Assembly: GCA_964598535.1 (NCBI GenBank)
Contig: CAZRCI010000005.1
Location: forward strand, 66,287-130,286
Direction of reading: 5' to 3'
Source of the DNA: an uncultured Planctomycetaceae bacterium
GTDB taxonomy: Bacteria > Planctomycetota > Planctomycetia > Pirellulales > PALSA-1355
Length of the DNA stretch: 64,000 nucleotides
Shown: in pieces, positions 1 through 64,000 of the stretch
How positions within the stretch are numbered: the first letter of the stretch is position 1
Layout of the letters: each line of letters begins with the position of its first letter
Program-made: the position numbers and the translations under genes
Notes under the pieces: model-generated
What the model was told of the DNA's origin: nothing
Seen by the model: only the letters and a program-made list of their open reading frames with translations
Database searches by the model: none

Positions 1-119
1 AGTGTTTGTCAAAGAAACTTGCGACGGTAAACCTGGCCTTCCTGAAAACGGACATGCCTAACCCTGGGTTTTGCCACGACGCGACGCCGCCCGGCGTCTG
101 AAAGACTCGACGACGAATC

Positions 120-1472
120 ATGCCTTTTGAACCTGTACTGCTGGCGAATATCCACAAGCCTGACAGCCACACGCTGCGCGTGTACGAGGCGGGCGGCGGC
201 TACCAGGCTTTGCGCAAGGTGCTGGCCGAGAAGACGCCGGTCGAGTTCATCGAGATCGTCAAAAGCAGTAATCTTCGCGGGCGCGGCGGGGCGGGGTTTC
301 CGACGGGGCTCAAGTGGTCGTTCTTGCCCAAGGATCACCCCGGCCCGGTGTATATGTGCATCAACGCCGACGAGAGCGAGCCGGGCACGTTCAACAACCG
401 GATCCTGATGGAGCTCGATCCGCATCAGGTGATCGAAGGCGTCATTCTAAGCTGCTTTGCCACGCGGGCCGTGACGGCGTACATCTATCTGCGCGTGGAG
501 TATCCCACGTGCTACAAGCGATTGCAGCAGGCGATCGACGAATGCTATGCGGCGGGCCTGTTGGGCAAGAATATCGCCGGCAGCGACTTTTCACTCGATA
601 TTTACCTCCACCGCGGAGCGGCGGCTTACATCTGCGGCGAGGAAACCGGGCTGATCGAAAGCCTCGAAGGCAAACGGGCCTGGCCGCGGATTAAGCCGCC
701 CTTCCCGGCGGTGGAGGGTGTGTTTCGCAAGCCGACCGTGGTGAACAACATCGAAACGGCGTGCTGCGTTACGCAGATCGCCGCGCGCGGGGCCGATTGG
801 TTCAAAAGCATCGGCGTGCCGAGCGATCCGAACAACCCACGCGATCCGGGCAGCTACGGTCCGAAGCTGTATTGTCTGAGCGGACACGTGAACAAGCCGG
901 GCTGCTATGAAGCGCCGCTGGGCATTACCTGCCGGGAATTGATCGAAGCGTATGGCGGCGGAATTTGGAAGGGCCGCAAGGGCAAGGCCGCGATTCCCGG
1001 CGGCATCAGTATGGGCCTGTTGACGGAAGCCGAGTTCGACACGCCGCTCGATTTTTCCGGACCGGGCAAGGTGGGTTGCCTGGGCCTGGGCACGGCGGCC
1101 GTGGTGGTGCTGGACGAAACGGTTTCGATGGTCGACTTCCTGCACAATAGCTGCCGATTCTTCGCCCACGAAAGCTGCGGCCAATGCACGCCGTGCCGCG
1201 AGGGAACGGCCTGGAGCTTGTCGATGCTCGACCGCATCAAAGCCGGCAAGGGCCGGCTGAAGGATCTGGATCTGCTGCTGGAAATTGGCGATTCGATCGG
1301 AATCATCCCGGGCACCACGATTTGCGGTTTGTCGGATGGCGCGGCTTGGCCGATCAAGAACGCTATCCGTAAGTTTCGCGGCGAGTTCGAAGACTACATC
1401 AAGCGGACCAATCCCACCGGATACATGGTCACCGAAGCGGTTGAAGCGTTGCCCATCCTGGCCGCGCACTAA
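120..1472 (+). CDS. nuoF: NADH-quinone oxidoreductase subunit F (51-kDa, NADH/FMN-binding)
   Basis: 450-aa ORF with the GRGGAGFPTG nucleotide-binding motif and the ESCGQCTPCREG 4Fe-4S motif. First of a contiguous nuo gene series. Confidence 0.95.
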   Translation: MPFEPVLLANIHKPDSHTLRVYEAGGGYQALRKVLAEKTPVEFIEIVKSSNLRGRGGAGFPTGLKWSFLPKDHPGPVYMCINADESEPGTFNNRILMELDPHQVIEGVILSCFATRAVTAYIYLRVEYPTCYKRLQQAIDECYAAGLLGKNIAGSDFSLDIYLHRGAAAYICGEETGLIESLEGKRAWPRIKPPFPAVEGVFRKPTVVNNIETACCVTQIAARGADWFKSIGVPSDPNNPRDPGSYGPKLYCLSGHVNKPGCYEAPLGITCRELIEAYGGGIWKGRKGKAAIPGGISMGLLTEAEFDTPLDFSGPGKVGCLGLGTAAVVVLDETVSMVDFLHNSCRFFAHESCGQCTPCREGTAWSLSMLDRIKAGKGRLKDLDLLLEIGDSIGIIPGTTICGLSDGAAWPIKNAIRKFRGEFEDYIKRTNPTGYMVTEAVEALPILAAH

Positions 1473-1490
1473 GCGAAAGCAAGCGTCTCC

Positions 1491-3113
1491 ATGCCGAAAG
1501 TCATCGTCGACGGAATCGAAGTAGAGCTGGCCGAGGGCGAGCGGATCAACGGGATTCAGGCTGCGCAGCGCGCCGGCGTCGAGATTCCGCATTACTGCTG
1601 GCACGCCGGCTTGTCCGTGGTGGCCAGTTGCCGCATGTGCCTGGTCGAAACCGGCACGCGCAATCCGGAGACGGGCGACGTGACGATGGTGCCCAAGCTG
1701 GTGCCGGCCTGCCAGACGCCGGCCACGCCGAATACCGTGATCATCACGAACAGCGAGAAGGTGGCCAAGAGCCGGGCGATGGTCGAAGAAGATCTGCTCA
1801 TCGATCATCCGATCGACTGTCCGATCTGCGACAAGGCCGGCGAATGCTATTTGCAGGACTACCACTTCAAGTATGGGCAGGATCAGCGGCGCGCGGACAT
1901 TCGCCCGTTCACCAGCCGCCGCCGCGAAATGGGGGATACCGTCACGCTGTTTGTCGACCGCTGCGTGATGTGTACGCGTTGCGTGCGCTTCACACGCGAG
2001 ATCAGCGGTACCAGCGAGTTGATGGTGATCAACCGCGGCAGTCACGAAGAGATCGACGTCTTTCCGGGCTTTCCGCTCGACAACAAAATGTCGGGCAACG
2101 TGGTCGATCTTTGCCCCGTGGGAGCGCTGGGCGACAAGGACTTTCTCTATAAGCAGCGGGTGTGGTTCATGCGGAAGCATGACGGCGTATGCACCGGCTG
2201 CTCGACGGGCTGCTCGATCAGCGTCGAAGAAAACCAGGATACGGTGTATCGCCTCAAGCCGCGCGAGAATCCGCACATCAACCAGTGGTGGATGTGCGAC
2301 GAGGGGCGATACGGCTATCACTATATCCACAGCGATCGCCGGCTGACGAACGTCGAACGGCGCGACGGCGCCAACTGGACGTTGCTTGAATGGTCGCAGG
2401 TCGTACGCGAGATCGACGAACGATTTCGGGCGATTGGCCGCGTGGCGGTCGTGCTGTCGCCGCATCTGACGGTCGAAGAGGCCTACCTGCTGGCGAAGTA
2501 TGCCCGCGAGGTGGATCCGCAAGCGCAGGTGGTGCTCGGTCCGGTGCCGGTCGAAGGTCAGGACCAGACGTTCAAGAACGGCTTTTCGATCCGGGCCGAG
2601 AAATGTCCGAATCGGCGCGGCGTGGAAGAAGTTGTCACGCACTTTATGGGGCAGGTGGCGACGCTCGACAATTTGTTGATCGCGCTCCAGGGTGGCGAGC
2701 CGACGGCCGTGTGGGTGAGCGGCGGCTATAAGAGTGACTGGATCGACGCGGCTGCCGCCGATTCGCTGGCCGCGGCGGCGTGTCTCGTGGTGCAGGATTT
2801 GTTCGACTCGCCGCTCGCGGAGCGAGCCGCCTATCGATTGCCGGAAGGGGCGTTTGCCGAACGTGAAGGTTCTTACGTCAACGCCAACGATCGGTTGCAG
2901 AGTGTCGCCTGGGCGATTCGTCCGCCGGCCGGAGTGCGCGTGGCCGGCAGCGTGTATTGGGAGTTATCTGGCGAAATCGGCTTGTACAAGTCGCGCCGGG
3001 TGCTCGATGAAGTCGCCGAGCGAATCGCGTTTTTCGCGCCCGCGGCCGAGCCGGTCGGGCCGCTGGGCGTGGACTTGAAGACGCCGGTGCTCGAAGTGAC
3101 GACAACAGGCTAG
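1491..3113 (+). CDS. nuoG: NADH-quinone oxidoreductase subunit G (short form)
   Basis: 540-aa ORF. It has an N-terminal 2Fe-2S Cys pattern (CWH...SCRMCLVE) and Fe-S motifs HPIDCPICDKAGEC and CVMCTRCVRF...CPVGAL. A molybdopterin-oxidoreductase-like region follows (CTGCSTGCS). Shorter than typical 75-kDa subunits. Confidence 0.9.
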   Translation: MPKVIVDGIEVELAEGERINGIQAAQRAGVEIPHYCWHAGLSVVASCRMCLVETGTRNPETGDVTMVPKLVPACQTPATPNTVIITNSEKVAKSRAMVEEDLLIDHPIDCPICDKAGECYLQDYHFKYGQDQRRADIRPFTSRRREMGDTVTLFVDRCVMCTRCVRFTREISGTSELMVINRGSHEEIDVFPGFPLDNKMSGNVVDLCPVGALGDKDFLYKQRVWFMRKHDGVCTGCSTGCSISVEENQDTVYRLKPRENPHINQWWMCDEGRYGYHYIHSDRRLTNVERRDGANWTLLEWSQVVREIDERFRAIGRVAVVLSPHLTVEEAYLLAKYAREVDPQAQVVLGPVPVEGQDQTFKNGFSIRAEKCPNRRGVEEVVTHFMGQVATLDNLLIALQGGEPTAVWVSGGYKSDWIDAAAADSLAAAACLVVQDLFDSPLAERAAYRLPEGAFAEREGSYVNANDRLQSVAWAIRPPAGVRVAGSVYWELSGEIGLYKSRRVLDEVAERIAFFAPAAEPVGPLGVDLKTPVLEVTTTG

Positions 3114-3165
3114 AGATGACAACAGGCTAGAGATGACAACGGGTTAATGGGTGACGGGTTAAGGG
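3101..3165. repeat. Degenerate tandem repeat (17-bp unit) spanning the nuoG stop codon and the nuoG-nuoH spacer
   Basis: GACAACAGGCTAGAGAT occurs twice perfectly (3101-3117, 3118-3134). Diverged copies follow: GACAACGGGTTAATGGG (3135-3151) and TGACGGGTTAAGGG. Confidence 0.7.
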
Positions 3166-3172
3166 ACGCGCA

Positions 3173-4501
3173 ATGGACTGGCAATCGTTAATGCAGCCGC
3201 TGATCTTGCCGGTGGTGAAGATTGCGCTGTTGATCTTCATCATGATGACGGCGGCCGCCTATCTGGTGCTGCTCGAACGGTGGATCGCCGCCTGGGTGCA
3301 GGACCGCAAAGGCCCCAACCGCGTGGGCATCCCGCTGACCAAGATCAGAATGTTCGGGTTGGGGCAGCCGCTGGCCGACGGCTTGAAATTCATCTTCAAG
3401 GAAGAGTACACGCCGGCCCACGTGGAGAAAGTCCTGTATACGCTGGCGCCGATCGCGATCATGGCGTCGGCGCTGGCCGTGTTCGCCGTGGTACCGATTG
3501 GCGACGTGCTGCCGATCGAAGTGCCCGGCGTCGAGGGGCCGATCGAGCTGGTCGTCGCGCCGGGGCTCGACGTAGGCATGATTTATATTTTTGCCTTGAG
3601 CAGCATCGCCGTGTATGGCGTGATTCTGGGCGGTTGGAGCAGCAACAACAAGTATGGCTTTTTGGGCGCGCTGCGTTCGAGCGCGCAGCTCATCGCTTAT
3701 GAAATTCCGCTGGGGCTGGGAATTCTCGGCGTGGTGCTGGCCGCGGGTTCGTTACGGCTGGACACGATCATGGCCTCCCAGGCCGAGACGGGCTTGTGGA
3801 ACGTGTTTGCCCAGCCGCTAGGGTTCTCGGTGTTCGTGGTTGCCGCGTTTGCCGAGGCCGCGCGTCTACCGTTCGACCTGCCGGAAGCCGAGCAAGAACT
3901 GATTGGCGGTTATCACACCGAATACGCCGGCATGAAGCTGCTGTTGTTCTTGATCGCCGAGTTTCTGCACATGGTGGTGGCGGCGTTCCTGATTGTGATC
4001 CTGTTCCTGGGCGGGTGGCATTTTTGGGGAATGCCGGTCGCGGCCGATGAGCCGATCGGCTGGCCGCTGGCGATCGCCCGAATCGCAATCCTGGCGATCA
4101 AGGTGCTTTTGGTCATTGTGTTCTTCATGATGGTCCGCTGGAGCTGGCCTCGGTTCCGCTTCGATCAGCTCATGAACCTGGCCTGGAAAGTGATGTTGCC
4201 CTTGGGGCTGATTAATCTAGTGGCGCTGGCGATCGCTTATGAGTTCGAATATATGAACAATCTGACCGGCACGACCCGCGGACTGTGGATCATGGTGGCG
4301 GTGGGCTGGTCGGTGGCGATCGTGTCCTGGGTGCTGGCGGCCGTATTCTCACCCCTGCATACGGACAATCGCCCGCGGCTCGACGATTTGGAGGCTCCGG
4401 AGTATGAACCCGACGCGGTGCGGCAGATTCTGGCGGCGGGAAGCCACAGCGCTAGCTTAAAGAACGCTAGCCTGAAGGGCAGCGGCGTGAGTGGCCTGTA
4501 G
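3173..4501 (+). CDS. nuoH: NADH-quinone oxidoreductase subunit H with C-terminal extension
   Basis: 442-aa polytopic membrane protein with ND1/NuoH motifs (DRKGPNRVG, AEAARLPFDLPEAEQELIGGYHTEYAG). An extra hydrophobic helix plus a hydrophilic tail follow the usual end. Confidence 0.93.
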   Translation: MDWQSLMQPLILPVVKIALLIFIMMTAAAYLVLLERWIAAWVQDRKGPNRVGIPLTKIRMFGLGQPLADGLKFIFKEEYTPAHVEKVLYTLAPIAIMASALAVFAVVPIGDVLPIEVPGVEGPIELVVAPGLDVGMIYIFALSSIAVYGVILGGWSSNNKYGFLGALRSSAQLIAYEIPLGLGILGVVLAAGSLRLDTIMASQAETGLWNVFAQPLGFSVFVVAAFAEAARLPFDLPEAEQELIGGYHTEYAGMKLLLFLIAEFLHMVVAAFLIVILFLGGWHFWGMPVAADEPIGWPLAIARIAILAIKVLLVIVFFMMVRWSWPRFRFDQLMNLAWKVMLPLGLINLVALAIAYEFEYMNNLTGTTRGLWIMVAVGWSVAIVSWVLAAVFSPLHTDNRPRLDDLEAPEYEPDAVRQILAAGSHSASLKNASLKGSGVSGL

Positions 4502-4536
4502 TGCCTCGCGGAACCATTTTTTGAAACGAAGCGTTC

Positions 4537-5070
4537 ATGCAAGCCAACGACCCCAATATCAAGTGGATCGAAGAACCCAAGCTCGGGCTCGTGGGGAGGA
4601 TGTACCTGCCGCTGTTCGTGCAGGGGTTGACGACCACGACCAAGCACTTGCTGGGCCCGAAGGTCACGGTCAGCTATCCGGACGTGCGTCCGACGATCGG
4701 CAATCCGTTGATCTATCGTGGCGTGCACCGGCTGAACAAGGACGAGCAAGGCCGTGTGAAGTGCGTGGCCTGCTTTTTGTGCGCGACCGCGTGTCCAGCG
4801 CACTGCATCGACATCGTGGGGGTGGAAAGCCCCTGGCCGGATCGGGAAAAGTATCCCCAGAGCTTTACGATCGACGAACTGCGGTGCATTTTCTGCGGCA
4901 TGTGCGAAGAAGCCTGCCCGGTGGATGCGATCGAGCTTACGAGCTTGTTTGACCTGACGGGCCGCAGCCGCGAAGAGATGATCTTCGACAAAGAGAAGCT
5001 GCTGAGCGTGTACGACCAGACAAAGGATGCCGAGCCGATGAAGTCGAAGGCCCTGGGAGGCACTCTGTGA
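4537..5070 (+). CDS. nuoI: NADH-quinone oxidoreductase subunit I (2x 4Fe-4S ferredoxin)
   Basis: 177 aa with two CxxCxxCxxxCP motifs (CVACFLCATACP, CIFCGMCEEACP). Confidence 0.95.
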   Translation: MQANDPNIKWIEEPKLGLVGRMYLPLFVQGLTTTTKHLLGPKVTVSYPDVRPTIGNPLIYRGVHRLNKDEQGRVKCVACFLCATACPAHCIDIVGVESPWPDREKYPQSFTIDELRCIFCGMCEEACPVDAIELTSLFDLTGRSREEMIFDKEKLLSVYDQTKDAEPMKSKALGGTL

Positions 5071-5795
5071 ACACGCCGTTGGCAATGATTGGCGGCGCGA
5101 CGTTGCTGCTGGCGGCGGGCCTATGGCTGTCACTGCCGCGTGGCCGCGCTCCGGGCAGGGCGCTTGGCGCCGTGCTTGTAGCCGTCGGGCTGGGGCTGTT
5201 CGCCTCGCTGACGGTGCCGCTGGGAAATAACGTGGCGGAGGTGGTGTTCTACCTGCTTGCGGCGCTGACGGTGATCAGTGCCGTGGCGACGATTTCGTTT
5301 CGGAATCCGGTGTATTCGGCCATCTGGTTCGCGTTGTCGCTATTGGGCACCGCGGCGCTGTTTTTGTTCAATGGGGCCCAGTTTCTCGGTGTCGCCACGA
5401 TCGTGGTCTATGCAGGGGCGATTCTGGTGACGTTTTTGTTCGTGCTCATGCTGGCCCAGCCCGAGGGACAGGCGCCGTATGATCGCGTGAGCTGGGCGGC
5501 GCCCTTGTCGGCGATTAGCGGAACGCTGTTGGTGGGGCTGTTGACGTTCGTGCTGGTGGGCGTGTTTCAGAATCCCACGGTCGAGGAACGGCCCGCCGTG
5601 CGGGTTGATCAAGCACAATTGGCCGACGGCGTGCTGGCCGACCAGCATATGGCGACGCTGGGCCGCTGGCTGTTCGGCCGGCAATTGGTGTCGATCGAAG
5701 TGGTGGGTACGCTGCTGCTGGTGGCACTCGTGGGAGCGGTAGCGATCGTGGGACAAATTCATCGCCGCGAACGGGGAGGGCCGATGCATGGATGA
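5067..5795 (+). CDS. nuoJ: NADH-quinone oxidoreductase subunit J
   Basis: 242-aa membrane protein at the expected operon position. GTG start overlaps the nuoI stop (GTGA). ND6-like hydrophobic profile. Confidence 0.88.
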   Translation: MNTPLAMIGGATLLLAAGLWLSLPRGRAPGRALGAVLVAVGLGLFASLTVPLGNNVAEVVFYLLAALTVISAVATISFRNPVYSAIWFALSLLGTAALFLFNGAQFLGVATIVVYAGAILVTFLFVLMLAQPEGQAPYDRVSWAAPLSAISGTLLVGLLTFVLVGVFQNPTVEERPAVRVDQAQLADGVLADQHMATLGRWLFGRQLVSIEVVGTLLLVALVGAVAIVGQIHRRERGGPMHG

Positions 5796-6231
5796 GCTCG
5801 CCCTGCTGGAAAAATATCTCATGGTCGGCGCGTTGCTCTTCGGCATCGGGCTGGCGGGCTTCTTCAGCCGGCGGAACATGATCGTGATGTTCCTTTCGGT
5901 GGAGATGATGCTGCAAGGCGTGTCGGTGAGCCTGGTCGCCTGGGGGCGGTATCACAACGATTGGGGCGGGCAACTGCTGGTAATTTTCATTTTGACGATC
6001 GCAGCTTGTGAAGCCGCGATTGCCCTGGCCGTGGTGCTCTCGCTATTCCATAAGGGCGGATCGCTCGACATCGCACTCTGGCAACAACTGCGCGAGGACA
6101 ACCAGCCCGCGTTCACCGATCCGAAGTTTCCGGAACCGAAAAAGGACGAGCCTCGGTGGCCGAAGCTCACGCCGGCGGGTATCGAGCCATCGGTCGATCC
6201 GGACGAGATCATGCAGCGCATGCACGTGTAA
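5788..6231 (+). CDS. nuoK: NADH-quinone oxidoreductase subunit K with hydrophilic C-terminal tail
   Basis: 147 aa. The first ~100 aa match the ND4L/NuoK pattern (three TM helices, conserved Glu in SVEMML and CEAAIALA). A ~45-aa charged tail follows. Start overlaps nuoJ by 8 nt. Confidence 0.9.
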   Translation: MDELALLEKYLMVGALLFGIGLAGFFSRRNMIVMFLSVEMMLQGVSVSLVAWGRYHNDWGGQLLVIFILTIAACEAAIALAVVLSLFHKGGSLDIALWQQLREDNQPAFTDPKFPEPKKDEPRWPKLTPAGIEPSVDPDEIMQRMHV

Positions 6232-6282
6232 CGCCGGCCGACCACCGTTTAGCAACGAACCCAGCGAACCGATTCCTTAACG

Positions 6283-8409
6283 ATGAACGATACGATCCCA
6301 TTTTTGTTGGCCCTGATTCCGGCGTTGCCGCTGCTGGCGGCGATCGTCACGGCGGTCTTTGGCCGTTGCGTGCTGAAGGAGAAGAGCCATCTGCCGGTCG
6401 TGTTCGCCCTGATCGGGTCGTTCGCGTGCAGTGCCCTGCTGCTGGCGGAAGTCAAGATGGGGATCGCCGAGGCTTCGTCCAACGAGGCCACGGCTTCGAG
6501 CACCGTTGGTTGGGAGACCACTTCCACGCTCTGGACCTGGGCTCAGGTCGAGGATGCGATCGCGACCAGCGGCGTCTCGCACGCCGCGCCGGTCGCCGGT
6601 GAAAAGCTGCCGGAGTCGCTGCCCTTTACCATCGAGATTACCCAACGCGCGGACACCCTGACCGCGATCATGCTCGCGATGGTGACGTTTGTCGCGTCGC
6701 TCGTGGCGATCTATGCCAGCGGCTACATGCACGGTGACCGCGGCTATTGGCGGTTCTTCTCGTATGTCGGATTGTTTGTGTTCTCGATGACGATGCTGGT
6801 TTCAGTCAGCAATTTCGTCCTGCTGTTCGTGTTTTGGGAAGCGGTCGGCCTGTGCAGTTATCTGCTGATCGGTTTCTGGTATGAGAAGCCCGAGGCCGCC
6901 GCGGCCGGCAAAAAGGCGTTCTTGGTGAACCGGATTGGCGATTTCGGCTTCGCGTTGGGACTGTTTTTGATCTGGACGACCTACGGCACGCTGAACTTCC
7001 ACGACGCAGGCGGAGTTGCCGGCGTGTTGGGGCAAACCCGACTCGCGCAGCCCTCGCTGATCGCGGGCTTTAGCGACAGTTACGGCACGGTGGCCACGGC
7101 GATCTGCCTGCTGTTGATGCTGGGCGCCTGCGGCAAGAGCGCCCAATTTCCGCTGCATGTCTGGCTGCCGGACGCGATGGAAGGTCCCACGCCCGTGAGC
7201 GCCCTGATTCACGCGGCGACGATGGTCACGGCCGGAGCCTACATGGTAACGCGCTGCTCGCCGCTATTCTTCGCGTCGCCGGATGCTCAACAGGTGGTGG
7301 CGATTCTCGGCGGCACGACGGCCGCGATCGGCGGCGTGATCGCGATTACGCAGACCGATCTGAAACGCGTGCTCGCCTATTCGACGATCAGCCAGCTTGG
7401 CTATATGTTCCTCGGCCTGGGGCTGGGAACCATCGCCGGTATTACGTCGGGCATGTTCCACCTGTTCACGCATGCGTTCTTCAAGGCGCTGCTGTTTCTG
7501 GGCGCGGGCAGCGTCATGCATGCGATGGGCGGCGTCATCGACATGCGCCGCTTCAGCGGTCTGCGGAAGCTGATGCCGGTCACCCACTGGACGTTTCTAT
7601 TCGGCTGCTTGGCGCTCGGCGGCGTGATTCCGTTTGCGGGCTTTTGGAGCAAAGACGCGATCATCGCCGCGACTTACGAACGCGGCATGCTCGAAGGCAT
7701 CGCCGTGTACAAAACCTTGTACTGGGTGGCGACGATCGTGGCGTTCCTCACGGCGTTCTATACGTTCCGGGCGTACTTCCTGACGTTCTTTGGCGAAGAG
7801 CGAATTCCGCACGAGGCTGGGCATCACGCGCACGAGTCGCCACCGTCGATGACGGTGCCCCTGCGGGTACTGGCGGTCTGCTCGTTGGTCGTGGGCGCGT
7901 ACTTCACCTACACCGGCGGATTCGTGGACTTTTTGAGTAAAACGCCCCAGTTGGAGTTCGCGCCGCTCGCGGCCACGGCTTCGCATGGGGAGCATGCGCA
8001 CGCGGCGCATCAGCTTGTGAGCGTGGTCGGCACGATCATCGCTCTGGTGGCAATCGGCCTGGCGGCGTTTTTGTATCTGGGCGATCACACATTGATCAGC
8101 AAGTTGCGGCAACTGGCCGGCCCGCTGTACTGGCTGTCGTACGGCAAGTTGTTTTTCGATCCGATTTATTACGCCGTGGCGGTGTGGCCGTCGCTGCAAC
8201 TGGCAAAGCTAAGCTACTGGTTCGATCGCAAAGTGATCGACGGTTTGGTGAACTTCGTGGGGCGCGTGCCGCCGTGGCTGGGGGCGCTCTTGCGGCCGCT
8301 GCAGAGCGGATTGGTACAGTTTTACGGCGTGGCGATGGTGTGGGGCGTGCTCGTGCTGTTGATCACGCTGCTGGTATGGCCGACCCTCGCGGCGACATTT
8401 ACAAAATAA
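6283..8409 (+). CDS. nuoL: NADH-quinone oxidoreductase subunit L
   Basis: 708-aa antiporter-like subunit (WEAVGLCSYLLIGFW, SAQFPLHVWLPDAMEGPTPVSALIHAATMV) with a long C-terminal region. Confidence 0.93.
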   Translation: MNDTIPFLLALIPALPLLAAIVTAVFGRCVLKEKSHLPVVFALIGSFACSALLLAEVKMGIAEASSNEATASSTVGWETTSTLWTWAQVEDAIATSGVSHAAPVAGEKLPESLPFTIEITQRADTLTAIMLAMVTFVASLVAIYASGYMHGDRGYWRFFSYVGLFVFSMTMLVSVSNFVLLFVFWEAVGLCSYLLIGFWYEKPEAAAAGKKAFLVNRIGDFGFALGLFLIWTTYGTLNFHDAGGVAGVLGQTRLAQPSLIAGFSDSYGTVATAICLLLMLGACGKSAQFPLHVWLPDAMEGPTPVSALIHAATMVTAGAYMVTRCSPLFFASPDAQQVVAILGGTTAAIGGVIAITQTDLKRVLAYSTISQLGYMFLGLGLGTIAGITSGMFHLFTHAFFKALLFLGAGSVMHAMGGVIDMRRFSGLRKLMPVTHWTFLFGCLALGGVIPFAGFWSKDAIIAATYERGMLEGIAVYKTLYWVATIVAFLTAFYTFRAYFLTFFGEERIPHEAGHHAHESPPSMTVPLRVLAVCSLVVGAYFTYTGGFVDFLSKTPQLEFAPLAATASHGEHAHAAHQLVSVVGTIIALVAIGLAAFLYLGDHTLISKLRQLAGPLYWLSYGKLFFDPIYYAVAVWPSLQLAKLSYWFDRKVIDGLVNFVGRVPPWLGALLRPLQSGLVQFYGVAMVWGVLVLLITLLVWPTLAATFTK

Positions 8410-8443
8410 CGCGGCGAAACGAACTTAGCGGAGAATTGGTTCT

Positions 8444-10198
8444 TTGGACCCGATGTCGACACTCTTGCTCGTGACAATTCTGCTACCGGCGGTTGGCGCG
8501 GTGGTCGTGTGCCTGTTGGCGGACCAGGGAGCCAGTGGCACGCGGCAAGCGGCGCTCGTCACGTCGCTTTTGACGCTGGTGTTGGCGGGCGCGCTGGCTT
8601 GGAACTTCGAACCGCCCACGGAGCCGGCAATTCCGTTCGCGGCTTCCACGTTCGAGTGGCTGGGTCCCTCGTCGCACGTGAACGTTGAGTTCAGCCTGGG
8701 GCTCGACGGCCTTAGCATCTGGCTATTCGCGCTCTCCGCGCTGCTACTCGTAACGTGCGTGCTCGTAAGTTGGGAGGCGATCACCGACCGGCCCGCGGTG
8801 TTTTATAGCCTGCTGCTGATGCTCGGCAGCGGCATGTTGGGGGTGTTCGCCGCGCGCGATTTGATCCTGTTTTATATCTTCTTCGAGTTCACACTGATCC
8901 CGCTGTTCTTCTTGATCGGCGTATGGGGCTCGGAAGACCGTCGTTATGCCGCGGTGAAATTTTTTCTGTTTACGCTGGCCGGCAGCCTGTTCACGTTTCT
9001 GGGGCTACTGACGATCGTGCTTTGGAATTACAACCATTCTGAAGCTGCTCAGATGACGTTTTCGATTCATGAGCTGACGGCCGGGCTTGCGGCGCATCCG
9101 CTGGCCCAGCCGTATCAACTGTGGGTATTTTTGGCGCTTTTCGCGGGTTTTGCGATCAAGGTGCCACTCTTCCCGCTGCATACCTGGTTGCCGCTCGCGC
9201 ATACGCAAGCGCCCACGGCCGGTAGCGTGCTGTTGGCCGGCGTGTTGCTGAAGATCGGAACGTATGGCTTTGCGCGGTTCAGCATTCCGATGTTGCCGGA
9301 GGCCACGGCCACGTGCGTTCCGTGGATCCTCTCGCTGTCGGCGGCGGGAATCATCTACGGCGCGCTCGTGGCCCTGGTGCAAACCGACATGAAGCGGCTG
9401 ATCGCCTATAGCAGCGTAAGTCACCTGGGCTTCTGCATGTTGGGCTTGTTTGCCCTGATGCCGGTTAGTGTTGAAGGCGGTGTGCTGCAGATGGTCAACC
9501 ACGGCCTGTCGACCGGCGGACTGTTCGCCATCGTGGGCATGATCTACGAACGTTATCACACCCGTGAGATCGCCCAGTTCGGCGGAATCGCGCGGCGGAC
9601 ACCGGTGCTGGCGTTCTTCTTCTTGCTGTTTACGTTGTCGAGCATCGGCCTGCCGGGCATGAACGGCTTCGTGGGCGAGTTCATGGTGCTCATCGGGATG
9701 TTCCAGCGGGCCTGGACCGGCGCGCCCGAGGGGCTGCAACTGTTGTACAAGGTGGTTGCCGTGGCCAGCGTGTCGGGCGTGGTGCTGGGGGCCTGGTACA
9801 TGCTGTACCTGGTGCAACGGGTGTTCTTCGGACCGCTGCGCGAGCCTGTGACTCATGGACACGACGAGCCGCATGCGGTGCATCATGGCGGTCATGGGCA
9901 CGATGGCCACAGCCACGATAGCCACGGACATGGCGGCGGAAGCATTCCGCCGAGTTCGGTGCGAGATCTTTCGTTTCGCGAGATCATGGCTGTGGCTCCC
10001 TTGGTGGTATTCGTATTTTGGATTGGCTTGTATCCCGAGTTTTTCCTGCGGCAGATGCAGTCGACGCTCGAGCCGCTCTCGCGCGGTGCGCAGCAGGCGG
10101 TTGTGCGGCGGTACGCCGATCCCGCGACCCTGGCACTTGAAGAAACAACAGGGCGGGCAGATCAGCTCGCTGGGGGAGTAACGACGCGTGTCCAATGA
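8444..10198 (+). CDS. nuoM: NADH-quinone oxidoreductase subunit M with His-rich insertion
   Basis: 584-aa ND4-like protein (FPLHTWLPLAHTQAPTAGSVLLAGVLLK). The TTG start at 8444 could instead be ATG 8453. A His-rich loop lies near the C-terminus. Confidence 0.92.
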   Translation: MDPMSTLLLVTILLPAVGAVVVCLLADQGASGTRQAALVTSLLTLVLAGALAWNFEPPTEPAIPFAASTFEWLGPSSHVNVEFSLGLDGLSIWLFALSALLLVTCVLVSWEAITDRPAVFYSLLLMLGSGMLGVFAARDLILFYIFFEFTLIPLFFLIGVWGSEDRRYAAVKFFLFTLAGSLFTFLGLLTIVLWNYNHSEAAQMTFSIHELTAGLAAHPLAQPYQLWVFLALFAGFAIKVPLFPLHTWLPLAHTQAPTAGSVLLAGVLLKIGTYGFARFSIPMLPEATATCVPWILSLSAAGIIYGALVALVQTDMKRLIAYSSVSHLGFCMLGLFALMPVSVEGGVLQMVNHGLSTGGLFAIVGMIYERYHTREIAQFGGIARRTPVLAFFFLLFTLSSIGLPGMNGFVGEFMVLIGMFQRAWTGAPEGLQLLYKVVAVASVSGVVLGAWYMLYLVQRVFFGPLREPVTHGHDEPHAVHHGGHGHDGHSHDSHGHGGGSIPPSSVRDLSFREIMAVAPLVVFVFWIGLYPEFFLRQMQSTLEPLSRGAQQAVVRRYADPATLALEETTGRADQLAGGVTTRVQ

Positions 10199-11795
10199 GA
10201 CAGCTTATCTGCTGCTGCCGGAAATTATCTTGGTGCTGGCCGGCACGTTGATTTACCTCGGCGGGGCATTTGCGCCGGGCAAATCGGTATGGGCCGCGGT
10301 CGCTGCGCTCGCGGTGTTGTGTGCCGGCTGCGCGCTCGCACAGCAGGGAACCACCGAGACTGTACAAAAAGCTTTCGCAAGCGGCGCAATCAGCGGGCCA
10401 CTTTCGATTGACTGGTTTTCAGCGGCGTTTCGTTACGGGGTACTGGCCGTGGGCCTGGTGTTCGCGCTGGTCGCCGCACGCTGGACCGGCGAAGGAGATC
10501 AGGCCGAGTTTCAGGGCTCGTTGCTGATGATTCTGGCCGGGCTGATGCTCGTGTCGCTAGGCAACGACCTGGTGCTCGTGTTCGTGGGGCTCGAGTTGGT
10601 TTCCATTCCGACCTATGTGGTGCTCTACCTGGGGCGCGGAACCAACCTGCTCGAGTCGGGCACGAAGTATTTCTTTCTCAGCGTGCTGTCGAGCGCGCTG
10701 ATGCTATACGGGTTTAGCTTTCTGTACGGCGTAGCCGGTTCGACGAGCCTCATCGACATCCGCGAGGCCTTCGCGCATCCGGACGCCGACGCCGTGCGGC
10801 TGCTGCCGTTCGCGCGGTTGGCGTTGATTCTGATTTTTGCCGGCCTGGCTTTCCGGCTTACGGCGGTGCCGTTCCACTTTTATGCACCGGATGTCTACCA
10901 GGGAACCAGCAACGTGAATGCCGGGTTGCTGGCGGTGATTCCGAAGATCGCGGCGCTGGCGGCCATCGTGCGAATCATCTATGCCGCGATGCCGGGGCTA
11001 GAACAGGTTGGTTGGCAACTTACGCTGGCCGTGGCGATGGTTACGATGACGCTGGGCAACCTGCTTGCTCTCTGGCAATCGAACGTGCGGCGGATGATGG
11101 CCTATTCTTCGATCGCGCACGCCGGTTACATGCTGATTGGGCTGGCGGTTGGCTTTGCCACGGCCGGTGGTGCGGTCGTGGCCGAAGGGCTTGATGGCGT
11201 GGGGGCGACGTTGTTCTATCTGCTGGTCTATGCTGCTGCCACGGCGGGCGTCTTCGCCGCGTTGGCATATCTCAGCGGTGAACGCCGGATCGTCAGCACG
11301 CTGGACGATCTCGCGGGCATCAGCAGTTCCTATCCCAAGTCGGCCGCGGCGCTCGCGCTGTTCATGTTTTCGTTGGCCGGGTTGCCGCCCCTGGCGGGAT
11401 TCTGGGGCAAGTTCACGCTCTTTACGGGAGCCCTGAGCGTGGATGCGAGAAATCCGGAGACCGGTAATCTGTGGCCTTGGTTCTTGGCGTTGGCCGTGGT
11501 GGGCGTGTTGAATGCCGCCATTTCGGCGGCCTACTACCTGCGGCTGATCGGCGTGATGTATTTCCGTAGCGGAACAACGGCGCCCGAGGGACGCGGCGGC
11601 GCGGGAGCAGCCTGGGCCACGGGGCTGTGTGCGCTGGCGGTGCTGGGGATCGGCGCCTTTCCAGGACCGCTGATCGAAGCCGGCAAACGTGCCAGTCGGG
11701 CCGCACGCGACGTTTCACCTCAGATGCTCGCCGGTGAAGCACCGCGTGCGGGCGACCAGGCAGCGCATGCCAAGCGGCCGTCCTTGGTACCGTAA
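10188..11795 (+). CDS. nuoN: NADH-quinone oxidoreductase subunit N
   Basis: 535-aa ND2-like protein (FHFYAPDVYQGTSN). GTG start overlaps nuoM by 11 nt. Last gene of the nuo series. Confidence 0.92.
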   Translation: MSNETAYLLLPEIILVLAGTLIYLGGAFAPGKSVWAAVAALAVLCAGCALAQQGTTETVQKAFASGAISGPLSIDWFSAAFRYGVLAVGLVFALVAARWTGEGDQAEFQGSLLMILAGLMLVSLGNDLVLVFVGLELVSIPTYVVLYLGRGTNLLESGTKYFFLSVLSSALMLYGFSFLYGVAGSTSLIDIREAFAHPDADAVRLLPFARLALILIFAGLAFRLTAVPFHFYAPDVYQGTSNVNAGLLAVIPKIAALAAIVRIIYAAMPGLEQVGWQLTLAVAMVTMTLGNLLALWQSNVRRMMAYSSIAHAGYMLIGLAVGFATAGGAVVAEGLDGVGATLFYLLVYAAATAGVFAALAYLSGERRIVSTLDDLAGISSSYPKSAAALALFMFSLAGLPPLAGFWGKFTLFTGALSVDARNPETGNLWPWFLALAVVGVLNAAISAAYYLRLIGVMYFRSGTTAPEGRGGAGAAWATGLCALAVLGIGAFPGPLIEAGKRASRAARDVSPQMLAGEAPRAGDQAAHAKRPSLVP

Positions 11796-11820
11796 GCGGC
11801 CATGGCCGCTTACGGCTTTG
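11790..11820 (+). terminator. Candidate intrinsic terminator overlapping the nuoN stop codon
   Basis: Perfect inverted repeat CCGTAAGCGG-CCATGG-CCGCTTACGG (11790-11815) followed by CTTTG. The U-tract is weak. Confidence 0.45.
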
Positions 11821-12006
11821 GAAGGCGGGTGGCGAGTGGATGGGGGTGATGTGCTCCTAGGGCACAACTGTCGTGGAAGCCGGATTCTCCTGGGATTTTC
11901 TCGCGTGCCTTTCGCGACGAGCTGCGATTGTGCTGTCAGCTCGGTGGTACTCGCGCAGCCGAGTAATTATGCTTACTTGTGGGGCGGAGCTACCACGAGA
12001 GGCGGC

Positions 12007-13410
12007 ATGTCTTTTTCCAACGATGCGGCGGTCGAATTGGCCAGGTTCCTGGGCAACGGCGCGGCTCCTATCTATGTCCTTGATGAGGATCGGCGAATTG
12101 TCTTCTACAACGCGGCCTGCGCGGCATGGCTAGGGATAAGCGCCGACGCGTTGCTAGGACAGAAGTGCAACTACCATACGCCGGCTGGCGATGCTCTCGA
12201 GGGCGGGACGTTGGCGGCGCTGGCCGCCGGGCTTTGCCCGCCTCCTCAGGCATTTGCGGGACGAGCCCAATCCGCGACCGTGAGCATTGGCCGAGCCGAC
12301 GGCCGCGCTGCGACGCGGCGGGGACATTTTCTTCCGCTGGCCCACGGCGAGGACGAGAGTTCGCCGGTGGTCGCGATTTTGGAAACGGCCGATGAGGCGT
12401 CCGTGCACCCAACGGATCGCGACACGCCGCTCGACAATATGTCGCTCGATGCGCTGCACGACGCGGTGCGAAGCTACCGGCGGCAATGGGCGGGCCGTTT
12501 CAGCGCCGATCGTCTGATCGGCGAGCATCCGCAGATCGTGCGAGCACGGGCGCAGGTGCTGCTCGCCGCGGGCAGCGCCTCCAACGTCACGATCGTTGGA
12601 CCGCCCGGCACCGGAAAGGAGCATGCCGCGAAGGCCATTCACTACGGCCAGGCGGAAGCTGGGTTGCTCGTGCCGATCGATTGCGTGCTGATGGAAACCA
12701 ATCTGTTACGCAGTACGCTACGGACGCTTTGCGCGCGGAAAGCATTGAGGCCGGCACGGAGCACGCTGCTGGTGGAACATGCCCAGCACATGCCGGCCGA
12801 GGTACAGAGCGATTTGACGGAAGTGCTCGGCGACGGCTCGCTCGGAATGCGTGCGATCGCACTTTGCGAGAGACCATTGCACGCGCTGGCTTCGGACGGC
12901 ACTTTTTCGGCCCATCTGGCGTGTGCGCTTGGCACGCTGGTTATCGAATTGCCGCCGCTGGCCGAACGTATCGAAGATCTGCCGCTCTTGGCCCAGGCCC
13001 TGCTCGAAGAGCAGAACGCATCGCAGCTTCGCCAACTCGCGGGCTTCTCCCCCGAGGCGCTCGATCAGCTTGCCGCGTACCCTTGGCCGGGCAACCTGGA
13101 CGAGTTGCAAGTCCTGGTGCGCGAGCTTCATGAGAAGGCGGCGGGGCCGCGAATCGTGCCGCGCGACTTGCCGCGAACCATCTACTGGGGCGCCGAAGCG
13201 GCAACCGGGCCCCGCGGCGAAGAGCCGATGGTCTTGGAAGAGTTTTTGGCCCGCGTGGAACGCGAGCTTATCGCTCGCGCCATGCGGAAAGCCAAGGGGA
13301 ACAAAAGCCGGGCGGCAAAGATGCTGGGCCTCACCCGGCCGCGGCTGTATCGGCGATTGGTTCAATTGGGTTTGGAGCCGCCGAGCGAGCAGGAACTAAC
13401 CGAATCCTAG
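12007..13410 (+). CDS. PAS-AAA+-HTH regulator, degenerate sigma-54-activator (bEBP)-like protein
   Basis: I chose the in-frame ATG at 12007 (MSFSNDAAVE...) because the 11689 start overlaps nuoN and runs through its terminator hairpin. It carries Walker A GPPGTGKE and a C-terminal Fis-type HTH (KSRAAKMLGLTRPRLYRRL). Compared with the NtrC-type protein at 35646-37082, it lacks the ESELFGH...GSFTGA segment and has LLVEHA in place of LFLDEI. Confidence 0.8.
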   Translation: MSFSNDAAVELARFLGNGAAPIYVLDEDRRIVFYNAACAAWLGISADALLGQKCNYHTPAGDALEGGTLAALAAGLCPPPQAFAGRAQSATVSIGRADGRAATRRGHFLPLAHGEDESSPVVAILETADEASVHPTDRDTPLDNMSLDALHDAVRSYRRQWAGRFSADRLIGEHPQIVRARAQVLLAAGSASNVTIVGPPGTGKEHAAKAIHYGQAEAGLLVPIDCVLMETNLLRSTLRTLCARKALRPARSTLLVEHAQHMPAEVQSDLTEVLGDGSLGMRAIALCERPLHALASDGTFSAHLACALGTLVIELPPLAERIEDLPLLAQALLEEQNASQLRQLAGFSPEALDQLAAYPWPGNLDELQVLVRELHEKAAGPRIVPRDLPRTIYWGAEAATGPRGEEPMVLEEFLARVERELIARAMRKAKGNKSRAAKMLGLTRPRLYRRLVQLGLEPPSEQELTES

Positions 13411-13414
13411 CGGA

Positions 13415-13939
13415 GTGTTTTCCACGCTTGGCCCCTGGTCACTTTTGGGGATGCGACCTACGATGAAGCCCGAGACATTGGCAACTTCGCCGCTGGCTAT
13501 GTCCAGCAAACCGCGATTGATCGTTTGCGAGCGGTCAGGGCAGTGGGCCGCCGGCCTCAAAAGAGCGGCGGTGCGTGAGGTTTCGATCCGCGAAACTCGT
13601 TCGCTGGCCGAATGCCAGGCCGAATTGTCGCAGAATCCTAGCAGCTTTGTCGTGGTCGAGCTAACGGCCACGAATATTCGCGAGGTGCTGGAATTCGTGG
13701 CGCGGATTGGCCGTGACTTTCGTTGGGCACGTTCAGCCGTGGTCGCCGAGAGGCGGTTGGCGGAATGCGAGTGGGCGATGCGCGAGGCAGGAGCGGTGTA
13801 TTTTGCCATGTCGCCGTCGGCGGCGCGAGATATTACGCGGTTCGCCGTTCGGCAGGCGGCGTTTGTGCCGCAGCCCAAGCGGAGCCTGGCCACGCGAATT
13901 TGGGATTCGCTGCCTTGGCCGGAAGCGACAACAGGCTAG
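13415..13939 (+). CDS. Hypothetical protein with pseudo-receiver (CheY-like, non-phosphorylatable) architecture
   Basis: 174-aa ORF starting 4 nt after the regulator stop. The start could also be ATG 13451 or 13463. It aligns by eye to the receiver domain at 35646, but the conserved residues are replaced: DD->CE, phospho-Asp->Glu (FVVVELT), Thr->Ala and Lys->Met. Confidence 0.55.
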   Translation: MFSTLGPWSLLGMRPTMKPETLATSPLAMSSKPRLIVCERSGQWAAGLKRAAVREVSIRETRSLAECQAELSQNPSSFVVVELTATNIREVLEFVARIGRDFRWARSAVVAERRLAECEWAMREAGAVYFAMSPSAARDITRFAVRQAAFVPQPKRSLATRIWDSLPWPEATTG

Positions 13940-14020
13940 CGGTGGTGACCGGCAAGACCTGTGGCGCGATCGCCAACGTCGCAAAATCAAAGACACTTAC
14001 GACGGAAGGACTATTTTCCG

Positions 14021-15109
14021 ATGACAGACCAGAAGCTCGATCAAGCGGCCGTCACGGCGGCGCTCCAATTGTTTCTCGATCCGGAAACCGGCCGCAGCGT
14101 GGTCGCGAACGGGCAAATCAGCAGCATTCAGGTCCAAGGCGGTCACGTAGCGGTCACGCTTGGGCTTACATCGCACGAGGCGATCATTCGTGACGAAACG
14201 GCAGCGGCCCTGGCCAATCATCTCCGTAAGAACCTGCCTGGCGTTCAAGACGTGAATGTCTCTGTGACCGAGCACCAGCGTCCCGCGCCGAAGATCGGTC
14301 AGGTGGGACTTACGGCGAAGAGTGTGATTGCCGTCGGCTCCGGCAAGGGCGGCGTGGGCAAGAGCACCATCGCCACGTCGTTGGCTATCGGTTTGGCGCG
14401 CGCGGGAAGCAAAGTCGGATTGATGGACGCCGACGTTTATGGTCCGAGCATTCCACATTTGCTGGGCGTAAACCAGCGGCCGGCGATCGAAGACAACCGC
14501 ATTCAGCCGATCGAAGCGGCCGGAATGAAAGTCATTTCGATGGGCTTTCTAGTACCGCCGGGAGAGGCCGTTGTGTGGCGCGGGCCGATGCTGCACGGTG
14601 CGATCACACAATTTTTGCGCGACACGGCCTGGGGGGACCTCGACTATTTGATCATCGACATGCCGCCCGGCACCGGCGACATCGCGCTTACGCTGTCGCA
14701 GCTCTTGCCGCTGTCGGGCGCGGTGATCGTTTGCACTCCGCAGGATGTCGCGCTACTCGATGCGATCAAGGCGGTGGCGATGTTTCGCAAAGTAAACATT
14801 CCCATCTTGGGAATGGTCGAGAACATGAGTGGATTCGTTGCGCCCGAGACGGGAAAGCGCTACGACATTTTCGGTTCTGGCGGCGCGCAGAAGAAAGCCG
14901 TGGAGCTAGGTATTCCGTTCCTCGGCGAAGTACCGATTCATATCGCGATTCGCGAATTGGGCGACGCGGGGCGTGCCGCGGCGGTGTTCGACGATCCGGC
15001 AAGCGCGGCGCATCTCGAGCGGTTGTGCTTGAATCTGGTGCGAAACTTGGCCGCCAATAAGTCGACGGGCAGCGGGCCCGAAGGAGCCTTGCCGGTTTTG
15101 AGTCTGTAG
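14021..15109 (+). CDS. apbC: Fe-S cluster carrier ATPase Mrp/ApbC with N-terminal DUF59-like domain
   Basis: P-loop GSGKGGVGKST and a conserved CTPQ Cys region. The start is taken at ATG 14021 (MTDQKLDQAAV...) rather than the longer ORF-track start at 13961. Confidence 0.92.
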   Translation: MTDQKLDQAAVTAALQLFLDPETGRSVVANGQISSIQVQGGHVAVTLGLTSHEAIIRDETAAALANHLRKNLPGVQDVNVSVTEHQRPAPKIGQVGLTAKSVIAVGSGKGGVGKSTIATSLAIGLARAGSKVGLMDADVYGPSIPHLLGVNQRPAIEDNRIQPIEAAGMKVISMGFLVPPGEAVVWRGPMLHGAITQFLRDTAWGDLDYLIIDMPPGTGDIALTLSQLLPLSGAVIVCTPQDVALLDAIKAVAMFRKVNIPILGMVENMSGFVAPETGKRYDIFGSGGAQKKAVELGIPFLGEVPIHIAIRELGDAGRAAAVFDDPASAAHLERLCLNLVRNLAANKSTGSGPEGALPVLSL

Positions 15110-15248
15110 CGGTAAGTCGTTGAGATGAATTGGTTTATCTCGACCCCTGTGGCGTGGTTCACCGCGGATGCGGGGCGCGATGGTTGATCGGCCTCGCCAC
15201 TGGGAGTTCCTGTCCCAGTTGGCCGCGTAGAGCACGTTGGCCGCGTAG

Positions 15249-15298
15249 AAAAAGCTAGAGCCGTTCGGACCAGAGATCCGAACGGCTCTTTCTCGTTG
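15249..15298. terminator. Bidirectional intrinsic terminator between convergent apbC and the micro-ORF
   Basis: Perfect 13-bp stem AGAGCCGTTCGGA / TCCGAACGGCTCT (15257-15269 / 15277-15289) with a 7-nt loop. An A5 run lies upstream and TTCTCGTTGT downstream, so a U-run follows the hairpin on both strands. Confidence 0.7.
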
Positions 15299-15358
15299 TA
15301 TTCAGGGTCGCTGACTTGAGCAGCGACGTACGGCAACTGAGTGCCGCCCGAAGAAGCG

Positions 15359-15433
15359 CTACTTCTTCTTCTTGGCCGCCTTCTTCTTGGGAGCAGCCTT
15401 CTTAGCAGCAGCTTTCTTCTTCTTCTTGGCCAC
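15359..15433 (-). CDS. 24-aa Lys/Ala-rich micro-protein (M/V-AKKKKKAAAKKAAPKKKAAKKKK)
   Basis: GTG at 15433-15431 is preceded by a perfect AGGAGG (15446-15441) at 7-nt spacing, with TAG stop at 15361-15359. The 15249-15298 hairpin plus U-run lies downstream on the same strand. The 73-aa ORF-track version extends into AT-rich, non-coding-looking sequence. Confidence 0.5.
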   Translation of the reverse strand: MAKKKKKAAAKKAAPKKKAAKKKK

Positions 15434-15610
15434 AGTCCGTCCTCCTAAAAAGTTGTTGGCAAGATCCGTCTCGGTGACCTCCAAGTCACTAGATTGCTCC
15501 GAGCGAGTCCTACCTGAACAAAAAACAAAAGCCATCTCTTGTGAAGCAACGTGTGCTCCATGTTGAGAGAGCTTTAACACACCCGAGTTCAGGAAAGATC
15601 ATGAGTCTCA

Positions 15611-15638
15611 TTTGTACACATTCTGCTGAAATGTGCAA
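15611..15638 (-). promoter_or_regulatory. Candidate sigma-70-type promoter for the micro-ORF transcript
   Basis: On the minus strand: TTGCAC (15638-15633), a 16-nt spacer, then TACAAA (15616-15611). It lies in an AT-rich patch about 170 nt upstream of the GTG. Promoter consensus for this lineage is not established. Confidence 0.25.
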
Positions 15639-15689
15639 CACGAATCTTGACACGGGCAAAAAAATTTTTCGTTCGCAACGACGAGCGAC

Positions 15690-15834
15690 GTTGATCGCGC
15701 GCGTCACTTCCATCGCGCGCACGTGCGTGTGAACAAAAGAATGCGCGCGTTGATCGCGCGATGAACGTGCGTCAGAAATGTTTCATCGATTTCAATCGCA
15801 CGCGCGTCAAGCGTTAATAAATCGATACGTGCGT
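15690..15834. repeat. Cluster of short direct repeats in an AT-rich intergenic region
   Basis: ACGTGCGT occurs three times (15721, 15765, 15827). GTTGATCGCGCG occurs twice (15690, 15749). CATCGCG(CGC) occurs twice. The first ACGTGCGT sits in the 10-bp palindrome CGCACGTGCG. Confidence 0.6.
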
Positions 15835-16605
15835 GCCATCGCGAAAGCGAGCGGCCGGCTGCGCGCCGCGCTGAGAGATACACCACAAACGTCGTTCGTA
15901 AGGCGTGCGCGTGCGAACGTGGAACGTGCGCGCCAACTGGCTGCCGCTGGGAGGCAACGGTTGAGCGGAAGCGCCCCAAGCGCCGAGAATATCGCGCCAT
16001 GCCTCACCGCGGCGCATGAAGCGAATGTGGATCGGATCGAAGCCGTACCAATGCGGTTGGTGCATGACAACCGCCAGGTTTCGTTCGGCCGCGAGGCGCG
16101 TGACGTGCCCGTCAAGCGCGGTCGCGCGGCGCGTTATTTCCGGCAGGGTGATACGGCTCAAAGGATACAGAATCGAACGCAGGAGCTTGAATTTGGCCGG
16201 CGAAAGACGCTCGATGTTTGCCAGCGGCAAACGCGTGATCGTCGTTTGGGCGTCGATGGCCGCCAATCGGTCGAGACAGGCTTCGAGCCAACCGACAATC
16301 CGCGTGACGGGCTCCTCGTAAAGCAGGTCGTTTCCGATATCGGTGAGGAGCGCGGCGGTGGGAAGTCGCGGCGCCGCTTGAAGCTCGGGCCATAAGCCGC
16401 AGGCTTCGATGCCGGGGAGCCCCAGCCCCAGGATTCGCGTGTGGCGGCCGTAGGATCGACCATGTCCCAGGGCTGCGTGAACTTCAAGCGGTTCGCCCCA
16501 TAGTCGAGCCGCGGTTTCGAGTACTGTGCCGATACCCTTGGTCAGATTGCTCGCGCCCAGCAAGACGACGCGGCGCGTGGGCACAAGCGAGCGCGAATCA
16601 CGCAT
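15814..16605 (-). CDS. SGNH/GDSL-like hydrolase
   Basis: Block motifs are LLGASN (Ser), TDIGNDLLY (GxND) and GFDPIHI (DxxH). The start is taken at ATG 16605-16603 (MRDSRSL...), which overlaps the upstream stop as TGATG. The longer ORF-track start overlaps the M50 gene. Confidence 0.8.
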   Translation of the reverse strand: MRDSRSLVPTRRVVLLGASNLTKGIGTVLETAARLWGEPLEVHAALGHGRSYGRHTRILGLGLPGIEACGLWPELQAAPRLPTAALLTDIGNDLLYEEPVTRIVGWLEACLDRLAAIDAQTTITRLPLANIERLSPAKFKLLRSILYPLSRITLPEITRRATALDGHVTRLAAERNLAVVMHQPHWYGFDPIHIRFMRRGEAWRDILGAWGASAQPLPPSGSQLARTFHVRTRTPYERRLWCISQRGAQPAARFRDGTHVSIY

Positions 16606-17345
16606 CAGCGGTAACCTCCCCAGCCGCCACCGGTGTAGGCCTGGAGCGTGGCATAGCTGGTGTAGGCCAGGTAACCGCAGAAGAACGTGAGATAACCGTC
16701 TTGCAAACGTGTCCAAGCCAGAACCGCGGCGCCAACCGCGACAAAGATCGACAGCCACAGCGACATCTGCATGCCGTCGCGCGGATTGGCCATTGTGAGC
16801 ACTTCGCTAGAAATGCGTCCTCCGTCGAGCGGCCAGATTGGCAACAGATTCGCCAGGCCCCAGAAGATGTTTACGTACAAAAGGTCGTAGAGCAAGATCG
16901 TCAGGTTGCGGCTCTCGAAACGCTCGAAGATCACCGGCAAACGGGTTTCCGGCCAGCCCCAAGCCACCTCGTGCCCGGAAAGCTTGATGCCGGCCACGAT
17001 CAGCGCGGCGAAGAGAAAGCCCGCGCCTGGGCCAGCGAAAGAGATCAGGATTTGCGCGGCGTGGCTGCGATACGTCGGTCGATAAGACGCGAGGCCGCCA
17101 AAACCATAGAGCGTGATCCAGGGTTGCCAGCCGTGCGCCAGAGCTGCAAAGGCATGCCCGAGTTCATGGATCAGGATGGAGACGAAGACGGTGCCGATCC
17201 ACAGCAAGAGCTCGGCGGGCTGCGGATCGCTGCCTGCGCCGAGGATCGCCGCCACGAGCCAAAAGAACGGATGCACGCGCACCGGAATGCCAAAGAGGCT
17301 GAAGCACAGGTCGTAGGGCGTCCGATTCGGTTCGGTGAGCAGCAC
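16605..17345 (-). CDS. M50-family (site-2 protease-like) membrane metalloprotease
   Basis: 246-aa polytopic protein with HELGHAF zinc motif and a downstream LPIWPLDGG motif. Confidence 0.88.
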   Translation of the reverse strand: MLLTEPNRTPYDLCFSLFGIPVRVHPFFWLVAAILGAGSDPQPAELLLWIGTVFVSILIHELGHAFAALAHGWQPWITLYGFGGLASYRPTYRSHAAQILISFAGPGAGFLFAALIVAGIKLSGHEVAWGWPETRLPVIFERFESRNLTILLYDLLYVNIFWGLANLLPIWPLDGGRISSEVLTMANPRDGMQMSLWLSIFVAVGAAVLAWTRLQDGYLTFFCGYLAYTSYATLQAYTGGGWGGYR

Positions 17346-17429
17346 GTTGTTTTCGTGTCCTGTTGGGGACCGTGAGGAGAGGCCGCTCGCGGGCCATGCG
17401 CCAAATTCTACTACGCAGGCGGCCGCCGG

Positions 17430-18704
17430 TCAGGCCGCGGTGCGCGTTTGCGGCCGGCTGGGCGGTGCGGAAGGCGCCGCCGGTCGGGGCAAATAGTGAG
17501 GCGTCGGGACCGGCTGCGGCCGTTGGGCCAGGTCGGCCAGGATGTATTCCGCGGCGCTGCGCGCAGCGCCACCATGTCCAACTTCGGCTTTGAGCTGGGT
17601 AAGCCGCTCGACCAGCCGCTGGCGTTCATCGCGGTCGGTGAGCCAGCGAATGACATGGCCTGCGAGCTGGCGCGACTTATCGCCGCACGTGACGTATTCG
17701 GGGTAGAGCACCTCGGGCGTCTCGCCGGCCTCGGGATCATAGGTCGTCGCATCGCCATCGAAGGGATCGTTGGACGAGAGCAAGTTGACCAGCGTGATGT
17801 ACTTCACGCGGCGATAACGCCGCTGGAGCACGTAGCCTAGGCGCGAGATCCAGTAGAGGATCGCCGTGGGTTTGCATTGGTAGAGCAGTTCGAGCGATAC
17901 CGAACCGGACACGGCCAGACAGCAATCGGCCAGATGGATGAGCTCGGGCGTACGTTTGAGAAACACTTGGATCTCAAGACCGCTGGCGGCGACGGCCTGG
18001 CGCGCCATCTCAGCCTGGTGCGGTTTGAATGCCGCGATGGCAAAGCGAGCTTGGGGCACCTGTTGATGGATGATCGCCGCGGCTTTCAAAAAGTACCGCA
18101 GGTTGTGTTCGACCTCCTGGGTCCGCGAGCCGGGAAGAATCGCCACGAGCGGGCGCGTGTCGTCGCGATGTTCGGCCAGGAACCGTGGATCGAGCCGTTG
18201 GCGACGAACTTCATCGAAGTAAGGATGGCCAATGAACGTGGCGTTGGCGCCACGATCGCGGTACCAACGCTGCTCGAATGGCAAACTGCATAGCACGTGG
18301 TCGACAAACCGGCGCACCTTGCGAATGCGATGCGTGGCCCAGGCCCAGACTTGCGGCGGCGCGAAGTAGAACACCGGAATTCCGTGTGCTTTCGCCCGGC
18401 GGGCGATCCACCAGTTGAAGCCTGGGTAGTCGATGAGCACCACGGCGTCAGGACGGTGATGGCGGAAATAGCGATCTGCCCGGCCGGCGAGCGCCAGAAA
18501 CTTATGGATGTTCAGGATCACGCGAAGCACCCACATCACGGCCAACACCGTCATGTCGGTGTGCAGCTTACAGCCGGCGGTCGCCATCTCCGGGCCACCA
18601 TAGCCGACGGCCTCGATATCGTTGCCCTGAGCGTGGAGTTGCCGAATGAGATTTGCGCCGTGCAAGTCGCCACTAGGTTCGCCGGCCGAAAAGAAGATCT
18701 TCAT
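17430..18704 (-). CDS. lpxB: Lipid-A-disaccharide synthase with Pro-rich C-terminal tail
   Basis: N-terminus MKIFFSAGEPSGDLHGANLI is typical of LpxB, and GT19-like sequence continues throughout. A ~40-aa P/A-rich extension ends the protein. Confidence 0.93.
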   Translation of the reverse strand: MKIFFSAGEPSGDLHGANLIRQLHAQGNDIEAVGYGGPEMATAGCKLHTDMTVLAVMWVLRVILNIHKFLALAGRADRYFRHHRPDAVVLIDYPGFNWWIARRAKAHGIPVFYFAPPQVWAWATHRIRKVRRFVDHVLCSLPFEQRWYRDRGANATFIGHPYFDEVRRQRLDPRFLAEHRDDTRPLVAILPGSRTQEVEHNLRYFLKAAAIIHQQVPQARFAIAAFKPHQAEMARQAVAASGLEIQVFLKRTPELIHLADCCLAVSGSVSLELLYQCKPTAILYWISRLGYVLQRRYRRVKYITLVNLLSSNDPFDGDATTYDPEAGETPEVLYPEYVTCGDKSRQLAGHVIRWLTDRDERQRLVERLTQLKAEVGHGGAARSAAEYILADLAQRPQPVPTPHYLPRPAAPSAPPSRPQTRTAA

Positions 18705-18928
18705 AGAGACACAACAAGGGTATGCGGAGGATGCGAACGAGAGTTCACCGTGAAAGCATGTTAGCAGGCCGATCGACAGTCGATTGTCCAGGGCTCCTCG
18801 CTCGCGCTTCGGGCTCGGGGAGCGTCAAGCCGATTCAGTTGGGTGGCGTTCCCCGAGTATTGCCGCAAAGTATCTCAGAACTTGGCAAGACGGGTAAAGT
18901 GCAGTTCATTCGCGGGAGAGCCGGAGTG

Positions 18929-18971
18929 GAAAAAACAGGGGCCGAAAGTCCTGTGTGGACTTTCGGCCCCT
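18929..18971 (-). terminator. Intrinsic terminator downstream of the YHS-like gene
   Basis: 15-bp perfect stem AGGGGCCGAAAGTCC / GGACTTTCGGCCCCT (18937-18951 / 18957-18971) with a 5-nt loop. The plus-strand A6 run at 18930-18935 gives GTTTTTTC after the hairpin on the minus strand. Confidence 0.75.
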
Positions 18972-19007
18972 AGGGGTACTTTCGCGGGCACGCCGGTCTG
19001 GCGCGAT

Positions 19008-19451
19008 TTACTTCTTGGCGGCTTCGAAGCCCTTGCTGATGTCGGCGAACAGCAGGGTGATCAGCTCGTCCGGCGTTTTTGCTCCGTTGGCCTTCTTCAG
19101 GCAACCGGCGCAGCAAACCGCCACCTTCTCGCCCTCGACCTCGACGATCTTGTCTTCCGCGGCCGGACGGCCAGCCAACGGGCATTTCACTTGCTTGATC
19201 TGTTCGGTCTGGAACAGTTGGAAGTTGGCCTTCGCGGCGAACTTCTCCGAATCCTTTTCAAACGCTTTGAGACAATTCGGGCAGCAGAACGTTACTTTAC
19301 CCCCGTTGAATTCCGCTGAGTGTTCCGCCTTGGCGGGCTGTCCCGAGACCGGGCACTTCAGTTCCTTGGCCTTTTCTTCGTCGGCGCGTAGCGAGCCCGA
19401 GGCGACAGCGGTCAGCAGGGCAACGGCGGCAATGGCAAGACGCAGCTTCAT
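19008..19451 (-). CDS. Exported protein with two YHS-like Cys motifs
   Basis: Start at MKLRLAIAAVALLTAVASGS (signal peptide). Two repeats of KCP[VL][SA]G.P-x16-CC..CL have identical spacing and resemble the YHS/TRASH metal-binding pattern (CPVxG...FCS..C...F). Confidence 0.8.
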   Translation of the reverse strand: MKLRLAIAAVALLTAVASGSLRADEEKAKELKCPVSGQPAKAEHSAEFNGGKVTFCCPNCLKAFEKDSEKFAAKANFQLFQTEQIKQVKCPLAGRPAAEDKIVEVEGEKVAVCCAGCLKKANGAKTPDELITLLFADISKGFEAAKK

Positions 19452-19559
19452 GGGTATGGTTCCTTTTACTTTATGGAATTGGTTTTTGTTTTGGCCCAGC
19501 AGTTTCACGGCCTGCGTTCCGACACAGGCGATTTACAAGAGACCACCGAGCGCGACCAC

Positions 19560-19587
19560 AATTATTCAAACAAAATTATTCAAACAA
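19560..19587. repeat. Perfect 14-bp tandem direct repeat in AT-rich region upstream of the YHS-like gene
   Basis: AATTATTCAAACAA x2 on the plus strand, which reads TTGTTTGAATAATT x2 on the coding strand. It lies 109-136 nt upstream of the ATG at 19451. Confidence 0.6.
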
Positions 19588-19674
19588 GCAGACGATCAAA
19601 CTGGAGACGGGCGCCGGATGATATTGCGCTGGGCAGCTTGAGCCCAGAGATCAGCGCGCAATGCCGCCGAAGAA

Positions 19675-20139
19675 TCAGACGGTCCAGCGGCAGTGGAGCT
19701 TATGGAGAGCAGTTCCGCCACTGGTTTCGAGCTGCACATGGCAGTGAGCAACCAGGGCTTGTTGCGCGGTGTCGACAATGGGCGCCAGCGTAGCCACGGC
19801 GACGAACTGCTCGAGCGACGATTCGCCCCGATGTTTTTCGCCCGGGATCGCGGGCGGTTGGCCGTCTGACTTGCAGTGACAGGGGGCGTCCGAAAGCGCG
19901 GGCGAAAATTCCGGATTGGCCGATTCGTGTTCCGTGCTTTCGCAGCAGGAGCGAACCTTTTCAGCACAGCAGTTGGGAGCGGCCGTTTCCGCGGACTTGG
20001 GGCCGCAGCAGCATTGACCGCTGCCTTTGATGGTACCCGTCTTACAACAGCGCGGCTGTGCAGCGACGACCGGCGCGGCAATCATGCTGACTGCCAGCAG
20101 GGCGATGCCGAGTTTTCGTACCAGCCGGTTGACCATCAT
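19675..20139 (-). CDS. Exported poly-cysteine protein
   Basis: Start at MMVNRLVRKLGIALLAVSMIAAPVVAA (signal peptide). The mature part has 13 Cys arranged as CC, CCC, CC, CC, CHC, HCH and HC. I recognise no family. Confidence 0.7.
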   Translation of the reverse strand: MMVNRLVRKLGIALLAVSMIAAPVVAAQPRCCKTGTIKGSGQCCCGPKSAETAAPNCCAEKVRSCCESTEHESANPEFSPALSDAPCHCKSDGQPPAIPGEKHRGESSLEQFVAVATLAPIVDTAQQALVAHCHVQLETSGGTALHKLHCRWTV

Positions 20140-20240
20140 GCCTGTGTGCCGTTTTGGACGCGGTGTGCGGTTCGCGGCAGTATTTTCGGCCAGCCGAGGC
20201 CGCAAAGTCAAGCAAGTTTGCCTTGCCGGAACGGATTGTC

Positions 20241-20274
20241 GGAAAAAACGTACGTCGCCGGGGCGGCCGGCGAC
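20241..20274 (-). terminator. Candidate intrinsic terminator after the CYTH gene
   Basis: GTCGCCGG-GGCGG-CCGGCGAC hairpin (20254-20274) begins 2 nt after the TAG stop. On the minus strand it is followed by GTACGTTTTTTCC. Confidence 0.55.
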
Positions 20275-20275
20275 T

Positions 20276-20848
20276 CTAAGATGTTTGATCGCTGGAGTTT
20301 CGTGCCTCGATCAGCATTTCCAGGTAACTGCGGCGTTCGCTCTGCGATAGCTCCAACTTGGCGGCCAACGCGGCAATGGCTTCTTGCGCAGCTTGCAAGC
20401 TGCTGCCATCGGCCAGGAGCTCTAGCTCGATGAAGTCGCCCACCTCGGCCACGCGATCAAGGGCGATCTCGACGGCCTTTCCATGCCAGTCGAGCGTGAG
20501 GTGCCGGCGGTGCTTGTGCACTTCGAGCACCGGCTCAAAACCGAGGGCGGCCAGCAGGTCCGACACTTGGCCAGCGCCGTCATCGCCCGCAGGCAGTTCG
20601 ACTTCGATTTCGCGGCGCGTTTTGGTGGTCGCGTCCAGCTTGGGGCCTTTGTAAGTAATATAGTTATGCGAACCGACGCGACGGAGTCGAAACGCCTCGT
20701 CCGTGTGGGCAAAATCTCGCACCGGATGGCGATAGTAGCGGTCGACTTGCTCGACGGTATCGCCGACAGACGCGCCCAGCGCGAGGAGCCGTCGCTCAAG
20801 CTCAGCCAAGTCGCTCGCGAGAAATTTCTGTTCAACTTCCAGTGGCAT
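20276..20848 (-). CDS. CYTH-domain protein (class IV adenylate cyclase / triphosphate tunnel metalloenzyme family)
   Basis: Start MPLEVEQKF carries the ExExK signature. 190 aa, typical CyaB/ThTPase size. The longer ORF-track N-terminus is not needed. Confidence 0.88.
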   Translation of the reverse strand: MPLEVEQKFLASDLAELERRLLALGASVGDTVEQVDRYYRHPVRDFAHTDEAFRLRRVGSHNYITYKGPKLDATTKTRREIEVELPAGDDGAGQVSDLLAALGFEPVLEVHKHRRHLTLDWHGKAVEIALDRVAEVGDFIELELLADGSSLQAAQEAIAALAAKLELSQSERRSYLEMLIEARNSSDQTS

Positions 20849-20912
20849 GGCGGTTTCGATAGCTAGGGGAACATGGACGGAGCAGGCCACGGTATTGTGC
20901 GGGGAGAAGACG

Positions 20913-21527
20913 ATGGACGCAACCAACAAGCCGGTCGCACGCCCGGCGCGGCCGCGTAGATGGACCTCGCTATTGCTCTTGGCCACGGTGATTGTGGTGT
21001 ACCTGGTACTGGTCAACAACCGCTCGCGGGAGCCGCTGGGCACTGTTGGCCCGGCGATCGGCAAGCGTTTGCCGCATCTCGATCTGATTGGACTGACAGA
21101 CGAGACGCGACCGGTGTCGCTCGCCGACCTGAACGGCAAGATCGTCTTGATTAATTATTGGGGCACTTGGTGTCCGCCCTGTGTTCGCGAGCTTCCAGAA
21201 ATCGAAGCAATTGGCCAGCGGTTTGCCAAGCATGGGGACTTTCGACTGTTGGCTGTATCGTGCGGGCAGGGCGGAGATGAGGATCTCTTGACGTTACGCG
21301 AGGATACCGAGCGATTCTTGCAGGCCCGCGGATCGAGGCTTGCCGCGTACGCCGATCCGGAGGCAAGCAGCCGCCGCGCAATGAATTTGGTACTGGGCGT
21401 GCCGCTTGGATATCCGACGACGTTGCTACTCGATCGTGCAGGCCGCATCCGCGGATTGTGGCAGGGATACGATTCGAGAGCCGCGGACGAGATGGAAGCC
21501 ACGATCGCGACGCTGCTGGCGAATTAA
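20913..21527 (+). CDS. TlpA/ResA-like membrane-anchored thiol-disulfide oxidoreductase
   Basis: WGTWCPPCVRELPE thioredoxin active site preceded by an N-terminal TM anchor (LLLLATVIVVYLVLV). Start taken at ATG 20913. Confidence 0.85.
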   Translation: MDATNKPVARPARPRRWTSLLLLATVIVVYLVLVNNRSREPLGTVGPAIGKRLPHLDLIGLTDETRPVSLADLNGKIVLINYWGTWCPPCVRELPEIEAIGQRFAKHGDFRLLAVSCGQGGDEDLLTLREDTERFLQARGSRLAAYADPEASSRRAMNLVLGVPLGYPTTLLLDRAGRIRGLWQGYDSRAADEMEATIATLLAN

Positions 21528-21560
21528 ACTTGGCCGGATCGCGGTGCGTTGCCGCGTTTG

Positions 21561-23135
21561 CTAATCCCGCAATTGCCGGAGGAGTTGGCGCGCCGCGGCT
21601 GCCGGATCGGTCGCCGTGACAACCGTGCCGCTGACGGCAATGCGCGAACAGCCCGCGGCGAGCACCTGAGGCAGGTTGGCGGCGGAGATGCCGCCAATCG
21701 CGAACGTGGGCAGGCTGATTTCTTCGGCCACGGCGCGCAGCAACTCAGGACCGGTGAACTCGGTAAACGGCTTGGTGCCGGAAGGGAAGGTTGGCCCGAC
21801 GCCAAGGTAGTCGGCTCCGTCGAGCACGGCGGCGCGTGCCTGTTCAAGCGAGTGGGTCGAGACGCCAATGAGTCCGTGTGGGCCAAGAATCCGGCGGGCA
21901 TCTTTTACCGTGAGTTCTTCCTGGCCAACATGGACGCCATCGGCCCCGCTGAGCACGGCCAAGTCGGGCCGGTCGTTCATAATAAAGAGCGTGTTGGAAC
22001 CTTGCGTGGCACCCCGTAGGATCCGAGCCCGGGCGAGCAATTCGCGATCGGCGAGCTGCTTGTCGCGGAGTTGGACCATCGCAACGCCCGCGGTCATGAG
22101 CGACACAACGAGGCGCTGAAATGCGTCCGTACTTTTTCCGCCGTCGATGAGGACATAGAGTTGAGCGTCGGCCAGGCGTTCAAGGTTCAAACGCGTGATG
22201 TCGGTGGCGCGTTCCAGTGTGTAGACACGGTATCGCAACTGTTCGAGCTCAGCCGCCGCCTGGGGCGACATGGTCTTGGAGAATTCCTCGAGGCTGCGGA
22301 GCGATTGCTCGACGCGTTTGAAGCTGGCGACAAGCACCGCGGACAGGTCGCTTCGCTCGACTTCGCTGGGAAGGCTTAGCGAGGCGCCGACGTCGGCGCG
22401 GGTTTCACGAGCGGCGTGGCGGCTGCCACTCGGATAGGGATTCAGGACTTGGGTCAGATCGTGGCGAAGCTGTTTGGCCAGGCGCGTGAGGTGACGATCG
22501 TCGAGATGGAACCTTAAGTAGTCTTCGATCACGCGGAGGCCTTCGCCAGCCCGGTTGGCCGCCGCGTCGATGATGCGCATGACGGAGAGTTCGTCTCCGG
22601 CTGCCGGATCGATGAGGGTGGGCCGGTGCGGATTTTGGCGAAGTTCGGCCAGACTGCGCGGCTCATCGAGCTCCAGATCCAGGGGCTCGAGCGGAAGCGG
22701 GCCGGGTTCATGGCCGGCGAGGCGGTGGATTTCGGCTTCCAATGCCTCGACTTCGAGCCCACGTTCCTGGAGCCAGCGAGATACGTCGCTCTCAGCGACG
22801 ACCAGCGCCAGCAGCAGGTGTTCGGTAGCCAGCTCGAGCGGTTGTGGATACTCGACCAGCAGCCCTTCGACCATTCTCAGGCAGTGGTTCAGGGCTCGCG
22901 ACGGAGCACGGTTCTGGGCTGCCGCCGGAATTTCGCAAAGTGAGGGGAAGCGGCGGCGAACGCTAGCAGTATCGATTTCGTAACGCGCCAGGATAAGCGC
23001 AGCCCGACACTCGGGCTCGGATAAAAGGCCCAGGAGAACCTCGGGAAGGCCGAGTTCGTCAGATTCGTCAGAACTGATCCAACCGGCGGCGACGGCCAAA
23101 GCTCGTTCGGCGCCGGGCGTAAAAGTGCTTCGCAT
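21561..23135 (-). CDS. thiE: Thiamine-phosphate synthase fused to an N-terminal Clp_N-like double repeat and a middle helical domain
   Basis: The C-terminal ~210 aa are ThiE/TenI-like (VQLRDK, DGVHVGQEEL, YLGVGPTFPSGTK, FAIGGI). Residues 1-140 show two Clp N-domain-like repeats (FTPGAERALAVAAG...EVLLGLL and LATEHLLLALV). The middle domain (RIIDAAANRAGEGLRVIEDYLRF) resembles the N-terminal extension of long ThiE forms. Confidence 0.88.
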   Translation of the reverse strand: MRSTFTPGAERALAVAAGWISSDESDELGLPEVLLGLLSEPECRAALILARYEIDTASVRRRFPSLCEIPAAAQNRAPSRALNHCLRMVEGLLVEYPQPLELATEHLLLALVVAESDVSRWLQERGLEVEALEAEIHRLAGHEPGPLPLEPLDLELDEPRSLAELRQNPHRPTLIDPAAGDELSVMRIIDAAANRAGEGLRVIEDYLRFHLDDRHLTRLAKQLRHDLTQVLNPYPSGSRHAARETRADVGASLSLPSEVERSDLSAVLVASFKRVEQSLRSLEEFSKTMSPQAAAELEQLRYRVYTLERATDITRLNLERLADAQLYVLIDGGKSTDAFQRLVVSLMTAGVAMVQLRDKQLADRELLARARILRGATQGSNTLFIMNDRPDLAVLSGADGVHVGQEELTVKDARRILGPHGLIGVSTHSLEQARAAVLDGADYLGVGPTFPSGTKPFTEFTGPELLRAVAEEISLPTFAIGGISAANLPQVLAAGCSRIAVSGTVVTATDPAAAARQLLRQLRD

Positions 23136-23428
23136 GGCATCTCTATAGTCTTTATATAAGTCTATTTTACAGGAGCTTTCGCGGGCAATCGTGAGGCGGG
23201 GCTCCGCGGTCGGGCCTGCGCGGGGTTGGCGAGGGGCCGACCCGAGAACAGGGAGCCCTCCGCCACGCTCTCACAGCCGGTGGCATGCGAGTTTGCCTAA
23301 AGTCAAGTGGCACACTCAGTTGCCTTGCTCCCCCTGGTTCTAAGAGTTAGAATTCCGTGGCGATTCGAGAAGACCGGCGAAGGTGTGCCGGTGCATGAAG
23401 CGCCAAATGTACACGGAGCCAAACAGCC

Positions 23429-23989
23429 ATGGTACGGATGCCGTGGGCGATTTATGCCTGGCCAGGCTTGCTGCAATTGTGGCGGCATGGTCAGTGGCAG
23501 GGTTTGGCGGTGGCGGTGGGCTTTGGCGTTCTACTCAACCTGCTCCTGCTGGCGAGCTTTGTCTGGGTTGAACTGTTGAGCCCTGGTTGGTTGAAGGCTG
23601 GTTGGCTGTTCGCGACGCTGTTTTGGATGGGCGCGGTTGGCCGGTCGCTGTGGCATGGCTGGGGCGTAGCCCCCCGCCAGGCACAATCGGCCGATGGAAT
23701 GTTTCGCGAGGCATTGGGCGAATACTTACAAGGAAATTGGTTTGAAGCGGAGCAGATTCTCGGGCGACTTCTCGAATTGCGGCCGCGTGACGCCGAGGGC
23801 CGGCTGATGCTGGCCACGTTGCAAAGGCACAACGGACGATTGAAAGAGGCGGTCGATCAGCTTGCCCGCTTGGAGCTGCTCACGGACGCAAGGATCTGGT
23901 CACGAGAAATCTCGGTCGAGAGACGGTTGATCGCCGAGGCAATCGAAGCGAATCAAGCAGAAACACAATCTGAGTCGGCTGCGGCCTAG
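23429..23989 (+). CDS. Membrane protein with C-terminal TPR-like repeat
   Basis: 186 aa with two N-terminal hydrophobic helices followed by a TPR-like segment (EYLQGNWFEAEQILGRLLELRPRDAEGRLMLATLQRHNGRLKEA). Confidence 0.65.
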   Translation: MVRMPWAIYAWPGLLQLWRHGQWQGLAVAVGFGVLLNLLLLASFVWVELLSPGWLKAGWLFATLFWMGAVGRSLWHGWGVAPRQAQSADGMFREALGEYLQGNWFEAEQILGRLLELRPRDAEGRLMLATLQRHNGRLKEAVDQLARLELLTDARIWSREISVERRLIAEAIEANQAETQSESAAA

Positions 23990-24118
23990 CCGAGCCGGTA
24001 AACCCTACCCCAACGGAACCACCACTCCTACAATTCCTGGTAACGTAGCGAGCGACAATTGGCGGGCGGACGTGCGGCAAGCGGCTGCGGTGTCACTCCT
24101 GCTTCAACGGAGAGCAAC

Positions 24119-26656
24119 ATGTACGAGCGATTTACCGATCGGGCCCGTAAGGTAATGCAACTTGCGAACCAGGAGGCCCAGCGATTTAACCACGAATACA
24201 TTGGCACGGAACACGTGCTGCTGGGCCTCATCAAAGAGGGAAGCGGCGTGGCGGCGAACGTGCTGAAGAACCTCGACGTCGATCTGCGGAAGATCCGCCT
24301 GGAAGTCGAGAAGCTGGTTCAAAGTGGCCCCGACATGGTCACCATGGGCAAACTGCCGCAAACGCCGCGGGCGAAGAAGGTCATCGAATATTCGATGGAA
24401 GAGGCCCGCAATCTGAACCACAACTACGTGGGCACCGAGCATATCCTGCTCGGCCTGTTGCGGGAGCAGGAAGGCGTCGCGGCGCAGGTGCTGATGAATC
24501 TGGGCCTGAAGCTGGAAGAAGTTCGCGAAGAGGTGCTGAACCTGCTTGGCCACGGCATCGAAGGCTCCGAAGGGGGCGAGCGTGGCGGCGCCGAGCGCGG
24601 TGGCGCGAGCGGCGAATCGCCCAAGGGCGGCAAGTCGAAGACGCCGGCCCTGGACAGCTTCGGTCGCGACCTGACGGAACTCGCCCGTCAGGGCAAGCTC
24701 GACCCGGTCATCGGGCGCGAGAAGGAGATCGAACGCGCGATTCAGATTCTCAGCCGCCGCACGAAGAACAACCCGGTGCTGCTCGGCGAGGCCGGCGTCG
24801 GCAAGACAGCCATCGTCGAAGGTTTTGCCCAGCGGGTGGTCGAAGGCAACGTGCCGGAACTGCTCGCCGATCGGCGGATCGTGGTGCTCGACTTGGCGAT
24901 GATGGTCGCCGGCACCAAGTATCGCGGTCAGTTCGAGGAACGCATCAAGGCGGTCATGAACGAAGTCCGCCGGGCGAAGAACACGATTCTGTTCATCGAC
25001 GAGTTGCACACGCTCGTAGGCGCGGGTGGCGCCGAGGGGGCGATCGACGCCTCGAACGTGCTCAAGCCGGCCCTGGCCCGCGGCGAAATCCAGTGCATCG
25101 GCGCCACGACGCTCGATGAGTACCGCAAGTACATCGAAAAGGACAGCGCGCTCGATCGCCGCTTCCAGGTCGTCATGGTCGAACCGTCGACCAAGGGTGA
25201 AACAGTCGAGATCCTCAAAGGGCTTCGCGATCGGTACGAACAGCACCACCGCGTGCAGATTACCGACGATGCCCTGGTGGCTTCGGTCGAGCTTTCGAGC
25301 CGATATATCACCGGCCGCTGCCTGCCGGATAAAGCGATTGACGTGATCGACGAGGCCGGCGCTCGCGTGCGGCTGAAGGCGATGACTCGTCCGCCCGATC
25401 TCAAGGAAATCGATTCCGAGGTGGAACGGCTGAACAAGGAGAAGGAAGAAGCCGTCGCCAATCAGGACTTCGAGCGTGCGGCGGCGCTGCGTGACCAGGC
25501 CGACAAACTCAAGAAGAAAAAGCAGAACATCACCCGCGACTGGCGCGAAAAATCGCGTGAGGCCGACGGCGTGGTGGACGAGGAAGTGGTGGCCGAAGTG
25601 GTCAGCAAGATGACCGGCATACCGCTGACTCGGATGACGACCGAGGACAGTATGCGTCTGATGCAGATGGAAGACGACCTGCATCGTCGTGTGATCAGCC
25701 AGCAAGAGGCGATCAAGAGCATCTCGAAAGCCGTGCGGCGCAGCCGCAGCGGTTTGAAGGATCCCAAACGCCCGACGGGCTGCTTCATCTTTGCCGGTCC
25801 CACGGGCGTGGGCAAAACCTTGCTTGCCAAGGCGCTGGCCGGGTTCATGTTCGGCGATGACGACGCGCTGATCCAGATCGACATGAGCGAGTACATGGAG
25901 AAGCACAACGTCAGCCGCTTGATCGGTGCTCCTCCGGGCTACGTCGGGTTCGAAGAAGGCGGTCAGTTGACCGAGAAGATTCGCCGCCGGCCGTATGCCG
26001 TGGTGCTGCTCGACGAAATCGAGAAGGCGCATCCGGACGTGTTCAACATGCTGCTTCAGGTGATGGAAGAAGGCCGTCTGACCGATAGTTTCGGCCGGAA
26101 CGTCGACTTCCGGAACGTGATTCTGATCATGACCACGAACGCCGGCGCCGAGGCGATCAAAAATGAAAGCTCCTTCGGTTTCCAGGCTCCGGACGACGAC
26201 GCGTCGTACGACAGCATGAAAACTCGGGTGATGGAGCGGATCGAACGCGTGTTCCGGCCCGAGTTCCTCAACCGCGTGGACGATGTGATCGTGTTCCGTC
26301 ATTTGACGGTCGAAGATCTGAAACGCGTGGTCGACCTGGAACTGGGGAAGGTTCGAGAACGACTGCTGGAACGTGGCCTGAAGCTGGAATTGAGCGACGA
26401 GGCCAAGACGTTCCTGATCAAAAAAGGCTCGAACACCGATTACGGCGCTCGGCCGCTACGCCGCGCGATCGAGAACTTCGTGGAGGATCCGCTGAGCGAG
26501 GAGCTACTCAAGGGCGAGTTCCAAGGCAAGGACCTGATCGTCGTCGACGTGAAGGAGGTTGGCGACAAGAAGCAACTCTTTTTCAACGGTCAGGCGACGG
26601 AAGGGGAAGAGGCGGTGGCCGCCGGCAGCGGTTCGCCCGAGAAACCTGCGGAATAG
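24119..26656 (+). CDS. clpC: ATP-dependent Clp protease ATP-binding subunit ClpC
   Basis: Start [13 protein letters not shown]. It has the Clp_N repeats, two AAA+ modules ([16 protein letters not shown]) and a UVR-like motif ([19 protein letters not shown]) between them. Confidence 0.96.
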
Positions 26657-26692
26657 CCGGTCTTCCCAAACATGTTCAGGGTGGTTGAACAG

Positions 26693-26730
26693 ACCGCCGC
26701 CCGGCCAAGCGCCGGGCGGCGGTTTTTGCT
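26693..26730 (+). terminator. Intrinsic terminator downstream of clpC
   Basis: 13-bp GC-rich stem ACCGCCGCCCGGC / GCCGGGCGGCGGT (26693-26705 / 26711-26723) with a 5-nt loop, followed by TTTTTGCTTGC. Confidence 0.85.
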
Positions 26731-27008
26731 TGCTGGATTGTTGCCCCCCGGGCCGTCGACGGATCGTCACAAGTTCGTGCCACCCCGTCTGCCAGGGTGA
26801 TAGCACGAGCGATAGCGGCAAGCCGCAAAATGGCTTCCCCGTATAATGGAAGCGTCTTCGCATCTCGCCTAACTTGTGCCGGCGTCAGAGGCCGCGACGA
26901 TCGGCAAACTTTTCTCAAGCGGTACGGTAGCCGCGACGAAAAACAAGCAGAGGGCCGCACTCCGTGCGCGCCGGGGCTGGATTTCTTGCCAACGATTGGC
27001 ACACTCGC

Positions 27009-27875
27009 ATGTCGACGCAACGCGTAACCAACACCAACCGCACGCCGGGCTTTCTGGAAGCCGCCGCCAACTGGATTTCCAGTCTGGGCGGGTTGGTGAT
27101 GAATTGGTTGCTTGCCGTCGAAGGTGTCATCGAATTCACCCTACGGATGATGGGCTGGATCTTCCGCCGCCGTCCACGGGCGGATACGCTGCTGCCAAAC
27201 TTTTACCAGGTGGGCGTGCTCAGTCTGCCGGTCGTGGCGCTGACGGGCACGTTCATTGGCATGGTGCTCGCCGTTCAAAGCCATGCGCAGTTCCGGCAAC
27301 TCAATATGGAAACGCGGCTGGGCGCAGTCATCAATATGTCGCTGGTGCGCGAGCTGGGACCAGTGCTTGCGGCCACGATGCTGGCCGGGCGCGTGGGAAG
27401 CGCCATGGCCGCGGAGTTGGGCACGATGCGCGTTACGGAACAGATCGACGCCCTGTCGAGCATGGGCGCGAACCCGATCTACTACCTGGTCGTTCCCAGA
27501 TTTTTGGCCTGCCTGATTTTGATTCCGTGTTTGACGATCATGGCCGATTTCATGGGCGTGGCCGGCGGCTATTTCTATAGTATCTACGTGCTCGATATCG
27601 ATTCGACTCACTATATGGAAAACTCGCGGAACTTTGTCGGCACATTCGACTTGTTTTCCGGAGTGTTCAAAAGCCTGTTCTTCGGAGCGGCGATCGCCGT
27701 GGTGAGCTGCTATCGAGGCTTTCACTGCGATCCGGGAGCCGAGGGCGTGGGCCGCGCCGCGACGAGTGCATTTGTGATTTCGTTCGTGCTCATCCTGATG
27801 CTCGATTTTCTGTTGGGGATCCTGCTCGACAACATATATCTGATGTTTTGGCCCGAGGGGCAACGGCTGCTTTAA
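27009..27875 (+). CDS. mlaE: MlaE-family ABC transporter permease
   Basis: Polytopic protein with MlaE-like conserved stretches (QVGVLSLPVVALTG, RELGPVLAATMLAGRVGSAMAAELGTMRVTEQIDAL). Start is uncertain (ATG 27009 or ORF-track 26964). Confidence 0.87.
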   Translation: MSTQRVTNTNRTPGFLEAAANWISSLGGLVMNWLLAVEGVIEFTLRMMGWIFRRRPRADTLLPNFYQVGVLSLPVVALTGTFIGMVLAVQSHAQFRQLNMETRLGAVINMSLVRELGPVLAATMLAGRVGSAMAAELGTMRVTEQIDALSSMGANPIYYLVVPRFLACLILIPCLTIMADFMGVAGGYFYSIYVLDIDSTHYMENSRNFVGTFDLFSGVFKSLFFGAAIAVVSCYRGFHCDPGAEGVGRAATSAFVISFVLILMLDFLLGILLDNIYLMFWPEGQRLL

Positions 27876-27923
27876 GGAGCGGCCGTGCGCAGAGACCGCG
27901 GACAATAGCGACGGTAGGCAGCG

Positions 27924-28790
27924 ATGGTCGATTTTGGCGAGAAGACACCGCAGCACGACTTGAGCCGATCGGATCGGCCGATGGTCGAACTGCGCGACGT
28001 CGATATGACGTTTGGCCGCGGCCAGGTGTTGCGCAATATCAACCTGACGATTCCGCGAGGGCAAACGCTGGTAGTCATCGGCGAGAGCGGCTGCGGAAAG
28101 ACCGTGCTACTGAAGACGATCATTGGTCTGGTGCGTCCGACTCGGGGTCAGGTGCTGTTCGATGGCAAAGATCTGGCCAAACTGAGCGAAGCGGAACTCG
28201 CCCGAGAGCGGACCAGGTTCGGATTCGTGTTTCAACTTGCGGCGCTGTTCGACAGCATGACCATCGGGCAGAACGTGGCGTTTCCGTTGCGCGAGCATAC
28301 GACGATGTCTTCGCAAGAGATCCGCGAGATCGTGCTGATGCGGCTGGCCGAAGTGGGACTGCCCGAAAGCGTGATGCGAAAAAAGCCGGCCGAGCTTTCG
28401 GGCGGTATGCGAAAGCGCGTCGGGTTGGCGCGGGCGCTAGCGCTCGATCCGGAGCTGATCTTATACGACGAGCCGACGACCGGACTGGATCCGATCATGA
28501 GCGACGTGATCAATGAGTTGATCCTTAGAACGCGGGCCGCCAGCCCCGTGACGAGCGTCGTCGTCACCCACGATATGCACACGGCTCGCAAAGTGTCCGA
28601 CCGGGTGATCATGTTGTACCCGATCTCCCGGTTGAAAGCGGATGAATCGCAGATCATCTTTGATGGCTCGGCCGAGGAGCTGAGTCGCTCGCGCGACACG
28701 CGAGTAACGCAGTTTGTCAATGGCGAGGCCGGTGAACGGCTGATGGAATTGCGGCTGCTGACGAGTTCGCAGAGTTTGCGGAAGTTTTGA
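27924..28790 (+). CDS. mlaF: MlaF-like ABC transporter ATP-binding protein
   Basis: Walker A GESGCGKT, signature LSGGMRKRVGLARA, Walker B LILYDEPTTGLD. Confidence 0.9.
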   Translation: MVDFGEKTPQHDLSRSDRPMVELRDVDMTFGRGQVLRNINLTIPRGQTLVVIGESGCGKTVLLKTIIGLVRPTRGQVLFDGKDLAKLSEAELARERTRFGFVFQLAALFDSMTIGQNVAFPLREHTTMSSQEIREIVLMRLAEVGLPESVMRKKPAELSGGMRKRVGLARALALDPELILYDEPTTGLDPIMSDVINELILRTRAASPVTSVVVTHDMHTARKVSDRVIMLYPISRLKADESQIIFDGSAEELSRSRDTRVTQFVNGEAGERLMELRLLTSSQSLRKF

Positions 28791-28850
28791 GTTTGTCGAA
28801 GAATTACGCGGCCGGGCAACGGCCACGCCGCGTCAACTGGCAGAACGGCT

Positions 28851-30074
28851 ATGGACGAACGAGTTATCAAATTCCGCGTCGGGGTGATGGTCATTGCCAC
28901 CCTGTTCATCGCGGGCATTCTCGTGCTGCTGTTCGGCGATACGCCGTCGCTGGTGCGCAACGACTATGTTATTTACATGCACTTTAGCGATGCGCCAGGC
29001 GTGACCGAAGGCACGCCGATCCGCAAGAGCGGAATTCTGATCGGACGCGTGCGAAGCGTGCGATTTGCGGAGCAGGGGGGGGTGATCGTCGAAGGAGAGA
29101 TCTTCCAAAATGTGAAGCTCTACCACAACGAAGTTCCCCAAGTGAGCGGCTCGCTGTTGGGCGGTGACGTTGTCATTCAATTCATTCGCCGCTCGTCGGC
29201 CGTGCCGATCGAGCCGGCCGCTCCGGCCGCGGAAGCGGCGATGCGCGCCCGTGATGGCAGCCTAGCCGTGCTGACTTCGGCGCAGGAGGGAGGCCAGCGT
29301 CCTGGGCAGCTTCCGGCTCCCGACCAGGAAATCAAGCCGGGCGACTACATTGAGGGTACGGTTGCACCCAGTCCGTTTCAGGTACTTAGCGGGATGCAGG
29401 GAGATCTGAACGAGGCAATCAAGGCTTTGTCGAACGCCGGTACCGAGGTGAGCAAGCTGGCCGCCAACGTCAACAAGGTGCTGGAGAGCAACGACGATCA
29501 GATCAACCGGATTATCGCCCAGACCGAGACTGCGATTTCGACGTTCCAGACGGCGATGAATAACGTCAACGAAGTGATCGGCGACCAGAAAGTCCGTGAG
29601 AACCTGAAGCAGTTGGCCGAGAGCCTGCCCCAGTTGTTCGAGGACAGCCGCGTCACGGTAAACTCACTGCGCACGACGCTCGAGGGCGTCGATCGAAATA
29701 TGCGCAACCTGGAAGGCTTTACCGCCCCGTTGGGCGAACGCGGCGAAGACATTATCGCACGCATCGATCGCACGACCGGCCAGCTCGATGAGCTGTTGGG
29801 CATCATGTCCGACTTCGGACGCAAGCTCAACAGCGGCCAGGGATCGTTCGGCAAGTTCATGACCGACCCGGATTTGTACAATAGCCTGGTGGCATCGGCC
29901 CAGAATGTCGAATGCGTGACGCGCGAGCTGCGGCCAATCATCTCCGACGTTCGCGTGTTCACGGACCGTATTGCGCGGCATCCAGAACTCTTGGGCGTGC
30001 GCGGCGCTATCCAACGCAGCCCGGGCACGAAATGGCCCGCGGCGAACTCAGAATCCGCCGGCCAGCTTCGGTAA
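28851..30074 (+). CDS. mlaD: MCE/MlaD-family substrate-binding protein with long coiled C-terminal region
   Basis: N-terminal TM anchor, then an MCE-like beta region (GTPIRKSGILIGRVRSV), then about 250 aa of helical, low-complexity sequence. Third gene of the mlaE-F-D order. Confidence 0.85.
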   Translation: MDERVIKFRVGVMVIATLFIAGILVLLFGDTPSLVRNDYVIYMHFSDAPGVTEGTPIRKSGILIGRVRSVRFAEQGGVIVEGEIFQNVKLYHNEVPQVSGSLLGGDVVIQFIRRSSAVPIEPAAPAAEAAMRARDGSLAVLTSAQEGGQRPGQLPAPDQEIKPGDYIEGTVAPSPFQVLSGMQGDLNEAIKALSNAGTEVSKLAANVNKVLESNDDQINRIIAQTETAISTFQTAMNNVNEVIGDQKVRENLKQLAESLPQLFEDSRVTVNSLRTTLEGVDRNMRNLEGFTAPLGERGEDIIARIDRTTGQLDELLGIMSDFGRKLNSGQGSFGKFMTDPDLYNSLVASAQNVECVTRELRPIISDVRVFTDRIARHPELLGVRGAIQRSPGTKWPAANSESAGQLR

Positions 30075-30113
30075 CGCCCCCCCGCTGATCGCATCCCTGC
30101 CGTCCTAGCACCG

Positions 30114-30656
30114 CTAGTTCGGAAAGATGCTACCGGGGCGAGTGGCTGGTGGTGGCGAAGCCGGCAGGCCGGGGCGCGCACTGGGTGGTCCGTTGTAGAC
30201 CGGGCCGGCCGGTGGCACGGGCAACGGTGGACCGGCTGCGGCATGACGCAGGTTCTCAGCCCGTTCTAAAAGCTGCTGCGGTGGGACAATCGTTTGCGGC
30301 TGCAATTGATATTCGACCGTGCGCTCGTCGCGGATCTCGCCTGGCACGAGATTTTCTGTGATGAAGTCTAAGCCCGGGTATTGGTACCACGGGGCGGGAA
30401 TTGGCTGCATGACCGTCAGCGTTTCATACCCGCTTTTGACGATTCGGACCTTCCGCGTGCCGTAGTAGACGAAGTCGGTAGAACAGGGAGTGGTGCCGAT
30501 CGGGTAATCGTCGATGTACACCATTGCGCCCGGCGGATTGGTGCGAATCGTCAGCCGCCGCTGCACGCAGCCGACCTGCAAGGCGCAGAGTACCACCACC
30601 AGCAGCCACAGCGAGCTGCCGAGGAGTTCTCGGCGTTGGCGGACGCGGCGTTTCAC
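30114..30656 (-). CDS. PEGA-domain exported (possibly lipo-) protein with Pro-rich tail
   Basis: A GTG start at 30656 gives MKRRVRQRRELLGSSLWLLVVVLCALQVGC, a signal peptide with Cys. PEGA-like motif RTNPPGAMVYIDDYPIG. The rest of the 424-aa ORF-track call overlaps the PP2C gene antisense. Confidence 0.75.
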   Translation of the reverse strand: MKRRVRQRRELLGSSLWLLVVVLCALQVGCVQRRLTIRTNPPGAMVYIDDYPIGTTPCSTDFVYYGTRKVRIVKSGYETLTVMQPIPAPWYQYPGLDFITENLVPGEIRDERTVEYQLQPQTIVPPQQLLERAENLRHAAAGPPLPVPPAGPVYNGPPSARPGLPASPPPATRPGSIFPN

Positions 30657-30782
30657 AGACTTGGCAGCGTTTTTGCTGAATAGCAGGGAGAAAAGGACGG
30701 GGCCGATCGGCCGGGGCGGGAGTATAGGCCTAGTCGGTCCCGCGGACCAGACCACTACTACCTCGTTTCTGGGTGGGTTAGA

Positions 30783-32132
30783 ATGGGGCTTTTGGAACGG
30801 GCGGACAAATATCGCGCGACTTTCCCCATGACCGAAGCGGCCTCCAACGCTGGCGATGCTCGCAACTCGATTGCGCATGCCGAGCTTACGGATGTGGGCC
30901 TGCGGCGCGGCAGCAACCAAGATTCGTTCGCCGTGGCGCTCGCCGCCGACGGTGCCGATTGGCGCCGGCGCGGCCACCTGTTCATGGTGGCCGATGGCAT
31001 GGGCGCTCATGCCGCCGGAGAGCTTGCCAGCAAGATCGCTTGCGAATCCGTTCCGCATACCTACCGCAAGGCTACCGATCGATCCCCTGCCGAGGCGCTG
31101 CGAAACGCCGTGAGCACGGCCAATGCCGGCATCCATACCCGAGGACAGGCCAACGCCGAGTTTCAAGGAATGGGCACGACCTGTTGCGCCCTGGTGCTGC
31201 TGCCGTGGCAAGCCCTGGTTGCCCATGTGGGGGATAGTCGCATCTATCGCCTGCGAGGTGGCAAGCTCGAACAATTGACATTCGATCACAGCCTGGTGTG
31301 GGAGATGATGGCGGCGGGGCAAATGCCGCGGGGTGACGTGGCCAACTTCATCCCTAAGAACATCATCACTCGCTCGCTCGGCCCACATCCAGATGTTTCC
31401 ATCGACCTGGAAGGCCCCTTTGCCTTGGAACCGGGGGATGTGTTTCTGTTGTGTAGCGATGGCTTGAGCGGCCAGGTGAAGGATGACGAATTAGGCGTAC
31501 TGCTCGGGGTGCTATCGCCGAGCGAAGCGGTGCGAGCGCTGGTGGATGTGGCTAATCTGCGCGGCGGGCCGGACAATATCACGGCGATCGTCGTGCGCGT
31601 CGAATCGGTGCCGGTAGCCGAGGGCGATACCAGCGTGATCGTCGAGCCCGAACGGACAGGCTCGGTGCATCCGCTGTGGTGGGGATTGGTAGCCATGGCG
31701 CTGTTGGTCGCGGTCGTCCTGGCCGGCGCGCGCTATTATACGGCGGCACTGGTAAGCGTGTTGATAGGCGCGGCAAGCGGCGTGGCGGCGCTACTTCAAG
31801 GGCTCAGCCGGCCACAAACCGCGGAAAGCGTCGACGCTCAAGGGCCACTGGGCAAAGGCCCTCACGCGACATTCAACTGCACTCCCAACGAAGAACACGC
31901 GCGGAGCGCAGCGCAGCTTGCCGCGCAACTACGGGAAGCGACGCGGAACGAGCATTGGACGCTCGATTGGACGCACTTCAACGGGTTGTGCGACACCGCT
32001 CAGCGAGCGGTCGTAGGGGGAGACTATCGCACGGCGGTACGGAACTATATCCTGGCGATCAGCTTCATGATGAGCGAGATTCGTAATCAAAAAAAAGCCG
32101 ATCCGCGTGACAAGTCCGTCTTGGATATGTGA
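30783..32132 (+). CDS. PP2C-family Ser/Thr phosphatase with TM segments and C-terminal helical domain
   Basis: PP2C motifs TDVGLRRGSNQDSF, VADGMGAHAAGE, LLCSDGL and GGPDNITAIVV. Two hydrophobic helices (WWGLVAMALLVAVVLAG and LVSVLIGAASGVAALL) are followed by a ~110-aa tail. Confidence 0.88.
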   Translation: MGLLERADKYRATFPMTEAASNAGDARNSIAHAELTDVGLRRGSNQDSFAVALAADGADWRRRGHLFMVADGMGAHAAGELASKIACESVPHTYRKATDRSPAEALRNAVSTANAGIHTRGQANAEFQGMGTTCCALVLLPWQALVAHVGDSRIYRLRGGKLEQLTFDHSLVWEMMAAGQMPRGDVANFIPKNIITRSLGPHPDVSIDLEGPFALEPGDVFLLCSDGLSGQVKDDELGVLLGVLSPSEAVRALVDVANLRGGPDNITAIVVRVESVPVAEGDTSVIVEPERTGSVHPLWWGLVAMALLVAVVLAGARYYTAALVSVLIGAASGVAALLQGLSRPQTAESVDAQGPLGKGPHATFNCTPNEEHARSAAQLAAQLREATRNEHWTLDWTHFNGLCDTAQRAVVGGDYRTAVRNYILAISFMMSEIRNQKKADPRDKSVLDM

Positions 32133-32232
32133 TGCGCCGGTGGCCGGCGCGGCTTCGGAACGCTCGCTGAAATAGGACCTCGTGTGGCCTATTCCAACCT
32201 TGCCCCACGCGGAGCCAAACTCCGCGGGCCCA

Positions 32233-33792
32233 TTAGGCCGCCAGTCGGCGGTGTGCATTGACGGCAGCTTCTGAACGGCGTGAAACCTTTCCCGCGGCTG
32301 CGTTGCTCGTGAGTGGCGTGGCGAGCATGGTTCCGCAGATTGCCGAGTACCAGAATGCCGTTCCCAGGCCGAGCAGGCCAATGCGGCCGGCGTGGTGGAG
32401 GGCGAGGTAATGGGTCAACACGAGCGCGAATGGAACGATTGCCACCACGAGCGCAAAACGCAACTTACCACTGCGCGCCAGCCACAGCGGCACAAAGATG
32501 TTGGCCGGCGCGAGAAGCACGTAGTAGTGCCCCCGGGCGATTGTGAACACCACGAGCGTCGCGGCGCATGCCAGCCCAAACACGGCGGCCTGATCTAGCC
32601 GATCTCCCCTACCTGAGAGGCGATAGCAAACGGCGAGTAGTAAGAATCCCGCCGAGGCGCGCAGGACAAAGATGACTCGCTCGGCCCAGGGGGAATCCAT
32701 GAGAAGGCCGGGACCGCCGCGGCGGCGCTGCTGGGGACCAGCGTCGTTCGGCCCGCCTGCAAATGCGTAGTGTGCCCAGTTTCCGAAGCGATAGGCGGCA
32801 TTTGCCAGGCTTTGGTTTCGGACCGTGGTCGAGTCGCCCGCAAAGTCATCTTCGTTGGTGTCTTCGGCGCGCGCAGCGACGACTCGCCACCAGGTGCCCA
32901 GGTGCGCGAGATTGGATTGCCAGCCTAGCACCGCTGCCGGCACGATTAGCAGCCAGAGCACCATGCCCAAGGCGAAACCGGCGTTTGCGCTCAGCGCCGT
33001 GGTTTGGGTATCTCGCGATCGCTGTCGCCAGGCGATCAGCATCTGTTGCACGGCGACTACGCAGGCCGGGACGACGGGCGTGATTTTGAGCGTCACCGCG
33101 AGCGCAAGCAGCCCGGCCCCACGGGCGGTTCGCCACAGGCTGTGGTTTTCGACGATCAGCCGGAAGCCCCAGAGGAGCAAGAAGAGCTTGGCGACGCCGA
33201 CCTGGCCGCGCTGCAAGCAGTTGAGAGCAGGGATGGTTGCCGCGCCCACGGCGATTGCGCCCAGCCAGGTAGGAATTCGTCCGAACGTGCCCTCCAAATA
33301 CGATTCCGGCAGGACCGTGCGTCCGAGGCGTCTCAGCTCGATGAAGCAGCCCCAGCAGGCGGCAAGTGAAATCAGAAACCAGGCATAGACCTGATCTTGG
33401 GTATCCAAGGCATGCAGCGGCGCCACTAGAATCGCGAACAGCGGCGGGTAGAGGTATCCCCAGCCGCGCGGATTGGTAACCTGGTAAGGCGGCCGGCCGT
33501 CGAAAAACGCGGCGCCGGCTTCCGTATACACCGTGAAGTCGGTCTTGTGTATCCTGGGGTCGTTGGGCTCGACGCGTCCCCGATTGCGAACGTCGAACCA
33601 TCCCCAGATCAACAGCGCGATGAGGAAACCGATGACGAACCGGCGGCGCGTTGGCCAGAGCCAATGCCGCTTGCGAGGGGCGCTGAGGCTCGCGACTGCT
33701 TCCATGCGTCTCGGCCGGGGTGAGATTTCAAGAGCGATGCGGTGGCGCATGCCTGACAGAACCGCGTGCCAGGGGGCGTGCCGCCCCGCCAC
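32233..33792 (-). CDS. GT87/DUF2029-like polytopic glycosyltransferase
   Basis: Multi-TM protein with the N-terminal loop motif DFTVYTEAGAAFFDGRPPY...YLYPPLFAILVAPL, typical of DUF2029 mannosyltransferase-like proteins. The start is uncertain because several in-frame Met codons exist. Confidence 0.8.
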   Translation of the reverse strand: MAGRHAPWHAVLSGMRHRIALEISPRPRRMEAVASLSAPRKRHWLWPTRRRFVIGFLIALLIWGWFDVRNRGRVEPNDPRIHKTDFTVYTEAGAAFFDGRPPYQVTNPRGWGYLYPPLFAILVAPLHALDTQDQVYAWFLISLAACWGCFIELRRLGRTVLPESYLEGTFGRIPTWLGAIAVGAATIPALNCLQRGQVGVAKLFLLLWGFRLIVENHSLWRTARGAGLLALAVTLKITPVVPACVVAVQQMLIAWRQRSRDTQTTALSANAGFALGMVLWLLIVPAAVLGWQSNLAHLGTWWRVVAARAEDTNEDDFAGDSTTVRNQSLANAAYRFGNWAHYAFAGGPNDAGPQQRRRGGPGLLMDSPWAERVIFVLRASAGFLLLAVCYRLSGRGDRLDQAAVFGLACAATLVVFTIARGHYYVLLAPANIFVPLWLARSGKLRFALVVAIVPFALVLTHYLALHHAGRIGLLGLGTAFWYSAICGTMLATPLTSNAAAGKVSRRSEAAVNAHRRLAA

Positions 33793-34045
33793 CCCCGGAA
33801 CCCTAGCTTGCCCCGTCCCGACGGGTCAATATCGATTCGCGCGTTGGCGACTCTGCAAGCACTTGTAGAGAGCCTGCGCGGCCGCGCTTCGATAAACGGC
33901 GCGCACCTCTATTGGTCGTATCCCGGGAGGGATGATACACTTTCCCGCCCATGAGGGCGTCCTGCAGCGACCAGGTGGTCGCAGCGGCCCTGAAACATGC
34001 CCGCCGCCAACGCGTTGAAAAGCGCCAGCGACAAGGAGGTCGCCG

Positions 34046-35671
34046 TTGCTTTCGAAGTGGCCCATTCGCAATAAGCTCTGGTTCGGTGTCGGTTGCCTGG
34101 TGGTGATCGTCGCCACGCTGTCGGCGAGCGGCTTTCTCGGCGTGTACTCGTACCGGGCTCTCGTGCGCAGTCTGCGCGGCCGGGCCGAAGAGTTGCCAGT
34201 TGCCGGTGAATTAGCCCGCGGCGTCAGCGAGTTGCGCGTCTCGGTGGGCGAAGCCAGCAGCATCCGCTGGGTGAACATGCAAGGGCAGCCCATCATGCCG
34301 CTCGAGCAGTTCGAAAATCCGTTTCTCGTGCAGCGGTTCAATGACGGGTTGGAACGTGTGAACCGCACGCTCGAGGATTATCGGCTACAGCTCATCGAGT
34401 TGGGCCACGACAATCCCAAGGCCTCGGCAATCAACGACTCGAGCGCCGAGTGGCAGACCGTTCATAAAATCGAACGCCTGCTCGACCGGGTGCAAGACAT
34501 CACGCTGGATTTGAATTGGCCCAGCAGCGAAAAGCAGACCAAAGAACTGAGCGCTCAGCTCGAACAGCTTCAGCAGTTGACGTTCGAGCTCCCCAGCTAT
34601 CTGCACGAACGAATTCATGGCTTTGCCGACGAGGTCAAAGGCAAATACCGGGCATTGATCGGCATCACTTATGTCACGTCGATTCTCGCGGCGCTGCTGC
34701 TGTTTCTGGTCGTTCGGCTGTTTTACAGTTGGGTATTCTCGCCGCTAAAGAAGCTCGTGCACGGAGCCCGCCGAGTCGCCGCCGGCGAGTTCGGCTATCG
34801 GATTACGCTCAATACTCACGACGAGATGGGGGAACTGGCCGCGGCGATGAACGACACCACTGCGCGGTTCGAGGCGATTCGAGACGATCTCGATCGCCAG
34901 GTTCGCGAACGGACCAAGCAAGTGGTGCGCAGCGAGCAATTGGCTAGCGTGGGTTTTCTAGCCGCCGGCGTGGCCCACGAGATCAACAATCCGTTGGCCT
35001 CGATCGCGCTCTGCGCCGAGTCGCTCGAAAGCCGTGTGGAAGAAGTGCTCAACGCGGCTCCCACGGTCGCGGACGCCGACCGCGACTGCATCCGCAACTA
35101 TCTGCGGATGGTGCAGGAAGAAGCCTTTCGCGTGAAGGGGATCACCGAGCGGCTTTTGGATTTTTCGCGGATGGGCGACATTACCCGGCAGTCGACCGAC
35201 CTGCGCGAGTTGATTCAGAGCGTGATCGACATGGTGGGGCACTTGGGACGCTATCAGGACAAGCGCATCGAGCTGGCGCCCGGCGACGGCGTGATTGCGC
35301 CGGTCAATCCGCAAGAGATGAAGCAGGTTGTCCTGAACCTGATCACGAACGGCCTCGACAGCCTTTCGCCGGGGGGGCTGCTGCTCGTCGAGTTGACGCG
35401 TTCGCGAGCGACCGCCGAAATCGTGTTCACCGACAATGGTTGCGGCATGAACGAGGACGTGCTCAAGCATCTGTTCGAGCCGTTCTTTACGCGCCGCCGC
35501 AACGGGCAGGGCACGGGGCTGGGGCTTTCGATTACCTATCGCATCGTCGCCGACCACGGCGGACAGATCGACGGACATAGTGATGGGCCGGGCAAGGGCT
35601 CGCGATTCCGCGTCTCCCTGCCGCTGGCCGAGAAACAGAAGGAGAGTGGCCATCGCAACCAAGCCGCATAA
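34046..35671 (+). CDS. Sensor histidine kinase (TM-sensor-HAMP-HisKA-HATPase)
   Basis: TTG start preceded by AAGGAGG at 34032-34038. H-box AHEINNPLA, N/G boxes DNGCGM and GTGLGLS, and a HAMP-like segment before the H-box. Confidence 0.92.
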   Translation: MLSKWPIRNKLWFGVGCLVVIVATLSASGFLGVYSYRALVRSLRGRAEELPVAGELARGVSELRVSVGEASSIRWVNMQGQPIMPLEQFENPFLVQRFNDGLERVNRTLEDYRLQLIELGHDNPKASAINDSSAEWQTVHKIERLLDRVQDITLDLNWPSSEKQTKELSAQLEQLQQLTFELPSYLHERIHGFADEVKGKYRALIGITYVTSILAALLLFLVVRLFYSWVFSPLKKLVHGARRVAAGEFGYRITLNTHDEMGELAAAMNDTTARFEAIRDDLDRQVRERTKQVVRSEQLASVGFLAAGVAHEINNPLASIALCAESLESRVEEVLNAAPTVADADRDCIRNYLRMVQEEAFRVKGITERLLDFSRMGDITRQSTDLRELIQSVIDMVGHLGRYQDKRIELAPGDGVIAPVNPQEMKQVVLNLITNGLDSLSPGGLLLVELTRSRATAEIVFTDNGCGMNEDVLKHLFEPFFTRRRNGQGTGLGLSITYRIVADHGGQIDGHSDGPGKGSRFRVSLPLAEKQKESGHRNQAA

Positions 35672-37082
35672 CCGCCTCAAGCTGTTGTTCGCAGACGACG
35701 AACGCTCGCTTCAGGAATTGATGAAAATCGAGCTGCCGCGGATGGGGCACGATGTAACGGTCTGTCCGGACGGCCTCACCGCGGTCGCCGCGCTCGAACG
35801 CAATACCTACGATTGCATCTTGGTCGATTTGGATATGCCCGGCCTCACCGGCATCGAGGTGATCGCCAAGGCCAAGGAGCTTTCGCCCCAGACCGAAGCC
35901 GTGGTGCTTACCGGCAAATCGTCGATGGAGACGGCGATCTCGGCATTGCGCTACGGAGCGTTCGACTATCTGACCAAGCCTTGCAAGCTGGTTGAGCTTC
36001 AGACATTGCTGCGGCGCGTGGCCGACAAACGCGAACTGACGAACAAGTATCTGGCGATCAAGCGGCAACTCGAACGCGTCGAAGGCAAGAGCCAGCTCAT
36101 TGGCGACAGTGCCGCCATGGAACGTGTGCGAAAGCTGATTGCCAAGGTGGCGCCCACCAATAGCACGGCCATGATTCTGGGCGAAACCGGCACCGGAAAG
36201 GAACTGGTGGCCCGGGCGCTGCACGACCAGAGTTTGCGCGCGGAGATGCCCTTCGTGGCGATCAACTGTGGAGCGCTGCCGGAAAGCCTGATCGAAAGCG
36301 AGTTGTTCGGGCACCGCCGCGGCAGCTTCACCGGCGCCGATGAACACCGCGTGGGATTGTTCGAAGTGGCCAACGGCGGCACGCTGTTCCTGGATGAGAT
36401 CGGTGAACTTCCCAAGCCAATGCAGGCCAAGCTGCTGCGCGTCCTCGAATGCGGCGAGATTCGCCGCGTGGGCGAGAACGATTCGTTCACGGTTGACGTT
36501 CGCGTGGTGTGCGCCACGCACCGCAACCTGGAGCAGATGGTCGACGAAGGGGAATTCCGCGAAGATCTGATGTTCCGCATCAACACGTTTGAGATTCATT
36601 TGCCGCCACTGCGCGAGCGGACAGGCGACATCGAACTGCTCGCGCGGCATTTGCTCAAGCGATTTCGCCGCGGAGTCCGGATGGACGAGGAACAATTTAC
36701 GCTGGAAGCGATTCGAGTTCTCAACGAATATTCCTGGCCGGGCAACGTTCGCGAATTGGCGAACGTTATCGAGTATGCCACGATCTTGTGCGAGGAAGGG
36801 CCCATCGGTCCGGAACACCTGCCGCAGCGGTTTGACGGCCGCCGCGTGCGGTCGTCTATCGCGGTGCCGGCAAGCTCGCCGGGCGGAGCCGTGCCGCTGA
36901 AAGCCGTACCCTCGAATTCCGGGCCGCAGACCCTGCGCGAGATCGAGATGCAAGTGATCTATCAGACGCTCGACCGCCTGGGAGGTAACAAACCCAAGAC
37001 CGCCGAAGAGTTGGGCATCAGCTTGAAAACGCTCTACAACAAGCTGAACCAGTCGAGCGCGCCGCTGGAGCGGTCGGCGTAG
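35646..37082 (+). CDS. NtrC-family sigma-54-dependent response regulator (REC-AAA+-HTH)
   Basis: Receiver domain (LLFADDE...ILVDLDMPGLTG...YLTKP). AAA+ module with GETGTGKE, ESELFGHRRGSFTGA (a GAFTGA variant) and GGTLFLDEI. Fis-type HTH at the C-terminus. The start is uncertain: GTG 35646 overlaps the kinase gene by 26 nt. Confidence 0.9.
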   Translation: MAIATKPHNRLKLLFADDERSLQELMKIELPRMGHDVTVCPDGLTAVAALERNTYDCILVDLDMPGLTGIEVIAKAKELSPQTEAVVLTGKSSMETAISALRYGAFDYLTKPCKLVELQTLLRRVADKRELTNKYLAIKRQLERVEGKSQLIGDSAAMERVRKLIAKVAPTNSTAMILGETGTGKELVARALHDQSLRAEMPFVAINCGALPESLIESELFGHRRGSFTGADEHRVGLFEVANGGTLFLDEIGELPKPMQAKLLRVLECGEIRRVGENDSFTVDVRVVCATHRNLEQMVDEGEFREDLMFRINTFEIHLPPLRERTGDIELLARHLLKRFRRGVRMDEEQFTLEAIRVLNEYSWPGNVRELANVIEYATILCEEGPIGPEHLPQRFDGRRVRSSIAVPASSPGGAVPLKAVPSNSGPQTLREIEMQVIYQTLDRLGGNKPKTAEELGISLKTLYNKLNQSSAPLERSA

Positions 37083-37127
37083 TGCCGACTTCCGAATTTG
37101 GAGGCCCGACGCCGTTAATCTACGCGG

Positions 37128-37733
37128 TTACTCGACCTGCCGCACGACGCCAACGACGACGCCGAGAATCTTCGCGTTCTTGACGAAGATCGGCTTCATC
37201 GTGGCATTGGCCGGCTCGAGCCGGATGCGATTCTTCTCAAGATAAAAACGCTTGAGCGTCGCCTCGCCCTCGTCGGTCTGGACGACGGCAATCTGGCCGT
37301 CCCGCGCCGTGCGCTGCTTGCGAACGACGACGAAATCGCCGTCGGCAATTTGGGCATCAATCATCGACTCGCCCGTGACTTGCAGGACGAACTGATTCTT
37401 TTGATCGAACATGCTGCCGAAATTGATGCGTTCGTCTTGCTCGATCGCCTCGTGCAGCACGCCAGCGGCAATGCGCCCGGCCAGAACCAGGCCGCGTTCT
37501 TCTTCGATGGGCTCGGCGGCCAATTGAATCGCCCGCGACATGTTCTTTTCGCGCGTGATGAGCCCTTTTTTCTCAAGCGCCTTGAGGTGGCACATGACAC
37601 CGTTGGGCGAACTGATCTGGAAGTGATCTCCAATTTCGCGAACGGTCGGACCGTAACCGCGTCCGCGGATTTTGTCGCGAATGAATTCGTAGACGTCCTT
37701 TTGACGCTCGGTCAATTGTTCCATCACGGACAT
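37128..37733 (-). CDS. lexA: LexA repressor
   Basis: 201 aa with an N-terminal winged HTH (LTERQKDVYEFIRD...GYGPTVREIGDHF), an A-G cleavage site region (VLAGRIAAG) and the S24 peptidase Ser/Lys (VTGESM...VVRK). Confidence 0.95.
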   Translation of the reverse strand: MSVMEQLTERQKDVYEFIRDKIRGRGYGPTVREIGDHFQISSPNGVMCHLKALEKKGLITREKNMSRAIQLAAEPIEEERGLVLAGRIAAGVLHEAIEQDERINFGSMFDQKNQFVLQVTGESMIDAQIADGDFVVVRKQRTARDGQIAVVQTDEGEATLKRFYLEKNRIRLEPANATMKPIFVKNAKILGVVVGVVRQVE

Positions 37734-37848
37734 GAGGCTGAGCCTTCCTATATGAGTGGCGCCCTGGCTCCCTGGATAAGCAGCCGCGTCAGAAGCGGGC
37801 TGATAAATGGCGGTGGGGCCGGATCGCGCCCTCCATCATAATATACGG

Positions 37849-37878
37849 GTGTACATAATCAATAGCATCTGTACACCA
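37849..37878 (-). promoter_or_regulatory. Inverted repeat upstream of lexA (candidate LexA operator / SOS box)
   Basis: GGTGTACA-N14-TGTACACC, with each arm containing the palindrome TGTACA. It sits in an AT-rich patch 116-145 nt upstream of the lexA ATG, next to TATATTAT on the coding strand. Confidence 0.35.
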
Positions 37879-37995
37879 TCGGCCGGGAGGGCCGCGATTC
37901 TGGAGTGAAATGCCGTGGGAGTCGACGCATGAAATATGCGCAGCGCGCCCCATGCTAGCACGGTGGACAGTGGGCGTCGCACGACTGGCAGGCCG

Positions 37996-39945
37996 TTAGA
38001 GCGGCTCGCCGTTCCAGCGCACGAAGCCTTCGAGGGCGAAGTATTCAGGGAGGCCAAATTGATTGTAAACCGCGGCCGTGTTGCGATTGCGGTCTTCGGC
38101 ACGCTGCCAGAACTCGCGCGGATCGTCCGGTCCCGGAAACAGGGCCGAGTCTTTTTGCGACTCGTGCATGAAGATCGCCTGGCGCTTTTGTCGCAGGTCG
38201 CGCGGCGAGAGCGGAATGGCGATTTCAATTTCGTGCGGAGCCCATTCCTGCCAGGCGCCGCGATAGAGCAGCACCTCGGGGCGCGAACCGGTGTCGCGTT
38301 CCAACTCGTACATTGCGCGGAAGATCGCTTCGGCACAAACGCGGTGTGTGCCGTGTGGGTCCGAGAGGTCGCCGGCCACATAGATCTGCGCCGGCTGTAC
38401 GCGCTCGACCAATTGACGAACGATCGCGACGTCTTCCTCGGTGATTGGCTTCTTGGCGATCGTGCCGGTTTGATAGAACGGCAGATCGAGAAAGTGCAGG
38501 TGCTCCTCGCGACAGCCGGCCACGATGGCGCCGGCCTTGGCTTCGCTCCAGCGGATGAGCGCCTTGATCTTGAGCACTTCGGGACTATCGCTCTCGCCGG
38601 CGCCCTTGGTGGCGACCGCCCGGGCCACGCTGTCTTCAAGGGCCGGGGAACGATCGCTATCGATGCCGAACAGGCGGTTATATTCGGTGACCATGTCGGC
38701 GATGCGCACGGCGTCGTGATCGAACACCGCGATGTTGCCGCTGGTCATGTAGGCGACGTGGACTTCGTGCTGGTCTTCGACCAGGCGGATGAGCGTGCCG
38801 CCCATCGAGATCACGTCGTCGTCCGGGTGCGGGCTGAAGCAGATGACTCGTTTATGCTCGCGGCCTGCCGGATGGTATTCGATCGTGTCCATCATCCAGC
38901 GAAACACGCGATGCGCCACGCGTTCCGCCGGGCCGTGATGACGCAGCAGTTGGTGCAGGTTGTGCTTGCGAAAGTCGTCGTCGTCGAGCATCAGCAGGGC
39001 CTTGCCCGACTGTTCGCAGAGCCAGAGCACGGCTCGCTTGATCAGGACGTCGGTCCATTCGACCTTGCCGAGCAGCCACGGCGTGGTCGTGGCGGTAAGC
39101 TTGCTGGCGGCGGCGGTATCGAGCAGCAGCGTGGCGTTGGCGTGCTCGCGCAGGTAGCAGGCGGGAACGCGCGGCGTGGCGGGGGCTTCGGCCGTTTCGC
39201 GAATCACGCCGGCTTTGTGTTCGCCCTGCGCGATGAGCAGAATCTTGCGCGCGTCGAGAATCGTCCCCAGCCCCATCGTGATGGCTTGTGTGGGAACATT
39301 TTCTTCGCTGAAGAAATCGCTGGCCGCGTCGCGCCGGGTGAGCGGGTCGAGCGTGCAGACGCGGGTCCGGCTGTCGCGCGTGCTGAACGGCTCGTTGAAC
39401 CCAATGTGGCCGTTGCGGCCGATGCCCAGGATCTGCAGATCGATGCCTCCGGCCTCGCGTATCTTGGCTTCGTACCAGCGGCAATAGTCGTCGAGTTTTT
39501 CGGGCGGGGTGAGCCCGTCGGGGATGAAAATGTTCTCGGGCTTGACGTTGATGTCCTTGAACAAGTGTTCGTGCATCCAGCGGCGGTAGCTTTGCAGGCG
39601 ATCTTCGCCGAGGCCGAGGTACTCGTCGAGGTTGAACGTGACGACGCCGGAGAAGTCGAGCCCCTCGTCCTTATGGAGCCGGGCAAGTTCGCGGTAGATG
39701 CCGACCGGCGTGCTGCCGGTTGGGAGACCGAGGACGGCCCGCTGTCCAAGCGCGGCGCGGTCGCGAATGACGCCGGCGATCATTCCGGCGACGAAGCGGG
39801 CAAGTTGTTCGTGCGAATCGAAGACGTACGTGGGGAGGGCGGTGCCCACGAGCGGGCCCAGTGGCGGCGTGTCGATCATCGGAGCAAGGAGGTTCCCAAA
39901 GCCATGTGGAATGGAACCATCGAGTATGGCGAATTGAGGGCGCAA
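37996..39945 (-). CDS. nagB: Long-form glucosamine-6-phosphate deaminase (NagB domain fused to LmbE/PIG-L-like domain)
   Basis: The N-terminal ~260 aa are NagB-like (LGLPTGSTPVGIY, FNLDEY, GIGRNGHIGFNEP). The C-terminal half carries the PIG-L signature (FSPHPDDDVISMGGT...HVAYMTSG). The start may instead be ATG 39879. Confidence 0.88.
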   Translation of the reverse strand: MRPQFAILDGSIPHGFGNLLAPMIDTPPLGPLVGTALPTYVFDSHEQLARFVAGMIAGVIRDRAALGQRAVLGLPTGSTPVGIYRELARLHKDEGLDFSGVVTFNLDEYLGLGEDRLQSYRRWMHEHLFKDINVKPENIFIPDGLTPPEKLDDYCRWYEAKIREAGGIDLQILGIGRNGHIGFNEPFSTRDSRTRVCTLDPLTRRDAASDFFSEENVPTQAITMGLGTILDARKILLIAQGEHKAGVIRETAEAPATPRVPACYLREHANATLLLDTAAASKLTATTTPWLLGKVEWTDVLIKRAVLWLCEQSGKALLMLDDDDFRKHNLHQLLRHHGPAERVAHRVFRWMMDTIEYHPAGREHKRVICFSPHPDDDVISMGGTLIRLVEDQHEVHVAYMTSGNIAVFDHDAVRIADMVTEYNRLFGIDSDRSPALEDSVARAVATKGAGESDSPEVLKIKALIRWSEAKAGAIVAGCREEHLHFLDLPFYQTGTIAKKPITEEDVAIVRQLVERVQPAQIYVAGDLSDPHGTHRVCAEAIFRAMYELERDTGSRPEVLLYRGAWQEWAPHEIEIAIPLSPRDLRQKRQAIFMHESQKDSALFPGPDDPREFWQRAEDRNRNTAAVYNQFGLPEYFALEGFVRWNGEPL

Positions 39946-40013
39946 GGGCTAGGGGTGGAGAGGATCCGTGCGCGAGCGCGGAGGTGTATTTACCGCGATC
40001 TGCCAGGCCCTGT

Positions 40014-40829
40014 TCAGGGGCTCTCGGCCACCGGTTCGCCCGCCTCCCTGGTCAGGCGCGCACGCAACTCGTCGACCGGCATTGTGTTGTTCAGGAACCT
40101 AGTAGAACCATCGGCATAGGCGACGTGCGCACCTTCTAGATGCCCGCTCGAAATGGCGAACTTGACATGCGGCGGATTCACGCCTTGCATGGCTTGCTCC
40201 CAGGGGAGGTCGCGCGGCTCGGCCCAGTGAATGCCAGAATTTGCCACCTCGACAAGCAAGATCGTTTGGCTTGGCCCATCGGTAATTTGCCGGATGCGGA
40301 TACCACGTTTGTCGGCCCAAATGCCGTCTGGACCGACGACGGCGAGGTAGCTCGCCTCGAACGGTTCACCGCCGCCAGAAGGGCAGTGAAACAACCTGGG
40401 ATCGATCTTCTCCAGGATTGGCCAATTGCGCGGACTGTTCCAGGGCTGCTTCAAATCCAACTCCAGGTACGCGATGGTTTCTTCGAGATAGGGCAGGATC
40501 AGCACACGCCAGCTATGCAGAGGATTGCCGTATTCGTCATAGGTGCAGGCGGGCGGAAAGCGTCTGTGCCGATCGTGGTAGTTTTGAAGCGCGACGGCGA
40601 GCTGCTTCATCCTATTTTTGCAAAGATGAGCGGGGCTGGGCGTGCGTCGCGTCTGGATCGCGGGAAGCAACAAAGATGCCATAAAGATCAGTAGAAGCAA
40701 CACAGCAGCAGAGCCGAGGCAGGATATCCCACAACCAGCGGGGCGTTTGCTTGTGGGTGGCGTTGTGTCTGGAGGTTGCGGTGCGTCTTGTTCCGCGGAC
40801 ATGACGGATGCCTCGACGACAGGTGGCAT
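40014..40829 (-). CDS. DUF1559-family (H-X9-DG) pseudopilin-like protein with atypical N-terminus
   Basis: Conserved LLPAIQ...CKNRMKQLAVALQNYHD and a C-terminal HLEGAHVAYADGSTRFL (H-X9-DG). The usual GFTLVELLVV prepilin motif is replaced by CGISCLGSAAVLLLLIF. Confidence 0.85.
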   Translation of the reverse strand: MPPVVEASVMSAEQDAPQPPDTTPPTSKRPAGCGISCLGSAAVLLLLIFMASLLLPAIQTRRTPSPAHLCKNRMKQLAVALQNYHDRHRRFPPACTYDEYGNPLHSWRVLILPYLEETIAYLELDLKQPWNSPRNWPILEKIDPRLFHCPSGGGEPFEASYLAVVGPDGIWADKRGIRIRQITDGPSQTILLVEVANSGIHWAEPRDLPWEQAMQGVNPPHVKFAISSGHLEGAHVAYADGSTRFLNNTMPVDELRARLTREAGEPVAESP

Positions 40830-40968
40830 TGGCGCGGGGATACCACAAGTTCCATCCTACCAGAATTCGATTTTGGGCGCGGGGGGCGCAACTCCAACGT
40901 GGCAACCCCTCCGCGTTCGAGTCGTACGCGTCGAGAAGGGGTAGGAATATCGCCCCGCGACGGGCTCG

Positions 40969-42399
40969 CTAAACCGTGATCTCGGCTTCGCCGGCGAGCC
41001 GCTGCGGATGGCGTGTGAGAATCGGATCGACGACTTCCGCTAGGAACTCGTCGACCTGCTCCGGCGCGCGGCCCACGAAGCGAGCCGGATCGACCATCTC
41101 TGCCAGATCGACCGACTGGAATGCCTCGTCGTTGGCCAGCCGTTGCATGAGATCGTTGGCCAGCCCGCGTTGTTTCACTTCAGCCGCTGCGGCTTGGCTG
41201 TGCTGGCGAATGCGTTCGTGCAAGTCCTGACGATCGCCGCCAGCGGCAACGGCCGCCATCAGGATCGCTTCGGTAGCCATGAAGGGGAGTTCCTCGGCCA
41301 GATGTCGACCGATTACCTGGGGATAAACGACGAGGCCGTTCGCCACGTTTTCGTAAAGCAGCAGCAGGGCGTCGATCGCCAGAAACGCTTGAGGTAGTAC
41401 CAGCCGGCGGTTGGCGCTGTCGTCGAGCGTGCGTTCGAGCCATTGCGTGGCCAGCGTATTAGCCGCGCTCGATTGCAGGCTGATCACGTATCGGGCGAGG
41501 CCGCAGATGCGCTCCGAACGCATGGGGTTGCGTTTGTAAGCCATCGCCGAGGAGCCGATCTGGTGCTTTTCAAACGGCTCTTCGATTTCCTTGCGGCTCT
41601 GGAGAATTCGCAGATCGGTGGCGGCCTTGTGGGCGCTGCCCGCGATGCCGGCCAGCACGTCGACCACTTGGACGTCGACCTTGCGCGAATAGGTTTGCCC
41701 GGTCACGGCGTAGCTGCTGTCGAAGCCGAGCTTCTTGGAAACTAGTGCGTCGAGCTGGCGGACCTTGGCATGATCACCGTGGAAGAGCTCCAGAAAACTG
41801 GCTTGCGTACCGGTGGTGCCTTTGACGCCGCGCGCCTTGAGCGTGGCGATGCGGTGTTCGAGGTCGTCGAGATCTTGAACGAGGTCGTAAATCCAGAGCG
41901 TGGTGCGTTTGCCGACGGTCGTGGGCTGGGCCGGCTGCAAGTGCGTGAAGCCCAGGCAAGCGAGATCGCGATATTGCCGGGCGAATTCGCTGAGCCGGGC
42001 GATGACCGCGACCAATCGTTCGCGGACGAGTTCGAGCGCCTCGCGCATCAGGATCAAGTCGGTATTGTCGGTGACATAGCAACTCGTGGCGCCCAGATGG
42101 ATGATCGCCCGAGCTGCGGGGGCGGCATCGCCATACGTATGGACGTGGGCCATCACGTCGTGGCGCAGCTTGCGTTCGTAATCGGCCGCCTTGGTGAAAT
42201 CGATATCGTCCGTGTGGGCAGCGAGCTCCTCGATTTGCTGCTTGCTGATCGGGAGTCCCAACTCGGCTTCGGCTTCGGCCAGAGCCACCCAAAGCCGGCG
42301 CCAGGTACTGAACTTTCGCTGGGGGCCCCAAAGGGTTGCCATTTGGCGCGAGGCATAACGTTCGATCAGCGGATTGGCGTACACGGAGGCGTCGGACAT
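40969..42399 (-). CDS. purB: Adenylosuccinate lyase
   Basis: 476 aa. The N-terminus ([12 protein letters not shown]) and the fumarate-lyase signature ([15 protein letters not shown]) match PurB. Confidence 0.96.
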
Positions 42400-42405
42400 G
42401 AGGGC

Positions 42406-42434
42406 TTATTACAGCAAGAGTTGTCGAATTGCAA
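42406..42434 (-). promoter_or_regulatory. Sigma-70-like promoter abutting the purB start codon (leaderless geometry)
   Basis: On the minus strand: TTGCAA (42434-42429), a 17-nt spacer, TAATAA (42411-42406), then GCCCTC and the ATG at 42399. There is no SD. Confidence 0.35.
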
Positions 42435-42573
42435 AAGAACTAAGTTACCACCTGGAAGGATGAAAGCCCAGGGAAGGCAAGTCGCCAGGAAGACCGACTC
42501 GAACGAGAAACTCCTTCCCGGGATAGTATTTCCCGGGCCTTGCGTTGCGCGTGAAAAAAACCGATGGTCAGCG

Positions 42574-43968
42574 TCACATATTCGTCAGGTCATCGCTGGC
42601 CACGGAGCCGACCATGTTATCGAGCGCCGCCGACAGCTCCGGGGCATGCGTCAGATCGTGGGCATACACGCGGCAGATTCGGTGCGCCAGCGGCAATTGC
42701 CGGAAGAGTTGATCGTCGGTGAGCGGGCGAGGTTCACTCCGCGCCGGATCCCAGAGGAAGTTTTGTCCCGTGCTGGGGCCGCGCGTATCGGGACGATGGA
42801 TATGCCGGGCGAGGTCGATTCGTAGCGGCATGTCTCGCAGTGCCAAGGGAAGTTGCGACCGCAGTTCGGCCTCGACGTAATCGGGCCGGGTAAAGATGCT
42901 GCTGCGTTCGCGCTCGGCGGCATCGAACACCAGGTTGCGCTGGCAAGCCATGACCCAGGGGATTTGGCGATCGAGCAACGCTTGCCAGCGGATTCCAAAC
43001 ACGCGTTTTCGCGGATCCTCCGATGAGCTCCAACGAGACACGTCGACCAGGAGCGCGAACTCGGTGAACTGGCGATACAGGTCGAGGTGTTCGAGCGGAT
43101 TGCCGGGAAACAAGTATTCGCGGCTATCGGCAAACAAGTCGGCCAGCGTCAGGTCAATGGCACGTACCGTGCGATGAAAGTACACCGTGCGGAAAAGTTC
43201 CGCTCGCACGCCCATGAACCGTACGAGCGCGGCCACGCCCCGCGAATGGATCGTGAGGCCCGCGGGCGTGAAGAAACTGTAGTGCAGCAAGCGGTCGAGA
43301 TCGAAGGCCCGGCTGTTGTAGCCGGACATATAAGCATCGCGGAGGACGAAGTCCATATTGTCGACGGTGTAGATTCCGCTGAACAGACTCCGGAGGAGCC
43401 TGAGCCAGCGAGGAGCATCATCGGCATCGGCAACGCGCGGCCGGGTAATCAGCAGGGCGATTTGGCGGGGATCGAGCTGCTCACCGCTTTCAAGTTGGCT
43501 GTTCGGATTGCGACGCACGCGCGCCAGCAGCGGGCCAAGCTCCTGGCAGATGATCGTGCTGCCGAGCGTTTCGTGGGTCAGGCCGTGATGCTTCAGGAAA
43601 TGCTCGTCGAGAAAGTGCCCAAACGGGCCATGCCCGACGTCGTGGAGCAAGCCGGCCAGACGCATCAGCGTCTCGACGTAGCCGCGGCTGGGGGTCTCGG
43701 GGCAGCTTTCCTTCAGGCTGTCATAGAGGCGCTCGCTCGCTCGGCTGGCGAGATGCATCACGCCCACGACGTGCTGAAAGCGCGTGTGCTCGGCAGTCGG
43801 AAAAACCCACCAGGCGGTTTGAAGCTGGTGGATCTGGCGAAGCCGCTGGACCCAGGGATGGTCGATGATCTGGCGTTCGGTGCATTCGCCAGACGGGGCC
43901 TTGGAGACAAAGGGGATATACCCGTGGACGGCGTCGTGGCACAGATTCTCGGCGAGGAAGTCACGCAT
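42574..43968 (-). CDS. HD-domain phosphohydrolase (SAMHD1-like dNTP triphosphohydrolase family)
   Basis: Start taken at MRDFLAENLCHDAVHGYI. HD motifs RFQHVVGV and LLHDVGHGPFGH. Length and layout fit the COG1078-type family. Confidence 0.85.
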   Translation of the reverse strand: MRDFLAENLCHDAVHGYIPFVSKAPSGECTERQIIDHPWVQRLRQIHQLQTAWWVFPTAEHTRFQHVVGVMHLASRASERLYDSLKESCPETPSRGYVETLMRLAGLLHDVGHGPFGHFLDEHFLKHHGLTHETLGSTIICQELGPLLARVRRNPNSQLESGEQLDPRQIALLITRPRVADADDAPRWLRLLRSLFSGIYTVDNMDFVLRDAYMSGYNSRAFDLDRLLHYSFFTPAGLTIHSRGVAALVRFMGVRAELFRTVYFHRTVRAIDLTLADLFADSREYLFPGNPLEHLDLYRQFTEFALLVDVSRWSSSEDPRKRVFGIRWQALLDRQIPWVMACQRNLVFDAAERERSSIFTRPDYVEAELRSQLPLALRDMPLRIDLARHIHRPDTRGPSTGQNFLWDPARSEPRPLTDDQLFRQLPLAHRICRVYAHDLTHAPELSAALDNMVGSVASDDLTNM

Positions 43969-44425
43969 GCTAGCAAACCAGAATTCAAGGAGCAGGCAAT
44001 TCAGCCACCACGACGGGCATCGGCATGCTGGCAGTGTATCAGGCACGAACGAGGCGCCGAACGGTGGACCTCGCTCCCCCCGGCAGAATTTCATCTGCGG
44101 GGAAAACCGGTCGCCTGGGGGCCATATGAGGGACGACGAAGTGGCGATTAATCGTTACAATTCGCCTAGTTTCACAAAAAGGAGGCCGTGAGAGCAACCC
44201 GACCTGCACGATGTACCCGTCGATGGTGCGCGAGAGCGCGGCGCTTGAGCCGGTGGTCGCGTTGTCAAGAAATGCCGCCCAATTGGTTGCTAGTGATTAT
44301 GCCCAAGCGTTCTAGCCGATCTAGTAACGTCAGCGCTCGGTCCGTAGATTGCCCCACGCCAACCCCCCGTTCAACCAACCAGCTCCCGGATCGTTCATTA
44401 AGCTGCCGAGAAGGCCAAGGAGAGG

Positions 44426-46384
44426 ATGATCGTGACGCGCTTCCGCCTGACTTCATGTGCCTCGTTGCTCGTAATCCTCGCATCGCAGGTGGCCAGTTAC
44501 GGCGCGGTCCCCGCCTCGGAAACCTTGCTGCCGGCCACGACGAAGGCTTACGTTTCGATAGCGAATGTCGAAGAGTTTGAAGCCGCCTTCAAGAAGACGC
44601 AGTTGGGGCAGTTGGCCAGCGATCCGGAGATGCAGCCATTTGTCGAGGACCTCAAGCGTCAGCTCACCGAGCAATGGACCAAGACCCACGAGAAGCTGGG
44701 CATTGGCTGGGAAGACCTCGATGGCGTGCCGTCGGGCGAAGTTGCCATGGCGCTGTTGTTGCCCCGGGAAAATAAGGATGCCGTGGTGGTGCTGGCCGAC
44801 GTGACCGGGCGCGACGCCAAGACCGCCGACCTGTTGAAAAAAATCGACCAGAACATGACGGCCCGCAAAGCCGCGCGTAGCGAACGAACGGCCCAGGGCA
44901 CGAAGATCGTCATCTATAACATTCCCAAGCGCGACGACGTTCCGGCGCGGCAAGTGGGCTATTTCTTGAAGGACGGCTTGCTGGCGGCTTCGGACGATCT
45001 GGCGGTGCTCGAAAATGTCCTATCGCGGGCGGGCGGCGCCTTGCAAAGCGATAGCCTGGCGTCGTTCGCCGCTTATGCCGCGATCACGAAGCGTTGCGAA
45101 AAAGCCGCGGACGGTCTGGCTCCCCAGGCCCGCTGGTTTCTGGAACCCTTTGGTTATGCCGAGGCGATACGGATCGATCAGCCCAAGAAACGCGGCACCG
45201 ACATGCTGAAGATTTTGCGCACCGAGGGCTTCATGGCGATCGAGGGTGTGGGCGGTTTCGTCAATCTCTCGACGGACCGTTATGAACTCGTGCATCGCAC
45301 GTTTATTCATGCCCCCGGCAATCCATCGGGCGGCGAGCGATTTGAGCTGTCGGCTCGGATGCTGAAGTTCCCCAATGGCGGCGAGTTTACGCCGCCGGCA
45401 TGGGTTCCGCGCGATCTGGCATCGTACATCGCGGTTAACATCGATACGAAGAACGCCTTTGAGAACTCGAAGACTCTGGTGAACCAGGTTGTCGGCGATG
45501 AAGTGTTCGAGGACGTGCTCGAGTCGATCAAGACGGATGAAAATGGGCCGATGATCGATATTCGCAAGGATCTGATCGCATACTTGGGCAACCGGCTCAC
45601 GGTGATCTCGGATCTGCAAACGCCGATTACGCCCAAGAGCGAACGGTTGTTGATCGCGGTCGACACGAAAGACGAGAAGCATCTGGCAGGAGTCATTCGC
45701 GACTGGATGGAAACCGATCCCGACACGCGCCGCCGTGAGATCGCCGGCCACGTGGTATGGGAAATCGTCGACGAGCAGGCCGAGCTGCCAATGATCACGA
45801 TCGAAAATAGCCCGCTCGATCGTCCCTCGGAGGACGATGCGATCGAAGAAGAAGGCGAGCGGGCATTGCCCCCGAACTCGGCCGTGACCGTGGCGCATGG
45901 TTGCCTGCTGGTCGCCACGCACATCGACATTCTGACGAAAGTGCTGACCGAATTCGAAAACGGCGCCAAGCTGGCCGATAGCGCGGACTACAAACGCGTG
46001 GCCCAGGAACTGGCGGCCATCGCCCAGCAGGAGCAGTTCGGCCAGGCATTCACGCGAACGGACGAAGCGTATCGCGGCACGTATGAACTGTTGCGTACAG
46101 GCAAGATGCCCGAGAGCCAGTCGATGATGGGCAAGCTGCTCAATGCGTTGCTTGGCGACGGCAAAGAGGGCGTTCTCCGCCCGCAAAAGCTCGATGGCAG
46201 CAAGCTTCCTGAATACGACATGGTGCGGCGTTATCTTGGCCCGGCCGGCATGACGATGACCGCCGAACCGACGGGCTGGCTGCTGACCGGCTTTACGTTG
46301 ACCAAGGAAGCCGATTCGAGTCAGACGCCCGCCAAGGCTGAGCGTTTGACGAGCGAGACCAAGGCGGACACCGCGGTGAAATAG
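44426..46384 (+). CDS. Large exported hypothetical protein
   Basis: 652-aa ORF with AAGGAGAGG just upstream of the ATG and an N-terminal signal-like segment (LTSCASLLVILASQVASYG). Coding-type composition throughout. No family recognised. Confidence 0.8.
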   Translation: MIVTRFRLTSCASLLVILASQVASYGAVPASETLLPATTKAYVSIANVEEFEAAFKKTQLGQLASDPEMQPFVEDLKRQLTEQWTKTHEKLGIGWEDLDGVPSGEVAMALLLPRENKDAVVVLADVTGRDAKTADLLKKIDQNMTARKAARSERTAQGTKIVIYNIPKRDDVPARQVGYFLKDGLLAASDDLAVLENVLSRAGGALQSDSLASFAAYAAITKRCEKAADGLAPQARWFLEPFGYAEAIRIDQPKKRGTDMLKILRTEGFMAIEGVGGFVNLSTDRYELVHRTFIHAPGNPSGGERFELSARMLKFPNGGEFTPPAWVPRDLASYIAVNIDTKNAFENSKTLVNQVVGDEVFEDVLESIKTDENGPMIDIRKDLIAYLGNRLTVISDLQTPITPKSERLLIAVDTKDEKHLAGVIRDWMETDPDTRRREIAGHVVWEIVDEQAELPMITIENSPLDRPSEDDAIEEEGERALPPNSAVTVAHGCLLVATHIDILTKVLTEFENGAKLADSADYKRVAQELAAIAQQEQFGQAFTRTDEAYRGTYELLRTGKMPESQSMMGKLLNALLGDGKEGVLRPQKLDGSKLPEYDMVRRYLGPAGMTMTAEPTGWLLTGFTLTKEADSSQTPAKAERLTSETKADTAVK

Positions 46385-46422
46385 TTCGAGCGGTGTTCGT
46401 TCGACGGGATCTGTCAATCATT

Positions 46423-46491
46423 CACTTGCCCGAAGCGCAAACAAGGAGGCATGGCTTCCTCGGTTGACGCTTCGGGCAGGTGCGTTTTTTT
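46423..46491 (+). terminator. Intrinsic terminator (long nested hairpin plus T7) downstream of the 652-aa gene
   Basis: 15-bp stem CACTTGCCCGAAGCG / CGCTTCGGGCAGGTG with one G-U pair (46423-46437 / 46468-46482). An inner GGAGGC/GCTTCC helix sits in the loop. Followed by CGTTTTTTT (46483-46491). Confidence 0.8.
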
Positions 46492-46526
46492 CAGAAGAGT
46501 CGGTGAAACTCCGTCTCGTGTAACCA

Positions 46527-48872
46527 CTACGGCGAGAATTTTGCCCAGAAGGGGTGCTGGCGATCGCCGCGGGTGCGGACATCGTCTAAGAGCACGTTCA
46601 GGTTGGGCGAAACGTCGGCCGTGTGGCGGCGGCCTCCCAGGTGGACGTCGATCTTGTCGCGTCCGGGATTGAGCATTTCGGGCGCGAACCAGATCGTGGC
46701 GGAGACACCGGTGCCGGGCACGTAGATGTCGCCGTTGGCTTGGATCTTCGCGCGGACTTCCGCGGCGCGGATACCGCGACCGGGCGGCCAGTTGACCGGC
46801 TCGACGATCGAACGCGGCGGCAGCTTCTCGATTTCGAGCCACCAGAAGTAATTGTCCCAGGTTCGCATCGTGGTGACCGTGAACTCTTTGGGAAAGAAAT
46901 TCCGGTCCGGCTTGCGCGCCATCCAATCGAAGATCTCTTTTATCTCTTCATAGAAATCTTCGTGGCCGCGGCCTTGATACTCGACGACCGTGACGTCGTG
47001 GCGGTGAACCATATAGCGATCGAGATCGCGCGAGTTTTCCTTCAGCTTGTCGCCGTCCAGCTCGCCACACACGAGATAGAATGGCACCATGCCCGCGTTC
47101 GGCCAGTAGTGCGAGCAGTATTTCTTGCTTTGGGCAACGATTGGAATGACGCCCGCCCAGAGATCCGGATGCGCGAGCCCGATATCCCAGGCCGCGTCTC
47201 CGCCGGCGGAGTGCCCGGAAAGAAACACACGGTCGGTGTTGATCGAGAACCTGCGGCAGGCGTCGCGGAGACTGGCGAGCACCGTGGCATGCTCCCGGGC
47301 CGAAAAGCCGTAATCGCGTTGGCCCTCGGTTAGCCAATTGACGGCGATCACGATATAACCGAAGCGGCTGGCCTGTCCCAGACGCTGGCCATTGTCCATT
47401 CGGGCACCGGCCCACCAGTCGATTTGATGCTCGGGCGTCGAGCCCACGCCGTTCAGGGTGACGATCGTGGGATAACGCACATAGGGATCGTATTCTGGCG
47501 GAAGCTGCACGTAGTAGGTCGCGTCGGGCTCGGTGTCCATCCCGATCGGCACTTGCAGCGTGTGGAAGCCCGGCGTTTCGGCCGAAGAAGCCGGCGTTTC
47601 CAGCGGGGGCTTCATGTGGGCAATGAGCTTGGCCACCAGCGAAATCGCGGCGCCTTCCATCGTGCGTAGCTCTTGCTCGATCTCGTTTCTTCGCAAGGCC
47701 ACGGGCTCGTTCATGTAGCGGCGGATCAGGTCGCGCACGCGGGCCGTCGACGCGGTGACCAGCAGGCTGGTTTCCGCGGAGTCCGCGCCAAGCAGCCAAC
47801 CGCTGATCGCAATCGACAGCCGTTGCTCGTCCGTGAGGCTCTTGTCGTCGCGCAAGCGGAAGTAGCCCGCAAGGCGATCGAAGTTGCCCAGGCTCATCTC
47901 GGCGGCCATCTCATTGATGATGGCTTCGCAGGTTGCGCGGTCGGGACCGTCCGGCAGGACTTCCACGAGTTTGTGGAGTTCGGCGGCGACCAGGTCGCGG
48001 CGCTCGCGCACCTGTTCATATTGCTGGACCATCTCGCGCACTTGAGCAAGCGTTTCGCCCGCGACGTCGTCGGTGGGAAAGTTTTGCAACAGGCCGTAGG
48101 CCAAAAAGTGCTGGCCCGACTTGCGCCGCAATTCGATTTCCTCGACGATGCTGCGGGCATGCATCTGGCGCAGCGAGCGGACCTCGGTCGCAAGTTCTCG
48201 CTGATCCGGAAAGTCGGCGATGACGACTTCCAGTTCTTTTTGAGCGTCCTGATAGCGCTCGGCTTGAAGGAGCAAGCGGACGACGCGCAGGCGAGCGTCG
48301 AGATTGTTTCGCGAGGCGTTGTTGACCAGGATCTTGTGCAGCGTGTCGCGCGGAATGGAGCTGGTGGCGATACGCATGTCCCAATTGAGCGGCGTAAGCT
48401 GTGAGGTTTGCAGCCCTTCGACCTTGGTCCAGCGCGGCGTGACGAGCGTGATTCCCTGAATAATATCGAGCGGCCCCTTGTCGGTATTCATGGTGAACAC
48501 GCGACGGCCGTATTCGTCGAAAGGAGAGACTTTGAGAATGGGGCCGACCCGATTCACGCGCCCGCCACCGCTGGCGGTACGCTGGTTGATCGCTACTTTC
48601 TCGAGAATGCCGCCCGAGTTCACCTCGTCGACCGCCTGAATCTGTGAGGTGGGCACGAACACGCGCCGCAGGTCGTCGTCGATGAACGTGATGGTGGCCG
48701 GGACGCCTTGCTGGTTGTTCTGCGGGTTGTCGGCCAGTCCCGCGGTCTTACCGAGCCGGCCGGTGAGCCGGCGGCCGTCCTTCATGATGACGTTCGAGCC
48801 GAACGCGTCAGCAGCGTTTAGAAGCAGCGCGAGGGCGACAAACAGTCGCAAACTGGGACGACACAGGTTCAT
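46527..48872 (-). CDS. Large exported protein with C-terminal alpha/beta-hydrolase (esterase/peptidase-like) domain
   Basis: Start taken at MNLCRPSLRLFVALALLLNAADA (signal peptide). A nucleophile-elbow GHSAG (VFLSGHSAGGDAAW) lies in the last third. The middle is helical and TPR-like. Confidence 0.8.
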   Translation of the reverse strand: MNLCRPSLRLFVALALLLNAADAFGSNVIMKDGRRLTGRLGKTAGLADNPQNNQQGVPATITFIDDDLRRVFVPTSQIQAVDEVNSGGILEKVAINQRTASGGGRVNRVGPILKVSPFDEYGRRVFTMNTDKGPLDIIQGITLVTPRWTKVEGLQTSQLTPLNWDMRIATSSIPRDTLHKILVNNASRNNLDARLRVVRLLLQAERYQDAQKELEVVIADFPDQRELATEVRSLRQMHARSIVEEIELRRKSGQHFLAYGLLQNFPTDDVAGETLAQVREMVQQYEQVRERRDLVAAELHKLVEVLPDGPDRATCEAIINEMAAEMSLGNFDRLAGYFRLRDDKSLTDEQRLSIAISGWLLGADSAETSLLVTASTARVRDLIRRYMNEPVALRRNEIEQELRTMEGAAISLVAKLIAHMKPPLETPASSAETPGFHTLQVPIGMDTEPDATYYVQLPPEYDPYVRYPTIVTLNGVGSTPEHQIDWWAGARMDNGQRLGQASRFGYIVIAVNWLTEGQRDYGFSAREHATVLASLRDACRRFSINTDRVFLSGHSAGGDAAWDIGLAHPDLWAGVIPIVAQSKKYCSHYWPNAGMVPFYLVCGELDGDKLKENSRDLDRYMVHRHDVTVVEYQGRGHEDFYEEIKEIFDWMARKPDRNFFPKEFTVTTMRTWDNYFWWLEIEKLPPRSIVEPVNWPPGRGIRAAEVRAKIQANGDIYVPGTGVSATIWFAPEMLNPGRDKIDVHLGGRRHTADVSPNLNVLLDDVRTRGDRQHPFWAKFSP

Positions 48873-48929
48873 GCAAGGCTCTTCTGGACCTGGTGCCTCA
48901 CGCGAGCGCAGACTCAATCGCGCTCGTGG

Positions 48930-48962
48930 CGGACAGAATGCGTCGGCACGGACAGAATGCGT
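48930..48962. repeat. 14-bp direct repeat x2 upstream of the 781-aa exported-protein gene
   Basis: CGGACAGAATGCGT at 48930-48943 and 48949-48962, with a 5-bp spacer. It lies 58-90 nt upstream of the ATG at 48872. Confidence 0.6.
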
Positions 48963-49243
48963 TCTTCTCTGTGGGATTGTACGCCCGCCGGGGTTCCGGG
49001 CCTGCAAGCGTTCCCAGATTTTATTGTGTTCGAGGCCGAGGGAGAGTCAACCGGGGAAGGCTCGCCGGACAAGCAGAACTGGCTGCGGAAAAACCGGCAT
49101 AATACGACGGCCTGACGCGAGTCTTTTGCGGCAATAACGAATTCGTGCTCCGTCGTTTCGGGGGTAGCCTTTTTTGGGGGAGAGCGAATAAATCTCTATC
49201 GGGCTGCTGAAAAGGGTCACGACGGCCCTTCGTCGGCAACCTG

Positions 49244-51193
49244 CTAGCCCGGCGTGTCGAGATAGGGGTCCTGGCCCATCTGGAGTTGGAGCTTTTTCCG
49301 CTCTTTCTCGTGATACATAAGCACTTTGCGATCGAGGAAGTGGCGTTTTTCCAACTTGTACTGGGCCCGGTTGAATATTTTGGCCAGGTGATCGTAGCGT
49401 CCGGGATTGTCGTGGCCAAATTCATGGTAGTGCTTGGCCTTGTCCGGCCCGAGGCCCAGTAGCAGTTCGTCTTCCAGCGAGAGGTAGACACGGTACGAGC
49501 CGGGGTCGCCCTGACGACCGCAACGCCCGACGAGTTGCCGATCGATGCGGGCCGAGTCGTGCATTTCGGTCATGATCACGTGTAGACCGCCGAGTTCGTG
49601 TACGCCTTCGCCCAGCTTGATGTCCGTTCCGCGGCCGGCCATGTTGGTCGAGACGGTGACTCGGCCTTGGCGACCTGCCTTGGCGACGATCTCGGCTTCC
49701 TCGGCGATGTGGTTGGCGTTCAAGACGTCGTGATCGATGCCACGTTGCTTGAGCAGGTGCGAGATGATTTCCGACTTGTCGATGGTGCGCGTGCCGATCA
49801 GCACGGGCCGGCCCGTGGCGTGAACCTCGATCACCTCATTGACGATCGCGTGCCACTTTTCTTCTTCGGTTCCGAAGACATAATCGGGCAGCCGTTGGCG
49901 AATCGCCGGGCGGTTGGTGGGAATTTGCACGACCCGGAGCTTGTAGATCTTTTTGAGCTCGCCGGCCGAGGTGATGCCGGTACCGGTCATGCCGGCCAGA
50001 TGCGGATAAAGATGGAAGTAGTCCTGGACGGTGATTCGCGCGGCCTGGCCCGCCTCGGCCGTGACCTCGACGTCGGCTTCTGCGGCTTCGACGGCTTGGT
50101 GGAGTCCTGCGCGCCATTTGCGTCCTTCTGCGGCGCGACCGGTGAATTCATCGACGATGACAACCTCACCATCGCGAACGACGTACTGGCGGTCGCGGAT
50201 GAACTCGCGGTCGACCTTGATCGCGCGTTCGATGTATTCGTAAATGCTGAACATGCCGACGGCGTGCATTTCATCGGGTTTGGGCAGGTTCCGCACCAGA
50301 CGCCGCCCCTCGGGCGTTAGTTCCACGCTTTTGCGTTCGTGGTCGTAGTCGTAATGTTCGTCCTCTTTAAACTGATTGGCGACGCCAGCAGCCCATTTGT
50401 AGCACTCGACGGCGATGAGCTGCGCCTCGCTGGGCAACGCGCTGATGATGAGCGGCGTGCGAGCTTCGTCGATCAAGATGCTGTCAGCCTCGTCCACCAG
50501 CACGAAATACGGAGTGCGCTGCACGGGGCGTTCGCCGCCTTCGCCGCTCATGCCGAGCATCGCGCCCAGGAAGTCGGTTTGACCTTCGCCGATGCGGCGC
50601 ATCAACAAGCGATCGCGCAGAAAGTCGAAGCCAAACTCCTTGGCCGTGCCATAAGTGATGTCGCACTCGTAGGCCTTGCGGCGCTGGTTTTGGTTCATTT
50701 GGGTTTCGACGATGCCGACCGTGATGCCCAGGCTCTCATAGAGCGGTTTCATCCACTCGGCATCGCGCCGGGCGAGATAGTCGTTGACCGTGGCCAGATG
50801 CGCGCCTTTGCCCTCGAGCGCGGCCAGGTAGAGCGGCAGCGTAGCGGTAAGCGTTTTGCCTTCGCCCGTTTGCATCTCGGCGATCGAGCGATTGTGCATC
50901 GCGATGCCGCCCAGGATCTGCACGTCGAAATGACGCATATTGAGCGTGCGGCGGCCGGCTTCCCGCACCAGGGCGAACGCCTCGGGCAACAGCCGCTCCG
51001 AGGGCTCGTGGCTCTTGAGCCGGTACCGGAGCGAAAGGCTCCGCTTGCGCATGTCGTAGGCGTTGAGATTTTGGAGCTCTTCTTCGAAACTCGCCACCTT
51101 AGGCAATACAGATTGCCAATGCGCAAGCTGGCGGTGGGCCATGCCGCGAGAGACGGATTGCAGGCTCGAACGCAGGCTATCGGCTATCGACAT
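49244..51193 (-). CDS. secA: Truncated SecA-family ATPase (SecA paralogue, about 649 aa)
   Basis: Start taken at MSIADSLRS. Motifs: Walker A MQTGEGKTLTATLP; DEAD-like LVDEADSILIDEARTPLIISA; NBD2 GRPVLIGT...TNMAGRGTDIKLG...GRCGRQGDPGS. The protein ends about 80 aa after NBD2. Confidence 0.9.
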   Translation of the reverse strand: MSIADSLRSSLQSVSRGMAHRQLAHWQSVLPKVASFEEELQNLNAYDMRKRSLSLRYRLKSHEPSERLLPEAFALVREAGRRTLNMRHFDVQILGGIAMHNRSIAEMQTGEGKTLTATLPLYLAALEGKGAHLATVNDYLARRDAEWMKPLYESLGITVGIVETQMNQNQRRKAYECDITYGTAKEFGFDFLRDRLLMRRIGEGQTDFLGAMLGMSGEGGERPVQRTPYFVLVDEADSILIDEARTPLIISALPSEAQLIAVECYKWAAGVANQFKEDEHYDYDHERKSVELTPEGRRLVRNLPKPDEMHAVGMFSIYEYIERAIKVDREFIRDRQYVVRDGEVVIVDEFTGRAAEGRKWRAGLHQAVEAAEADVEVTAEAGQAARITVQDYFHLYPHLAGMTGTGITSAGELKKIYKLRVVQIPTNRPAIRQRLPDYVFGTEEEKWHAIVNEVIEVHATGRPVLIGTRTIDKSEIISHLLKQRGIDHDVLNANHIAEEAEIVAKAGRQGRVTVSTNMAGRGTDIKLGEGVHELGGLHVIMTEMHDSARIDRQLVGRCGRQGDPGSYRVYLSLEDELLLGLGPDKAKHYHEFGHDNPGRYDHLAKIFNRAQYKLEKRHFLDRKVLMYHEKERKKLQLQMGQDPYLDTPG

Positions 51194-51399
51194 GAACACA
51201 CCGAAGAAACATGCGGACGGAAACCTCCCGGAAGAGCCACGCAACGCGTTGAATCGCAAATCAAGGCATTGCGACTAACAGACTTATTCTATCTTACGGC
51301 GGCCCGCTATTGCTGCAATTGGCCGATTTTTCCGCCTGCGCGGCCGCCATGAGCCTTCCCAGCGTTGTCGAGCATCGCCAGCGTGGAGATAGGCAGTTT

Positions 51400-52755
51400 T
51401 TAGCGGGTCTGCCGAGTGATTTTGCCGATCGCGTAGTGCGGGGCAAAACCGCCGGCCGACGCCCCATCGACCAGGGTTCCTTGGACTTCGACGAGCTCAC
51501 CCGGCTTCAGATCGTTCAGAGCAGGGGAGTGGACCAAGATGACGCTGCCGCCGTACCGGTCTGTCTGACCGTCGATAGGGATGTATCGTAACTTCCATTG
51601 CCGCTGCGAATTGGAGTATTCGAGCCGGCCGCGGAGCGTGCGGTAGTCGGGAGTGTGGCCAAACGTCGCGCTCGCCGCGCCGGAAGCCGCCGGCTGAAAC
51701 GCCGCTTGAACGACGGCGTTTGAGTGGGAAGCCTCGGGCGGGGATACGAACTTTGCGACATTGCCGTTGCTAGACGCCGTGGACACGGCCAGGTTCTGTC
51801 CCGACGCCGGAGCGTTTTCGACCGTCGTGCGAACCGTGGGCGTGGCCGCGCCCGCGGTGATCCGCAGCACGGAAGAATTGCTCGGCGGTTCGAAGGGCAT
51901 CTTGGGAGCGAGCGCTACCTGCGATGTGGGAGACGACGCTACGAGCGGTGAAGTAGTCGGAGGCGAGGACTCGCCAACGATGCGCAACGAGTTTCCTTCA
52001 GCATGCGGGGTAACTGAGAACGGTCCAGGCGGGTCGCCCCGGCTCGTACCCAGACTGAGACGCGTCGGAGCGGTGACCGGCGGTTCCAAGGGCTTGGAGA
52101 CAGGCTGGCGCGGAAGCGGGCTGGCTTGAGCAAGCGGTTGCGCGACCGGAGGCGCGGCCGCTGACGGCGAGGGATCGGGGCGGAGTGCCCTAGGTTCTTG
52201 GGACGCCACGCCGGTCTCGCTGGCCTTCGCCGTCACATAGGGATTTTCGATAATCGGCGCCGGCGACATTGGGCCGGAAACGCGAATCGGAGCCGGTTGA
52301 ACATAGGTTGCCTGAGTAACGCTCGCGGGGGCGCTCGCATCGCCTGGGGGCATGATGCCACCGGCCAGTCGCACCGCGTTGGCGGCAGGCACTTCTGGAG
52401 GCGGATCGTTCGAGCTTTGATGGAACAAGAAGGACCCGCCAGGGTATCGGAACTGATCGCCCTGAGGGGTCACAGTGGGCGGCGTTGCCATTGGCGCAAC
52501 GGCTGGCGGTGCAACAGGACTCACAGGAACCGGCTGCGTCGTTACGGGGGCCGGAGTGGTTACGACTGGCGCAGGCTGAGTCACCATCGGCGGTGAGATG
52601 CCCTGAGCATACGGTTGGCCCGGAGTGACCAGTACGCCCGAGGACGTGGTTGGCGGAGTGACCGTGGTTCGCAAGAACGGGTTCGTCGCCGGCTGATTCG
52701 ATTGGCAACTTGCCAATGTGGCGGCGGTCAGTAGGACCACCCAGTACCGCTTCAT
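51400..52755 (-). CDS. Pro/Thr/Val-rich lipoprotein with a globular C-terminal domain
   Basis: Start MKRYWVVLLTAATLASC (lipobox LASC). About 350 aa of P/A/S/T/V-rich low complexity, then a ~90-aa conserved-looking domain (LRGRLEYSNSQRQWKLRYIPIDGQTDRYGGSVILV). Confidence 0.7.
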   Translation of the reverse strand: MKRYWVVLLTAATLASCQSNQPATNPFLRTTVTPPTTSSGVLVTPGQPYAQGISPPMVTQPAPVVTTPAPVTTQPVPVSPVAPPAVAPMATPPTVTPQGDQFRYPGGSFLFHQSSNDPPPEVPAANAVRLAGGIMPPGDASAPASVTQATYVQPAPIRVSGPMSPAPIIENPYVTAKASETGVASQEPRALRPDPSPSAAAPPVAQPLAQASPLPRQPVSKPLEPPVTAPTRLSLGTSRGDPPGPFSVTPHAEGNSLRIVGESSPPTTSPLVASSPTSQVALAPKMPFEPPSNSSVLRITAGAATPTVRTTVENAPASGQNLAVSTASSNGNVAKFVSPPEASHSNAVVQAAFQPAASGAASATFGHTPDYRTLRGRLEYSNSQRQWKLRYIPIDGQTDRYGGSVILVHSPALNDLKPGELVEVQGTLVDGASAGGFAPHYAIGKITRQTR

Positions 52756-53013
52756 CGGACGAACTCCTTTTCGTCGAGGTGTGCGGCTGCTAACCAATAG
52801 GCGATCGGTCGTGAGGAGCCCTTGTGCAAACCCTCACGGCCGAAATAGATGCGCAACCGACTTATTCGATCGAACGTGTGAACACACGGAAGGACAGGGA
52901 TCTTCCCCCTGCGCATAGGCAGGGGGCGAATAGAATAGCGAATGGCGTGGGTTGGTCCAGAGCGGTTTTAGTGGCGCGGACCGCCGCCCCGTGGACCGCG
53001 ATCGCGCCCGATG

Positions 53014-53463
53014 CTACTTGCTGCTAGCAGTTTGGGCTGCCTGGACAAACGGATTGTAGTAGATCCGCGGCAGACTCGCCGTATGATCGACCGGCGCGGC
53101 GACCGGAGCCGGAGTGGCCGTTTGCTTATTTTCCGGTGCCGAGGCGGGCGTCGTCACCGGTTCGACAAACGGGTTCTGGTACTCGACGGATGCCATCTTG
53201 GGTGCGGCTGCGGGAGTTATCGTTCCCGGCGGATAGGCAAACGGGCTATAGCCGTAGGTGCGCGCGACAGGATAGCTATAGTAGACCGGAGGAAACATCG
53301 AGTAATACGGCACGCGGTAGACATTGGCATACGAGCGCGAGCCATAGTTGAAAAAGCCCAACCCGTAGCCCCCCGCACCAAATTGAGCCGCCGCTTCGGA
53401 AGTCTGCAAACTCATTGCCAGAAGCACGCCACAACCGATCCACAGACTTGCTCGACGAAACAT
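53014..53463 (-). CDS. Small exported Tyr/Pro/Gly-rich protein
   Basis: 149 aa with signal peptide MFRRASLWIGCGVLLAMSLQTSEAAA. It contains 15 Tyr, 12 of them within about 45 residues. Confidence 0.65.
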   Translation of the reverse strand: MFRRASLWIGCGVLLAMSLQTSEAAAQFGAGGYGLGFFNYGSRSYANVYRVPYYSMFPPVYYSYPVARTYGYSPFAYPPGTITPAAAPKMASVEYQNPFVEPVTTPASAPENKQTATPAPVAAPVDHTASLPRIYYNPFVQAAQTASSK

Positions 53464-53565
53464 GACACGCGACCTCGCATGACGAAGCGGATAAATGGTC
53501 TACCTTTCGTGCAGGGTATTTAGCGGGTTTGGGTATTGCAATCGTTAAAATAGGAAAAACAGGAT

Positions 53566-53832
53566 CTATTTTTCTGCTGGCTCGGGATTCGAGGAGTTTG
53601 TATCGGGCTGGGCGGGTTTGCCGCCAACTGGTGGAGTGTCCGCGGTTTGTGGGGCTGGGGAGGGGGATTCAGTGGACGGCTGGAGCTCGGGCAGCGGATA
53701 AGGCTGATTCAGGTGGGCTGGAACCTCATGGATAAGCTTGCCGTATTTCGGATTATCGAGCGAGGGTTCGCCGCAGCCAGTCACCATCAAGAGTGAAACG
53801 GCCGCGATACGCGCGGAACTGCTGGCCACCAT
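53566..53832 (-). CDS. Small Pro-rich lipoprotein
   Basis: Start taken at MVASSSARIAAVSLLMVTGC (lipobox VTGC), giving 88 aa. The longer ORF-track start would overlap queG. Confidence 0.55.
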   Translation of the reverse strand: MVASSSARIAAVSLLMVTGCGEPSLDNPKYGKLIHEVPAHLNQPYPLPELQPSTESPSPAPQTADTPPVGGKPAQPDTNSSNPEPAEK

Positions 53833-53907
53833 ATTCGGGCATTCCTCTGCTGGTTGCGAAAAGTGCATTGGATTCAACAAGACTAAGCCCGGAACGCACG
53901 GCGACCG

Positions 53908-55050
53908 ATGTCCGATCAAACGCTTACCTCCGCGCTCAAAGCCGAAGCCAAGCAGCTTGGTTTCACGCTAGCCGGGGTGTGCGCGGCGGTCGAGCCGGCG
54001 GGAATCAGCCGTTTTGGCGAGTGGCTCGCCGCGGGTTATGCGGGCGAGATGCACTATCTCTCGGGACGCGCCACGGCGTATTCGCATCCGCGTTACGTTC
54101 TGGACGGTGCGCGAAGTATCGTCATGCTTGGCTTTCCGTATCGTACTTGCGAGCCCATGGTCGCTCAACCGGCGCAAGGGCGCGTGGCCCGTTACGCTTG
54201 GGGAGCAGACTATCACGACATATTGTGGCAGAAGCTGAAGACGCTGGAGCGGTACTTGCTGGCGCGAGCGCCCCAGGCGGCGGTGCGCACGGTCGTCGAT
54301 ACCGCGCCGCTCTTGGAGCGCGAGTTCGCGCAGCTTGCGGGGGTCGGTTGGATCGGCAAGAACACCTTGCTTCTCAATAAACATGAGGGAAGTTATTTCT
54401 TCCTGGCGGCGTTGCTCACCAGCCTGGAATTGGAGGCCGATGTGCGGCACGAGGCCGAGCATTGCGGCACATGCCGGGCATGTCTCGATGCGTGTCCGAC
54501 AGATGCGTTTGTCGCGCCTTACGTACTCGACGCGCGGCGGTGTATCAGCTATCTGACAATCGAGCTCAAGTCGCCCATTCCAACCGAACTGCGTACCGGC
54601 CTGCAAGATTGGGTGTTTGGCTGTGACGTGTGCCAGGAGGTTTGCCCCTGGAATCATAAGCCGCGGACAACCGCGGAACCGTCGCTTCGGCCTCGCGATG
54701 AAACGACGCTCGACCTGGTTCAACTGTTCTCACTCGATGAAGCAGCATTCCGCGCGAAGTTTCGCGACACTCCGCTATGGCGGCCCAAACGCCGCGGTAT
54801 CCTTCGCAATGCAGCGATTGTACTCGGAAATCAGCGAGCGGCCGAAGCGATTCCAGCGCTCATGCGTGGACTCGACGATGACGAGCCATTGGTGCGCGGG
54901 GCGTGCGCGTGGGCATTGGGGCGATTTCACGAACCATCCGCAATCGCCGCGCTGCGTGTACGATTCGACGTCGAACGAGACGCGGCCGTGCATGCAGAAA
55001 TCGCCGCGGCGCTCGGACTCGCGTTGCCGAGCTCGCTGGAAGGAGAGTAA
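53908..55050 (+). CDS. queG: Epoxyqueuosine reductase
   Basis: 380 aa with Fe-S motifs CGTCRACLDACPTDAF and CDVCQEVCPWN, plus C-terminal HEAT-like repeats (DDDEPLVRGACAWALGRF). Confidence 0.93.
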   Translation: MSDQTLTSALKAEAKQLGFTLAGVCAAVEPAGISRFGEWLAAGYAGEMHYLSGRATAYSHPRYVLDGARSIVMLGFPYRTCEPMVAQPAQGRVARYAWGADYHDILWQKLKTLERYLLARAPQAAVRTVVDTAPLLEREFAQLAGVGWIGKNTLLLNKHEGSYFFLAALLTSLELEADVRHEAEHCGTCRACLDACPTDAFVAPYVLDARRCISYLTIELKSPIPTELRTGLQDWVFGCDVCQEVCPWNHKPRTTAEPSLRPRDETTLDLVQLFSLDEAAFRAKFRDTPLWRPKRRGILRNAAIVLGNQRAAEAIPALMRGLDDDEPLVRGACAWALGRFHEPSAIAALRVRFDVERDAAVHAEIAAALGLALPSSLEGE

Positions 55051-55149
55051 GCCGTTGGCCGCGGCACGCTCAAGTGTCGAATCGCATCTTTCGCGGCGGC
55101 AAACCGCAAGCGACAGGGCGATTGTCTAGGCGGTCCTTGACCGGGGCGC

Positions 55150-55155
55150 TATAAT
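55150..55155 (+). promoter_or_regulatory. Perfect TATAAT hexamer upstream of rnk (candidate -10)
   Basis: TATAAT lies 154 nt upstream of the rnk ATG. No good -35 at 17 nt (TTGACC lies only 7 nt upstream). The leader can form a nested hairpin (TGTCTC...TACTCG...CGAGTA...GAGACA). Confidence 0.3.
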
Positions 55156-55308
55156 GAGGTGGCTCGCATTTTCTCTCGCACGCTGTCTCCTTACAGGTAC
55201 TCGCGAGGCAACGAGTATTCGAGACACGTCTCCCTCGGCGCCCACTGGATGGGAACGCTCCACGAGTTTTACGGATAAACCAAGCAGGACATTAAGGAAT
55301 CTATCGTC

Positions 55309-55722
55309 ATGACTCGCAAGATCGTGGTAACCGACAATGACCGTCGACGCTTGGGCACGCTGCTGGATAAATCCGCACGCGACGCGCTGGTTGACCAGCG
55401 TTACCTCTACGATCTCGGGCAGGAACTCGAACGAGCCGAAGTCGTCGAGCCGCAGAATGTGCCCGCCGATGTGATCACCATGAACTCGACGATTCGGGTG
55501 CGCGATTTGGATGGCGGCGACATCGAAGAATACACGCTCGTCTATCCCGAGCGCGCGGATGTCGAGGAGAATCGAATCTCGATTCTGTCGCCCGTGGGAA
55601 CCGCGCTCATCGGCTATCGCAAGGGAGACACGATCGAGTGGCCGGTGCCGGCGGGTAAGGTGCATCTGAAAATCGAGGAAGTCCTCTACCAGCCGGAGCG
55701 CGAGGGCGATTTCGATCGGTAA
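55309..55722 (+). CDS. rnk: GreA/GreB-family regulator Rnk (nucleoside diphosphate kinase regulator-like)
   Basis: 137 aa. It has a GreA/B C-terminal-domain pattern (VTMNSTIRVRDLDGG...ISILSPVGTALIGYRKGDTIEW) with a short N-terminal coiled region. Confidence 0.88.
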   Translation: MTRKIVVTDNDRRRLGTLLDKSARDALVDQRYLYDLGQELERAEVVEPQNVPADVITMNSTIRVRDLDGGDIEEYTLVYPERADVEENRISILSPVGTALIGYRKGDTIEWPVPAGKVHLKIEEVLYQPEREGDFDR

Positions 55723-55833
55723 CGGAATCTCGCTCCGTTTGTTTGGCCGCGGTAGGCGCGGTGGAGCTGTGCCACGCGTTTTGACGCCGAGGCGAACCAG
55801 CGGCGCCCCGCTGGGGCCGGAGCGAGTCGCGTC

Positions 55834-55887
55834 CACACGCCGACTGCTACCCACACGCCGACTGTTACCCACACGCCGACTGTGGCC
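55834..55887. repeat. 18-bp tandem repeat x3 in the rnk/esterase convergent spacer
   Basis: CACACGCCGACTGCTACC, CACACGCCGACTGTTACC and CACACGCCGACTGTGGCC are contiguous. Confidence 0.85.
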
Positions 55888-55963
55888 GCGGGCGAGAGTG
55901 CCGCAGGCAGCGTCCATGCGGGCCCCCCGCGGACGCCAACTTGAGGGCTCTCTCGGCAAGCCG

Positions 55964-56839
55964 CTACTTGGCGGCTTTAAGGTGTTCGTCGAAGAAATTG
56001 AGCGTGGCTTGGATGGTGCGTTCCATTTCCTGGCCGGCCCAGCCGTGTCCGGCTCCGAGCAGCAACTCCACGCGGCCCGGGACTTCGGCCCGGGTAAGTG
56101 CGTCGACGATGATATAAGCCTGATCGTGTGAGACGAGCGGATCCTTCGTGCCAAAGAAGCAGAGCAGGGGGGCATCGCCTTTGGAGATGTACGTCAGCGG
56201 CGAGGCCGTTTTGAGTTCTTCCTGCTTTTCCTTCGGATCGGCGCCGAGCCAGGCCGTGAGGATATGCGTTTGAGCGGGCGTGTAGTTGTCTCGCGGCAGA
56301 TGGACCGGACCAACGAAGTTCACCACGGCCTGCACCTTACTCGATTGTTCGGAGTTGCCGCCATCGCCTTCCATCCCATCGGCTGAGTCCATGAGGCCGA
56401 GCATCATCGAGAGATGGCCGCCAGCCGATCCGCCCACCGCGCCGATGTACTCCGGATCGATGTTCAATTCCTTGGCATTCGCACGCAGATAGCGAACGGC
56501 CGCCTTGGCGTCTTCGATCTGGGCAGGAAAACGATGCTTGGGCGCTAAGCGGTAACTGATCGTTGCGGCCACAAAGCCGTGCTCGGCCAGCCGCTCCGCC
56601 AATTGAGCCATGTCTTGCCGTTTGCCCGCCATCCAGCCGCCACCGTGAATCACGACGATTGCCGGCACCGGGTGATCCAGCCCTTGGGGAGAATAGAGGT
56701 CGAGTTCGAGCCGATGATCGCTGACAGTCGCGTAGGCGACGTCCTTTTGGGATTCAATTGCCGCTTTTTCTTCAGCGTGTAAATTCGCACACGAGGCCAC
56801 GGCAATCACGAATGTTCCGAGTAGAAGAAGCCGATGCAT
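55964..56839 (-). CDS. Alpha/beta-hydrolase lipoprotein (esterase/lipase, HGGG type)
   Basis: Lipobox VASC in the signal peptide, oxyanion motif VIHGGGW and nucleophile elbow GGSAGG. Confidence 0.88.
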   Translation of the reverse strand: MHRLLLLGTFVIAVASCANLHAEEKAAIESQKDVAYATVSDHRLELDLYSPQGLDHPVPAIVVIHGGGWMAGKRQDMAQLAERLAEHGFVAATISYRLAPKHRFPAQIEDAKAAVRYLRANAKELNIDPEYIGAVGGSAGGHLSMMLGLMDSADGMEGDGGNSEQSSKVQAVVNFVGPVHLPRDNYTPAQTHILTAWLGADPKEKQEELKTASPLTYISKGDAPLLCFFGTKDPLVSHDQAYIIVDALTRAEVPGRVELLLGAGHGWAGQEMERTIQATLNFFDEHLKAAK

Positions 56840-57068
56840 GGCGTAAACTCCCTGGCCGATGACTGAAGCGGTGAAGAATGTCCTGGATGGCGAGAGGCGT
56901 AACGGTCGGGCCTTATTCTACGTCGCTGCGCAACGCGTTGCGAGGTCGCGAATCGAAATTTGGACGCTAGGTTGGGAGTGCGCCACGTTTGGACTACGGC
57001 AGGGCCCGGGCGGCGGGTAAAATTCACGCTTTCCGATGGGATTTTGAGGCGGTTGGCCACCGGTTGCC

Positions 57069-57551
57069 ATGTTCGACGGTTTCTTGGGGACACGAGCTTC
57101 GTTGATGCTCGACCTGGTCGCGCTATCGATGGTGGCCGTGGTGCCGGTGCTGGCGTACAGCATTTATCTGGTGCGCGTGCAGCGAAACTACGCGTTGCAC
57201 AAACGGATTCAGTTGACGTTGGGCACCGTACTATTGGTTGCCGTAACGCTGTTTGAAATCGATATCCGCTTGTATGGCTGGCGGCATCGCGCCGTGGACT
57301 CGGCGTTTGCCGGCGTCGGGGGCGAGACCAACTGGGTGATGATCTCGCTTGCGATCCATCTATTCTTTGCAATCACCACGACCGTGCTGTGGAGCGTGGT
57401 GATTGCCCGCGCATGGCGAAACTTTCCGAATCCACCCGTTCCCGGGCCGCACAGCGCCTGGCATGTGAAATGGGCGCGGCTGGCGGCCATCGACATGACC
57501 TGTACGGCGGTAACCGGCTGGGTGTTTTACTATCTGGCGTTCGTGGCCTGA
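57069..57551 (+). CDS. DUF420-like membrane protein
   Basis: 160 aa with four hydrophobic helices. The sequence pattern is consistent with the DUF420 family (recognition by eye only). Confidence 0.75.
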   Translation: MFDGFLGTRASLMLDLVALSMVAVVPVLAYSIYLVRVQRNYALHKRIQLTLGTVLLVAVTLFEIDIRLYGWRHRAVDSAFAGVGGETNWVMISLAIHLFFAITTTVLWSVVIARAWRNFPNPPVPGPHSAWHVKWARLAAIDMTCTAVTGWVFYYLAFVA

Positions 57552-57683
57552 CTCCGAGTCCCCGCCCCTTGATAGCGGCGCCTTGCAGTCAGGGGCCGAG
57601 GTAAGCCCGCGCGGCTCACCTTCATGGATGGCGCGGAATGCTATTGGTCGATTTGCGTGCTGGCAGCTATATCTTCGGCTGTC

Positions 57684-58769
57684 ATGAAACAGCCAGAGAT
57701 AGCGCTTTTGATCTCGACGTACCAGCGGTCGGCGCATTTGCGGCGGGCGCTCGAATCGATTGCTCTTCAGCGTGAGGTCGACGGGTTGTTAGAGGTCGTG
57801 GTGACCGACGACGGTTCGACCGACGAAACGGCCGAGATCGTGGCTGAATTTGCCCGGCGGACGCCATTTCGCGTGGGTTTCACGACTCATCCCCACGGTG
57901 GATTCCAACTGGCAAAGTGTCGCAACGAAGGCGCTCGGGCAAGCACGGCGCCATACTTGCTATTTCTCGACGGCGACTGCGTGCTGCCTCGCGATCACGT
58001 GCGGAAGCATCTCGATCATCGGCGTCCGAACACGGTGATGGCCGGCGACTGTGCCCGGCTGGAAGAAGAACCATCTTCGCGCGTCACGTTGGAGATTGTG
58101 CGGGGCGGAGCATTCGCCGAGTGGGCCCCGGCCAACGAGCTTAAACGGCTGCGAAAAGCCGATCGCAGCTCGCGATTCTATCAGTTGATTCGACACCCGA
58201 CGAAGCCGAAGCTGATCGGCAACAACGTCGGCATCTGGCGGCGCGACTACGAACGCGTCAACGGTTACGATGAGAACTATGTCGGCTGGGGCTGCGAGGA
58301 CGACGACCTGCGTCATCGGTTGCGCCGGGCAGGGATAAAGATCGCTTCGATCCTGCGGTGGACGCACACGTACCACCTCTGGCATCCCAATGTGGCGAGC
58401 ATGCCCGCCAATTGGAAAGACGGACAGAACGTCCGCTACCTGTTGCGTAACGGGCGGTTGACCCAATGTCGCGACGGTCTCAAGAAGCGCAGCCTCGATG
58501 ATCTGGCGATTCGCGTGGTCGGAAGCCCGGCCGCGGGGCATCCGGTGGCCGAGTGGCTGCAGCGCCGATTCGACCGTGGCACGAGCGGTCCGCGGCCGGA
58601 AGTCGAGATCCTGATGCTGCCAGGATCGGGGGCATTCAGCGGGCGAGCCGACTGCAATGTGCTGATAGCAGTCGATCCGGCACAGACCAAGGCCGTGAAG
58701 AACGCGCACCTGGTGTTGCATCCGAGGTGCGGCGAGGAAGTCGAGCAGGCGCTCGCCGCTGTGGCGTAG
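57684..58769 (+). CDS. Family-2 glycosyltransferase
   Basis: Start taken at MKQPEIALLISTYQRSAHLRRALESIALQ. DxD region VVVTDDGSTDET and LFLDGDC. Confidence 0.85.
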   Translation: MKQPEIALLISTYQRSAHLRRALESIALQREVDGLLEVVVTDDGSTDETAEIVAEFARRTPFRVGFTTHPHGGFQLAKCRNEGARASTAPYLLFLDGDCVLPRDHVRKHLDHRRPNTVMAGDCARLEEEPSSRVTLEIVRGGAFAEWAPANELKRLRKADRSSRFYQLIRHPTKPKLIGNNVGIWRRDYERVNGYDENYVGWGCEDDDLRHRLRRAGIKIASILRWTHTYHLWHPNVASMPANWKDGQNVRYLLRNGRLTQCRDGLKKRSLDDLAIRVVGSPAAGHPVAEWLQRRFDRGTSGPRPEVEILMLPGSGAFSGRADCNVLIAVDPAQTKAVKNAHLVLHPRCGEEVEQALAAVA

Positions 58770-59002
58770 CCGTTCACGATCTAATTCCCTCCCTCGCGGC
58801 GCATCGCCCGTTTTCCGCGAGTGAAATGTTTTGTGACGCCCAGTAACTTCGTGTCGCAAAAACTCCTCTTGCTCCAATCGGTTGTGAAGGCTGATAATCG
58901 CGCCGCGTGCGCGGGGCCGCTCTTGCGAGAGTGGTCGGTATGCGCGCCCGTGGAATGGGAAGTCCACGGAGATGCTTCGCATTTCAAGGTCAAGGAAGTC
59001 CT

Positions 59003-60529
59003 ATGTGCCCCAAGAGCCTGGCGTATACGCTCGACGGTCTCGGCCGGCCGCGGCTGCTGGTCGTTGGCGACCTGATGCTCGATCGTTACACGTGGGGAGA
59101 CGCGCAGCGAATTAGCCAAGAGGCTCCGGTAATCGTGCTGCGTGCCGATCGTAGCGAATCGCGGCCTGGCGGCGCGGCAAATGTGGCGAACATGCTGCTG
59201 GCGCTCGAGGCCGATGTGACTTGCGCCGGCATCGTCGGTAGTGACGGCGCGGGCGACGAGCTGCGAGCGCTGCTGCAAATGAGCGGGGCGAATATCGAGG
59301 GAGTTCTGACCGACTCGAGCCGGCCCACTTCGGTCAAGCAGCGATTTGTCGGGCGAGCCGATACGCGGCATAGCAGCCAGATTCTACGGGTTGACCATGA
59401 GAGTTGCGCCGAGTTGGACGAGCAACTTGAAGCCCAACTGATCGAATACATTGAAACACAGCTTCCCTGGCACGACGCGCTATTGATTTCGGACTATGGC
59501 AAGGGGGTATGCACCGAGCGCGTGTTGCGGGCCGCGATCGACGCGGCCAACCTGGTGCAGATTCCGGTGATCGTCGATCCTAGTCCGATTTGCGAGCTGG
59601 AGCGGTACCGTGGCGTGACGGTCATCAAGCCGAATCGGCGCGAAGCGGAGCACGCCACGGGTGTGAAGATTGCCACGGCTGGCGATGCCTTGGTCGCTGG
59701 TCGGCAACTGTGCAAGCGACTGGATGCCAAGATGGCGCTGCTGACGCTCGACCGCGACGGCATGCTGCTCGTGGAACAAAGCGGGCAAGGTGACATCTAC
59801 CCCACGCAAGCCCGAGGGGTATACGACATCACGGGCGCGGGAGACATGGTGCTGGCGACGGTGGGCCTGTGCCTGGCGGCGGGCACTGTGCCTGAAGATG
59901 CCGTTCGGCTGGCGAATATTACTGCCGGGCTCGAAGTGGAGCGGACTGGTGTCGCGGTAATCTATCGCGACGAGATTCGCGCGAAGCTGGCGAGCATGGC
60001 CTTTGGTACCGCGGCCAAGGTTGTGGGACGCGAGCAGGCTGCCCGAATCGCCGAGGAACATCGCCGTCGGGGTGAAACGATCGTGCTCACCAACGGCTGC
60101 TTCGACCTGCTGCATGTAGGGCACGTGAGCTATCTGACCGAAGCGGCCAAGCTGGGGTCGACCTTGATCGTAGGCGTCAACAGCGACGCCAGCGTGCGGC
60201 GGTTGAAGGGGGCCAGCCGGCCCGTGATCGCCGAGGCAGATCGGGCGGCAATGCTCGCCGCGCTCGGTTGTGTGGGATATGTCGTCGTCTTTGATGAAGA
60301 TACGCCGCACCGCTTGCTCGAAGCAATTCGTCCCGACGTCTTGGTCAAGGGTGGAACCTATCAACCCCATGAGGTCGTGGGGCACGAACTCGTGACTGCC
60401 TATGGCGGTCGAGTGTGCGTAACGGGGTTTGTCGAGGGCGTCTCCACCAGCACGATTCTGGAATCGCTGCGAAGCGAGACAAAGACGCAGCCGGAACCGA
60501 CGACCCGTCCGCTGCGCCGTGCAGGTTAG
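59003..60529 (+). CDS. hldE: Bifunctional D-beta-D-heptose 7-phosphate kinase / heptose 1-phosphate adenylyltransferase
   Basis: N-terminal ribokinase-like domain (LVVGDLMLDRY...TGAGDMV) and C-terminal cytidylyltransferase domain (LTNGCFDLLHVGHVSYL). Start at ATG 59003. Confidence 0.93.
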   Translation: MCPKSLAYTLDGLGRPRLLVVGDLMLDRYTWGDAQRISQEAPVIVLRADRSESRPGGAANVANMLLALEADVTCAGIVGSDGAGDELRALLQMSGANIEGVLTDSSRPTSVKQRFVGRADTRHSSQILRVDHESCAELDEQLEAQLIEYIETQLPWHDALLISDYGKGVCTERVLRAAIDAANLVQIPVIVDPSPICELERYRGVTVIKPNRREAEHATGVKIATAGDALVAGRQLCKRLDAKMALLTLDRDGMLLVEQSGQGDIYPTQARGVYDITGAGDMVLATVGLCLAAGTVPEDAVRLANITAGLEVERTGVAVIYRDEIRAKLASMAFGTAAKVVGREQAARIAEEHRRRGETIVLTNGCFDLLHVGHVSYLTEAAKLGSTLIVGVNSDASVRRLKGASRPVIAEADRAAMLAALGCVGYVVVFDEDTPHRLLEAIRPDVLVKGGTYQPHEVVGHELVTAYGGRVCVTGFVEGVSTSTILESLRSETKTQPEPTTRPLRRAG

Positions 60530-60635
60530 AGCCTTGTCAACCGAGGTATTCAGGGGGCTGGCGTTCTAGATCCAAGGCACCGCTGGACAAGCCAGTCGCG
60601 GCTCCCAAATTTTTTGGTTCTGCCAAAGCATTGCC

Positions 60636-61469
60636 ATGAAGCACAAGCTCACCGTCATCATCCCGTGCAAGGACGAGCGGCTGAATATCCGGCCGTGCGT
60701 CATTTCGGCGAAGCTTGTAGCCGACGAGCTGATCGTGGCCGACTCCGGCTCGACCGACGGCACGTTGGACGTCGTTCGCGAGTTGGGTGGCTGCCGAATC
60801 ATCGAACGCGAGTACATCAACTCGGGAAACTTCAAAAACTGGGCCATTCCGCAGGCCACGCACGAATGGGTTATGATTCTCGACTCGGACGAGCGCGTTA
60901 CGCCGGAACTGGCCGAGGAGATCAACACGCTGCTGACCGCCGGACCACGCCACGACGGCTACGAGATCTATCGGGCGAATTATTTTCTGGGGCATCACAT
61001 CCGCCATGCCGGCTGGGGCGCGGATAAGGTGTTGCGGTTGTTTCGCCGCGATCAAGGGCGCTATCAGGGCGAGAGCGACCATGCCGAAGTCGCAATTGCC
61101 ACGGGACGCGTCTCGCGACTCAAGCATCGTCTCCAGCATTTCACCTACTGGAGCTACGACCAGTATTTCCGCAAGCTCCAGCGCTATAGCGTGCAAGGCG
61201 CCGAGAACAAGTTGAAGGCCGGCAAACGGGTGAACTTCTGGGAGATGGCTGTCGCGCCTCCCTTGCGTTTTTTGCATTGCTATATTTTCCGCCTCGGTTT
61301 CCTCGACGGCCTAGCGGGGCTTCAGATCAGCATGCTGACCGGCTACTCATCGTTCGCCAAGCAGATTCGGATGTGGGAGATGCAACACGGGCGGCCGCAA
61401 CCAGATCCCGAGGCCGAGCACCGGCAAAAGCGAACCCTCGAAGCCGAATCGCGGCGCGACGCGGCCTGA
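60636..61469 (+). CDS. Family-2 glycosyltransferase (LPS-core type)
   Basis: MKHKLTVIIPCKDE...ELIVADSGSTDGT...ILDSDERV, the pattern of small core-oligosaccharide GT2 enzymes. Confidence 0.88.
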   Translation: MKHKLTVIIPCKDERLNIRPCVISAKLVADELIVADSGSTDGTLDVVRELGGCRIIEREYINSGNFKNWAIPQATHEWVMILDSDERVTPELAEEINTLLTAGPRHDGYEIYRANYFLGHHIRHAGWGADKVLRLFRRDQGRYQGESDHAEVAIATGRVSRLKHRLQHFTYWSYDQYFRKLQRYSVQGAENKLKAGKRVNFWEMAVAPPLRFLHCYIFRLGFLDGLAGLQISMLTGYSSFAKQIRMWEMQHGRPQPDPEAEHRQKRTLEAESRRDAA

Positions 61470-61515
61470 CCTTTCCGATGGCGGGCACAGGACAACGATT
61501 AGCGAACACAGGGCA

Positions 61516-62574
61516 ATGATGACGAAGTTCAAGCGGCCACGGATTCTACTGCTCCGCAACGATCGAATTGGCGATCTGGTGCTGACGCTGCCGGCAGTCG
61601 AGGCGTTGCGCCGCCATCTCCCCGAGGCGCATCTAACGCTGTGCGTCAGCCCCTATGCGGCGCCGCTGATCGCCGGATTCGAGGCAATCGACGATGTGCT
61701 GCTCGATGATCCGGGCGAGAAGGCTTGGAGATTTTCGCGGCGGCTGCGGAGCCAGCAATTCGACGCGGCGCTGGTGTTCAACACCAACACTCGCAATGCG
61801 CTAGCCGTGCGGCTGGCCGGAATTCGGCGGCGCGTCGTGTGGGGCTACAAGCCGGTCGGCATGCTCACGGCCACGCATCCGGTGCGCGTGCATCGCAGTC
61901 GCCCGCCGATCCACGAGTCGGAGTTCGCCATGCGCTTCGTCGAACAGCTTGGCGTGCCGCGGGGCGCGAATCCGATCGAGACGCGACTGCCCGTGGATTT
62001 GGCGACACGGTCGCGCATGCAGAGCCTGATTCAGGACGCGATTGGCGGTGAAGGATTGCTGTTTGGAGTGCATCCGGGCAATAAGAAAAGCGCTTATAAC
62101 TGGCCGGTGGCCAGGTATGCCGAACTGGTCCGGCGCCTGGCGGAACGTGGTCGCGTGTTGGTAACCGGAAGTGCAGAGGAAGGGCCCCTGGTCGAAAGTG
62201 CTTGTAGTAGGCTCGCGGCAAAGCAACGTTCACGCGTGCTGATGCTGACGAAACTCGCATTGCCGGAGCTGGTGGCGGTGATCTCCCTTGAAAATACGCT
62301 CGTGGCGTCGAGCACGGGCCCCATGCACGTGGCGGGCGTCGTGGGGACTCGGACCGTCGCGTTGTTCAGTCCCCACCCGGCGCACGTGCCGGCAAAGTGG
62401 GCTCCGTTGGGAACGAATCATACACTGTTGGTGGCGCCTCTGATGGCCGGTGAAGACGCGGCCGTGCCCGGCGAGCGGGGCGAGGAACTCATGGACCGGA
62501 TTGAAGTGGACGAGGTGTTCCACGCGGCGGTTCGCCAGGCCCTGGGAAGCGTCACGGCCTCGCACGCCGCCTAA
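61516..62574 (+). CDS. Family-9 glycosyltransferase (ADP-heptose:LPS heptosyltransferase)
   Basis: N-terminal RILLLRNDRIGDLVLTLPA, and C-terminal STGPMHVAG, typical of GT9. Confidence 0.9.
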   Translation: MMTKFKRPRILLLRNDRIGDLVLTLPAVEALRRHLPEAHLTLCVSPYAAPLIAGFEAIDDVLLDDPGEKAWRFSRRLRSQQFDAALVFNTNTRNALAVRLAGIRRRVVWGYKPVGMLTATHPVRVHRSRPPIHESEFAMRFVEQLGVPRGANPIETRLPVDLATRSRMQSLIQDAIGGEGLLFGVHPGNKKSAYNWPVARYAELVRRLAERGRVLVTGSAEEGPLVESACSRLAAKQRSRVLMLTKLALPELVAVISLENTLVASSTGPMHVAGVVGTRTVALFSPHPAHVPAKWAPLGTNHTLLVAPLMAGEDAAVPGERGEELMDRIEVDEVFHAAVRQALGSVTASHAA

Positions 62575-62620
62575 AGGAAACCGCCCCCTTGGAAATGCCA
62601 AGAGCATCGCGCGGCGGGAG

Positions 62621-63268
62621 ATGTCTCACGTGACACGGCCGGCAATTTTTCTCGATCGCGACGGCACACTGATCGAAGACGTGGGCTTTCCGCATCGGCC
62701 GGAAGATCTACGCATCTTGCCGGGAGTCGAAACGGCGCTCGCTCGATTGCAGCGCCTCGATTATTCCCTGGTGCTCGTGACGAATCAGTCTGGCATTGCG
62801 CGGGGATACTTCAGCGAAGACGCGATGCATGCGTTTCACGCATTATTGCGCGCGCGGCTGGAGGAGGCCGGAGTGCGGTTGGCAGCGATTTACCACTGTC
62901 CCTATCATCCGGAGGCAAGCATCGCACGCTACCGCCGCGACTCACCGTTGCGTAAGCCGCGGCCGGGAATGTTGTTGTTGGCCGCGGAGGCATTGGGGCT
63001 CGATTTGGCCGCGAGCTATATGGTGGGCGACAAGCGGTCTGACGTGCTAGCGGGGCAAGCGGCCGGCTGCCGGACGGTGTTGCTCCAAAGCGGAAAGCGT
63101 GACGAAGGCGTGGCAGAGTCGCTAGCAACCGCGGACTTCGTGGCGGTGGACCTTTCGGCGGCTGTTGAGCGAATTGCCGCCGCTAGAGAAAATGCCATTT
63201 CCAGGCGTGAGAAGGCCGCGTATCCTGCCTGCCCGGTGACGGAGCAATCGGTTGGAGTCAGGCAGTGA
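62621..63268 (+). CDS. gmhB: D-glycero-D-manno-heptose 1,7-bisphosphate phosphatase
   Basis: HAD motifs FLDRDGTLIED, LVTNQSGIARG, RKPRPGM and GDKRSDVLAG. Start at ATG 62621. Confidence 0.9.
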   Translation: MSHVTRPAIFLDRDGTLIEDVGFPHRPEDLRILPGVETALARLQRLDYSLVLVTNQSGIARGYFSEDAMHAFHALLRARLEEAGVRLAAIYHCPYHPEASIARYRRDSPLRKPRPGMLLLAAEALGLDLAASYMVGDKRSDVLAGQAAGCRTVLLQSGKRDEGVAESLATADFVAVDLSAAVERIAAARENAISRREKAAYPACPVTEQSVGVRQ

Positions 63269-64000
63269 ACATCGGAATCTTCATTCCGAACTGGATTGGC
63301 GATGCGGCAATGAGCACGCCGACATTGCGCGCGTTGCGGCGCCACTATGGGCCGGGCGCCAGGCTCACGGGCATCATGCGCCCCTATGTGGCCGACGCGC
63401 TAGCCGGTACTCCCTGGCTGGACGCCCAGATTTTTCACAATCCGCGGTCGCAAAACGCCGCCGAACGTACCTGGGCGACGCTGCGTGCCCTGCGCCGCGA
63501 ACGATTTGACATCATTGCGCTGTTGACCAATTCGATTCGCACGGGCGTTTTGGCCAAAGCCTCGGGCGCTCCGGTGCGCGTGGGTTACATGCGTCCTGGT
63601 CGGGGGCTGCTGCTTTCGCATCCCATCCATGAGGAACGAGAGAAACGCCGCCGCGTGCCGCGGCCGGAAATCGATTCGTACCTGCGAATCGCGTACACGT
63701 TGGGCTGCCCGCCCGAGTCGCCGCGGATCGAGTTGGCAACCTCAGCGGCCGATGAAACGCTAGCCGATGCGGTTTGGCAGAAACATAACTTGCCGGAGGG
63801 TGAGCGGGTTGTGGTCATCAACTCGAGTGGGGCATACGGAGCCGCAAAACTTTGGCCGAGCGAGTATTTCGGCCGGCTGGCCAAGCAGCTTGTCACGCGA
63901 CAAGACCTGCACGTGCTGGTCGTATGTGGGCCGAACGAACGCGAGCATGCGCGCGAGATCGTTCGCATTGCCGGAGACGAGCGGGTTGTGAGCCTGGCGG
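63265..64000 (+). CDS. Second family-9 glycosyltransferase (heptosyltransferase), 3'-truncated by the window end
   Basis: GTG start overlaps the gmhB stop (GTGA). My own translation gives VNIGIFIPNWIGDAAMSTPTLRALRR...VVINSSGAYGAAKLWP, GT9-like. It is absent from the ORF track because no stop lies within the window. Confidence 0.85.
   Translation, partial: MNIGIFIPNWIGDAAMSTPTLRALRRHYGPGARLTGIMRPYVADALAGTPWLDAQIFHNPRSQNAAERTWATLRALRRERFDIIALLTNSIRTGVLAKASGAPVRVGYMRPGRGLLLSHPIHEEREKRRRVPRPEIDSYLRIAYTLGCPPESPRIELATSAADETLADAVWQKHNLPEGERVVVINSSGAYGAAKLWPSEYFGRLAKQLVTRQDLHVLVVCGPNEREHAREIVRIAGDERVVSLA

Follow-up and report, generated by a model that had tools for sequence, protein, structure and literature searches.

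The window analysed here, a 64,000-nucleotide stretch of DNA from a Pirellulales planctomycete, begins with genes of respiratory complex I, and a pair of genes that we call A and B sits directly 3′ of them. The complex I operon is represented from NuoF to NuoN (120-11795), and its last gene, nuoN (10188..11795, + strand), was recognized by Pfam domains of complex I, among them Proton_antipo_M. The window does not reach back to the nuoA promoter; a look-up with NuoF gave a 6.9-kb contig, which adds about 1 kb of upstream sequence. A perfect 26-bp palindrome (13+13 nt; 11790..11815, +) overlaps the nuoN stop codon. It occurs a single time in the window, with none expected by chance, and its RNA fold has an energy of -24.3 kcal/mol (z = -2.4). 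The palindrome probably forms a hairpin or terminator at the 3′ end of the nuo transcript, a terminator function being only putative since there is no T-run.

Gene A (12007..13410, +) encodes a 467-residue regulator made up of a PAS domain, a degenerate AAA+ domain, a lid and a Fis-type helix-turn-helix (HTH), while gene B (probably 13463..13939, +) encodes a stand-alone aspartate-less receiver of 158 residues. The gene that follows (14021..15109, +), probably co-transcribed with A and B, encodes an Mrp/NUBPL-type P-loop ATPase (PF10609, E 6e-96) with an N-terminal FeS_assembly_P domain (PF01883). This Mrp copy has no CxxC motif, which is found in 52 of 61 relatives. A strong bidirectional terminator-like hairpin (15257..15289; stem of 13-15 bp, T-rich tails on both strands) closes the A-B-Mrp unit. 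An Rfam scan of the whole window returned zero matches. The usual order in relatives is nuoN – A – B – Mrp/NUBPL and is kept across Pirellulales and Thermoguttaceae; the position of the pair immediately after the complex I operon, pointed out in the preliminary description of this DNA, therefore holds in the window as well as in most relatives.

A begins at ATG 12007, which is preceded by GAGAGG; nearly all of its homologues share the N-terminal Met. The protein had been described as keeping PAS, the Walker A sequence GPPGTGKE (12598..12621, +) and the Fis-type HTH. All three were recovered in Pfam matches to PAS_4/PAS (weak), Sigma54_activat, Sigma54_activ_2, AAA_lid_14 (E 3.8e-15) and HTH_8 (E 3e-12), and in the alignments to ZraR, FleQ and the NtrC encoded in the window (35646-37082) on which the motif comparison is based. 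That NtrC is intact, as had been stated: it matches positions 1-168 of the 168 positions of the Sigma54_activat profile (E 5e-71) as well as Response_reg. The same profile matches A over positions 1-70 of 168 only (E 2.8e-9).

The GAFTGA (L1) loop of A is removed by an 11-residue deletion just 5′ of Walker B. This shortening was noted from the start, and proper alignment shows no intact GAFTGA. Walker B is a remnant reading LLVEHA (12766..12783, +) in the place of the canonical LFLDEI, i.e. DE has become EH, again as first read. The second deletion then proposed is also present, just 3′ of Walker B, where the L2/pre-sensor-I hairpin is gone; its size is 11 residues and not 9. In addition, FREDLMFRI is replaced by FSAHLACAL, with the loss of both arginine fingers, and GNVREL by GNLDEL, with the sensor II Arg changed to Asp. 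The AlphaFold2 model of A (pLDDT 88.9) is AAA+-like with the L1 and L2 insertions absent, and its helix 264-276 is joined to strand 282-287 by 5 residues only. Its top Foldseek matches are ZraR, NtrX, NtrC1, FleQ and VpsR, of which NtrX and VpsR are GAFTGA-less, and the structural matches also include the AAA+ domain of FleQ bound to FleN (8p53, 7ejw). Judged from its sequence, A has none of the elements required for sigma-54 contact or ATP hydrolysis and is left with the P-loop alone, which agrees with the original proposal that it probably cannot contact sigma-54.

More than 118 full-length relatives of A (47-78% identity) were found, and 118 of them make up the family alignment, whose mean column identity of 58% indicates purifying conservation. 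The GAFTGA loop is gone in 118/118 members. At the Walker B Asp position, Glu (40), Asn (40) and Ser (15) prevail and Asp occurs in 3 of 118; the Glu position has Asp in 73, Glu in 14 and His in 10 of the 118 members. The sensor II Asp is present in 114/118. Since the same losses are seen in 118 relatives at 47-78% identity, A represents a selected family and not a pseudogene. In the P-loop, G198, G201 and G203 are invariant; the Lys position is occupied by Lys in 81 and by Arg in 37 members (n = 118), and this replacement in a third of the family makes even nucleotide binding uncertain. Against the curated NCBIfam equivalogs, A scores 91 bits for NtrX (cut-off 600) and 40 for TyrR (cut-off 576) and is a member of neither. 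Literature searches found no published description of the A family, nor of the B family. The losses of the arginine fingers and of sensor II, the family-wide extent of the degeneration and the invariant cysteines of the PAS domain (see below) had all been missed by the preliminary description.

The PAS domain of A (12019..12396, +) contains three invariant cysteines, C38, C54 and C77 (the last in CPPP), and a mostly conserved H57. Its profile best matches LOV-type PAS domains (6rhg, E 1.4e-5), with C54 aligned to the LOV photoactive Cys; the flavin-binding residues are not kept. Three invariant Cys in a PAS pocket suggest a thiol, redox or metal signal, and from this pattern A probably senses redox state or a metal. 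The HTH (HTH_8; 13231..13371, +) is the best-conserved part of the protein and is nearly invariant, its invariant columns including N432, K433, A436, A437, L440, G441 and the run R444-R450.

The longest ORF for B starts at GTG 13415, 4 nt past the A stop codon as previously stated. The public gene call uses ATG 13463, so the gap between A and B is probably 52 nt; conservation among B homologues begins only at R18 in the 13463 reading, near nt 13514. An A–B readthrough fusion is ruled out, as the ORFs are in different frames (12007 in frame 1, 13415/13463 in frame 2). As a single sequence, B has no Pfam (E up to 1), NCBIfam or PDB sequence match. Its AlphaFold2 model, built with 42 homologues (pLDDT 87.5), has (beta-alpha)5 topology with five strand-helix units, and Foldseek matches it to receivers almost exclusively, with target-normalised TM-scores of up to 0.83, in support of the receiver fold first assigned to this ORF. 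The top match (4lda, E 1.2e-4) is to the atypical receiver of TadZ, and receivers of CpaE are also present. The family profile weakly reaches receivers by sequence as well (2qxy, E 5.6e-4; 3grc, 0.021).

Mapped onto the receiver site, the acidic pair corresponds to E23/R24, the acceptor Asp to E66, the Thr to A95 and the Lys to S117 (SP for KP). Two of the four substitutions listed at the outset, Asp to Glu and Thr to Ala, are therefore right. The proposed Lys to Met is not, and neither is DD to CE, because C22 is the last residue of beta1 and the acidic pair is E23-R24. In the 42 closest homologues, C22, E23, R24, W28, T45, R46, E66, G110 and A111 are invariant; the aromatic switch residue F114 is kept, and there is an extra C-terminal helix and a nearly invariant C-terminal LPW motif. 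On this model, B is an aspartate-less receiver without phospho-acceptor chemistry, which bears out the view that it probably cannot be phosphorylated. When 1.84 billion proteins were searched exhaustively with a profile, 1,677 clusters at 50% identity were placed in the B family, which is confined to Planctomycetota. The best 150 of these 1,677 relatives are all stand-alone (120-252 aa), and none has a domain fusion.

The pair had been interpreted as a split NtrC-like module with reversed domain order, and this part of the interpretation is not supported. A has the common PAS-AAA+-HTH layout, in which PAS already occupies the position of the NtrC receiver, and no AAA+ fusion occurs in the best 150 of 1,677 B relatives. 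BLASTP of B against the window NtrC found nothing, alignment of the B profile to the NtrC receiver with hhalign gave E 0.048, and B is as distant from NtrC-type receivers as from others; a specific NtrC origin of B is thus not supported. The observation as such is confirmed, and its interpretation is supported in part.

To describe gene order, loci were sampled with B as the anchor (60 genomes, one per species) and with A as the anchor (80 metagenome loci). A adjoins B in 42/53 and 53/67 loci, respectively, about 79% either way. They always share a strand, the gaps between them are short, and stop and start codons overlap in 12 of 79 pairs. The two genes are thus syntenic in relatives. A NuoN homologue lies directly 5′ of A in 30 of 46 A-anchored loci. 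Mrp adjoins B in 33/55 loci and in 8/8 of the loci in which both flanks are present and A is not adjacent; B was never seen without adjoining A or Mrp. In about one fifth of genomes B has no adjacent A and is then always beside Mrp, and in about one fifth of loci A occurs without B and is then usually beside nuoN. Since each occurs apart from the other in about one fifth of cases, their roles may be separable. A and B occur together without adjacent Mrp in 19 of 49 loci and without nuoN in 13 loci. In mirror-tree analysis, whose correlations are inflated by shared phylogeny and differences in evolutionary rate, r(A,B) is 0.84, and the partial correlations are 0.69 for A and B given NuoN, 0.80 for A and B given Mrp, and -0.07 for B and Mrp given A. 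The divergence of B therefore tracks A and not Mrp, and that of the pair is correlated beyond neighbouring genes. The fidelity of B to Mrp/NUBPL, which is equally strict when A is absent, was another point missed at first.

A conserved promoter-like element lies 5′ of A (11943..11973, +), consisting of GGTGGT, about 19 nt and TATGCT, with a TACTCG-N6-CGAGTA dyad in the spacer (11948-11965). TGG and A-TATGCT are invariant, with unchanged spacing, in 8 relatives; the A proteins of these relatives share 45-78% identity with that of the window. The element is a candidate promoter of A. A consensus sigma-70 scan of 11500-15400 reported no promoter, this element included. The sigma-54 (-24/-12) promoter pattern is absent near A, B and Mrp, and its count over the whole window is at chance level.

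Rhodobacter capsulatus NtrC, Caulobacter NtrC, NtrX, TyrR and VpsR are GAFTGA-less regulators of bEBP type that keep the nucleotide-binding motifs Walker A and Walker B and often need ATP binding; in most of them a real or near-real receiver, or an ACT or PAS input, is part of the protein itself. They resemble A in having a bEBP AAA+ domain with a C-terminal HTH and a deleted or altered L1/GAFTGA loop; such proteins act at sigma-70 promoters, and Rhodobacter NtrC requires ATP binding (bioRxiv 10.1101/2023.06.06.543975). A differs from them in the additional loss of L2, Walker B, both arginine fingers and sensor II, and in its pairing with a separate pseudo-receiver gene behind nuo. Loss of the sigma-54 contact loop is already known from NtrX, TyrR and VpsR; loss of every hydrolysis residue goes beyond this and places A at a conserved, further end-state of bEBP decay. 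As its P-loop, lid and HTH are still under selection, the family offers a natural test of the role of an AAA+ shell after catalysis.

RitR, ChxR, FrzS, the FleQ N-domain, TadZ/CpaE and the plant pseudo-response regulators share with B a (beta-alpha)5 fold minus the acceptor Asp. In aspartate-less receivers, the acceptor site is most often taken by Glu and the second acidic residue is usually missing, a pattern that B fits; B is like RitR (Glu9-Lys10) in that the first acidic residue is kept and the second is basic (PMC4395418). B stands apart as a stand-alone protein in a family of its own, with Lys replaced by Ser, an extra C-terminal helix and the LPW tail. As Pfam Response_reg is blind to it at E up to 1, Pfam-based censuses would miss B, and with it a large family of stand-alone pseudo-receivers. 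The module types of FleQ-FleN are all found at the locus, namely a pseudo-receiver (B), a bEBP AAA+-HTH protein (A) and a MinD/Mrp-class P-loop ATPase. FleQ, however, retains ATPase activity and sigma-54 contact and has its receiver fused, and the ATPase here is of the Mrp/NUBPL Fe-S carrier type and not FleN.

We give about even chances to a reading in which A is a sigma-54-independent, non-hydrolysing regulator and B its phosphorylation-independent partner, tied to respiration and Fe-S supply. The two would form a regulatory pair specific to the Pirellulales lineage, built from two-component and sigma-54 parts whose original chemistry has been abandoned. A would take its input through the N-terminal PAS domain and bind DNA via the highly conserved HTH, and its AAA+ remnant, with the P-loop kept and hydrolysis impossible, would serve only as a scaffold for oligomerisation or ligand binding. 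In vivo, A would be independent of sigma-54 and presumably repress or activate ordinary promoters, like Rhodobacter and Caulobacter NtrC, NtrX, TyrR and VpsR. B, which has Glu in place of the acceptor and Arg in its metal site, would be locked in one chemical state. Most likely it would use its LPW tail and the strongly conserved face of its active site to bind A, or to link A with the Mrp/complex I machinery as a relay, and would tune the oligomeric state or DNA binding of A free of phosphorylation. With nuo upstream and Mrp/NUBPL downstream, respiration and Fe-S supply is the likely regulatory theme; the target genes are guessed from this neighbourhood alone.

Conservation effectively refutes the view that A and B are what is left of a former NtrC-type two-component regulator, as decaying pseudogenes without present function, and its probability is practically nil. 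Many catalytic residues are indeed gone in both, but both ORFs are intact, in more than 118 full-length A relatives the PAS cysteines are invariant and the HTH almost so, 1,677 clusters are related to B, whose 42 closest members share nine invariant residues, the substituted sites are themselves conserved (sensor II Asp in 114/118; E66 invariant), and gene order is kept across Pirellulales and Thermoguttaceae. It is also very improbable that A is still a sigma-54 activator, working by a non-canonical contact and the ATPase of a partner. A does keep its P-loop, bEBP-like lid and HTH, and the genome seems to retain sigma-54 machinery because the NtrC at 35646-37082 is canonical, with a GSFTGA loop. 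However, L1, L2, Walker B, both arginine fingers and sensor II are all gone from A, the GAFTGA loop is considered indispensable for contacting sigma-54 (PMC12316311; bioRxiv 10.1101/2023.06.06.543975), and there are zero -24/-12 promoter matches around the locus.

The remaining alternatives concern the partner of B. B might mainly serve Mrp/NUBPL, as an adaptor or regulator of a MinD/ParA-class ATPase resembling a split TadZ/CpaE, or together with A a split FleQ/FleN. The TadZ and CpaE matches of B, the FleQ AAA+–FleN complexes among the matches of A, the constant presence of Mrp wherever A is not adjacent, and loci in which B and Mrp abut or overlap (L015, L026, L056) all point in this direction. 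We nevertheless consider it unlikely: the TadZ scores are hardly different from those of ordinary receivers, the divergence of B does not track Mrp once A is accounted for, the pair occurs without adjacent Mrp in 19/49 loci, no B-Mrp fusion is seen in the best 150 of 1,677 B relatives, and Mrp resembles a housekeeping Fe-S carrier by its FeS_assembly_P domain and the CxxC of most relatives. It is distinctly unlikely that B serves complex I as an accessory subunit or in its assembly, like MSMEG_2064/Rv3143 on NuoB, with A a separate regulator between the two by chance. This would fit the location of B, which is found where the nuo cluster ends at its 3′ side, both in the window and in most relatives, and the Mrp/NUBPL-type gene 3′ of B, whose eukaryotic NUBPL-type homologue is a complex I Fe-S assembly factor. 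In addition, a receiver-fold subunit of complex I is proven in Mycobacterium smegmatis (PMC10068793; PMC9274095), and its chain 8e9g_O is among the structural matches of B, at rank 20. That chain, however, is no better than generic receivers (12% identity), and A lies between nuoN and B. Moreover, B stays with A in the 13 nuoN-less loci and covaries with A more than with NuoN.

MSMEG_2064/Rv3143 is, like B, a single-domain receiver fold encoded with nuo genes, and it provides a precedent for a receiver acting on the respiratory chain by protein contacts (PMC10068793, PMC9274095). It retains the canonical acceptor Asp63 and is encoded 5′ of nuoA, whereas B has E66 and is encoded 3′ of nuoN after A; the two share no specific sequence or structural likeness beyond the common fold, and B is tied more closely to A than to nuo. 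The locus still invites comparison with this mycobacterial subunit. In a bolder form of the regulatory reading, which we regard as a long shot, nuoN-A-B-Mrp would feed information on the redox or Fe-S state of complex I back to transcription: B would dock on complex I (as MSMEG_2064 does on NuoB) or on Mrp/NUBPL and be released, depending on that state, to the AAA+ scaffold of the ATPase-dead A, whose PAS pocket, lined with cysteines, would hold an Fe-S cluster or a redox-active thiol pair. If true, this would be a two-component-like relay working by protein contacts alone, with no phosphoryl transfer. In its simpler form, the regulatory reading makes A–B, between the complex I operon and Mrp/NUBPL, a concrete candidate for the control of respiration and Fe-S supply; in literature searches, no respiratory/Fe-S regulator of this kind turned up for Planctomycetota.

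Finally, an 18-bp dyad, GTGACA-N6-TGTCAC, is almost exclusive to the region 5′ of A in another clade. It is absent from the window, where the best score is far under that of real sites, and from the window clade, and is therefore not assignable as an operator of A in this genome. The HTH of A is conserved although the dyad is missing in the window clade.

Gene A (12007-13410; 467 aa) has the domains of a bacterial enhancer-binding protein (bEBP, a σ54 activator), namely PAS (a weak Pfam match), AAA_lid_14 and HTH_8, but Sigma54_activat is matched over only the first 70 of its 168 positions. The canonical NtrC regulator of the window (35646-37082) matches that whole profile (E 5e-71) and carries a receiver. 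For gene A, all NCBIfam equivalogs score far below their cut-offs, the best being AtoC (136 bits vs 714). When gene A is aligned residue by residue with the window NtrC, ZraR and FleQ, Walker A is intact (GPPGTGKE), while the L1/GAFTGA loop is removed by an 11-residue deletion, Walker B reads LLVEHA for LFLDEI (DE to EH), and the L2/pre-sensor-I hairpin is removed by a second 11-residue deletion. In addition, both arginine fingers are gone (FREDLMFRI to FSAHLACAL) and the sensor II Arg is Asp (GNVREL to GNLDEL). The preliminary description had listed the retained PAS, Walker A and HTH, the first deletion with its missing GAFTGA loop, the altered Walker B and the intact NtrC, all of which the searches and alignments confirm; it had also seen the second deletion, which it took to be 9 residues long. 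The AlphaFold2 model built with 54 homologues is confident (pLDDT 88.9), follows the strand and helix order of a bEBP AAA+ domain minus the two insertions, and is matched by Foldseek to ZraR, NtrX, NtrC1, FleQ, DmpR and VpsR. Gene A is thus, as read from its sequence, derived from a bEBP and has lost both the catalytic and the σ54-contact parts.

The window NtrC has a GSFTGA variant of the σ54 contact loop, and a 541-aa ORF (34046-35671) that overlaps its start may encode the cognate kinase. Together (34046-37082), they suggest that a working σ54 system is retained in the genome.

The degeneration of gene A is a family trait. Its relatives (>120, 47-78% identity, equal length) all come from Pirellulales-type Planctomycetota, and L1 and L2 are missing in every one of 118 aligned members. 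Across these 118 sequences, the Walker B Asp position is E in 40, N in 40 and S in 15, and Asp survives in just 3; at the Glu position the counts are D73/E14/H10/N10; arginine fingers 1 and 2 are S65/R31 and A58/L24/R8, respectively; and Asp occupies sensor II in 114. The glycines of the P-loop never vary, but its Lys is replaced by Arg in 37 members. The HTH hardly varies, and its invariant positions include N432, K433, A436, A437, L440, G441 and R444-R450. This contrast with the variable catalytic sites argues that selection acts on gene A as a DNA-binding protein, and that its AAA+ shell serves a purpose other than hydrolysis.

A profile built from the PAS domain of gene A (12019-12396) finds its best match in LOV-type PAS domains (6rhg, E 1.4e-5). 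C38, C54 and C77 are essentially invariant in the family and H57 is found in 95 of the 118 members; three further cysteines common in the family are missing from the window protein. C54 falls on the photoactive Cys of the LOV motif GxNCRFLQ, and C77, in a CPPP motif, ends the F-alpha helix. The profile alignment shows none of the flavin-holding Arg, Gln and Asn of LOV domains to be kept. The domain may therefore form a cysteine-lined pocket that acts as a thiol/disulfide, metal or Fe-S sensor.

The longest ORF of gene B starts at GTG 13415, 4 nt past the gene A stop codon as noted in the preliminary description; in the public annotation (P0001, 158 aa), the gene starts at ATG 13463 and ends at 13939, and conservation among homologues begins only at R18 of that reading, near nt 13514. 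The sequence has no match in Pfam, NCBIfam or the PDB. Nevertheless, gene B has the receiver fold attributed to it earlier: the AlphaFold2 model with 42 homologues (pLDDT 87.5) consists of five strand-helix units and an additional helix at the C-terminus, and Foldseek against the PDB returns almost exclusively receivers. These include the TadZ atypical receiver 4lda (E 1.2e-4), the HupR receiver, a Thermotoga response regulator, CpaE, KdpE and NtrX; chain O of mycobacterial complex I ranks 20th. The family profile also matches receivers weakly at the sequence level (2qxy, E 5.6e-4; 3grc, E 0.021).

Profile alignments to receivers and hhalign to the window NtrC place E23-R24 at the acidic pair (C22 being the final β1 residue), the invariant E66 at the acceptor Asp, A95 at the Thr/Ser, S117-P118 at the Lys-Pro and F114 at the aromatic switch. 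Of the substitutions proposed earlier, Asp to Glu and Thr to Ala hold, while DD to CE and Lys to Met give way to E23-R24 and S117. By its modelled fold and mapped active site, gene B is a predicted aspartate-less receiver. Such receivers typically have Glu at the acceptor position, keep the first acidic residue and replace the second with a basic one (PMC4395418), a pattern shared by E66, E23 and R24. In the standard receiver topology, the invariant residues (C22, E23, R24, W28, T45, R46, E66, G110 and A111) would map to the face that once held the active site; together with a nearly invariant C-terminal LPW, they argue that a binding surface has been conserved. A profile-based exhaustive search yields 1,677 clusters of relatives, the best 150 of which are all small stand-alone proteins without fusions. 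Since gene B is also not specifically tied to NtrC receivers, the earlier proposal of a split NtrC with reversed domain order is not upheld.

Upstream, Pfam matches NuoF, G, H, J, L, M and N within 120-11795, with room for NuoI and NuoK in the gaps. nuoN ends at 11795, and the spacer between it and gene A is 211 nt. Over the nuoN stop codon lies a perfect 26-bp palindrome (CCGTAAGCGGCCA/TGGCCGCTTACGG; 11790-11815), unique in the window (G+C ~61%), which as RNA forms a stable hairpin (-24.3 kcal/mol) with no T-run. Next after gene B is an Mrp/NUBPL-type P-loop ATPase gene (14021-15109; PF10609, E 6e-96, plus FeS_assembly_P), and a strong bidirectional terminator-like hairpin (15257-15289) closes the unit. 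Because the terminator scan finds no strong hairpin between A, B and Mrp, and lists just three short stems (5-8 bp) within the B and Mrp genes, the three genes are probably one transcription unit.

The CxxC cysteines of Mrp/NUBPL proteins bridge an Fe-S cluster. Both are missing from the window Mrp, which at 14840-14851 reads ENMSGFVAPETG where relatives read ENMSxFxCPxCG. The motif is kept in 52 of 61 neighbouring Mrp genes of related loci; its loss is common only to the closest relatives (L004, L064 and L065), while a single Cys (CPDN) remains in a few others.

A promoter-like element at 11943-11973, with an invariant TGG (in GGTGG[A/T]) and A-TATGCT at fixed spacing, sits ~35-80 nt ahead of the A start codon in the window's clade and is the probable, predicted promoter of A-B(-Mrp). 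Another clade carries an 18-bp dyad, GTGACA-N6-TGTCAC, of which 1.2 Mb of loci contain 38 copies with ≤1 mismatch (e.g. L011:5398-5415, L013:5404-5421 and L034:5374-5391). Of these copies, 36 are upstream of an A orthologue, at 58-255 nt save one outlier at -808, making the dyad a likely candidate operator in that subclade; it was not found in the window or its clade. A pattern scan found no σ54-type promoter near the A-B-Mrp locus, and no Rfam family was found in the window.

A and B are syntenic in relatives, a point that the preliminary description had left to be checked. In 60 genomes anchored on B (one per species; all but one Planctomycetota, from Pirellulales, Thermoguttaceae and Lacipirellulaceae), A is immediately upstream in 42/53 and Mrp immediately downstream in 33/55; where both flanks are covered (n = 49), 22 have A and Mrp, 19 A only, 8 Mrp only and none neither. 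In 80 metagenome loci anchored on A, B is immediately downstream in 53/67 and NuoN upstream in 30/46, with NuoN and B in 20, B only in 13, NuoN only in 9 and neither in 1 of the 43 covered on both flanks. The order nuoJKLMN-A-B is also found in a Thermoguttaceae genome whose B and A are 50% and 43% identical to those of the window. Every A-B pair shares one strand, mostly with <200 nt between the genes, and in 12 of 79 pairs the stop codon of A overlaps the start codon of B. Their divergence is correlated: mirror-tree analysis of pairwise distances gives r(A,B) = 0.84 vs r(A,NuoN) = 0.79 and r(B,NuoN) = 0.68, with partial correlations r(A,B|NuoN) = 0.69, r(A,B|Mrp) = 0.80 and r(B,Mrp|A) = -0.07. 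Although correlations are not proof, these favour a functional A-B pair over a B-Mrp pair.

The best-supported reading is that A is a σ54-independent, non-hydrolysing transcription regulator with PAS input and B its phosphorylation-independent partner, with both linked in function to complex I and Fe-S supply; the preliminary view of a repurposed pair with neither phosphorylation nor σ54 contact is sound in this respect. The analysis establishes the domain make-up, the lost motifs, the receiver fold of B, the conservation of both families, their synteny and their correlated divergence; DNA binding by A, the way it acts at promoters, contact between A and B, the signal and the target genes are inferred. 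GAFTGA-less bEBPs acting at σ70 promoters (bioRxiv 10.1101/2023.06.06.543975) provide an analogue for A, and aspartate-less receivers (PMC4395418, PMC12632262) one for B; no description of the A/B family was found in the literature searched. B might instead be a partner of Mrp, in an arrangement resembling TadZ or FleQ/FleN, or be an accessory complex I subunit like MSMEG_2064, the receiver-fold subunit of the mycobacterial complex (PMC10068793), but both alternatives draw less support from the covariation and from the way in which the cluster breaks up. For the regulator-partner pair, coupling of complex I state or Fe-S supply to transcription is an unproven possibility.

Conservation of the neighbourhood reaches beyond the four genes studied, since both the window (17430-18704, minus strand) and a Thermoguttaceae locus (L001:9352-10635; B only 50% identical to that of the window) have an LpxB gene a few kb beyond A-B on the downstream side. 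Just past the A-B-Mrp terminator, a 73-aa ORF (15359-15580, minus strand) has a Lys/Ala-rich C-terminal tail, KKKKKAAAKKAAPKKKAAKKKK, similar to histone H1-like and HU-tail DNA-binding proteins.

Follow-up and report, generated by a model that had tools for sequence, protein, structure and literature searches.

Canonical SecA inserts its two-helix finger into SecY, and a SecA devoid of both the wing domain and this finger is normally encountered as a laboratory construct (N68) for dissecting the translocation motor. In SecA2-only systems, a second SecA is thought to serve a small set of clients via the general SecYEG channel; these SecA2 proteins have lost mainly the helical wing domain (HWD) and keep the scaffold and two-helix-finger region (the M. 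tuberculosis SecA2 retains the IRA1 region), and their clients are generally not encoded beside secA2. In the accessory Sec systems of streptococci and staphylococci (SecA2/SecY2/Asp1-3), the mature N-terminal region of the client contributes to its recognition. A further group of short proteins, the ‘secondary SecA_DEAD’ clade, was first described by Kamneva et al. 2015, where one branch seems to take the place of the ABC ATPase in a type I-like secretion system (T1SS). Canonical SecA was present in all planctomycete genomes examined in that study, which also considered that partners might be encoded at other sites in the genome. Our search of the searchable literature found no later work on this clade.

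The locus described here lies in a 64,000-nucleotide stretch of DNA (the window) from a Pirellulales bacterium, recorded as an uncultured Planctomycetaceae bacterium, and encodes a short SecA that, as judged from its sequence, belongs to the secondary SecA_DEAD clade; the ATPase itself is thus not new. The following features are referred to below.

53908-55050, plus strand: queG (tRNA epoxyqueuosine reductase; TIGR00276), divergent, left border of the cluster
53566-53832, minus strand: G, small lipoprotein of 88 aa from its ATG, first gene of the conserved cluster
53014-53463, minus strand: F, exported Tyr/Pro-rich protein of 149 aa
51400-52755, minus strand: E, lipoprotein of 451 aa
51286-51318, minus strand: promoter-like element in the E–secA spacer, assigned from conservation
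49244-51193, minus strand: short SecA, 649 aa
46527-48872, minus strand: C, exported protein of 781 aa with TPR-like and alpha/beta-hydrolase halves
44426-46384, plus strand: B, exported DUF3352 protein of 652 aa, convergent on the cluster

A preliminary description of the region had proposed an export module of five co-directional minus-strand genes (G, F, E, short secA and C) with a convergent 652-aa gene, and all six ORFs were found where it placed them. The intergenic gaps, given there as 100-370 bp, measure 102, 258, 206 and 371 nt in the order G/F/E/secA/C, and the reported Pro/Tyr/Thr-rich compositions, as well as the GHSAG motif of C, agree with the computed values. A signal peptide or lipobox, ascribed to every non-SecA product, was likewise seen in G, F, E, C and B by a crude N-terminal scan (a positive n-region followed by a hydrophobic h-region) applied to 37 window genes. 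Such export-type N-termini occur in seven of these genes, and since five of the seven fall within this stretch, the clustering of exported genes exceeds the local base rate. Genes for SecY, Asp, HlyD, Peptidase_M50 and OEP/TolC proteins were not detected among the larger ORFs of the 64-kb window, in line with the earlier remark that no SecY2 or Asp-like genes are visible. Glycosyltransferase genes are located 4-10 kb away.

The short SecA comprises, in order, NBD1, the PPXD, NBD2, one long scaffold helix and a conserved 11-aa tail (MGQDPYLDTPG; window 49247-49279). Its ATPase motifs are intact (GEGKT at residue 110, DEAD at 234, TNMAGRGTDI at 516 and GRCGRQG at 556), and the protein matches the Pfam families SecA_DEAD (6e-107), P-loop_SecA (4e-59) and SecA_PP_bind (3e-29), while no Pfam match to SecA_SW was obtained. 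In the AF2 model (pLDDT 88, pTM 0.82), the terminal helix spans aa 601-638 (window 49280-49393), and a clade-specific disordered insertion is located at aa 204-229 (window 50507-50584). Foldseek matches this model best to SecA structures, E. coli SecA-N68 (PDB 5k9t) among them, and sequence alignments to PDB entries stop inside the scaffold helix, close to residue 601 in the case of B. subtilis SecA (802 residues). Because the protein ends after one scaffold helix and the GQDPYLD tail, the HWD, the IRA1/two-helix finger and the C-terminal linker and the SecB/lipid-binding tail are all missing. Thus, among the features of a housekeeping SecA, the DEAD motor with its ATPase motifs and the PPXD are present, and the wing/scaffold and C-terminal tail are absent. 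The length, some 250 residues below that of canonical SecA, might be taken for the mark of a truncated pseudogene or an assembly artefact, but this reading is refuted and retains hardly any probability: the catalytic motifs are intact, the model is confident, and 28 related genome loci share the conserved length and C-terminal motif, as do the best 120 homologues listed, all of which are 614-725 aa long and at least 68% identical to the short SecA. Moreover, a C-terminal extension that would restore the HWD/IRA1 region through a frameshift or split gene was found in none of 30 loci. The protein is therefore a motor-only paralogue with an intact ATPase core and a preprotein-binding PPXD clamp.

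Family models place the short SecA outside both the housekeeping and the SecA2 families. Its scores fall below the cut-offs of the housekeeping SecA models TIGR00963 (700.2 bits versus 800) and NF009538 (702.1 versus 814), and far below those of the accessory SecA2 model TIGR03714 (590.3 versus 930), and the SecA2-only models TIGR04221 (mycobacterial; 479.7 versus 725), NF012136 (Listeria; 455.3 versus 1100) and TIGR04397 (B. anthracis; 641.4 versus 1085). A Gram-positive accessory Sec (SecA2/SecY2/Asp) or mycobacterial-type SecA2 system might be suggested by a second SecA-like ATPase beside low-complexity exported proteins and by the glycosyltransferase genes 4-10 kb away. However, in addition to the low scores, SecY2 and Asp genes are lacking among the ORFs of the window that were scanned, the protein is far more deeply truncated than M. 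tuberculosis SecA2 (4uaq being only a lower-ranked Foldseek match), and a neighbour-joining (NJ) tree groups the protein with T1SS-linked short SecAs. Such a system is highly improbable here, and the SecA2 parallel drawn in the preliminary description fails on family membership, which is refuted, leaving a functional analogy alone.

The NJ tree, built on the motor region, unites the window SecA and the T1SS-linked Methylosinus protein in one clade in 39 of 40 bootstraps, apart from canonical SecA; all 55 representatives descending from the common ancestor of these two proteins are shorter than 720 aa. The two also have in common an insertion after FDFLRDRL and a RIDRQLxGRC motif. This grouping with short T1SS-linked proteins, together with a SecA_DEAD protein in which SecA_SW is missing or reduced to a fragment, is what characterizes the clade of Kamneva et al. 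2015. Among the 150 top representatives (50% identity), 64 are shorter than 720 aa, 34 of which carry a GxDPxL tail; this tail marks the sub-branch of the window SecA, while the T1SS-linked members examined have an LxFxG tail. The HlyD-like, Peptidase_M50-like and GAF-HlyD genes (sometimes with TolC) that adjoin other clade members were not found in the 64-kb window, and an M50-like ORF occurs in a single one of 29 related loci, each visible over about 22 kb (L024, which belongs to a different sub-branch).

The three exported neighbours are small and compositionally biased. G has a VTGC lipobox and 18% Pro, and its conserved motif, C..P.LD.P.YG.(L/V)I..(V/L)P......PYPLPEL, is followed by a Pro-rich tail. 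F (12% Pro, 10% Tyr) has no Pfam or NCBIfam family match; in an alignment of 22 sequences its core, PYYxxFPPVYYSYPVARTYGYSPFAYPPG, is almost invariant and is accompanied by two NP(F/Y)V motifs. E (16% Pro, 9% Thr; lipobox LASC) has no Pfam domain, and its consensus shows the motif NPFLRTTVPPPGTG..PG.PY after the lipid-anchor Cys, in addition to a long Pro/Ala/Thr-rich linker with a PPGGS...QSS motif. The C-terminal domain of E (about aa 365-451; window 51403-51663) is, according to modelling, an OB fold: the AF2 model of aa 345-451 (mean pLDDT 83) contains five strands and one helix, and its Foldseek matches are generic OB-fold proteins, weak only. This domain is present in the window and absent from the closest relatives; the C-terminus of E is variable, and the parts conserved in the consensus are N-terminal. 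The E family is small, with 121 matches among 5.8 billion proteins, as would be expected for a lineage-specific partner.

Across Pirellulales, a block consisting of divergent queG followed by G, F, E and short secA is conserved. Among 30 loci, E is the immediate upstream neighbour of secA in 24, F is present in 19 and queG adjoins the cluster in 17. G gave same-position tblastn matches in L001-L003, L005, L018 and L044-L050, motif-bearing orthologues were recognized in L003, L009, L010, L017 and L018, and in all contexts reached through E an unannotated gene of 65-104 aa separates queG from F. Distant E homologues carry the same G-F-E-secA block in five of six contexts, and all five metagenome F loci with enough flank have E and short secA downstream; in one case (P0208), an E-like protein is encoded without a secA in its vicinity. 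This conserved gene order is consistent with the short SecA being functionally linked to G, F and E. It extends well beyond close relatives, which was the test that the preliminary description had set for its module, but only for these four genes; C and B share it solely with relatives of 93% SecA identity. C, which is TPR-like in its N-terminal half and of the alpha/beta-hydrolase type in its C-terminal half (GHSAG at residue 553; sub-threshold esterase/PHB-depolymerase matches in Pfam and NCBIfam), adjoins secA only in L001, L002, L044 and L045, and in most other relatives its place is taken by a DUF6348 protein and a protein of about 650-790 aa without Pfam match. The synteny of B, identified by Pfam as DUF3352, is limited to L001 and L002. 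Because their adjacency is confined in this way, C and B fall outside the module and are, by this distribution, recent, lineage-specific neighbours, so that of the six proposed members a four-gene unit with secA stands.

The gene order may, on the other hand, be inherited rather than functional, with G, F and E being ordinary Sec/Lol substrates whose genes merely neighbour that of the short SecA; the partners of the short SecA would then be encoded elsewhere and would most likely comprise an M50-like membrane protein with HlyD-like adaptors and TolC, or giant secreted proteins. We consider this a serious possibility, albeit a doubtful one. Part of the synteny does reflect simple inheritance within one order, since queG (TIGR00276, 353 bits versus a cut-off of 200), functionally unrelated to the cluster, is conserved in the same block and the equally unrelated dus recurs near it. 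Furthermore, E is absent beside secA in L015, L019 and L021 (65-68% SecA identity) and in three other contexts with the GxDPxL tail (Gimesia, P0241 and P0243), the neighbours of the Gimesia orthologue being giant RTX-type proteins, with neither E nor F, which indicates that the ATPase is not tied to E everywhere. Other clade members reside in T1SS-like operons, namely those of Methylosinus (beside a giant LamG protein), L043 and L024. Against mere inheritance, E is kept beside secA in L013, L020 and L029 although F and queG are gone, and the adjacency persists down to 45% SecA identity, in a Pirellulaceae MAG where an E-like lipoprotein is encoded only 12 nt upstream of secA. When E and F are taken as the starting point, the linkage is nearly exclusive, and the M50, HlyD and TolC genes expected of the alternative machinery are found neither in the 64-kb window nor in 28 of the 29 related loci (about 22 kb visible for each).

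The spacer between E and secA contributes to the same question. A promoter-like element (TTGCAG, 16 nt, TAAGAT, then AGAAT), located some 98 nt ahead of the secA start codon (ATG), is the sole conserved block in an alignment of 18 spacers, in which hexamers of the TGTCAA/TTGCAG and TACAAT/TAAGAT/TAGAAT types stand in register. As a generic sigma-70 scan did not call this element, it is termed promoter-like on the basis of its conservation. Its presence, along with gaps of 100-260 nt, argues against obligate co-transcription, and a secA with its own promoter-like element speaks for inherited order. The position of an exported ORF just upstream of secA also recalls secM-secA, and E might accordingly be imagined as a secretion monitor that, when not exported, stalls the ribosome and controls translation of the downstream secA; E indeed contains PPP and PPG strings, which slow translation. 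However, a conserved C-terminal arrest motif close to the secA ribosome-binding site, the signature of a SecM-type monitor, is not seen. The E stop codon is separated from the secA ATG by 206 nt that include the conserved promoter-like element, the spacer yielded no Rfam match or conserved structured element, and conservation of E does not extend to its 3′ end, the OB domain being absent from the closest relatives and the conserved parts being N-terminal. A SecM-like role of E is thus very unlikely.

Our tentatively preferred explanation is that G, F, E and short secA constitute a four-gene unit in which a motor-only SecA handles co-conserved exported clients, dedicated export of the three proteins by this SecA being plausible from the features described above. 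The short SecA alone would presumably not drive translocation through SecY in the canonical manner. It may rather function as a cytoplasmic ATP-driven handler that binds, holds or unfolds a few precursor proteins, which would subsequently be passed to membrane machinery whose genes are located at another site. This could be the housekeeping SecA/SecYEG, as it is for SecA2-only systems, or a conduit of the M50/HlyD/TolC type (as in the sister branch). Given that T1SS-like loci are where the sister branch operates, the true partners may be encoded in another part of the genome. The likeliest clients would be the co-conserved exported proteins, first E, because its conserved NPFLRTTVPPPGTG motif directly follows the signal peptide, and then F and G. 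A more specific proposal, that of a Pirellulales-specific accessory export route in which the motor-only SecA recognizes E, F and the small lipoprotein G through the NPFLRTTVPPPGTG motif of E and the NP(F/Y)V motifs of F and hands these proteins to a membrane channel, appears rather unlikely; if true, it would represent a Gram-negative parallel to the client-specific export of the SecA2 type, operated by a SecA without canonical translocation ability.

Among known systems, E. coli SecA-N68 (PDB 5k9t) resembles the window SecA in having the DEAD motor and PPXD and lacking the HWD, IRA1 and C-terminal tail. However, N68 is an engineered C-terminal truncation, whereas the window SecA is a natural, conserved gene product in which the greater part of the long scaffold helix and a conserved terminal motif are retained. 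The ATPase of SecA-N68 is reportedly deregulated and the fragment inactive in translocation, and a conserved natural motor-only SecA raises the question of what the motor does without the parts thought to contact the substrate and push it into SecY. The mycobacterial and Listeria SecA2-only proteins, likewise smaller second SecA paralogues, are the closest functional model for the proposed handling of clients, although the window SecA does not satisfy their family models. In the accessory Sec systems, as in the window, the ATPase is encoded beside a low-complexity exported protein, and the post-signal motif of E may be analogous to the client region recognized there, but the window has no SecY2, Asp proteins or serine-rich glycoprotein. 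The T1SS-linked proteins of Kamneva et al. 2015 share SecA_DEAD, PPXD and NBD2 with the window SecA and have similarly lost the wing/scaffold or retain it as a fragment; their loci encode HlyD-like adaptors, a Peptidase_M50-like membrane protein, a GAF-HlyD protein and sometimes TolC, none of which occurs within the 64 kb of the window. The window branch instead has three small exported proteins as neighbours, which are absent from that account. Should the link prove purely syntenic, the short SecA would be another member of a known, uncharacterized family. G, F and E nevertheless offer concrete candidate clients or partners, testable in genetically tractable planctomycetes, and the short SecA family is found in at least two different genomic settings, one in T1SS-like loci and the other in the G-F-E block.

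The neighbourhood of the short secA gene consists of five consecutive minus-strand genes and a sixth gene that converges on them:

53566-53832, minus strand: G, 88 aa counted from ATG
53014-53463, minus strand: F, 149 aa
51400-52755, minus strand: E, 451 aa
49244-51193, minus strand: short secA, SecA-like protein of 649 aa
46527-48872, minus strand: C, 781 aa
44426-46384, plus strand, convergent on the five minus-strand genes: B, 652 aa

The ORF list bears out this arrangement and its coordinates as put forward in the preliminary description. The gaps G-F, F-E, E-secA and secA-C measure 102, 258, 206 and 371 nt, respectively. G contains 18% Pro, F is Tyr/Pro-rich and E is Pro/Ala/Ser/Thr-rich. 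The assignment of a signal peptide or lipobox to every non-SecA member was also reproduced, as a simple n-region/h-region/lipobox scan flagged G (lipobox VTGC), F, E (lipobox LASC), C and B; by the same scan, exported-type N-termini occur in seven of the 37 window genes scanned, five of them in this neighbourhood. The remaining content of the window is ordinary chromosomal, including the nuo operon, lpxB, a Clp ATPase, mla genes, purB, queG, a rnk-like gene and glycosyltransferases. No SecY, Asp, HlyD, Peptidase_M50 or TolC genes were found among the larger ORFs of the 64-kb window, in agreement with the earlier statement that no SecY2- or Asp-like genes are visible.

Two domain fusions are encoded elsewhere in the window. 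A 524-aa ORF (21561-23135, minus strand) combines a Clp_N match with ThiD2 and thiamine-phosphate synthase (TMP-TENI) domains; Clp_N at the N-terminus of such a thiamine biosynthesis fusion is unusual and may reflect an over-extended ORF start. In a 649-aa ORF (37996-39945, minus strand), a glucosamine-6-phosphate isomerase/6-phosphogluconolactonase-like domain is fused to PIG-L (GlcNAc-PI de-N-acetylase family), and the overlapping 727-aa plus-strand ORF, which has no family match, is probably a shadow ORF.

The ATPase keeps the motor and clamp of SecA but has no wing domain, two-helix finger or C-terminal tail. Its Pfam domains are SecA_DEAD, SecA_PP_bind and P-loop_SecA, with no Pfam match to SecA_SW; the Walker A and DEAD motifs are intact, as are the arginine-finger region and motif VI. 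Alignment with solved SecAs extends to approximately residue 630 of the query and 601 of Bacillus subtilis SecA, which lies inside the long scaffold helix. A confident AlphaFold2 model (pLDDT 88, pTM 0.82), built on 56 sequences, predicts the order NBD1, PPXD, NBD2, a single helix (601-638) and an 11-residue tail, MGQDPYLDTPG, with a disordered insertion at 204-229. Foldseek searches with this model returned SecA structures exclusively, the top TM-scores belonging to SecY-engaged SecA, and the matches included the engineered Escherichia coli truncation SecA-N68 (5k9t). A broken gene was ruled out by the lengths of homologues (614-725 aa among the best 120 database homologues listed, at identities of at least 68%) and by the terminal GQDP(Y/H)LD motif common to 28 of the 29 genome loci, all from Pirellulales MAGs. 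In an exhaustive search, 64 of the 150 top 50%-identity representatives were shorter than 720 aa, 34 of these having a GxDPxL-type and 11 an LxFxG-type tail. NCBIfam scores fall under the canonical SecA cut-offs and far under those of every SecA2 model; in view of these scores and of the lack of SecY and Asp genes among the window ORFs scanned, the window does not encode a SecA2-type system as in the analogy drawn previously.

Conservation of the gene order was examined by tblastn of the window proteins against 29 genome loci (SecA identity 51-93%), in which all ORFs were clustered. With the window counted, 24 of 30 loci have E immediately upstream of secA, 19 contain F and 17 the divergently oriented queG. 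Matches to G, either from tblastn or through its motif, were obtained in at least 14 loci. At three loci (L013, L020, L029), F and queG have lost their adjacency but E remains beside secA; E is absent from this position in three further loci (L015, L019, L021), as well as in three other contexts encoding a GxDPxL tail (Gimesia and the protein representatives P0241 and P0243). The E family comprises 121 members among 5.8 billion proteins, and a block of queG, a small gene, an F-like gene, E and secA surrounds five of six distant members examined, the exception being P0208. At 45% SecA identity, a Pirellulaceae MAG encodes a 397-aa lipoprotein 12 nt upstream of secA, with queG again adjoining; its post-lipobox layout (C-Q..., PF, PPPPTG, then P.DPY) is that of E. 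E and secA also follow F in all five metagenome contigs with enough flank. Overly specific derived patterns limited a metagenome scan with F to eight loci; the outcome was consistent with the other synteny data and added little breadth.

G-F-E-secA is thus a conserved cluster, whereas neither C nor B is conserved beside it: among the genome loci, both adjoin secA only in L001 and L002, and C does so also in two metagenome contigs (L044, L045); SecA identity is 93% in all four. The proposed export module therefore gains a conserved association for three of its five listed neighbours (G, F and E) and loses the 781-aa C and the 652-aa B. A functional module of G, F, E and the short SecA is tentatively preferred, at slightly short of an even chance. 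Pure synteny, with the partners of the short SecA encoded elsewhere, is a possible and only somewhat less likely explanation; the unrelated queG is conserved in the block, so inheritance alone can hold unrelated genes together in this order. Each of the remaining alternatives to these two readings is very improbable.

G, F and E have no Pfam or NCBIfam family; they are constrained proteins, more than low-complexity ORFs. The small lipoprotein G carries a conserved YG.(L/V)I..(V/L)P......PYPLPEL motif, and the core of F, PYYxxFPPVYYSYPVARTYGYSPFAYPPG, is nearly invariant and is accompanied by two NP(F/Y)V motifs. In E, the Cys that carries the lipid anchor is directly followed by a conserved NPFLRTTVPPPGTG..PG.PY segment, and the protein also has a PPGGS...QSS motif. 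The C-terminal domain of E (residues ~365-451; 51403-51663, minus strand), which occurs in many lineages, is predicted with high confidence to be an OB fold. It is missing from E of the closest relatives (93% SecA identity; L001:8652-9776, L002, L044 and L045) and present in more distant ones, which suggests that the sister lineage lost the domain recently or that the module is a variable one. Foldseek returned only generic OB-fold matches for this domain (E-value no better than 2e-3, TM ~0.45-0.5), headed by the lipoprotein protease inhibitor potempin A, and no function was assigned on this basis.

A short NPF(L/V) or NP(F/Y)V motif, conserved across orthologues, occurs once in E and twice in F (coordinates approximate); it is not known to have a bacterial reader:

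52680-52725, minus strand: motif in E, right after the lipobox Cys
53020-53060, minus strand: motif in F
53150-53190, minus strand: motif in F

Of the non-conserved neighbours, B is a DUF3352 protein and C combines TPR-like and alpha/beta-hydrolase parts, with GHSAG at residue 553 and only sub-threshold esterase and PHB-depolymerase matches. A 291-aa exported alpha/beta-hydrolase, a BD-FAE family esterase with lipobox VASC (55964-56839, minus strand), is encoded 2 kb beyond queG; with C, it makes a pair of secreted hydrolases close to the cluster that only the window lineage has.

Downstream of secA, most other relatives carry on the same strand a DUF6348 gene (~228 aa) and the gene for C7, a no-Pfam protein of ~650-790 aa (L034:9259-12102, L010:12734-15079, L028:908-3229 and 14 further loci). 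The pair, which neither the window nor its closest relatives contain, may have belonged to the ancestral cluster. The N-terminal part of C7 is rich in Pro and Ala, and the protein has helical repeats; its identification as TolC-like was rejected (hhalign probability of 1.2% against Methylosinus TolC, and nothing from a Pfam or PDB profile search).

A generic promoter and terminator scan of 46.3-54.2 kb gave counts at or below shuffle expectation and is therefore uninformative on operon structure, and an Rfam search of 44-55.5 kb (E up to 0.1) gave no matches. Alignment of 18 E-secA spacers revealed a single conserved block, ~98 nt upstream of the window secA ATG and shaped like a -35/-10 pair (TTGCAG or TGTCAA, 16-17 nt, then TAAGAT, TACAAT or TAGAAT):

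51286-51318, E-secA spacer: promoter-like block, conserved in the 18-spacer alignment

This block suggests that secA could be transcribed alone, independently of the upstream genes, from the putative promoter. SecM-like, arrest-coupled control of secA by E is hardly likely, as both the promoter-like block and the variable 3' end of E speak against it.

With this architecture, the ATPase would be expected to bind and hydrolyse ATP and clamp a preprotein; it would not act on SecY in the canonical SecA manner, and so would have to cooperate with another machine. The receiving machine might be SecA1/SecYEG or an M50/HlyD/TolC conduit whose genes lie elsewhere. If G, F, E and the short SecA do form a functional module, the strongest candidate for a client or partner would be E, a precursor with a conserved segment beside its signal peptide, because an E-like lipoprotein gene persists immediately upstream over deep divergence; F and G would come next.

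'Secondary SecA_DEAD domain proteins' were described by Kamneva, Poudel and Ward 2015 (PMC4452313), co-encoded with HlyD-like, Peptidase_M50-like, GAF-HlyD and sometimes OEP proteins, and were proposed to supply the ATPase of a type-I-secretion-like machine (PMC4452313). A locus of this type was recovered on Methylosinus plasmid pMSC49a (L030:1-12118), comprising genes for a giant LamG protein, a DUF3467 protein, an HlyD-like adaptor, a 716-aa membrane protein, a 638-aa short SecA, a second adaptor and TolC. The LamG-domain gene (~8,800 aa) and the DUF3467 gene lie upstream of the T1SS-like operon; the plasmid annotations of the short SecA ('prepilin peptidase') and of the M50-like membrane protein ('PqqD family protein') both seem to be mis-annotations. 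Over residues 29-577, the Methylosinus and window proteins have 48% identity, and the two share an insertion after FDFLRDRL and the motif RIDRQLxGRC, where canonical SecA has NQLRGR, although their C-terminal tails differ. In a neighbour-joining tree of the motor region, both fall within one clade of 55 representatives, all short, with no canonical-length SecA inside (39 of 40 bootstraps); the window SecA is a member of the secondary SecA_DEAD clade.

Inside this clade, the GxDPxL-tail proteins (window, Gimesia, Pirellulaceae) group apart from the LxFxG-tail proteins, for which both contexts examined are T1SS-like. The GxDPxL sub-branch is not defined by any single genomic context: no G, F, E or T1SS genes were present in the contexts of P0241, P0243, P0250 and Gimesia. 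The one deviant genome locus, L024 (51% SecA identity), belongs to a different sub-branch and has an M50-like ORF immediately upstream. In Gimesia, the short secA (L038:9001-10941; SecA identity 47%, tail GLDPYLE) is monocistronic. Next to it are divergently transcribed genes for two giant secreted proteins of 1652 and 1541 aa (L038:1-8346), one of which has a HemolysinCabind (RTX) match; the arrangement is reminiscent of type I secretion substrates.

The tree grouping, the tail split and the contexts place the window SecA in a known clade, but in a sub-branch with a genomic context unlike the published one. The ATPase family is already known; no description of its conserved pairing with G, F and E was found in the literature searched.

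What the first reader, a model, noticed from the sequence alone, without database searches (positions are those of the whole stretch)
49244..51193. SecA paralogue truncated right after NBD2
The ~649-aa protein has complete DEAD-motor motifs: MQTGEGKTL, DEADSILIDEARTPLIIS, TNMAGRGTDIKLG and GRCGRQGDPGS. A PPXD-sized insert is also present.

Only about 80 residues follow NBD2 (…FNRAQYKLEKRHFLDRKVLMYHEKERKK…). Canonical SecA proteins are about 900 aa in E. coli. After NBD2 they carry the long scaffold helix, the helical wing domain, the two-helix finger that inserts into SecY, and a C-terminal Zn/SecB-binding tail.

This paralogue therefore appears to lack the parts thought to push substrate into SecY. 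A full-length SecA is presumably encoded elsewhere in the genome. I recall that Planctomycetes are annotated with SecA1/SecA2 pairs, but the function of the short form is, as far as I know, uncharacterised.
Basis: partly seen in the sequence, partly recalled or inferred. Interest (0 to 1): 0.55.

Follow-up and report, generated by a model that had tools for sequence, protein, structure and literature searches.

The report
Short SecA motor lacking its C-domain
This is a real, conserved, shortened copy of the protein-export motor SecA that keeps the ATP engine and substrate clamp but lacks the parts that push proteins into the SecY channel; it belongs to a family first described in 2015 that probably powers a separate, still untested, envelope-spanning secretion module.

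Summary
Window 49244-51193 (-) encodes a 649-aa SecA homologue with intact ATPase motifs and a PPXD. It ends inside the first scaffold helix, near E. coli residue 661. HWD, two-helix finger and zinc tail are absent.

The truncation is selected: the stop position and a C-terminal GQDPYLD peptide are conserved in hundreds of relatives.

The kind is already published: "secondary SecA_DEAD domain proteins" (Kamneva et al. 2015, PMC4452313), reported next to HlyD, M50 and GAF genes. That linkage is absent within this 64-kb window.

New here:
- Relatives 45-65% identical, with the same tail, sit in operons SecA, GAF-HlyD, MFP, M50-HlyD.
- The window's stand-alone Pirellulales clade is nested among these linked copies.
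- Conversely, 15 of 19 well-flanked M50-HlyD modules lack an adjacent SecA, and two inspected have no other ATPase nearby.

Best reading (confidence 0.55): a separately encoded ATPase motor for an ABC-less, type-I-like secretion module. Rivals: a SecYEG-directed accessory or regulator, or a ribosome-associated chaperone.

I could not test whether this genome also has a canonical secA or the module. Verdict: new member of a known, experimentally uncharacterised kind; interest 0.4.

The parts
49244..51193 (-). Coding sequence of the short SecA: 649 aa plus the stop codon at 49244-49246.
   Evidence: ORF list; Pfam SecA_DEAD, SecA_PP_bind and P-loop_SecA; identical protein P0001 in public data.
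51194..51259 (-). Possible 22-codon N-terminal extension from an upstream TTG. Probably not translated.
   Evidence: The ORF list gives a TTG start at 51259. Homologues begin at or after the ATG-equivalent position.
50438..51142 (-). NBD1, first segment (aa 18-252). Includes Walker A MQTGEGKT (50852-50875) and the DEAD motif VDEADSILIDEARTPLIIS (50441-50497).
   Evidence: Pfam SecA_DEAD 18-414. Motif coordinates. These residues are invariant across 67 short forms of both tail types.
50519..50605 (-). Insertion of about 20 residues (within aa 197-225) just before the DEAD motif, relative to canonical SecA. Low model confidence. The segment RIGEGQTDFLG is conserved within the Pirellulales clade.
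   Evidence: Gap opposite T. maritima SecA in the alignment. pLDDT below 50 for aa 208-219. Clade invariants E203, G204, D207, G210, M212.
50045..50437 (-). Preprotein cross-linking domain, PPXD (about aa 253-383).
   Evidence: Pfam SecA_PP_bind aa 263-369, E 2.9e-29. Secondary structure of the model.
49940..50044 (-). NBD1, second segment (aa 384-418), with motif III GMTGTG (49976-49993).
49469..49939 (-). NBD2 (aa 419-575), with motif V TNMAGRGTDIKLG (49610-49648) and motif VI GRCGRQGDPGS (49496-49528).
   Evidence: Pfam P-loop_SecA and Helicase_C. Motif residues invariant. Three arginines that are nearly invariant in full-length SecAs (query 544, 548, 555) are replaced here.
49394..49468 (-). 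Linker with two short helices between NBD2 and the scaffold helix (aa 576-600).
   Evidence: Model secondary structure. Poorly conserved in both short and long SecAs.
49280..49393 (-). Retained N-terminal part of the long scaffold (HSD) helix, aa 601-638. Corresponds to about E. coli 613-650.
   Evidence: Single helix H601-638 with block-mean pLDDT 79-95. Query 629 aligns with E. coli 641 and B. subtilis 601. E. coli HSD is 611-670 and HWD is 671-754 (PMC5603524).
49247..49279 (-). Conserved C-terminal tail MGQDPYLDTPG (aa 639-649). It replaces everything from the end of the scaffold helix onward.
   Evidence: Nearly invariant in the 27 related loci where the tail could be read. 104 of the 120 closest proteins end in G[QL]DP[YFH]LDxx. 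The motif recurs down to about 42% identity.
51400..52797 (-). Context: upstream gene for a Pro-rich lipoprotein (lipobox LASC). Its N-terminus and its C-terminal ~90-aa domain are conserved. It lies directly upstream of the stand-alone short SecA in most Pirellulales relatives.
   Evidence: Synteny by tblastn. No Pfam family. A functional link is not shown.
53014..53463 (-). Context: small Tyr/Pro-rich secreted protein (149 aa), conserved in the same neighbourhood together with the divergently oriented queG gene (53908-55050, +).

Best explanation
The gene encodes a catalytically competent, SecA-derived ATPase. It consists of NBD1, PPXD and NBD2, about 38 residues of scaffold helix, and a conserved C-terminal GQDPYLD peptide. 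It belongs to the 'secondary SecA_DEAD' family.

Most likely it does not drive proteins through SecYEG. I propose it is the cytoplasmic motor of an ABC-less, type-I-like envelope-spanning module. The module has three membrane proteins: a PqqD-like/M50/HlyD inner-membrane protein, a GAF-HlyD protein and a membrane-fusion protein. In some organisms a TolC-like outer-membrane protein is also present.

The proposed mechanism is that the motor grips unfolded, probably very large, surface-protein substrates in its PPXD-NBD2 clamp and feeds them into that conduit using ATP. In this Pirellulales lineage the motor gene has moved away from the module and would act from a separate locus.

Shown:
- the domain anatomy and the conserved truncation;
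- intact ATPase motifs;
- descent from module-linked copies;
- the reciprocal pattern of modules without an ATPase and motors without a module.

Inferred:
- physical interaction with the module;
- the nature of the substrate;
- any role of the C-terminal peptide as a docking handle;
- presence of the module in this genome.
For: Anatomy:
- Pfam domains.
- Alignment to SecA ends at E. coli ~641, and the protein ends at ~661.
- AlphaFold model has pLDDT 86.9 and pTM 0.81, with helix 601-638.
- Foldseek hits are all SecAs, 120-300 residues longer. The best TM-score is 0.81, to SecY-engaged 6itc_A.

Selection:
- Walker A, DEAD and motifs III, V and VI are invariant across 67 short forms.
- Stop position and tail are conserved.

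Family link:
- Type-B short SecA is the last gene, with an 8-bp overlap, of an operon: giant protein, MFP, OEP, GAF-HlyD, M50-HlyD (L031).
- Type-A copies with the same tail as the window are operon-linked in Pirellula sp. (L040/41), a Pirellulaceae MAG (L042), L036 and L024.
- Linked copies 59-65% identical to the window protein exist: L059, L068, L073, L105, L067.
- In an NJ tree the stand-alone clade that includes the window (n=21, bootstrap 0.86) is nested within a grade of linked copies.

Reciprocal pattern:
- Of 19 well-flanked M50-HlyD loci, 16 keep GAF-HlyD and 15 keep MFP, but only 4 have the short SecA adjacent.
- Two SecA-less modules have no ABC or other ATPase within 10 kb.

Literature:
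- The same association was proposed in PMC4452313.
Against: - No M50-HlyD, GAF-HlyD, MFP or OEP homologue lies in the 64-kb window or within 10 kb of 28 stand-alone relatives. Whether this genome has the module at all was not testable.
- Adjacency is patchy in both directions. The M50-HlyD module may work without this ATPase, or the stand-alone copy may have taken on another job.
- SecA-N68 still binds SecYEG with high affinity and binds signal peptides. The retained scaffold-helix part is one of SecA's ribosome-binding regions (PMC6620043). A Sec- or ribosome-related role is therefore not excluded.
- No experimental data exist for any member.
- The trees are simple neighbour-joining trees.
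Confidence: 0.55

Rival explanations
1. SecYEG-directed accessory or regulatory SecA. The short form docks on SecYEG through NBD1, PPXD and the scaffold helix. It then either cooperates with the full-length SecA on particular substrates, as mycobacterial SecA2 does, or acts as a natural N68-like competitor that tunes channel occupancy.
For: - Engineered SecA-N68 binds SecYEG with high affinity, binds signal peptides and has constitutive ATPase (PMC5603524).
- The model superposes best on SecY-bound SecA conformations (6itc_A TM 0.81, 5eul_A 0.80).
- The PPXD is well conserved.
- The gene is stand-alone here and in 28 relatives.
Against: - The two-helix finger and IRA1 are absent, so it cannot translocate by the known mechanism (N68 cannot translocate).
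- The clade descends from operon-linked copies of a non-Sec module.
- No secY2 or accessory Sec genes are in the window.
- It scores below every curated SecA and SecA2 model.
- The conformation AlphaFold predicts is not evidence of a binding partner.
Confidence: 0.2
2. Soluble, ribosome-associated chaperone or targeting ATPase. It binds nascent or unfolded clients through the PPXD clamp and hands them to other machinery, with no dedicated membrane partner.
For: [quoted passage not shown]
- The retained helix is strongly basic (sequence).
- ATPase motifs and PPXD are under purifying selection.
Against: - The N-terminal ~20 residues are not conserved in the family.
- This does not explain the recurrent tight operon coupling to membrane proteins in relatives.
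- No direct evidence.
Confidence: 0.12
3. Decaying remnant or assembly artefact: a secA copy truncated by a deletion or frameshift and no longer functional.
For: It is shorter than any canonical SecA and scores below all NCBIfam SecA cut-offs.
Against: - The same stop position and a nearly invariant tail occur across the 27 related loci where the tail could be read, and in hundreds of proteins.
- Catalytic motifs are invariant.
- Coding-type GC3 of 0.77.
- Dozens of 50%-identity clusters of 600-670 aa exist.
- The identical protein is found in an independent assembly.
Confidence: 0.01

Closest known systems
Secondary SecA_DEAD domain proteins (Kamneva, Poudel and Ward, PLoS One 2015, PMC4452313)
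   Same: - SecA_DEAD and PPXD are present; SecA_SW is absent or reduced to a fragment.
- The group branches apart from canonical SecAs.
- It was reported in Planctomycetes, including Pirellulales.
- Relatives are encoded next to M50-like, HlyD and GAF proteins (confirmed here).
   Different: - This copy and its clade are stand-alone, in a conserved queG / small secreted protein / lipoprotein neighbourhood.
- The conserved C-terminal GQDPYLD motif and the two tail types (A, and B ending LAFAG) do not appear in the parts of the paper I read.
- The same holds for the many ATPase-less modules.
E. coli SecA-N68 (engineered residues 1-610; PDB 5k9t)
   Same: NBD1-PPXD-NBD2 without HWD, two-helix finger/IRA1 or zinc domain. 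Foldseek TM-score 0.69 normalised to the target. N68 has constitutive ATPase, binds SecYEG and signal peptides, and cannot translocate.
   Different: - Natural and under selection.
- About 40 residues longer: it keeps the N-terminal part of the scaffold helix and adds a conserved tail.
- About 20-residue insertion before the DEAD motif.
- Several arginines that are invariant in canonical NBD2 are replaced.
Accessory SecA2 of Gram-positive bacteria and mycobacteria (PDB 4uaq, 6sxh; TIGR03714, TIGR04221, TIGR04397, NF012136)
   Same: A second SecA paralogue alongside a housekeeping SecA, thought to serve a subset of substrates.
   Different: - From established knowledge, those proteins keep the scaffold domain and two-helix finger and act through SecYEG or SecY2.
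- In the PDB they are 778-786 residues long.
- The window protein scores far below their curated cut-offs.
- The mycobacterial SecA2 is the weakest SecA match (E 1.5e-102).
- No secY2 or asp genes are nearby.
Type I secretion systems (HlyB-HlyD-TolC)
   Same: Relatives' operons contain HlyD-type membrane-fusion proteins and sometimes a TolC-like OEP. They lie next to giant repeat, cadherin or RTX-like proteins.
   Different: - No ABC transporter.
- The ATPase is SecA-derived.
- The inner-membrane component is an M50-like protein fused to a HlyD domain, with a weak PqqD-like N-terminal hit.
- None of this is encoded in the window.
Canonical SecA (TIGR00963 / NF009538)
   Same: 42-46% identity over the motor and PPXD. 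All ATPase motifs are present.
   Different: - Lacks the last third of the scaffold helix, plus HWD, two-helix finger/IRA1 and SEC-C.
- 702 bits against a cut-off of 814.

Membership tests
Canonical housekeeping SecA | DEAD-type motor (NBD1 and NBD2) with intact ATPase motifs | tested here: met
   Pfam SecA_DEAD E 6e-107 and P-loop_SecA E 4e-59. Motifs located and invariant in the family.
Canonical housekeeping SecA | Preprotein cross-linking domain inserted in NBD1 | tested here: met
   SecA_PP_bind aa 263-369, E 2.9e-29; seen in the model.
Canonical housekeeping SecA | Complete helical scaffold domain with two-helix finger/IRA1, plus helical wing domain (Pfam SecA_SW) | tested here: not met
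   No SecA_SW hit. The protein ends at about E. coli residue 661, before HWD (671-754) and the second HSD segment (755-835). Only ~240 nt of non-coding DNA follow the stop.
Canonical housekeeping SecA | Score above the curated equivalog cut-off (NF009538 / TIGR00963) | tested here: not met
   702.1 against 814 bits; 700.2 against 800 bits.
Gram-positive / mycobacterial accessory SecA2 | Score above the curated SecA2 cut-offs (TIGR03714, TIGR04221, TIGR04397, NF012136) | tested here: not met
   590 against 930; 480 against 725; 641 against 1085; 455 against 1100 bits.
Gram-positive / mycobacterial accessory SecA2 | Linked secY2 and accessory Sec (asp) genes, for the SecA2-SecY2 type | tested here: not met
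   Pfam scans of about 55 window ORFs show no SecY or asp-like genes.
Secondary SecA_DEAD domain proteins (Kamneva 2015) | SecA_DEAD present; SecA_SW absent or only a small fragment | tested here: met
Secondary SecA_DEAD domain proteins (Kamneva 2015) | Groups with other short forms, apart from canonical SecAs | tested here: met
   NJ tree of 143 cluster representatives: the clear short forms (<=700 aa) fall outside the full-length group; one 651-aa partial canonical SecA (P0147) falls inside it. The tree is rough (NJ, midpoint-rooted, no support values).
Secondary SecA_DEAD domain proteins (Kamneva 2015) | Encoded next to M50-like, HlyD and GAF proteins | tested here: not met
   Absent from the 64-kb window and from the +/-10 kb flanks of 28 close relatives. 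Met in relatives 45-65% identical with the same tail type. The 2015 paper also notes unlinked cases.
Secondary SecA_DEAD domain proteins (Kamneva 2015) | Is an additional copy beside a canonical SecA in the same genome | not testable with these tools
Full-length SecAs with SecA_SW and SEC-C exist in Planctomycetota, and the 2015 survey reports both forms in planctomycete genomes.
Type I secretion system ATPase component | ABC-transporter ATPase with a transmembrane domain | tested here: not met
   The protein is a soluble SecA-type DEAD motor. It may work like a T1SS energiser but is not an ABC protein.

The most novel reading that the evidence does not exclude
The short SecA and the GAF-HlyD / MFP / M50-HlyD trio together form a distinct, ABC-independent secretion system. 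A SecA-derived clamp motor would push giant surface proteins through an M50-like inner-membrane protein and a HlyD/TolC-type duct. In many Planctomycetes the motor would be encoded at a separate locus, as in this window. Its nearly invariant C-terminal GQDPYLD peptide would be the handle that docks it to the module, for example on the PqqD-like cytoplasmic domain of the M50-HlyD protein.
Probability: 0.3. Interest if true: 0.75.

Novelty: new member of a known kind. Interest (0 to 1): 0.4.

Why it matters
Nature has repeatedly kept a SecA stripped to its motor, clamp and part of one helix. That is close to the laboratory fragment N68, which cannot translocate. It offers a natural test of what SecA's C-domain is for.

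If the proposed partnership holds, it would define a secretion route in which a Sec-type motor has been recruited to a type-I-like duct in place of an ABC transporter. The route is widespread in Planctomycetes and also occurs in Proteobacteria, Rokubacteria and Tectomicrobia. It may export the giant surface proteins typical of these bacteria.

For annotation, these genes are routinely labelled 'preprotein translocase subunit SecA'. That overstates what is known about them.

Tried and rejected
- **Frameshift or pseudogene:** rejected. The stop and tail are conserved.
- **HWD or finger present in diverged form:** rejected. No residues are left to encode them.
- **Partner genes in the window:** searched with Pfam on about 55 ORFs and with tblastn probes from five independent modules. 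The only M50 peptidase (16605-17345, 246 aa) is small, 32 kb away, and is not hit by the module probes.
- **First structure prediction:** too poor to use, because the alignment was shallow (pLDDT 61). It was repeated with a diverse alignment.
- **Promoter, terminator and Rfam scans around the gene:** nothing above background.
- **Same-genome co-occurrence with a canonical SecA:** the closest full-length planctomycete SecA I could place (P0509) comes from an unrelated assembly.
- **Upstream lipoprotein as a partner or monitoring substrate:** synteny is conserved, but so is the unrelated queG gene, and no domain was identified. Left open.
- **bioRxiv 10.1101/202358 on SecA/SecY pairs:** does not cover this family.
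Full report
**1. The observation**

Window 49244..51193 (minus strand) is an open reading frame of 649 codons starting at an ATG. An upstream TTG at 51259 would add 22 codons, but homologues start at or after the ATG-equivalent position. Third-position GC is 0.77, as in the other genes of this 61% GC window.

Pfam finds SecA_DEAD (E 6e-107), SecA_PP_bind (aa 263-369, E 3e-29) and P-loop_SecA (E 4e-59). It finds neither SecA_SW (wing and scaffold) nor SEC-C. The protein matches every solved SecA at E of about 1e-155.

**2. Where exactly it ends**

Sequence alignment puts query residue 629 opposite E. coli SecA 641 and B. subtilis 601. With the E. coli borders given in PMC5603524 (HSD 611-670 and 755-835, HWD 671-754), the protein ends at about E. 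coli residue 661.

A first AlphaFold model from a shallow alignment was poor (pLDDT 61). A second, from 67 diverse short forms, was good (pLDDT 86.9, pTM 0.81). It shows NBD1, PPXD and NBD2, two short linker helices, one long helix at 601-638, and an 11-residue tail.

Foldseek finds only SecAs at the top, all 120-300 residues longer. The best superposition is on SecY-engaged SecA (6itc_A, TM 0.81). The engineered fragment SecA-N68 (5k9t) also matches.

About two-thirds of the long scaffold helix is kept. What is missing is the end of that helix, the HWD, the remaining HSD helices including the two-helix finger/IRA1, and the C-terminal zinc tail. Only about 240 nt of non-coding DNA follow the stop, so the missing parts are not hidden in another frame.

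**3. The truncation is selected**

The 120 closest proteins (68-100% identity) are 614-725 aa long (median 651), and none has SecA_SW. Twenty-nine related loci from species-representative genomes, all but one labelled Planctomycetes or unclassified, were examined. In all 27 where the tail could be read, the stop is at the same position, and the last ~33 residues are nearly invariant even where overall identity is 60-65%. Those residues read ...RHFRDRKxLMYHEKERKKxQxQMGQDPYLD[TS]P[GAS].

An exhaustive search of 1.8 billion cluster representatives shows dozens of 600-670-aa clusters, down to about 42% identity, that align to the very end of the query.

Two tail types stand out:
- **Type A** ends G[QL]DP[YFL]L[DE]xx. 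It occurs in Planctomycetes and includes the query.
- **Type B** is about 660 aa and ends L[AG]F[AS]Gxx. It occurs in Betaproteobacteria, Rokubacteria and Tectomicrobia.

In a rough NJ tree the clear short forms fall outside the full-length SecAs; the one exception is a 651-aa partial canonical SecA, P0147. Walker A, DEAD and motifs III, V and VI are invariant across both types. Several residues that are nearly invariant in full-length SecAs are relaxed in the short forms. These include three NBD2 arginines at query 544, 548 and 555, and NBD1 residues in the TNNEFGFDYLRDN segment. I read this as loss of contacts with the absent C-domain, which is an inference. There is also an insertion of about 20 residues before the DEAD motif.

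**4. What is known**

The family has been described. Kamneva, Poudel and Ward (2015, PMC4452313) named these 'secondary SecA_DEAD domain proteins'. They noted the loss of the wing/scaffold domain and a separate phylogenetic position. They found the genes next to M50-like, HlyD and GAF proteins, and proposed a type-I-like secretion role. Their table lists Rhodopirellula, Blastopirellula, Pirellula and Planctomyces loci with these genes 1-4 positions away.

I found no experimental follow-up in the searchable library.

The engineered E. coli SecA-N68 (1-610) cannot translocate. It does bind SecYEG with high affinity, has constitutive ATPase and binds signal peptides. SecA's ribosome contacts map to the N-terminal helix and the N-terminal part of the HSD (PMC6620043); the latter is retained here.

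**5. Context at this locus**

The window is ordinary chromosome. It holds the nuo operon, a Clp ATPase, Mla, LexA, purB, queG and glycosyltransferases. No HlyD, GAF, OEP or large M50 gene is near the short secA. The only M50 peptidase is small, lies 32 kb away, and is not hit by the module probes.

The neighbourhood that is conserved across most of the Pirellulales loci is queG (divergent), a 149-aa Tyr/Pro-rich secreted protein, a Pro-rich lipoprotein, and then the short secA. The downstream 826-aa TPR plus alpha/beta-hydrolase gene is kept only in the closest relatives. No promoter, terminator or Rfam signal stands out.

**6. Context in relatives**

A type-B copy is the last gene, with an 8-bp overlap, of an operon: giant protein (>19,000 aa), MFP, OEP, GAF-HlyD, and a 715-aa M50/HlyD protein (L031).

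Type-A copies are also linked to the module:
- Pirellula sp.: SecA, 804-aa GAF-HlyD-like protein, MFP, 751-aa M50-like protein (L040/41).
- A Pirellulaceae MAG: a divergent GAF-M50-MFP cluster, next to a 1,305-aa cadherin/Big_9 protein (L042).
- L036.
- L024, on a contig that also carries mobilisation genes.

The M50-HlyD proteins of these loci are mutually homologous; for example, L036 against L031 gives 28% identity over 572 aa, E 5e-58. They carry an HExxH motif. They also show a weak PqqD-like hit at the same N-terminal position in two independent proteins.

Other type-A copies are stand-alone, in Gimesia and in L035.

**7. The reciprocal test**

I scanned metagenomes with an alignment of M50-HlyD proteins and kept the best 80 loci. 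Ten have a short SecA in the flanks, all of type A. Five distinct linked copies (L091 duplicates L068) are 59-65% identical to the window protein, in the order SecA, GAF-HlyD, MFP, M50-HlyD. That is as close as the window protein is to its own more distant stand-alone relatives.

In an NJ tree the stand-alone Pirellulales clade that includes the window (21 sequences, bootstrap 0.86) is nested in a grade of module-linked copies. Linkage is therefore ancestral, and this lineage carries a relocated motor gene.

Among 19 M50-HlyD loci with at least 8 kb on both sides, 16 keep GAF-HlyD and 15 keep MFP, but only 4 have the SecA. Two SecA-less modules that I inspected in detail have no ABC or other ATPase within 10 kb, and their flanking genes (DUF1559, DUF1501) are of kinds common in Planctomycetes.

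Modules without an ATPase and motors without a module are what one expects if the two are partners that are often encoded apart.

**8. Mechanism**

Most likely (0.55): an ATP-driven clamp motor that serves the GAF-HlyD/MFP/M50-HlyD module rather than SecYEG, and is encoded separately from it in this genome. The conserved tail is a candidate docking peptide.

Rivals:
- A SecYEG-directed accessory or N68-like regulator (0.20).
- A ribosome-associated chaperone (0.12).
- A dead remnant (0.01).

Not shown: that this genome has the module, that it has a canonical secA, any physical interaction, or any substrate.

**9. Membership and novelty**

The protein fails the curated cut-offs of canonical SecA and of all SecA2 models, and it lacks their defining C-domain. 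It fits the 2015 'secondary SecA_DEAD' family on architecture and phylogeny. It does not show the gene adjacency at this locus.

It is a new member of a known, experimentally uncharacterised kind. The incremental findings here are:
- the conserved C-terminal motifs;
- the derived stand-alone clade;
- the reciprocal pattern of ATPase-less modules.

Interest: 0.4.

Noticed in passing
window 51400-52797 (-): A Pro/Thr/Val-rich lipoprotein (lipobox LASC) lies directly upstream of the stand-alone short secA in most Pirellulales relatives. Its N-terminus and a C-terminal domain of about 90 aa are conserved. A weak N-terminal match persists in L034, where the rest of the synteny is different. No known domain was found. 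Whether it is a partner, a substrate or just a neighbour is open.
   Followed up: partly
window 53014-53463 (-) and 53908-55050 (+): A 149-aa Tyr/Pro-rich secreted protein with no Pfam family, and the divergent queG gene, are conserved in the same neighbourhood across about 20 Pirellulales species. Since queG is functionally unrelated, synteny alone is weak evidence of function here.
   Followed up: partly
window 50519-50605 (-), aa 197-225 of the short SecA: An insertion of about 20 residues lies just before the DEAD motif, relative to canonical SecA. A conserved RIGEGQTDFLG segment occurs within the clade. Model confidence is low.
   Followed up: no
L031 1-1407 (gene continues beyond the locus): The type-B module is preceded by a gene whose called product is 19,026 aa (1,853 aa on a shorter copy of the contig). 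The visible C-terminal part is rich in Gly/Asp repeat-like sequence. It is a candidate substrate of the system.
   Followed up: no
L024 5313-5864 and 8119-11886: A type-A short SecA with an M50-like gene directly upstream sits on a contig that also encodes NikA-like and MobC mobilisation proteins, which hints at horizontal mobility. The assembly is full of frameshifts, and the record is labelled 'uncultured proteobacterium'.
   Followed up: partly
L031 5861-8008; L036 5489-7717: The M50-HlyD partner proteins give a weak PqqD-like (peptide-recognition) hit at the same N-terminal position in two independent sequences (E about 0.007-0.008). This suggests a cytoplasmic substrate- or leader-binding domain.
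   Followed up: partly
P0140 (representative search): A 4,930-aa protein contains a SecA-like motor region at residues 2971-3547 (34% identity to the query). It is a giant fusion protein of unknown nature.
   Followed up: no
L034 9989-10812: A barstar-ribonuclease (barnase-like) gene pair lies immediately downstream of the short secA in one Pirellulales genome.
   Followed up: no
window 37996-39945 (-): A second ORF of exactly 649 aa is a glucosamine-6-phosphate isomerase/6-phosphogluconolactonase-type domain fused to a PIG-L deacetylase domain. It is unrelated to SecA, and the equal length is a coincidence. A 727-aa antisense ORF overlaps it and is probably not a gene.
   Followed up: partly
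window 46527-49007 (-): The downstream gene encodes a secreted 826-aa protein. It has a TPR region and a C-terminal alpha/beta-hydrolase-like domain (GHSAGG nucleophile elbow), with only weak Pfam hits. It is syntenic only in the closest relatives.
   Followed up: partly
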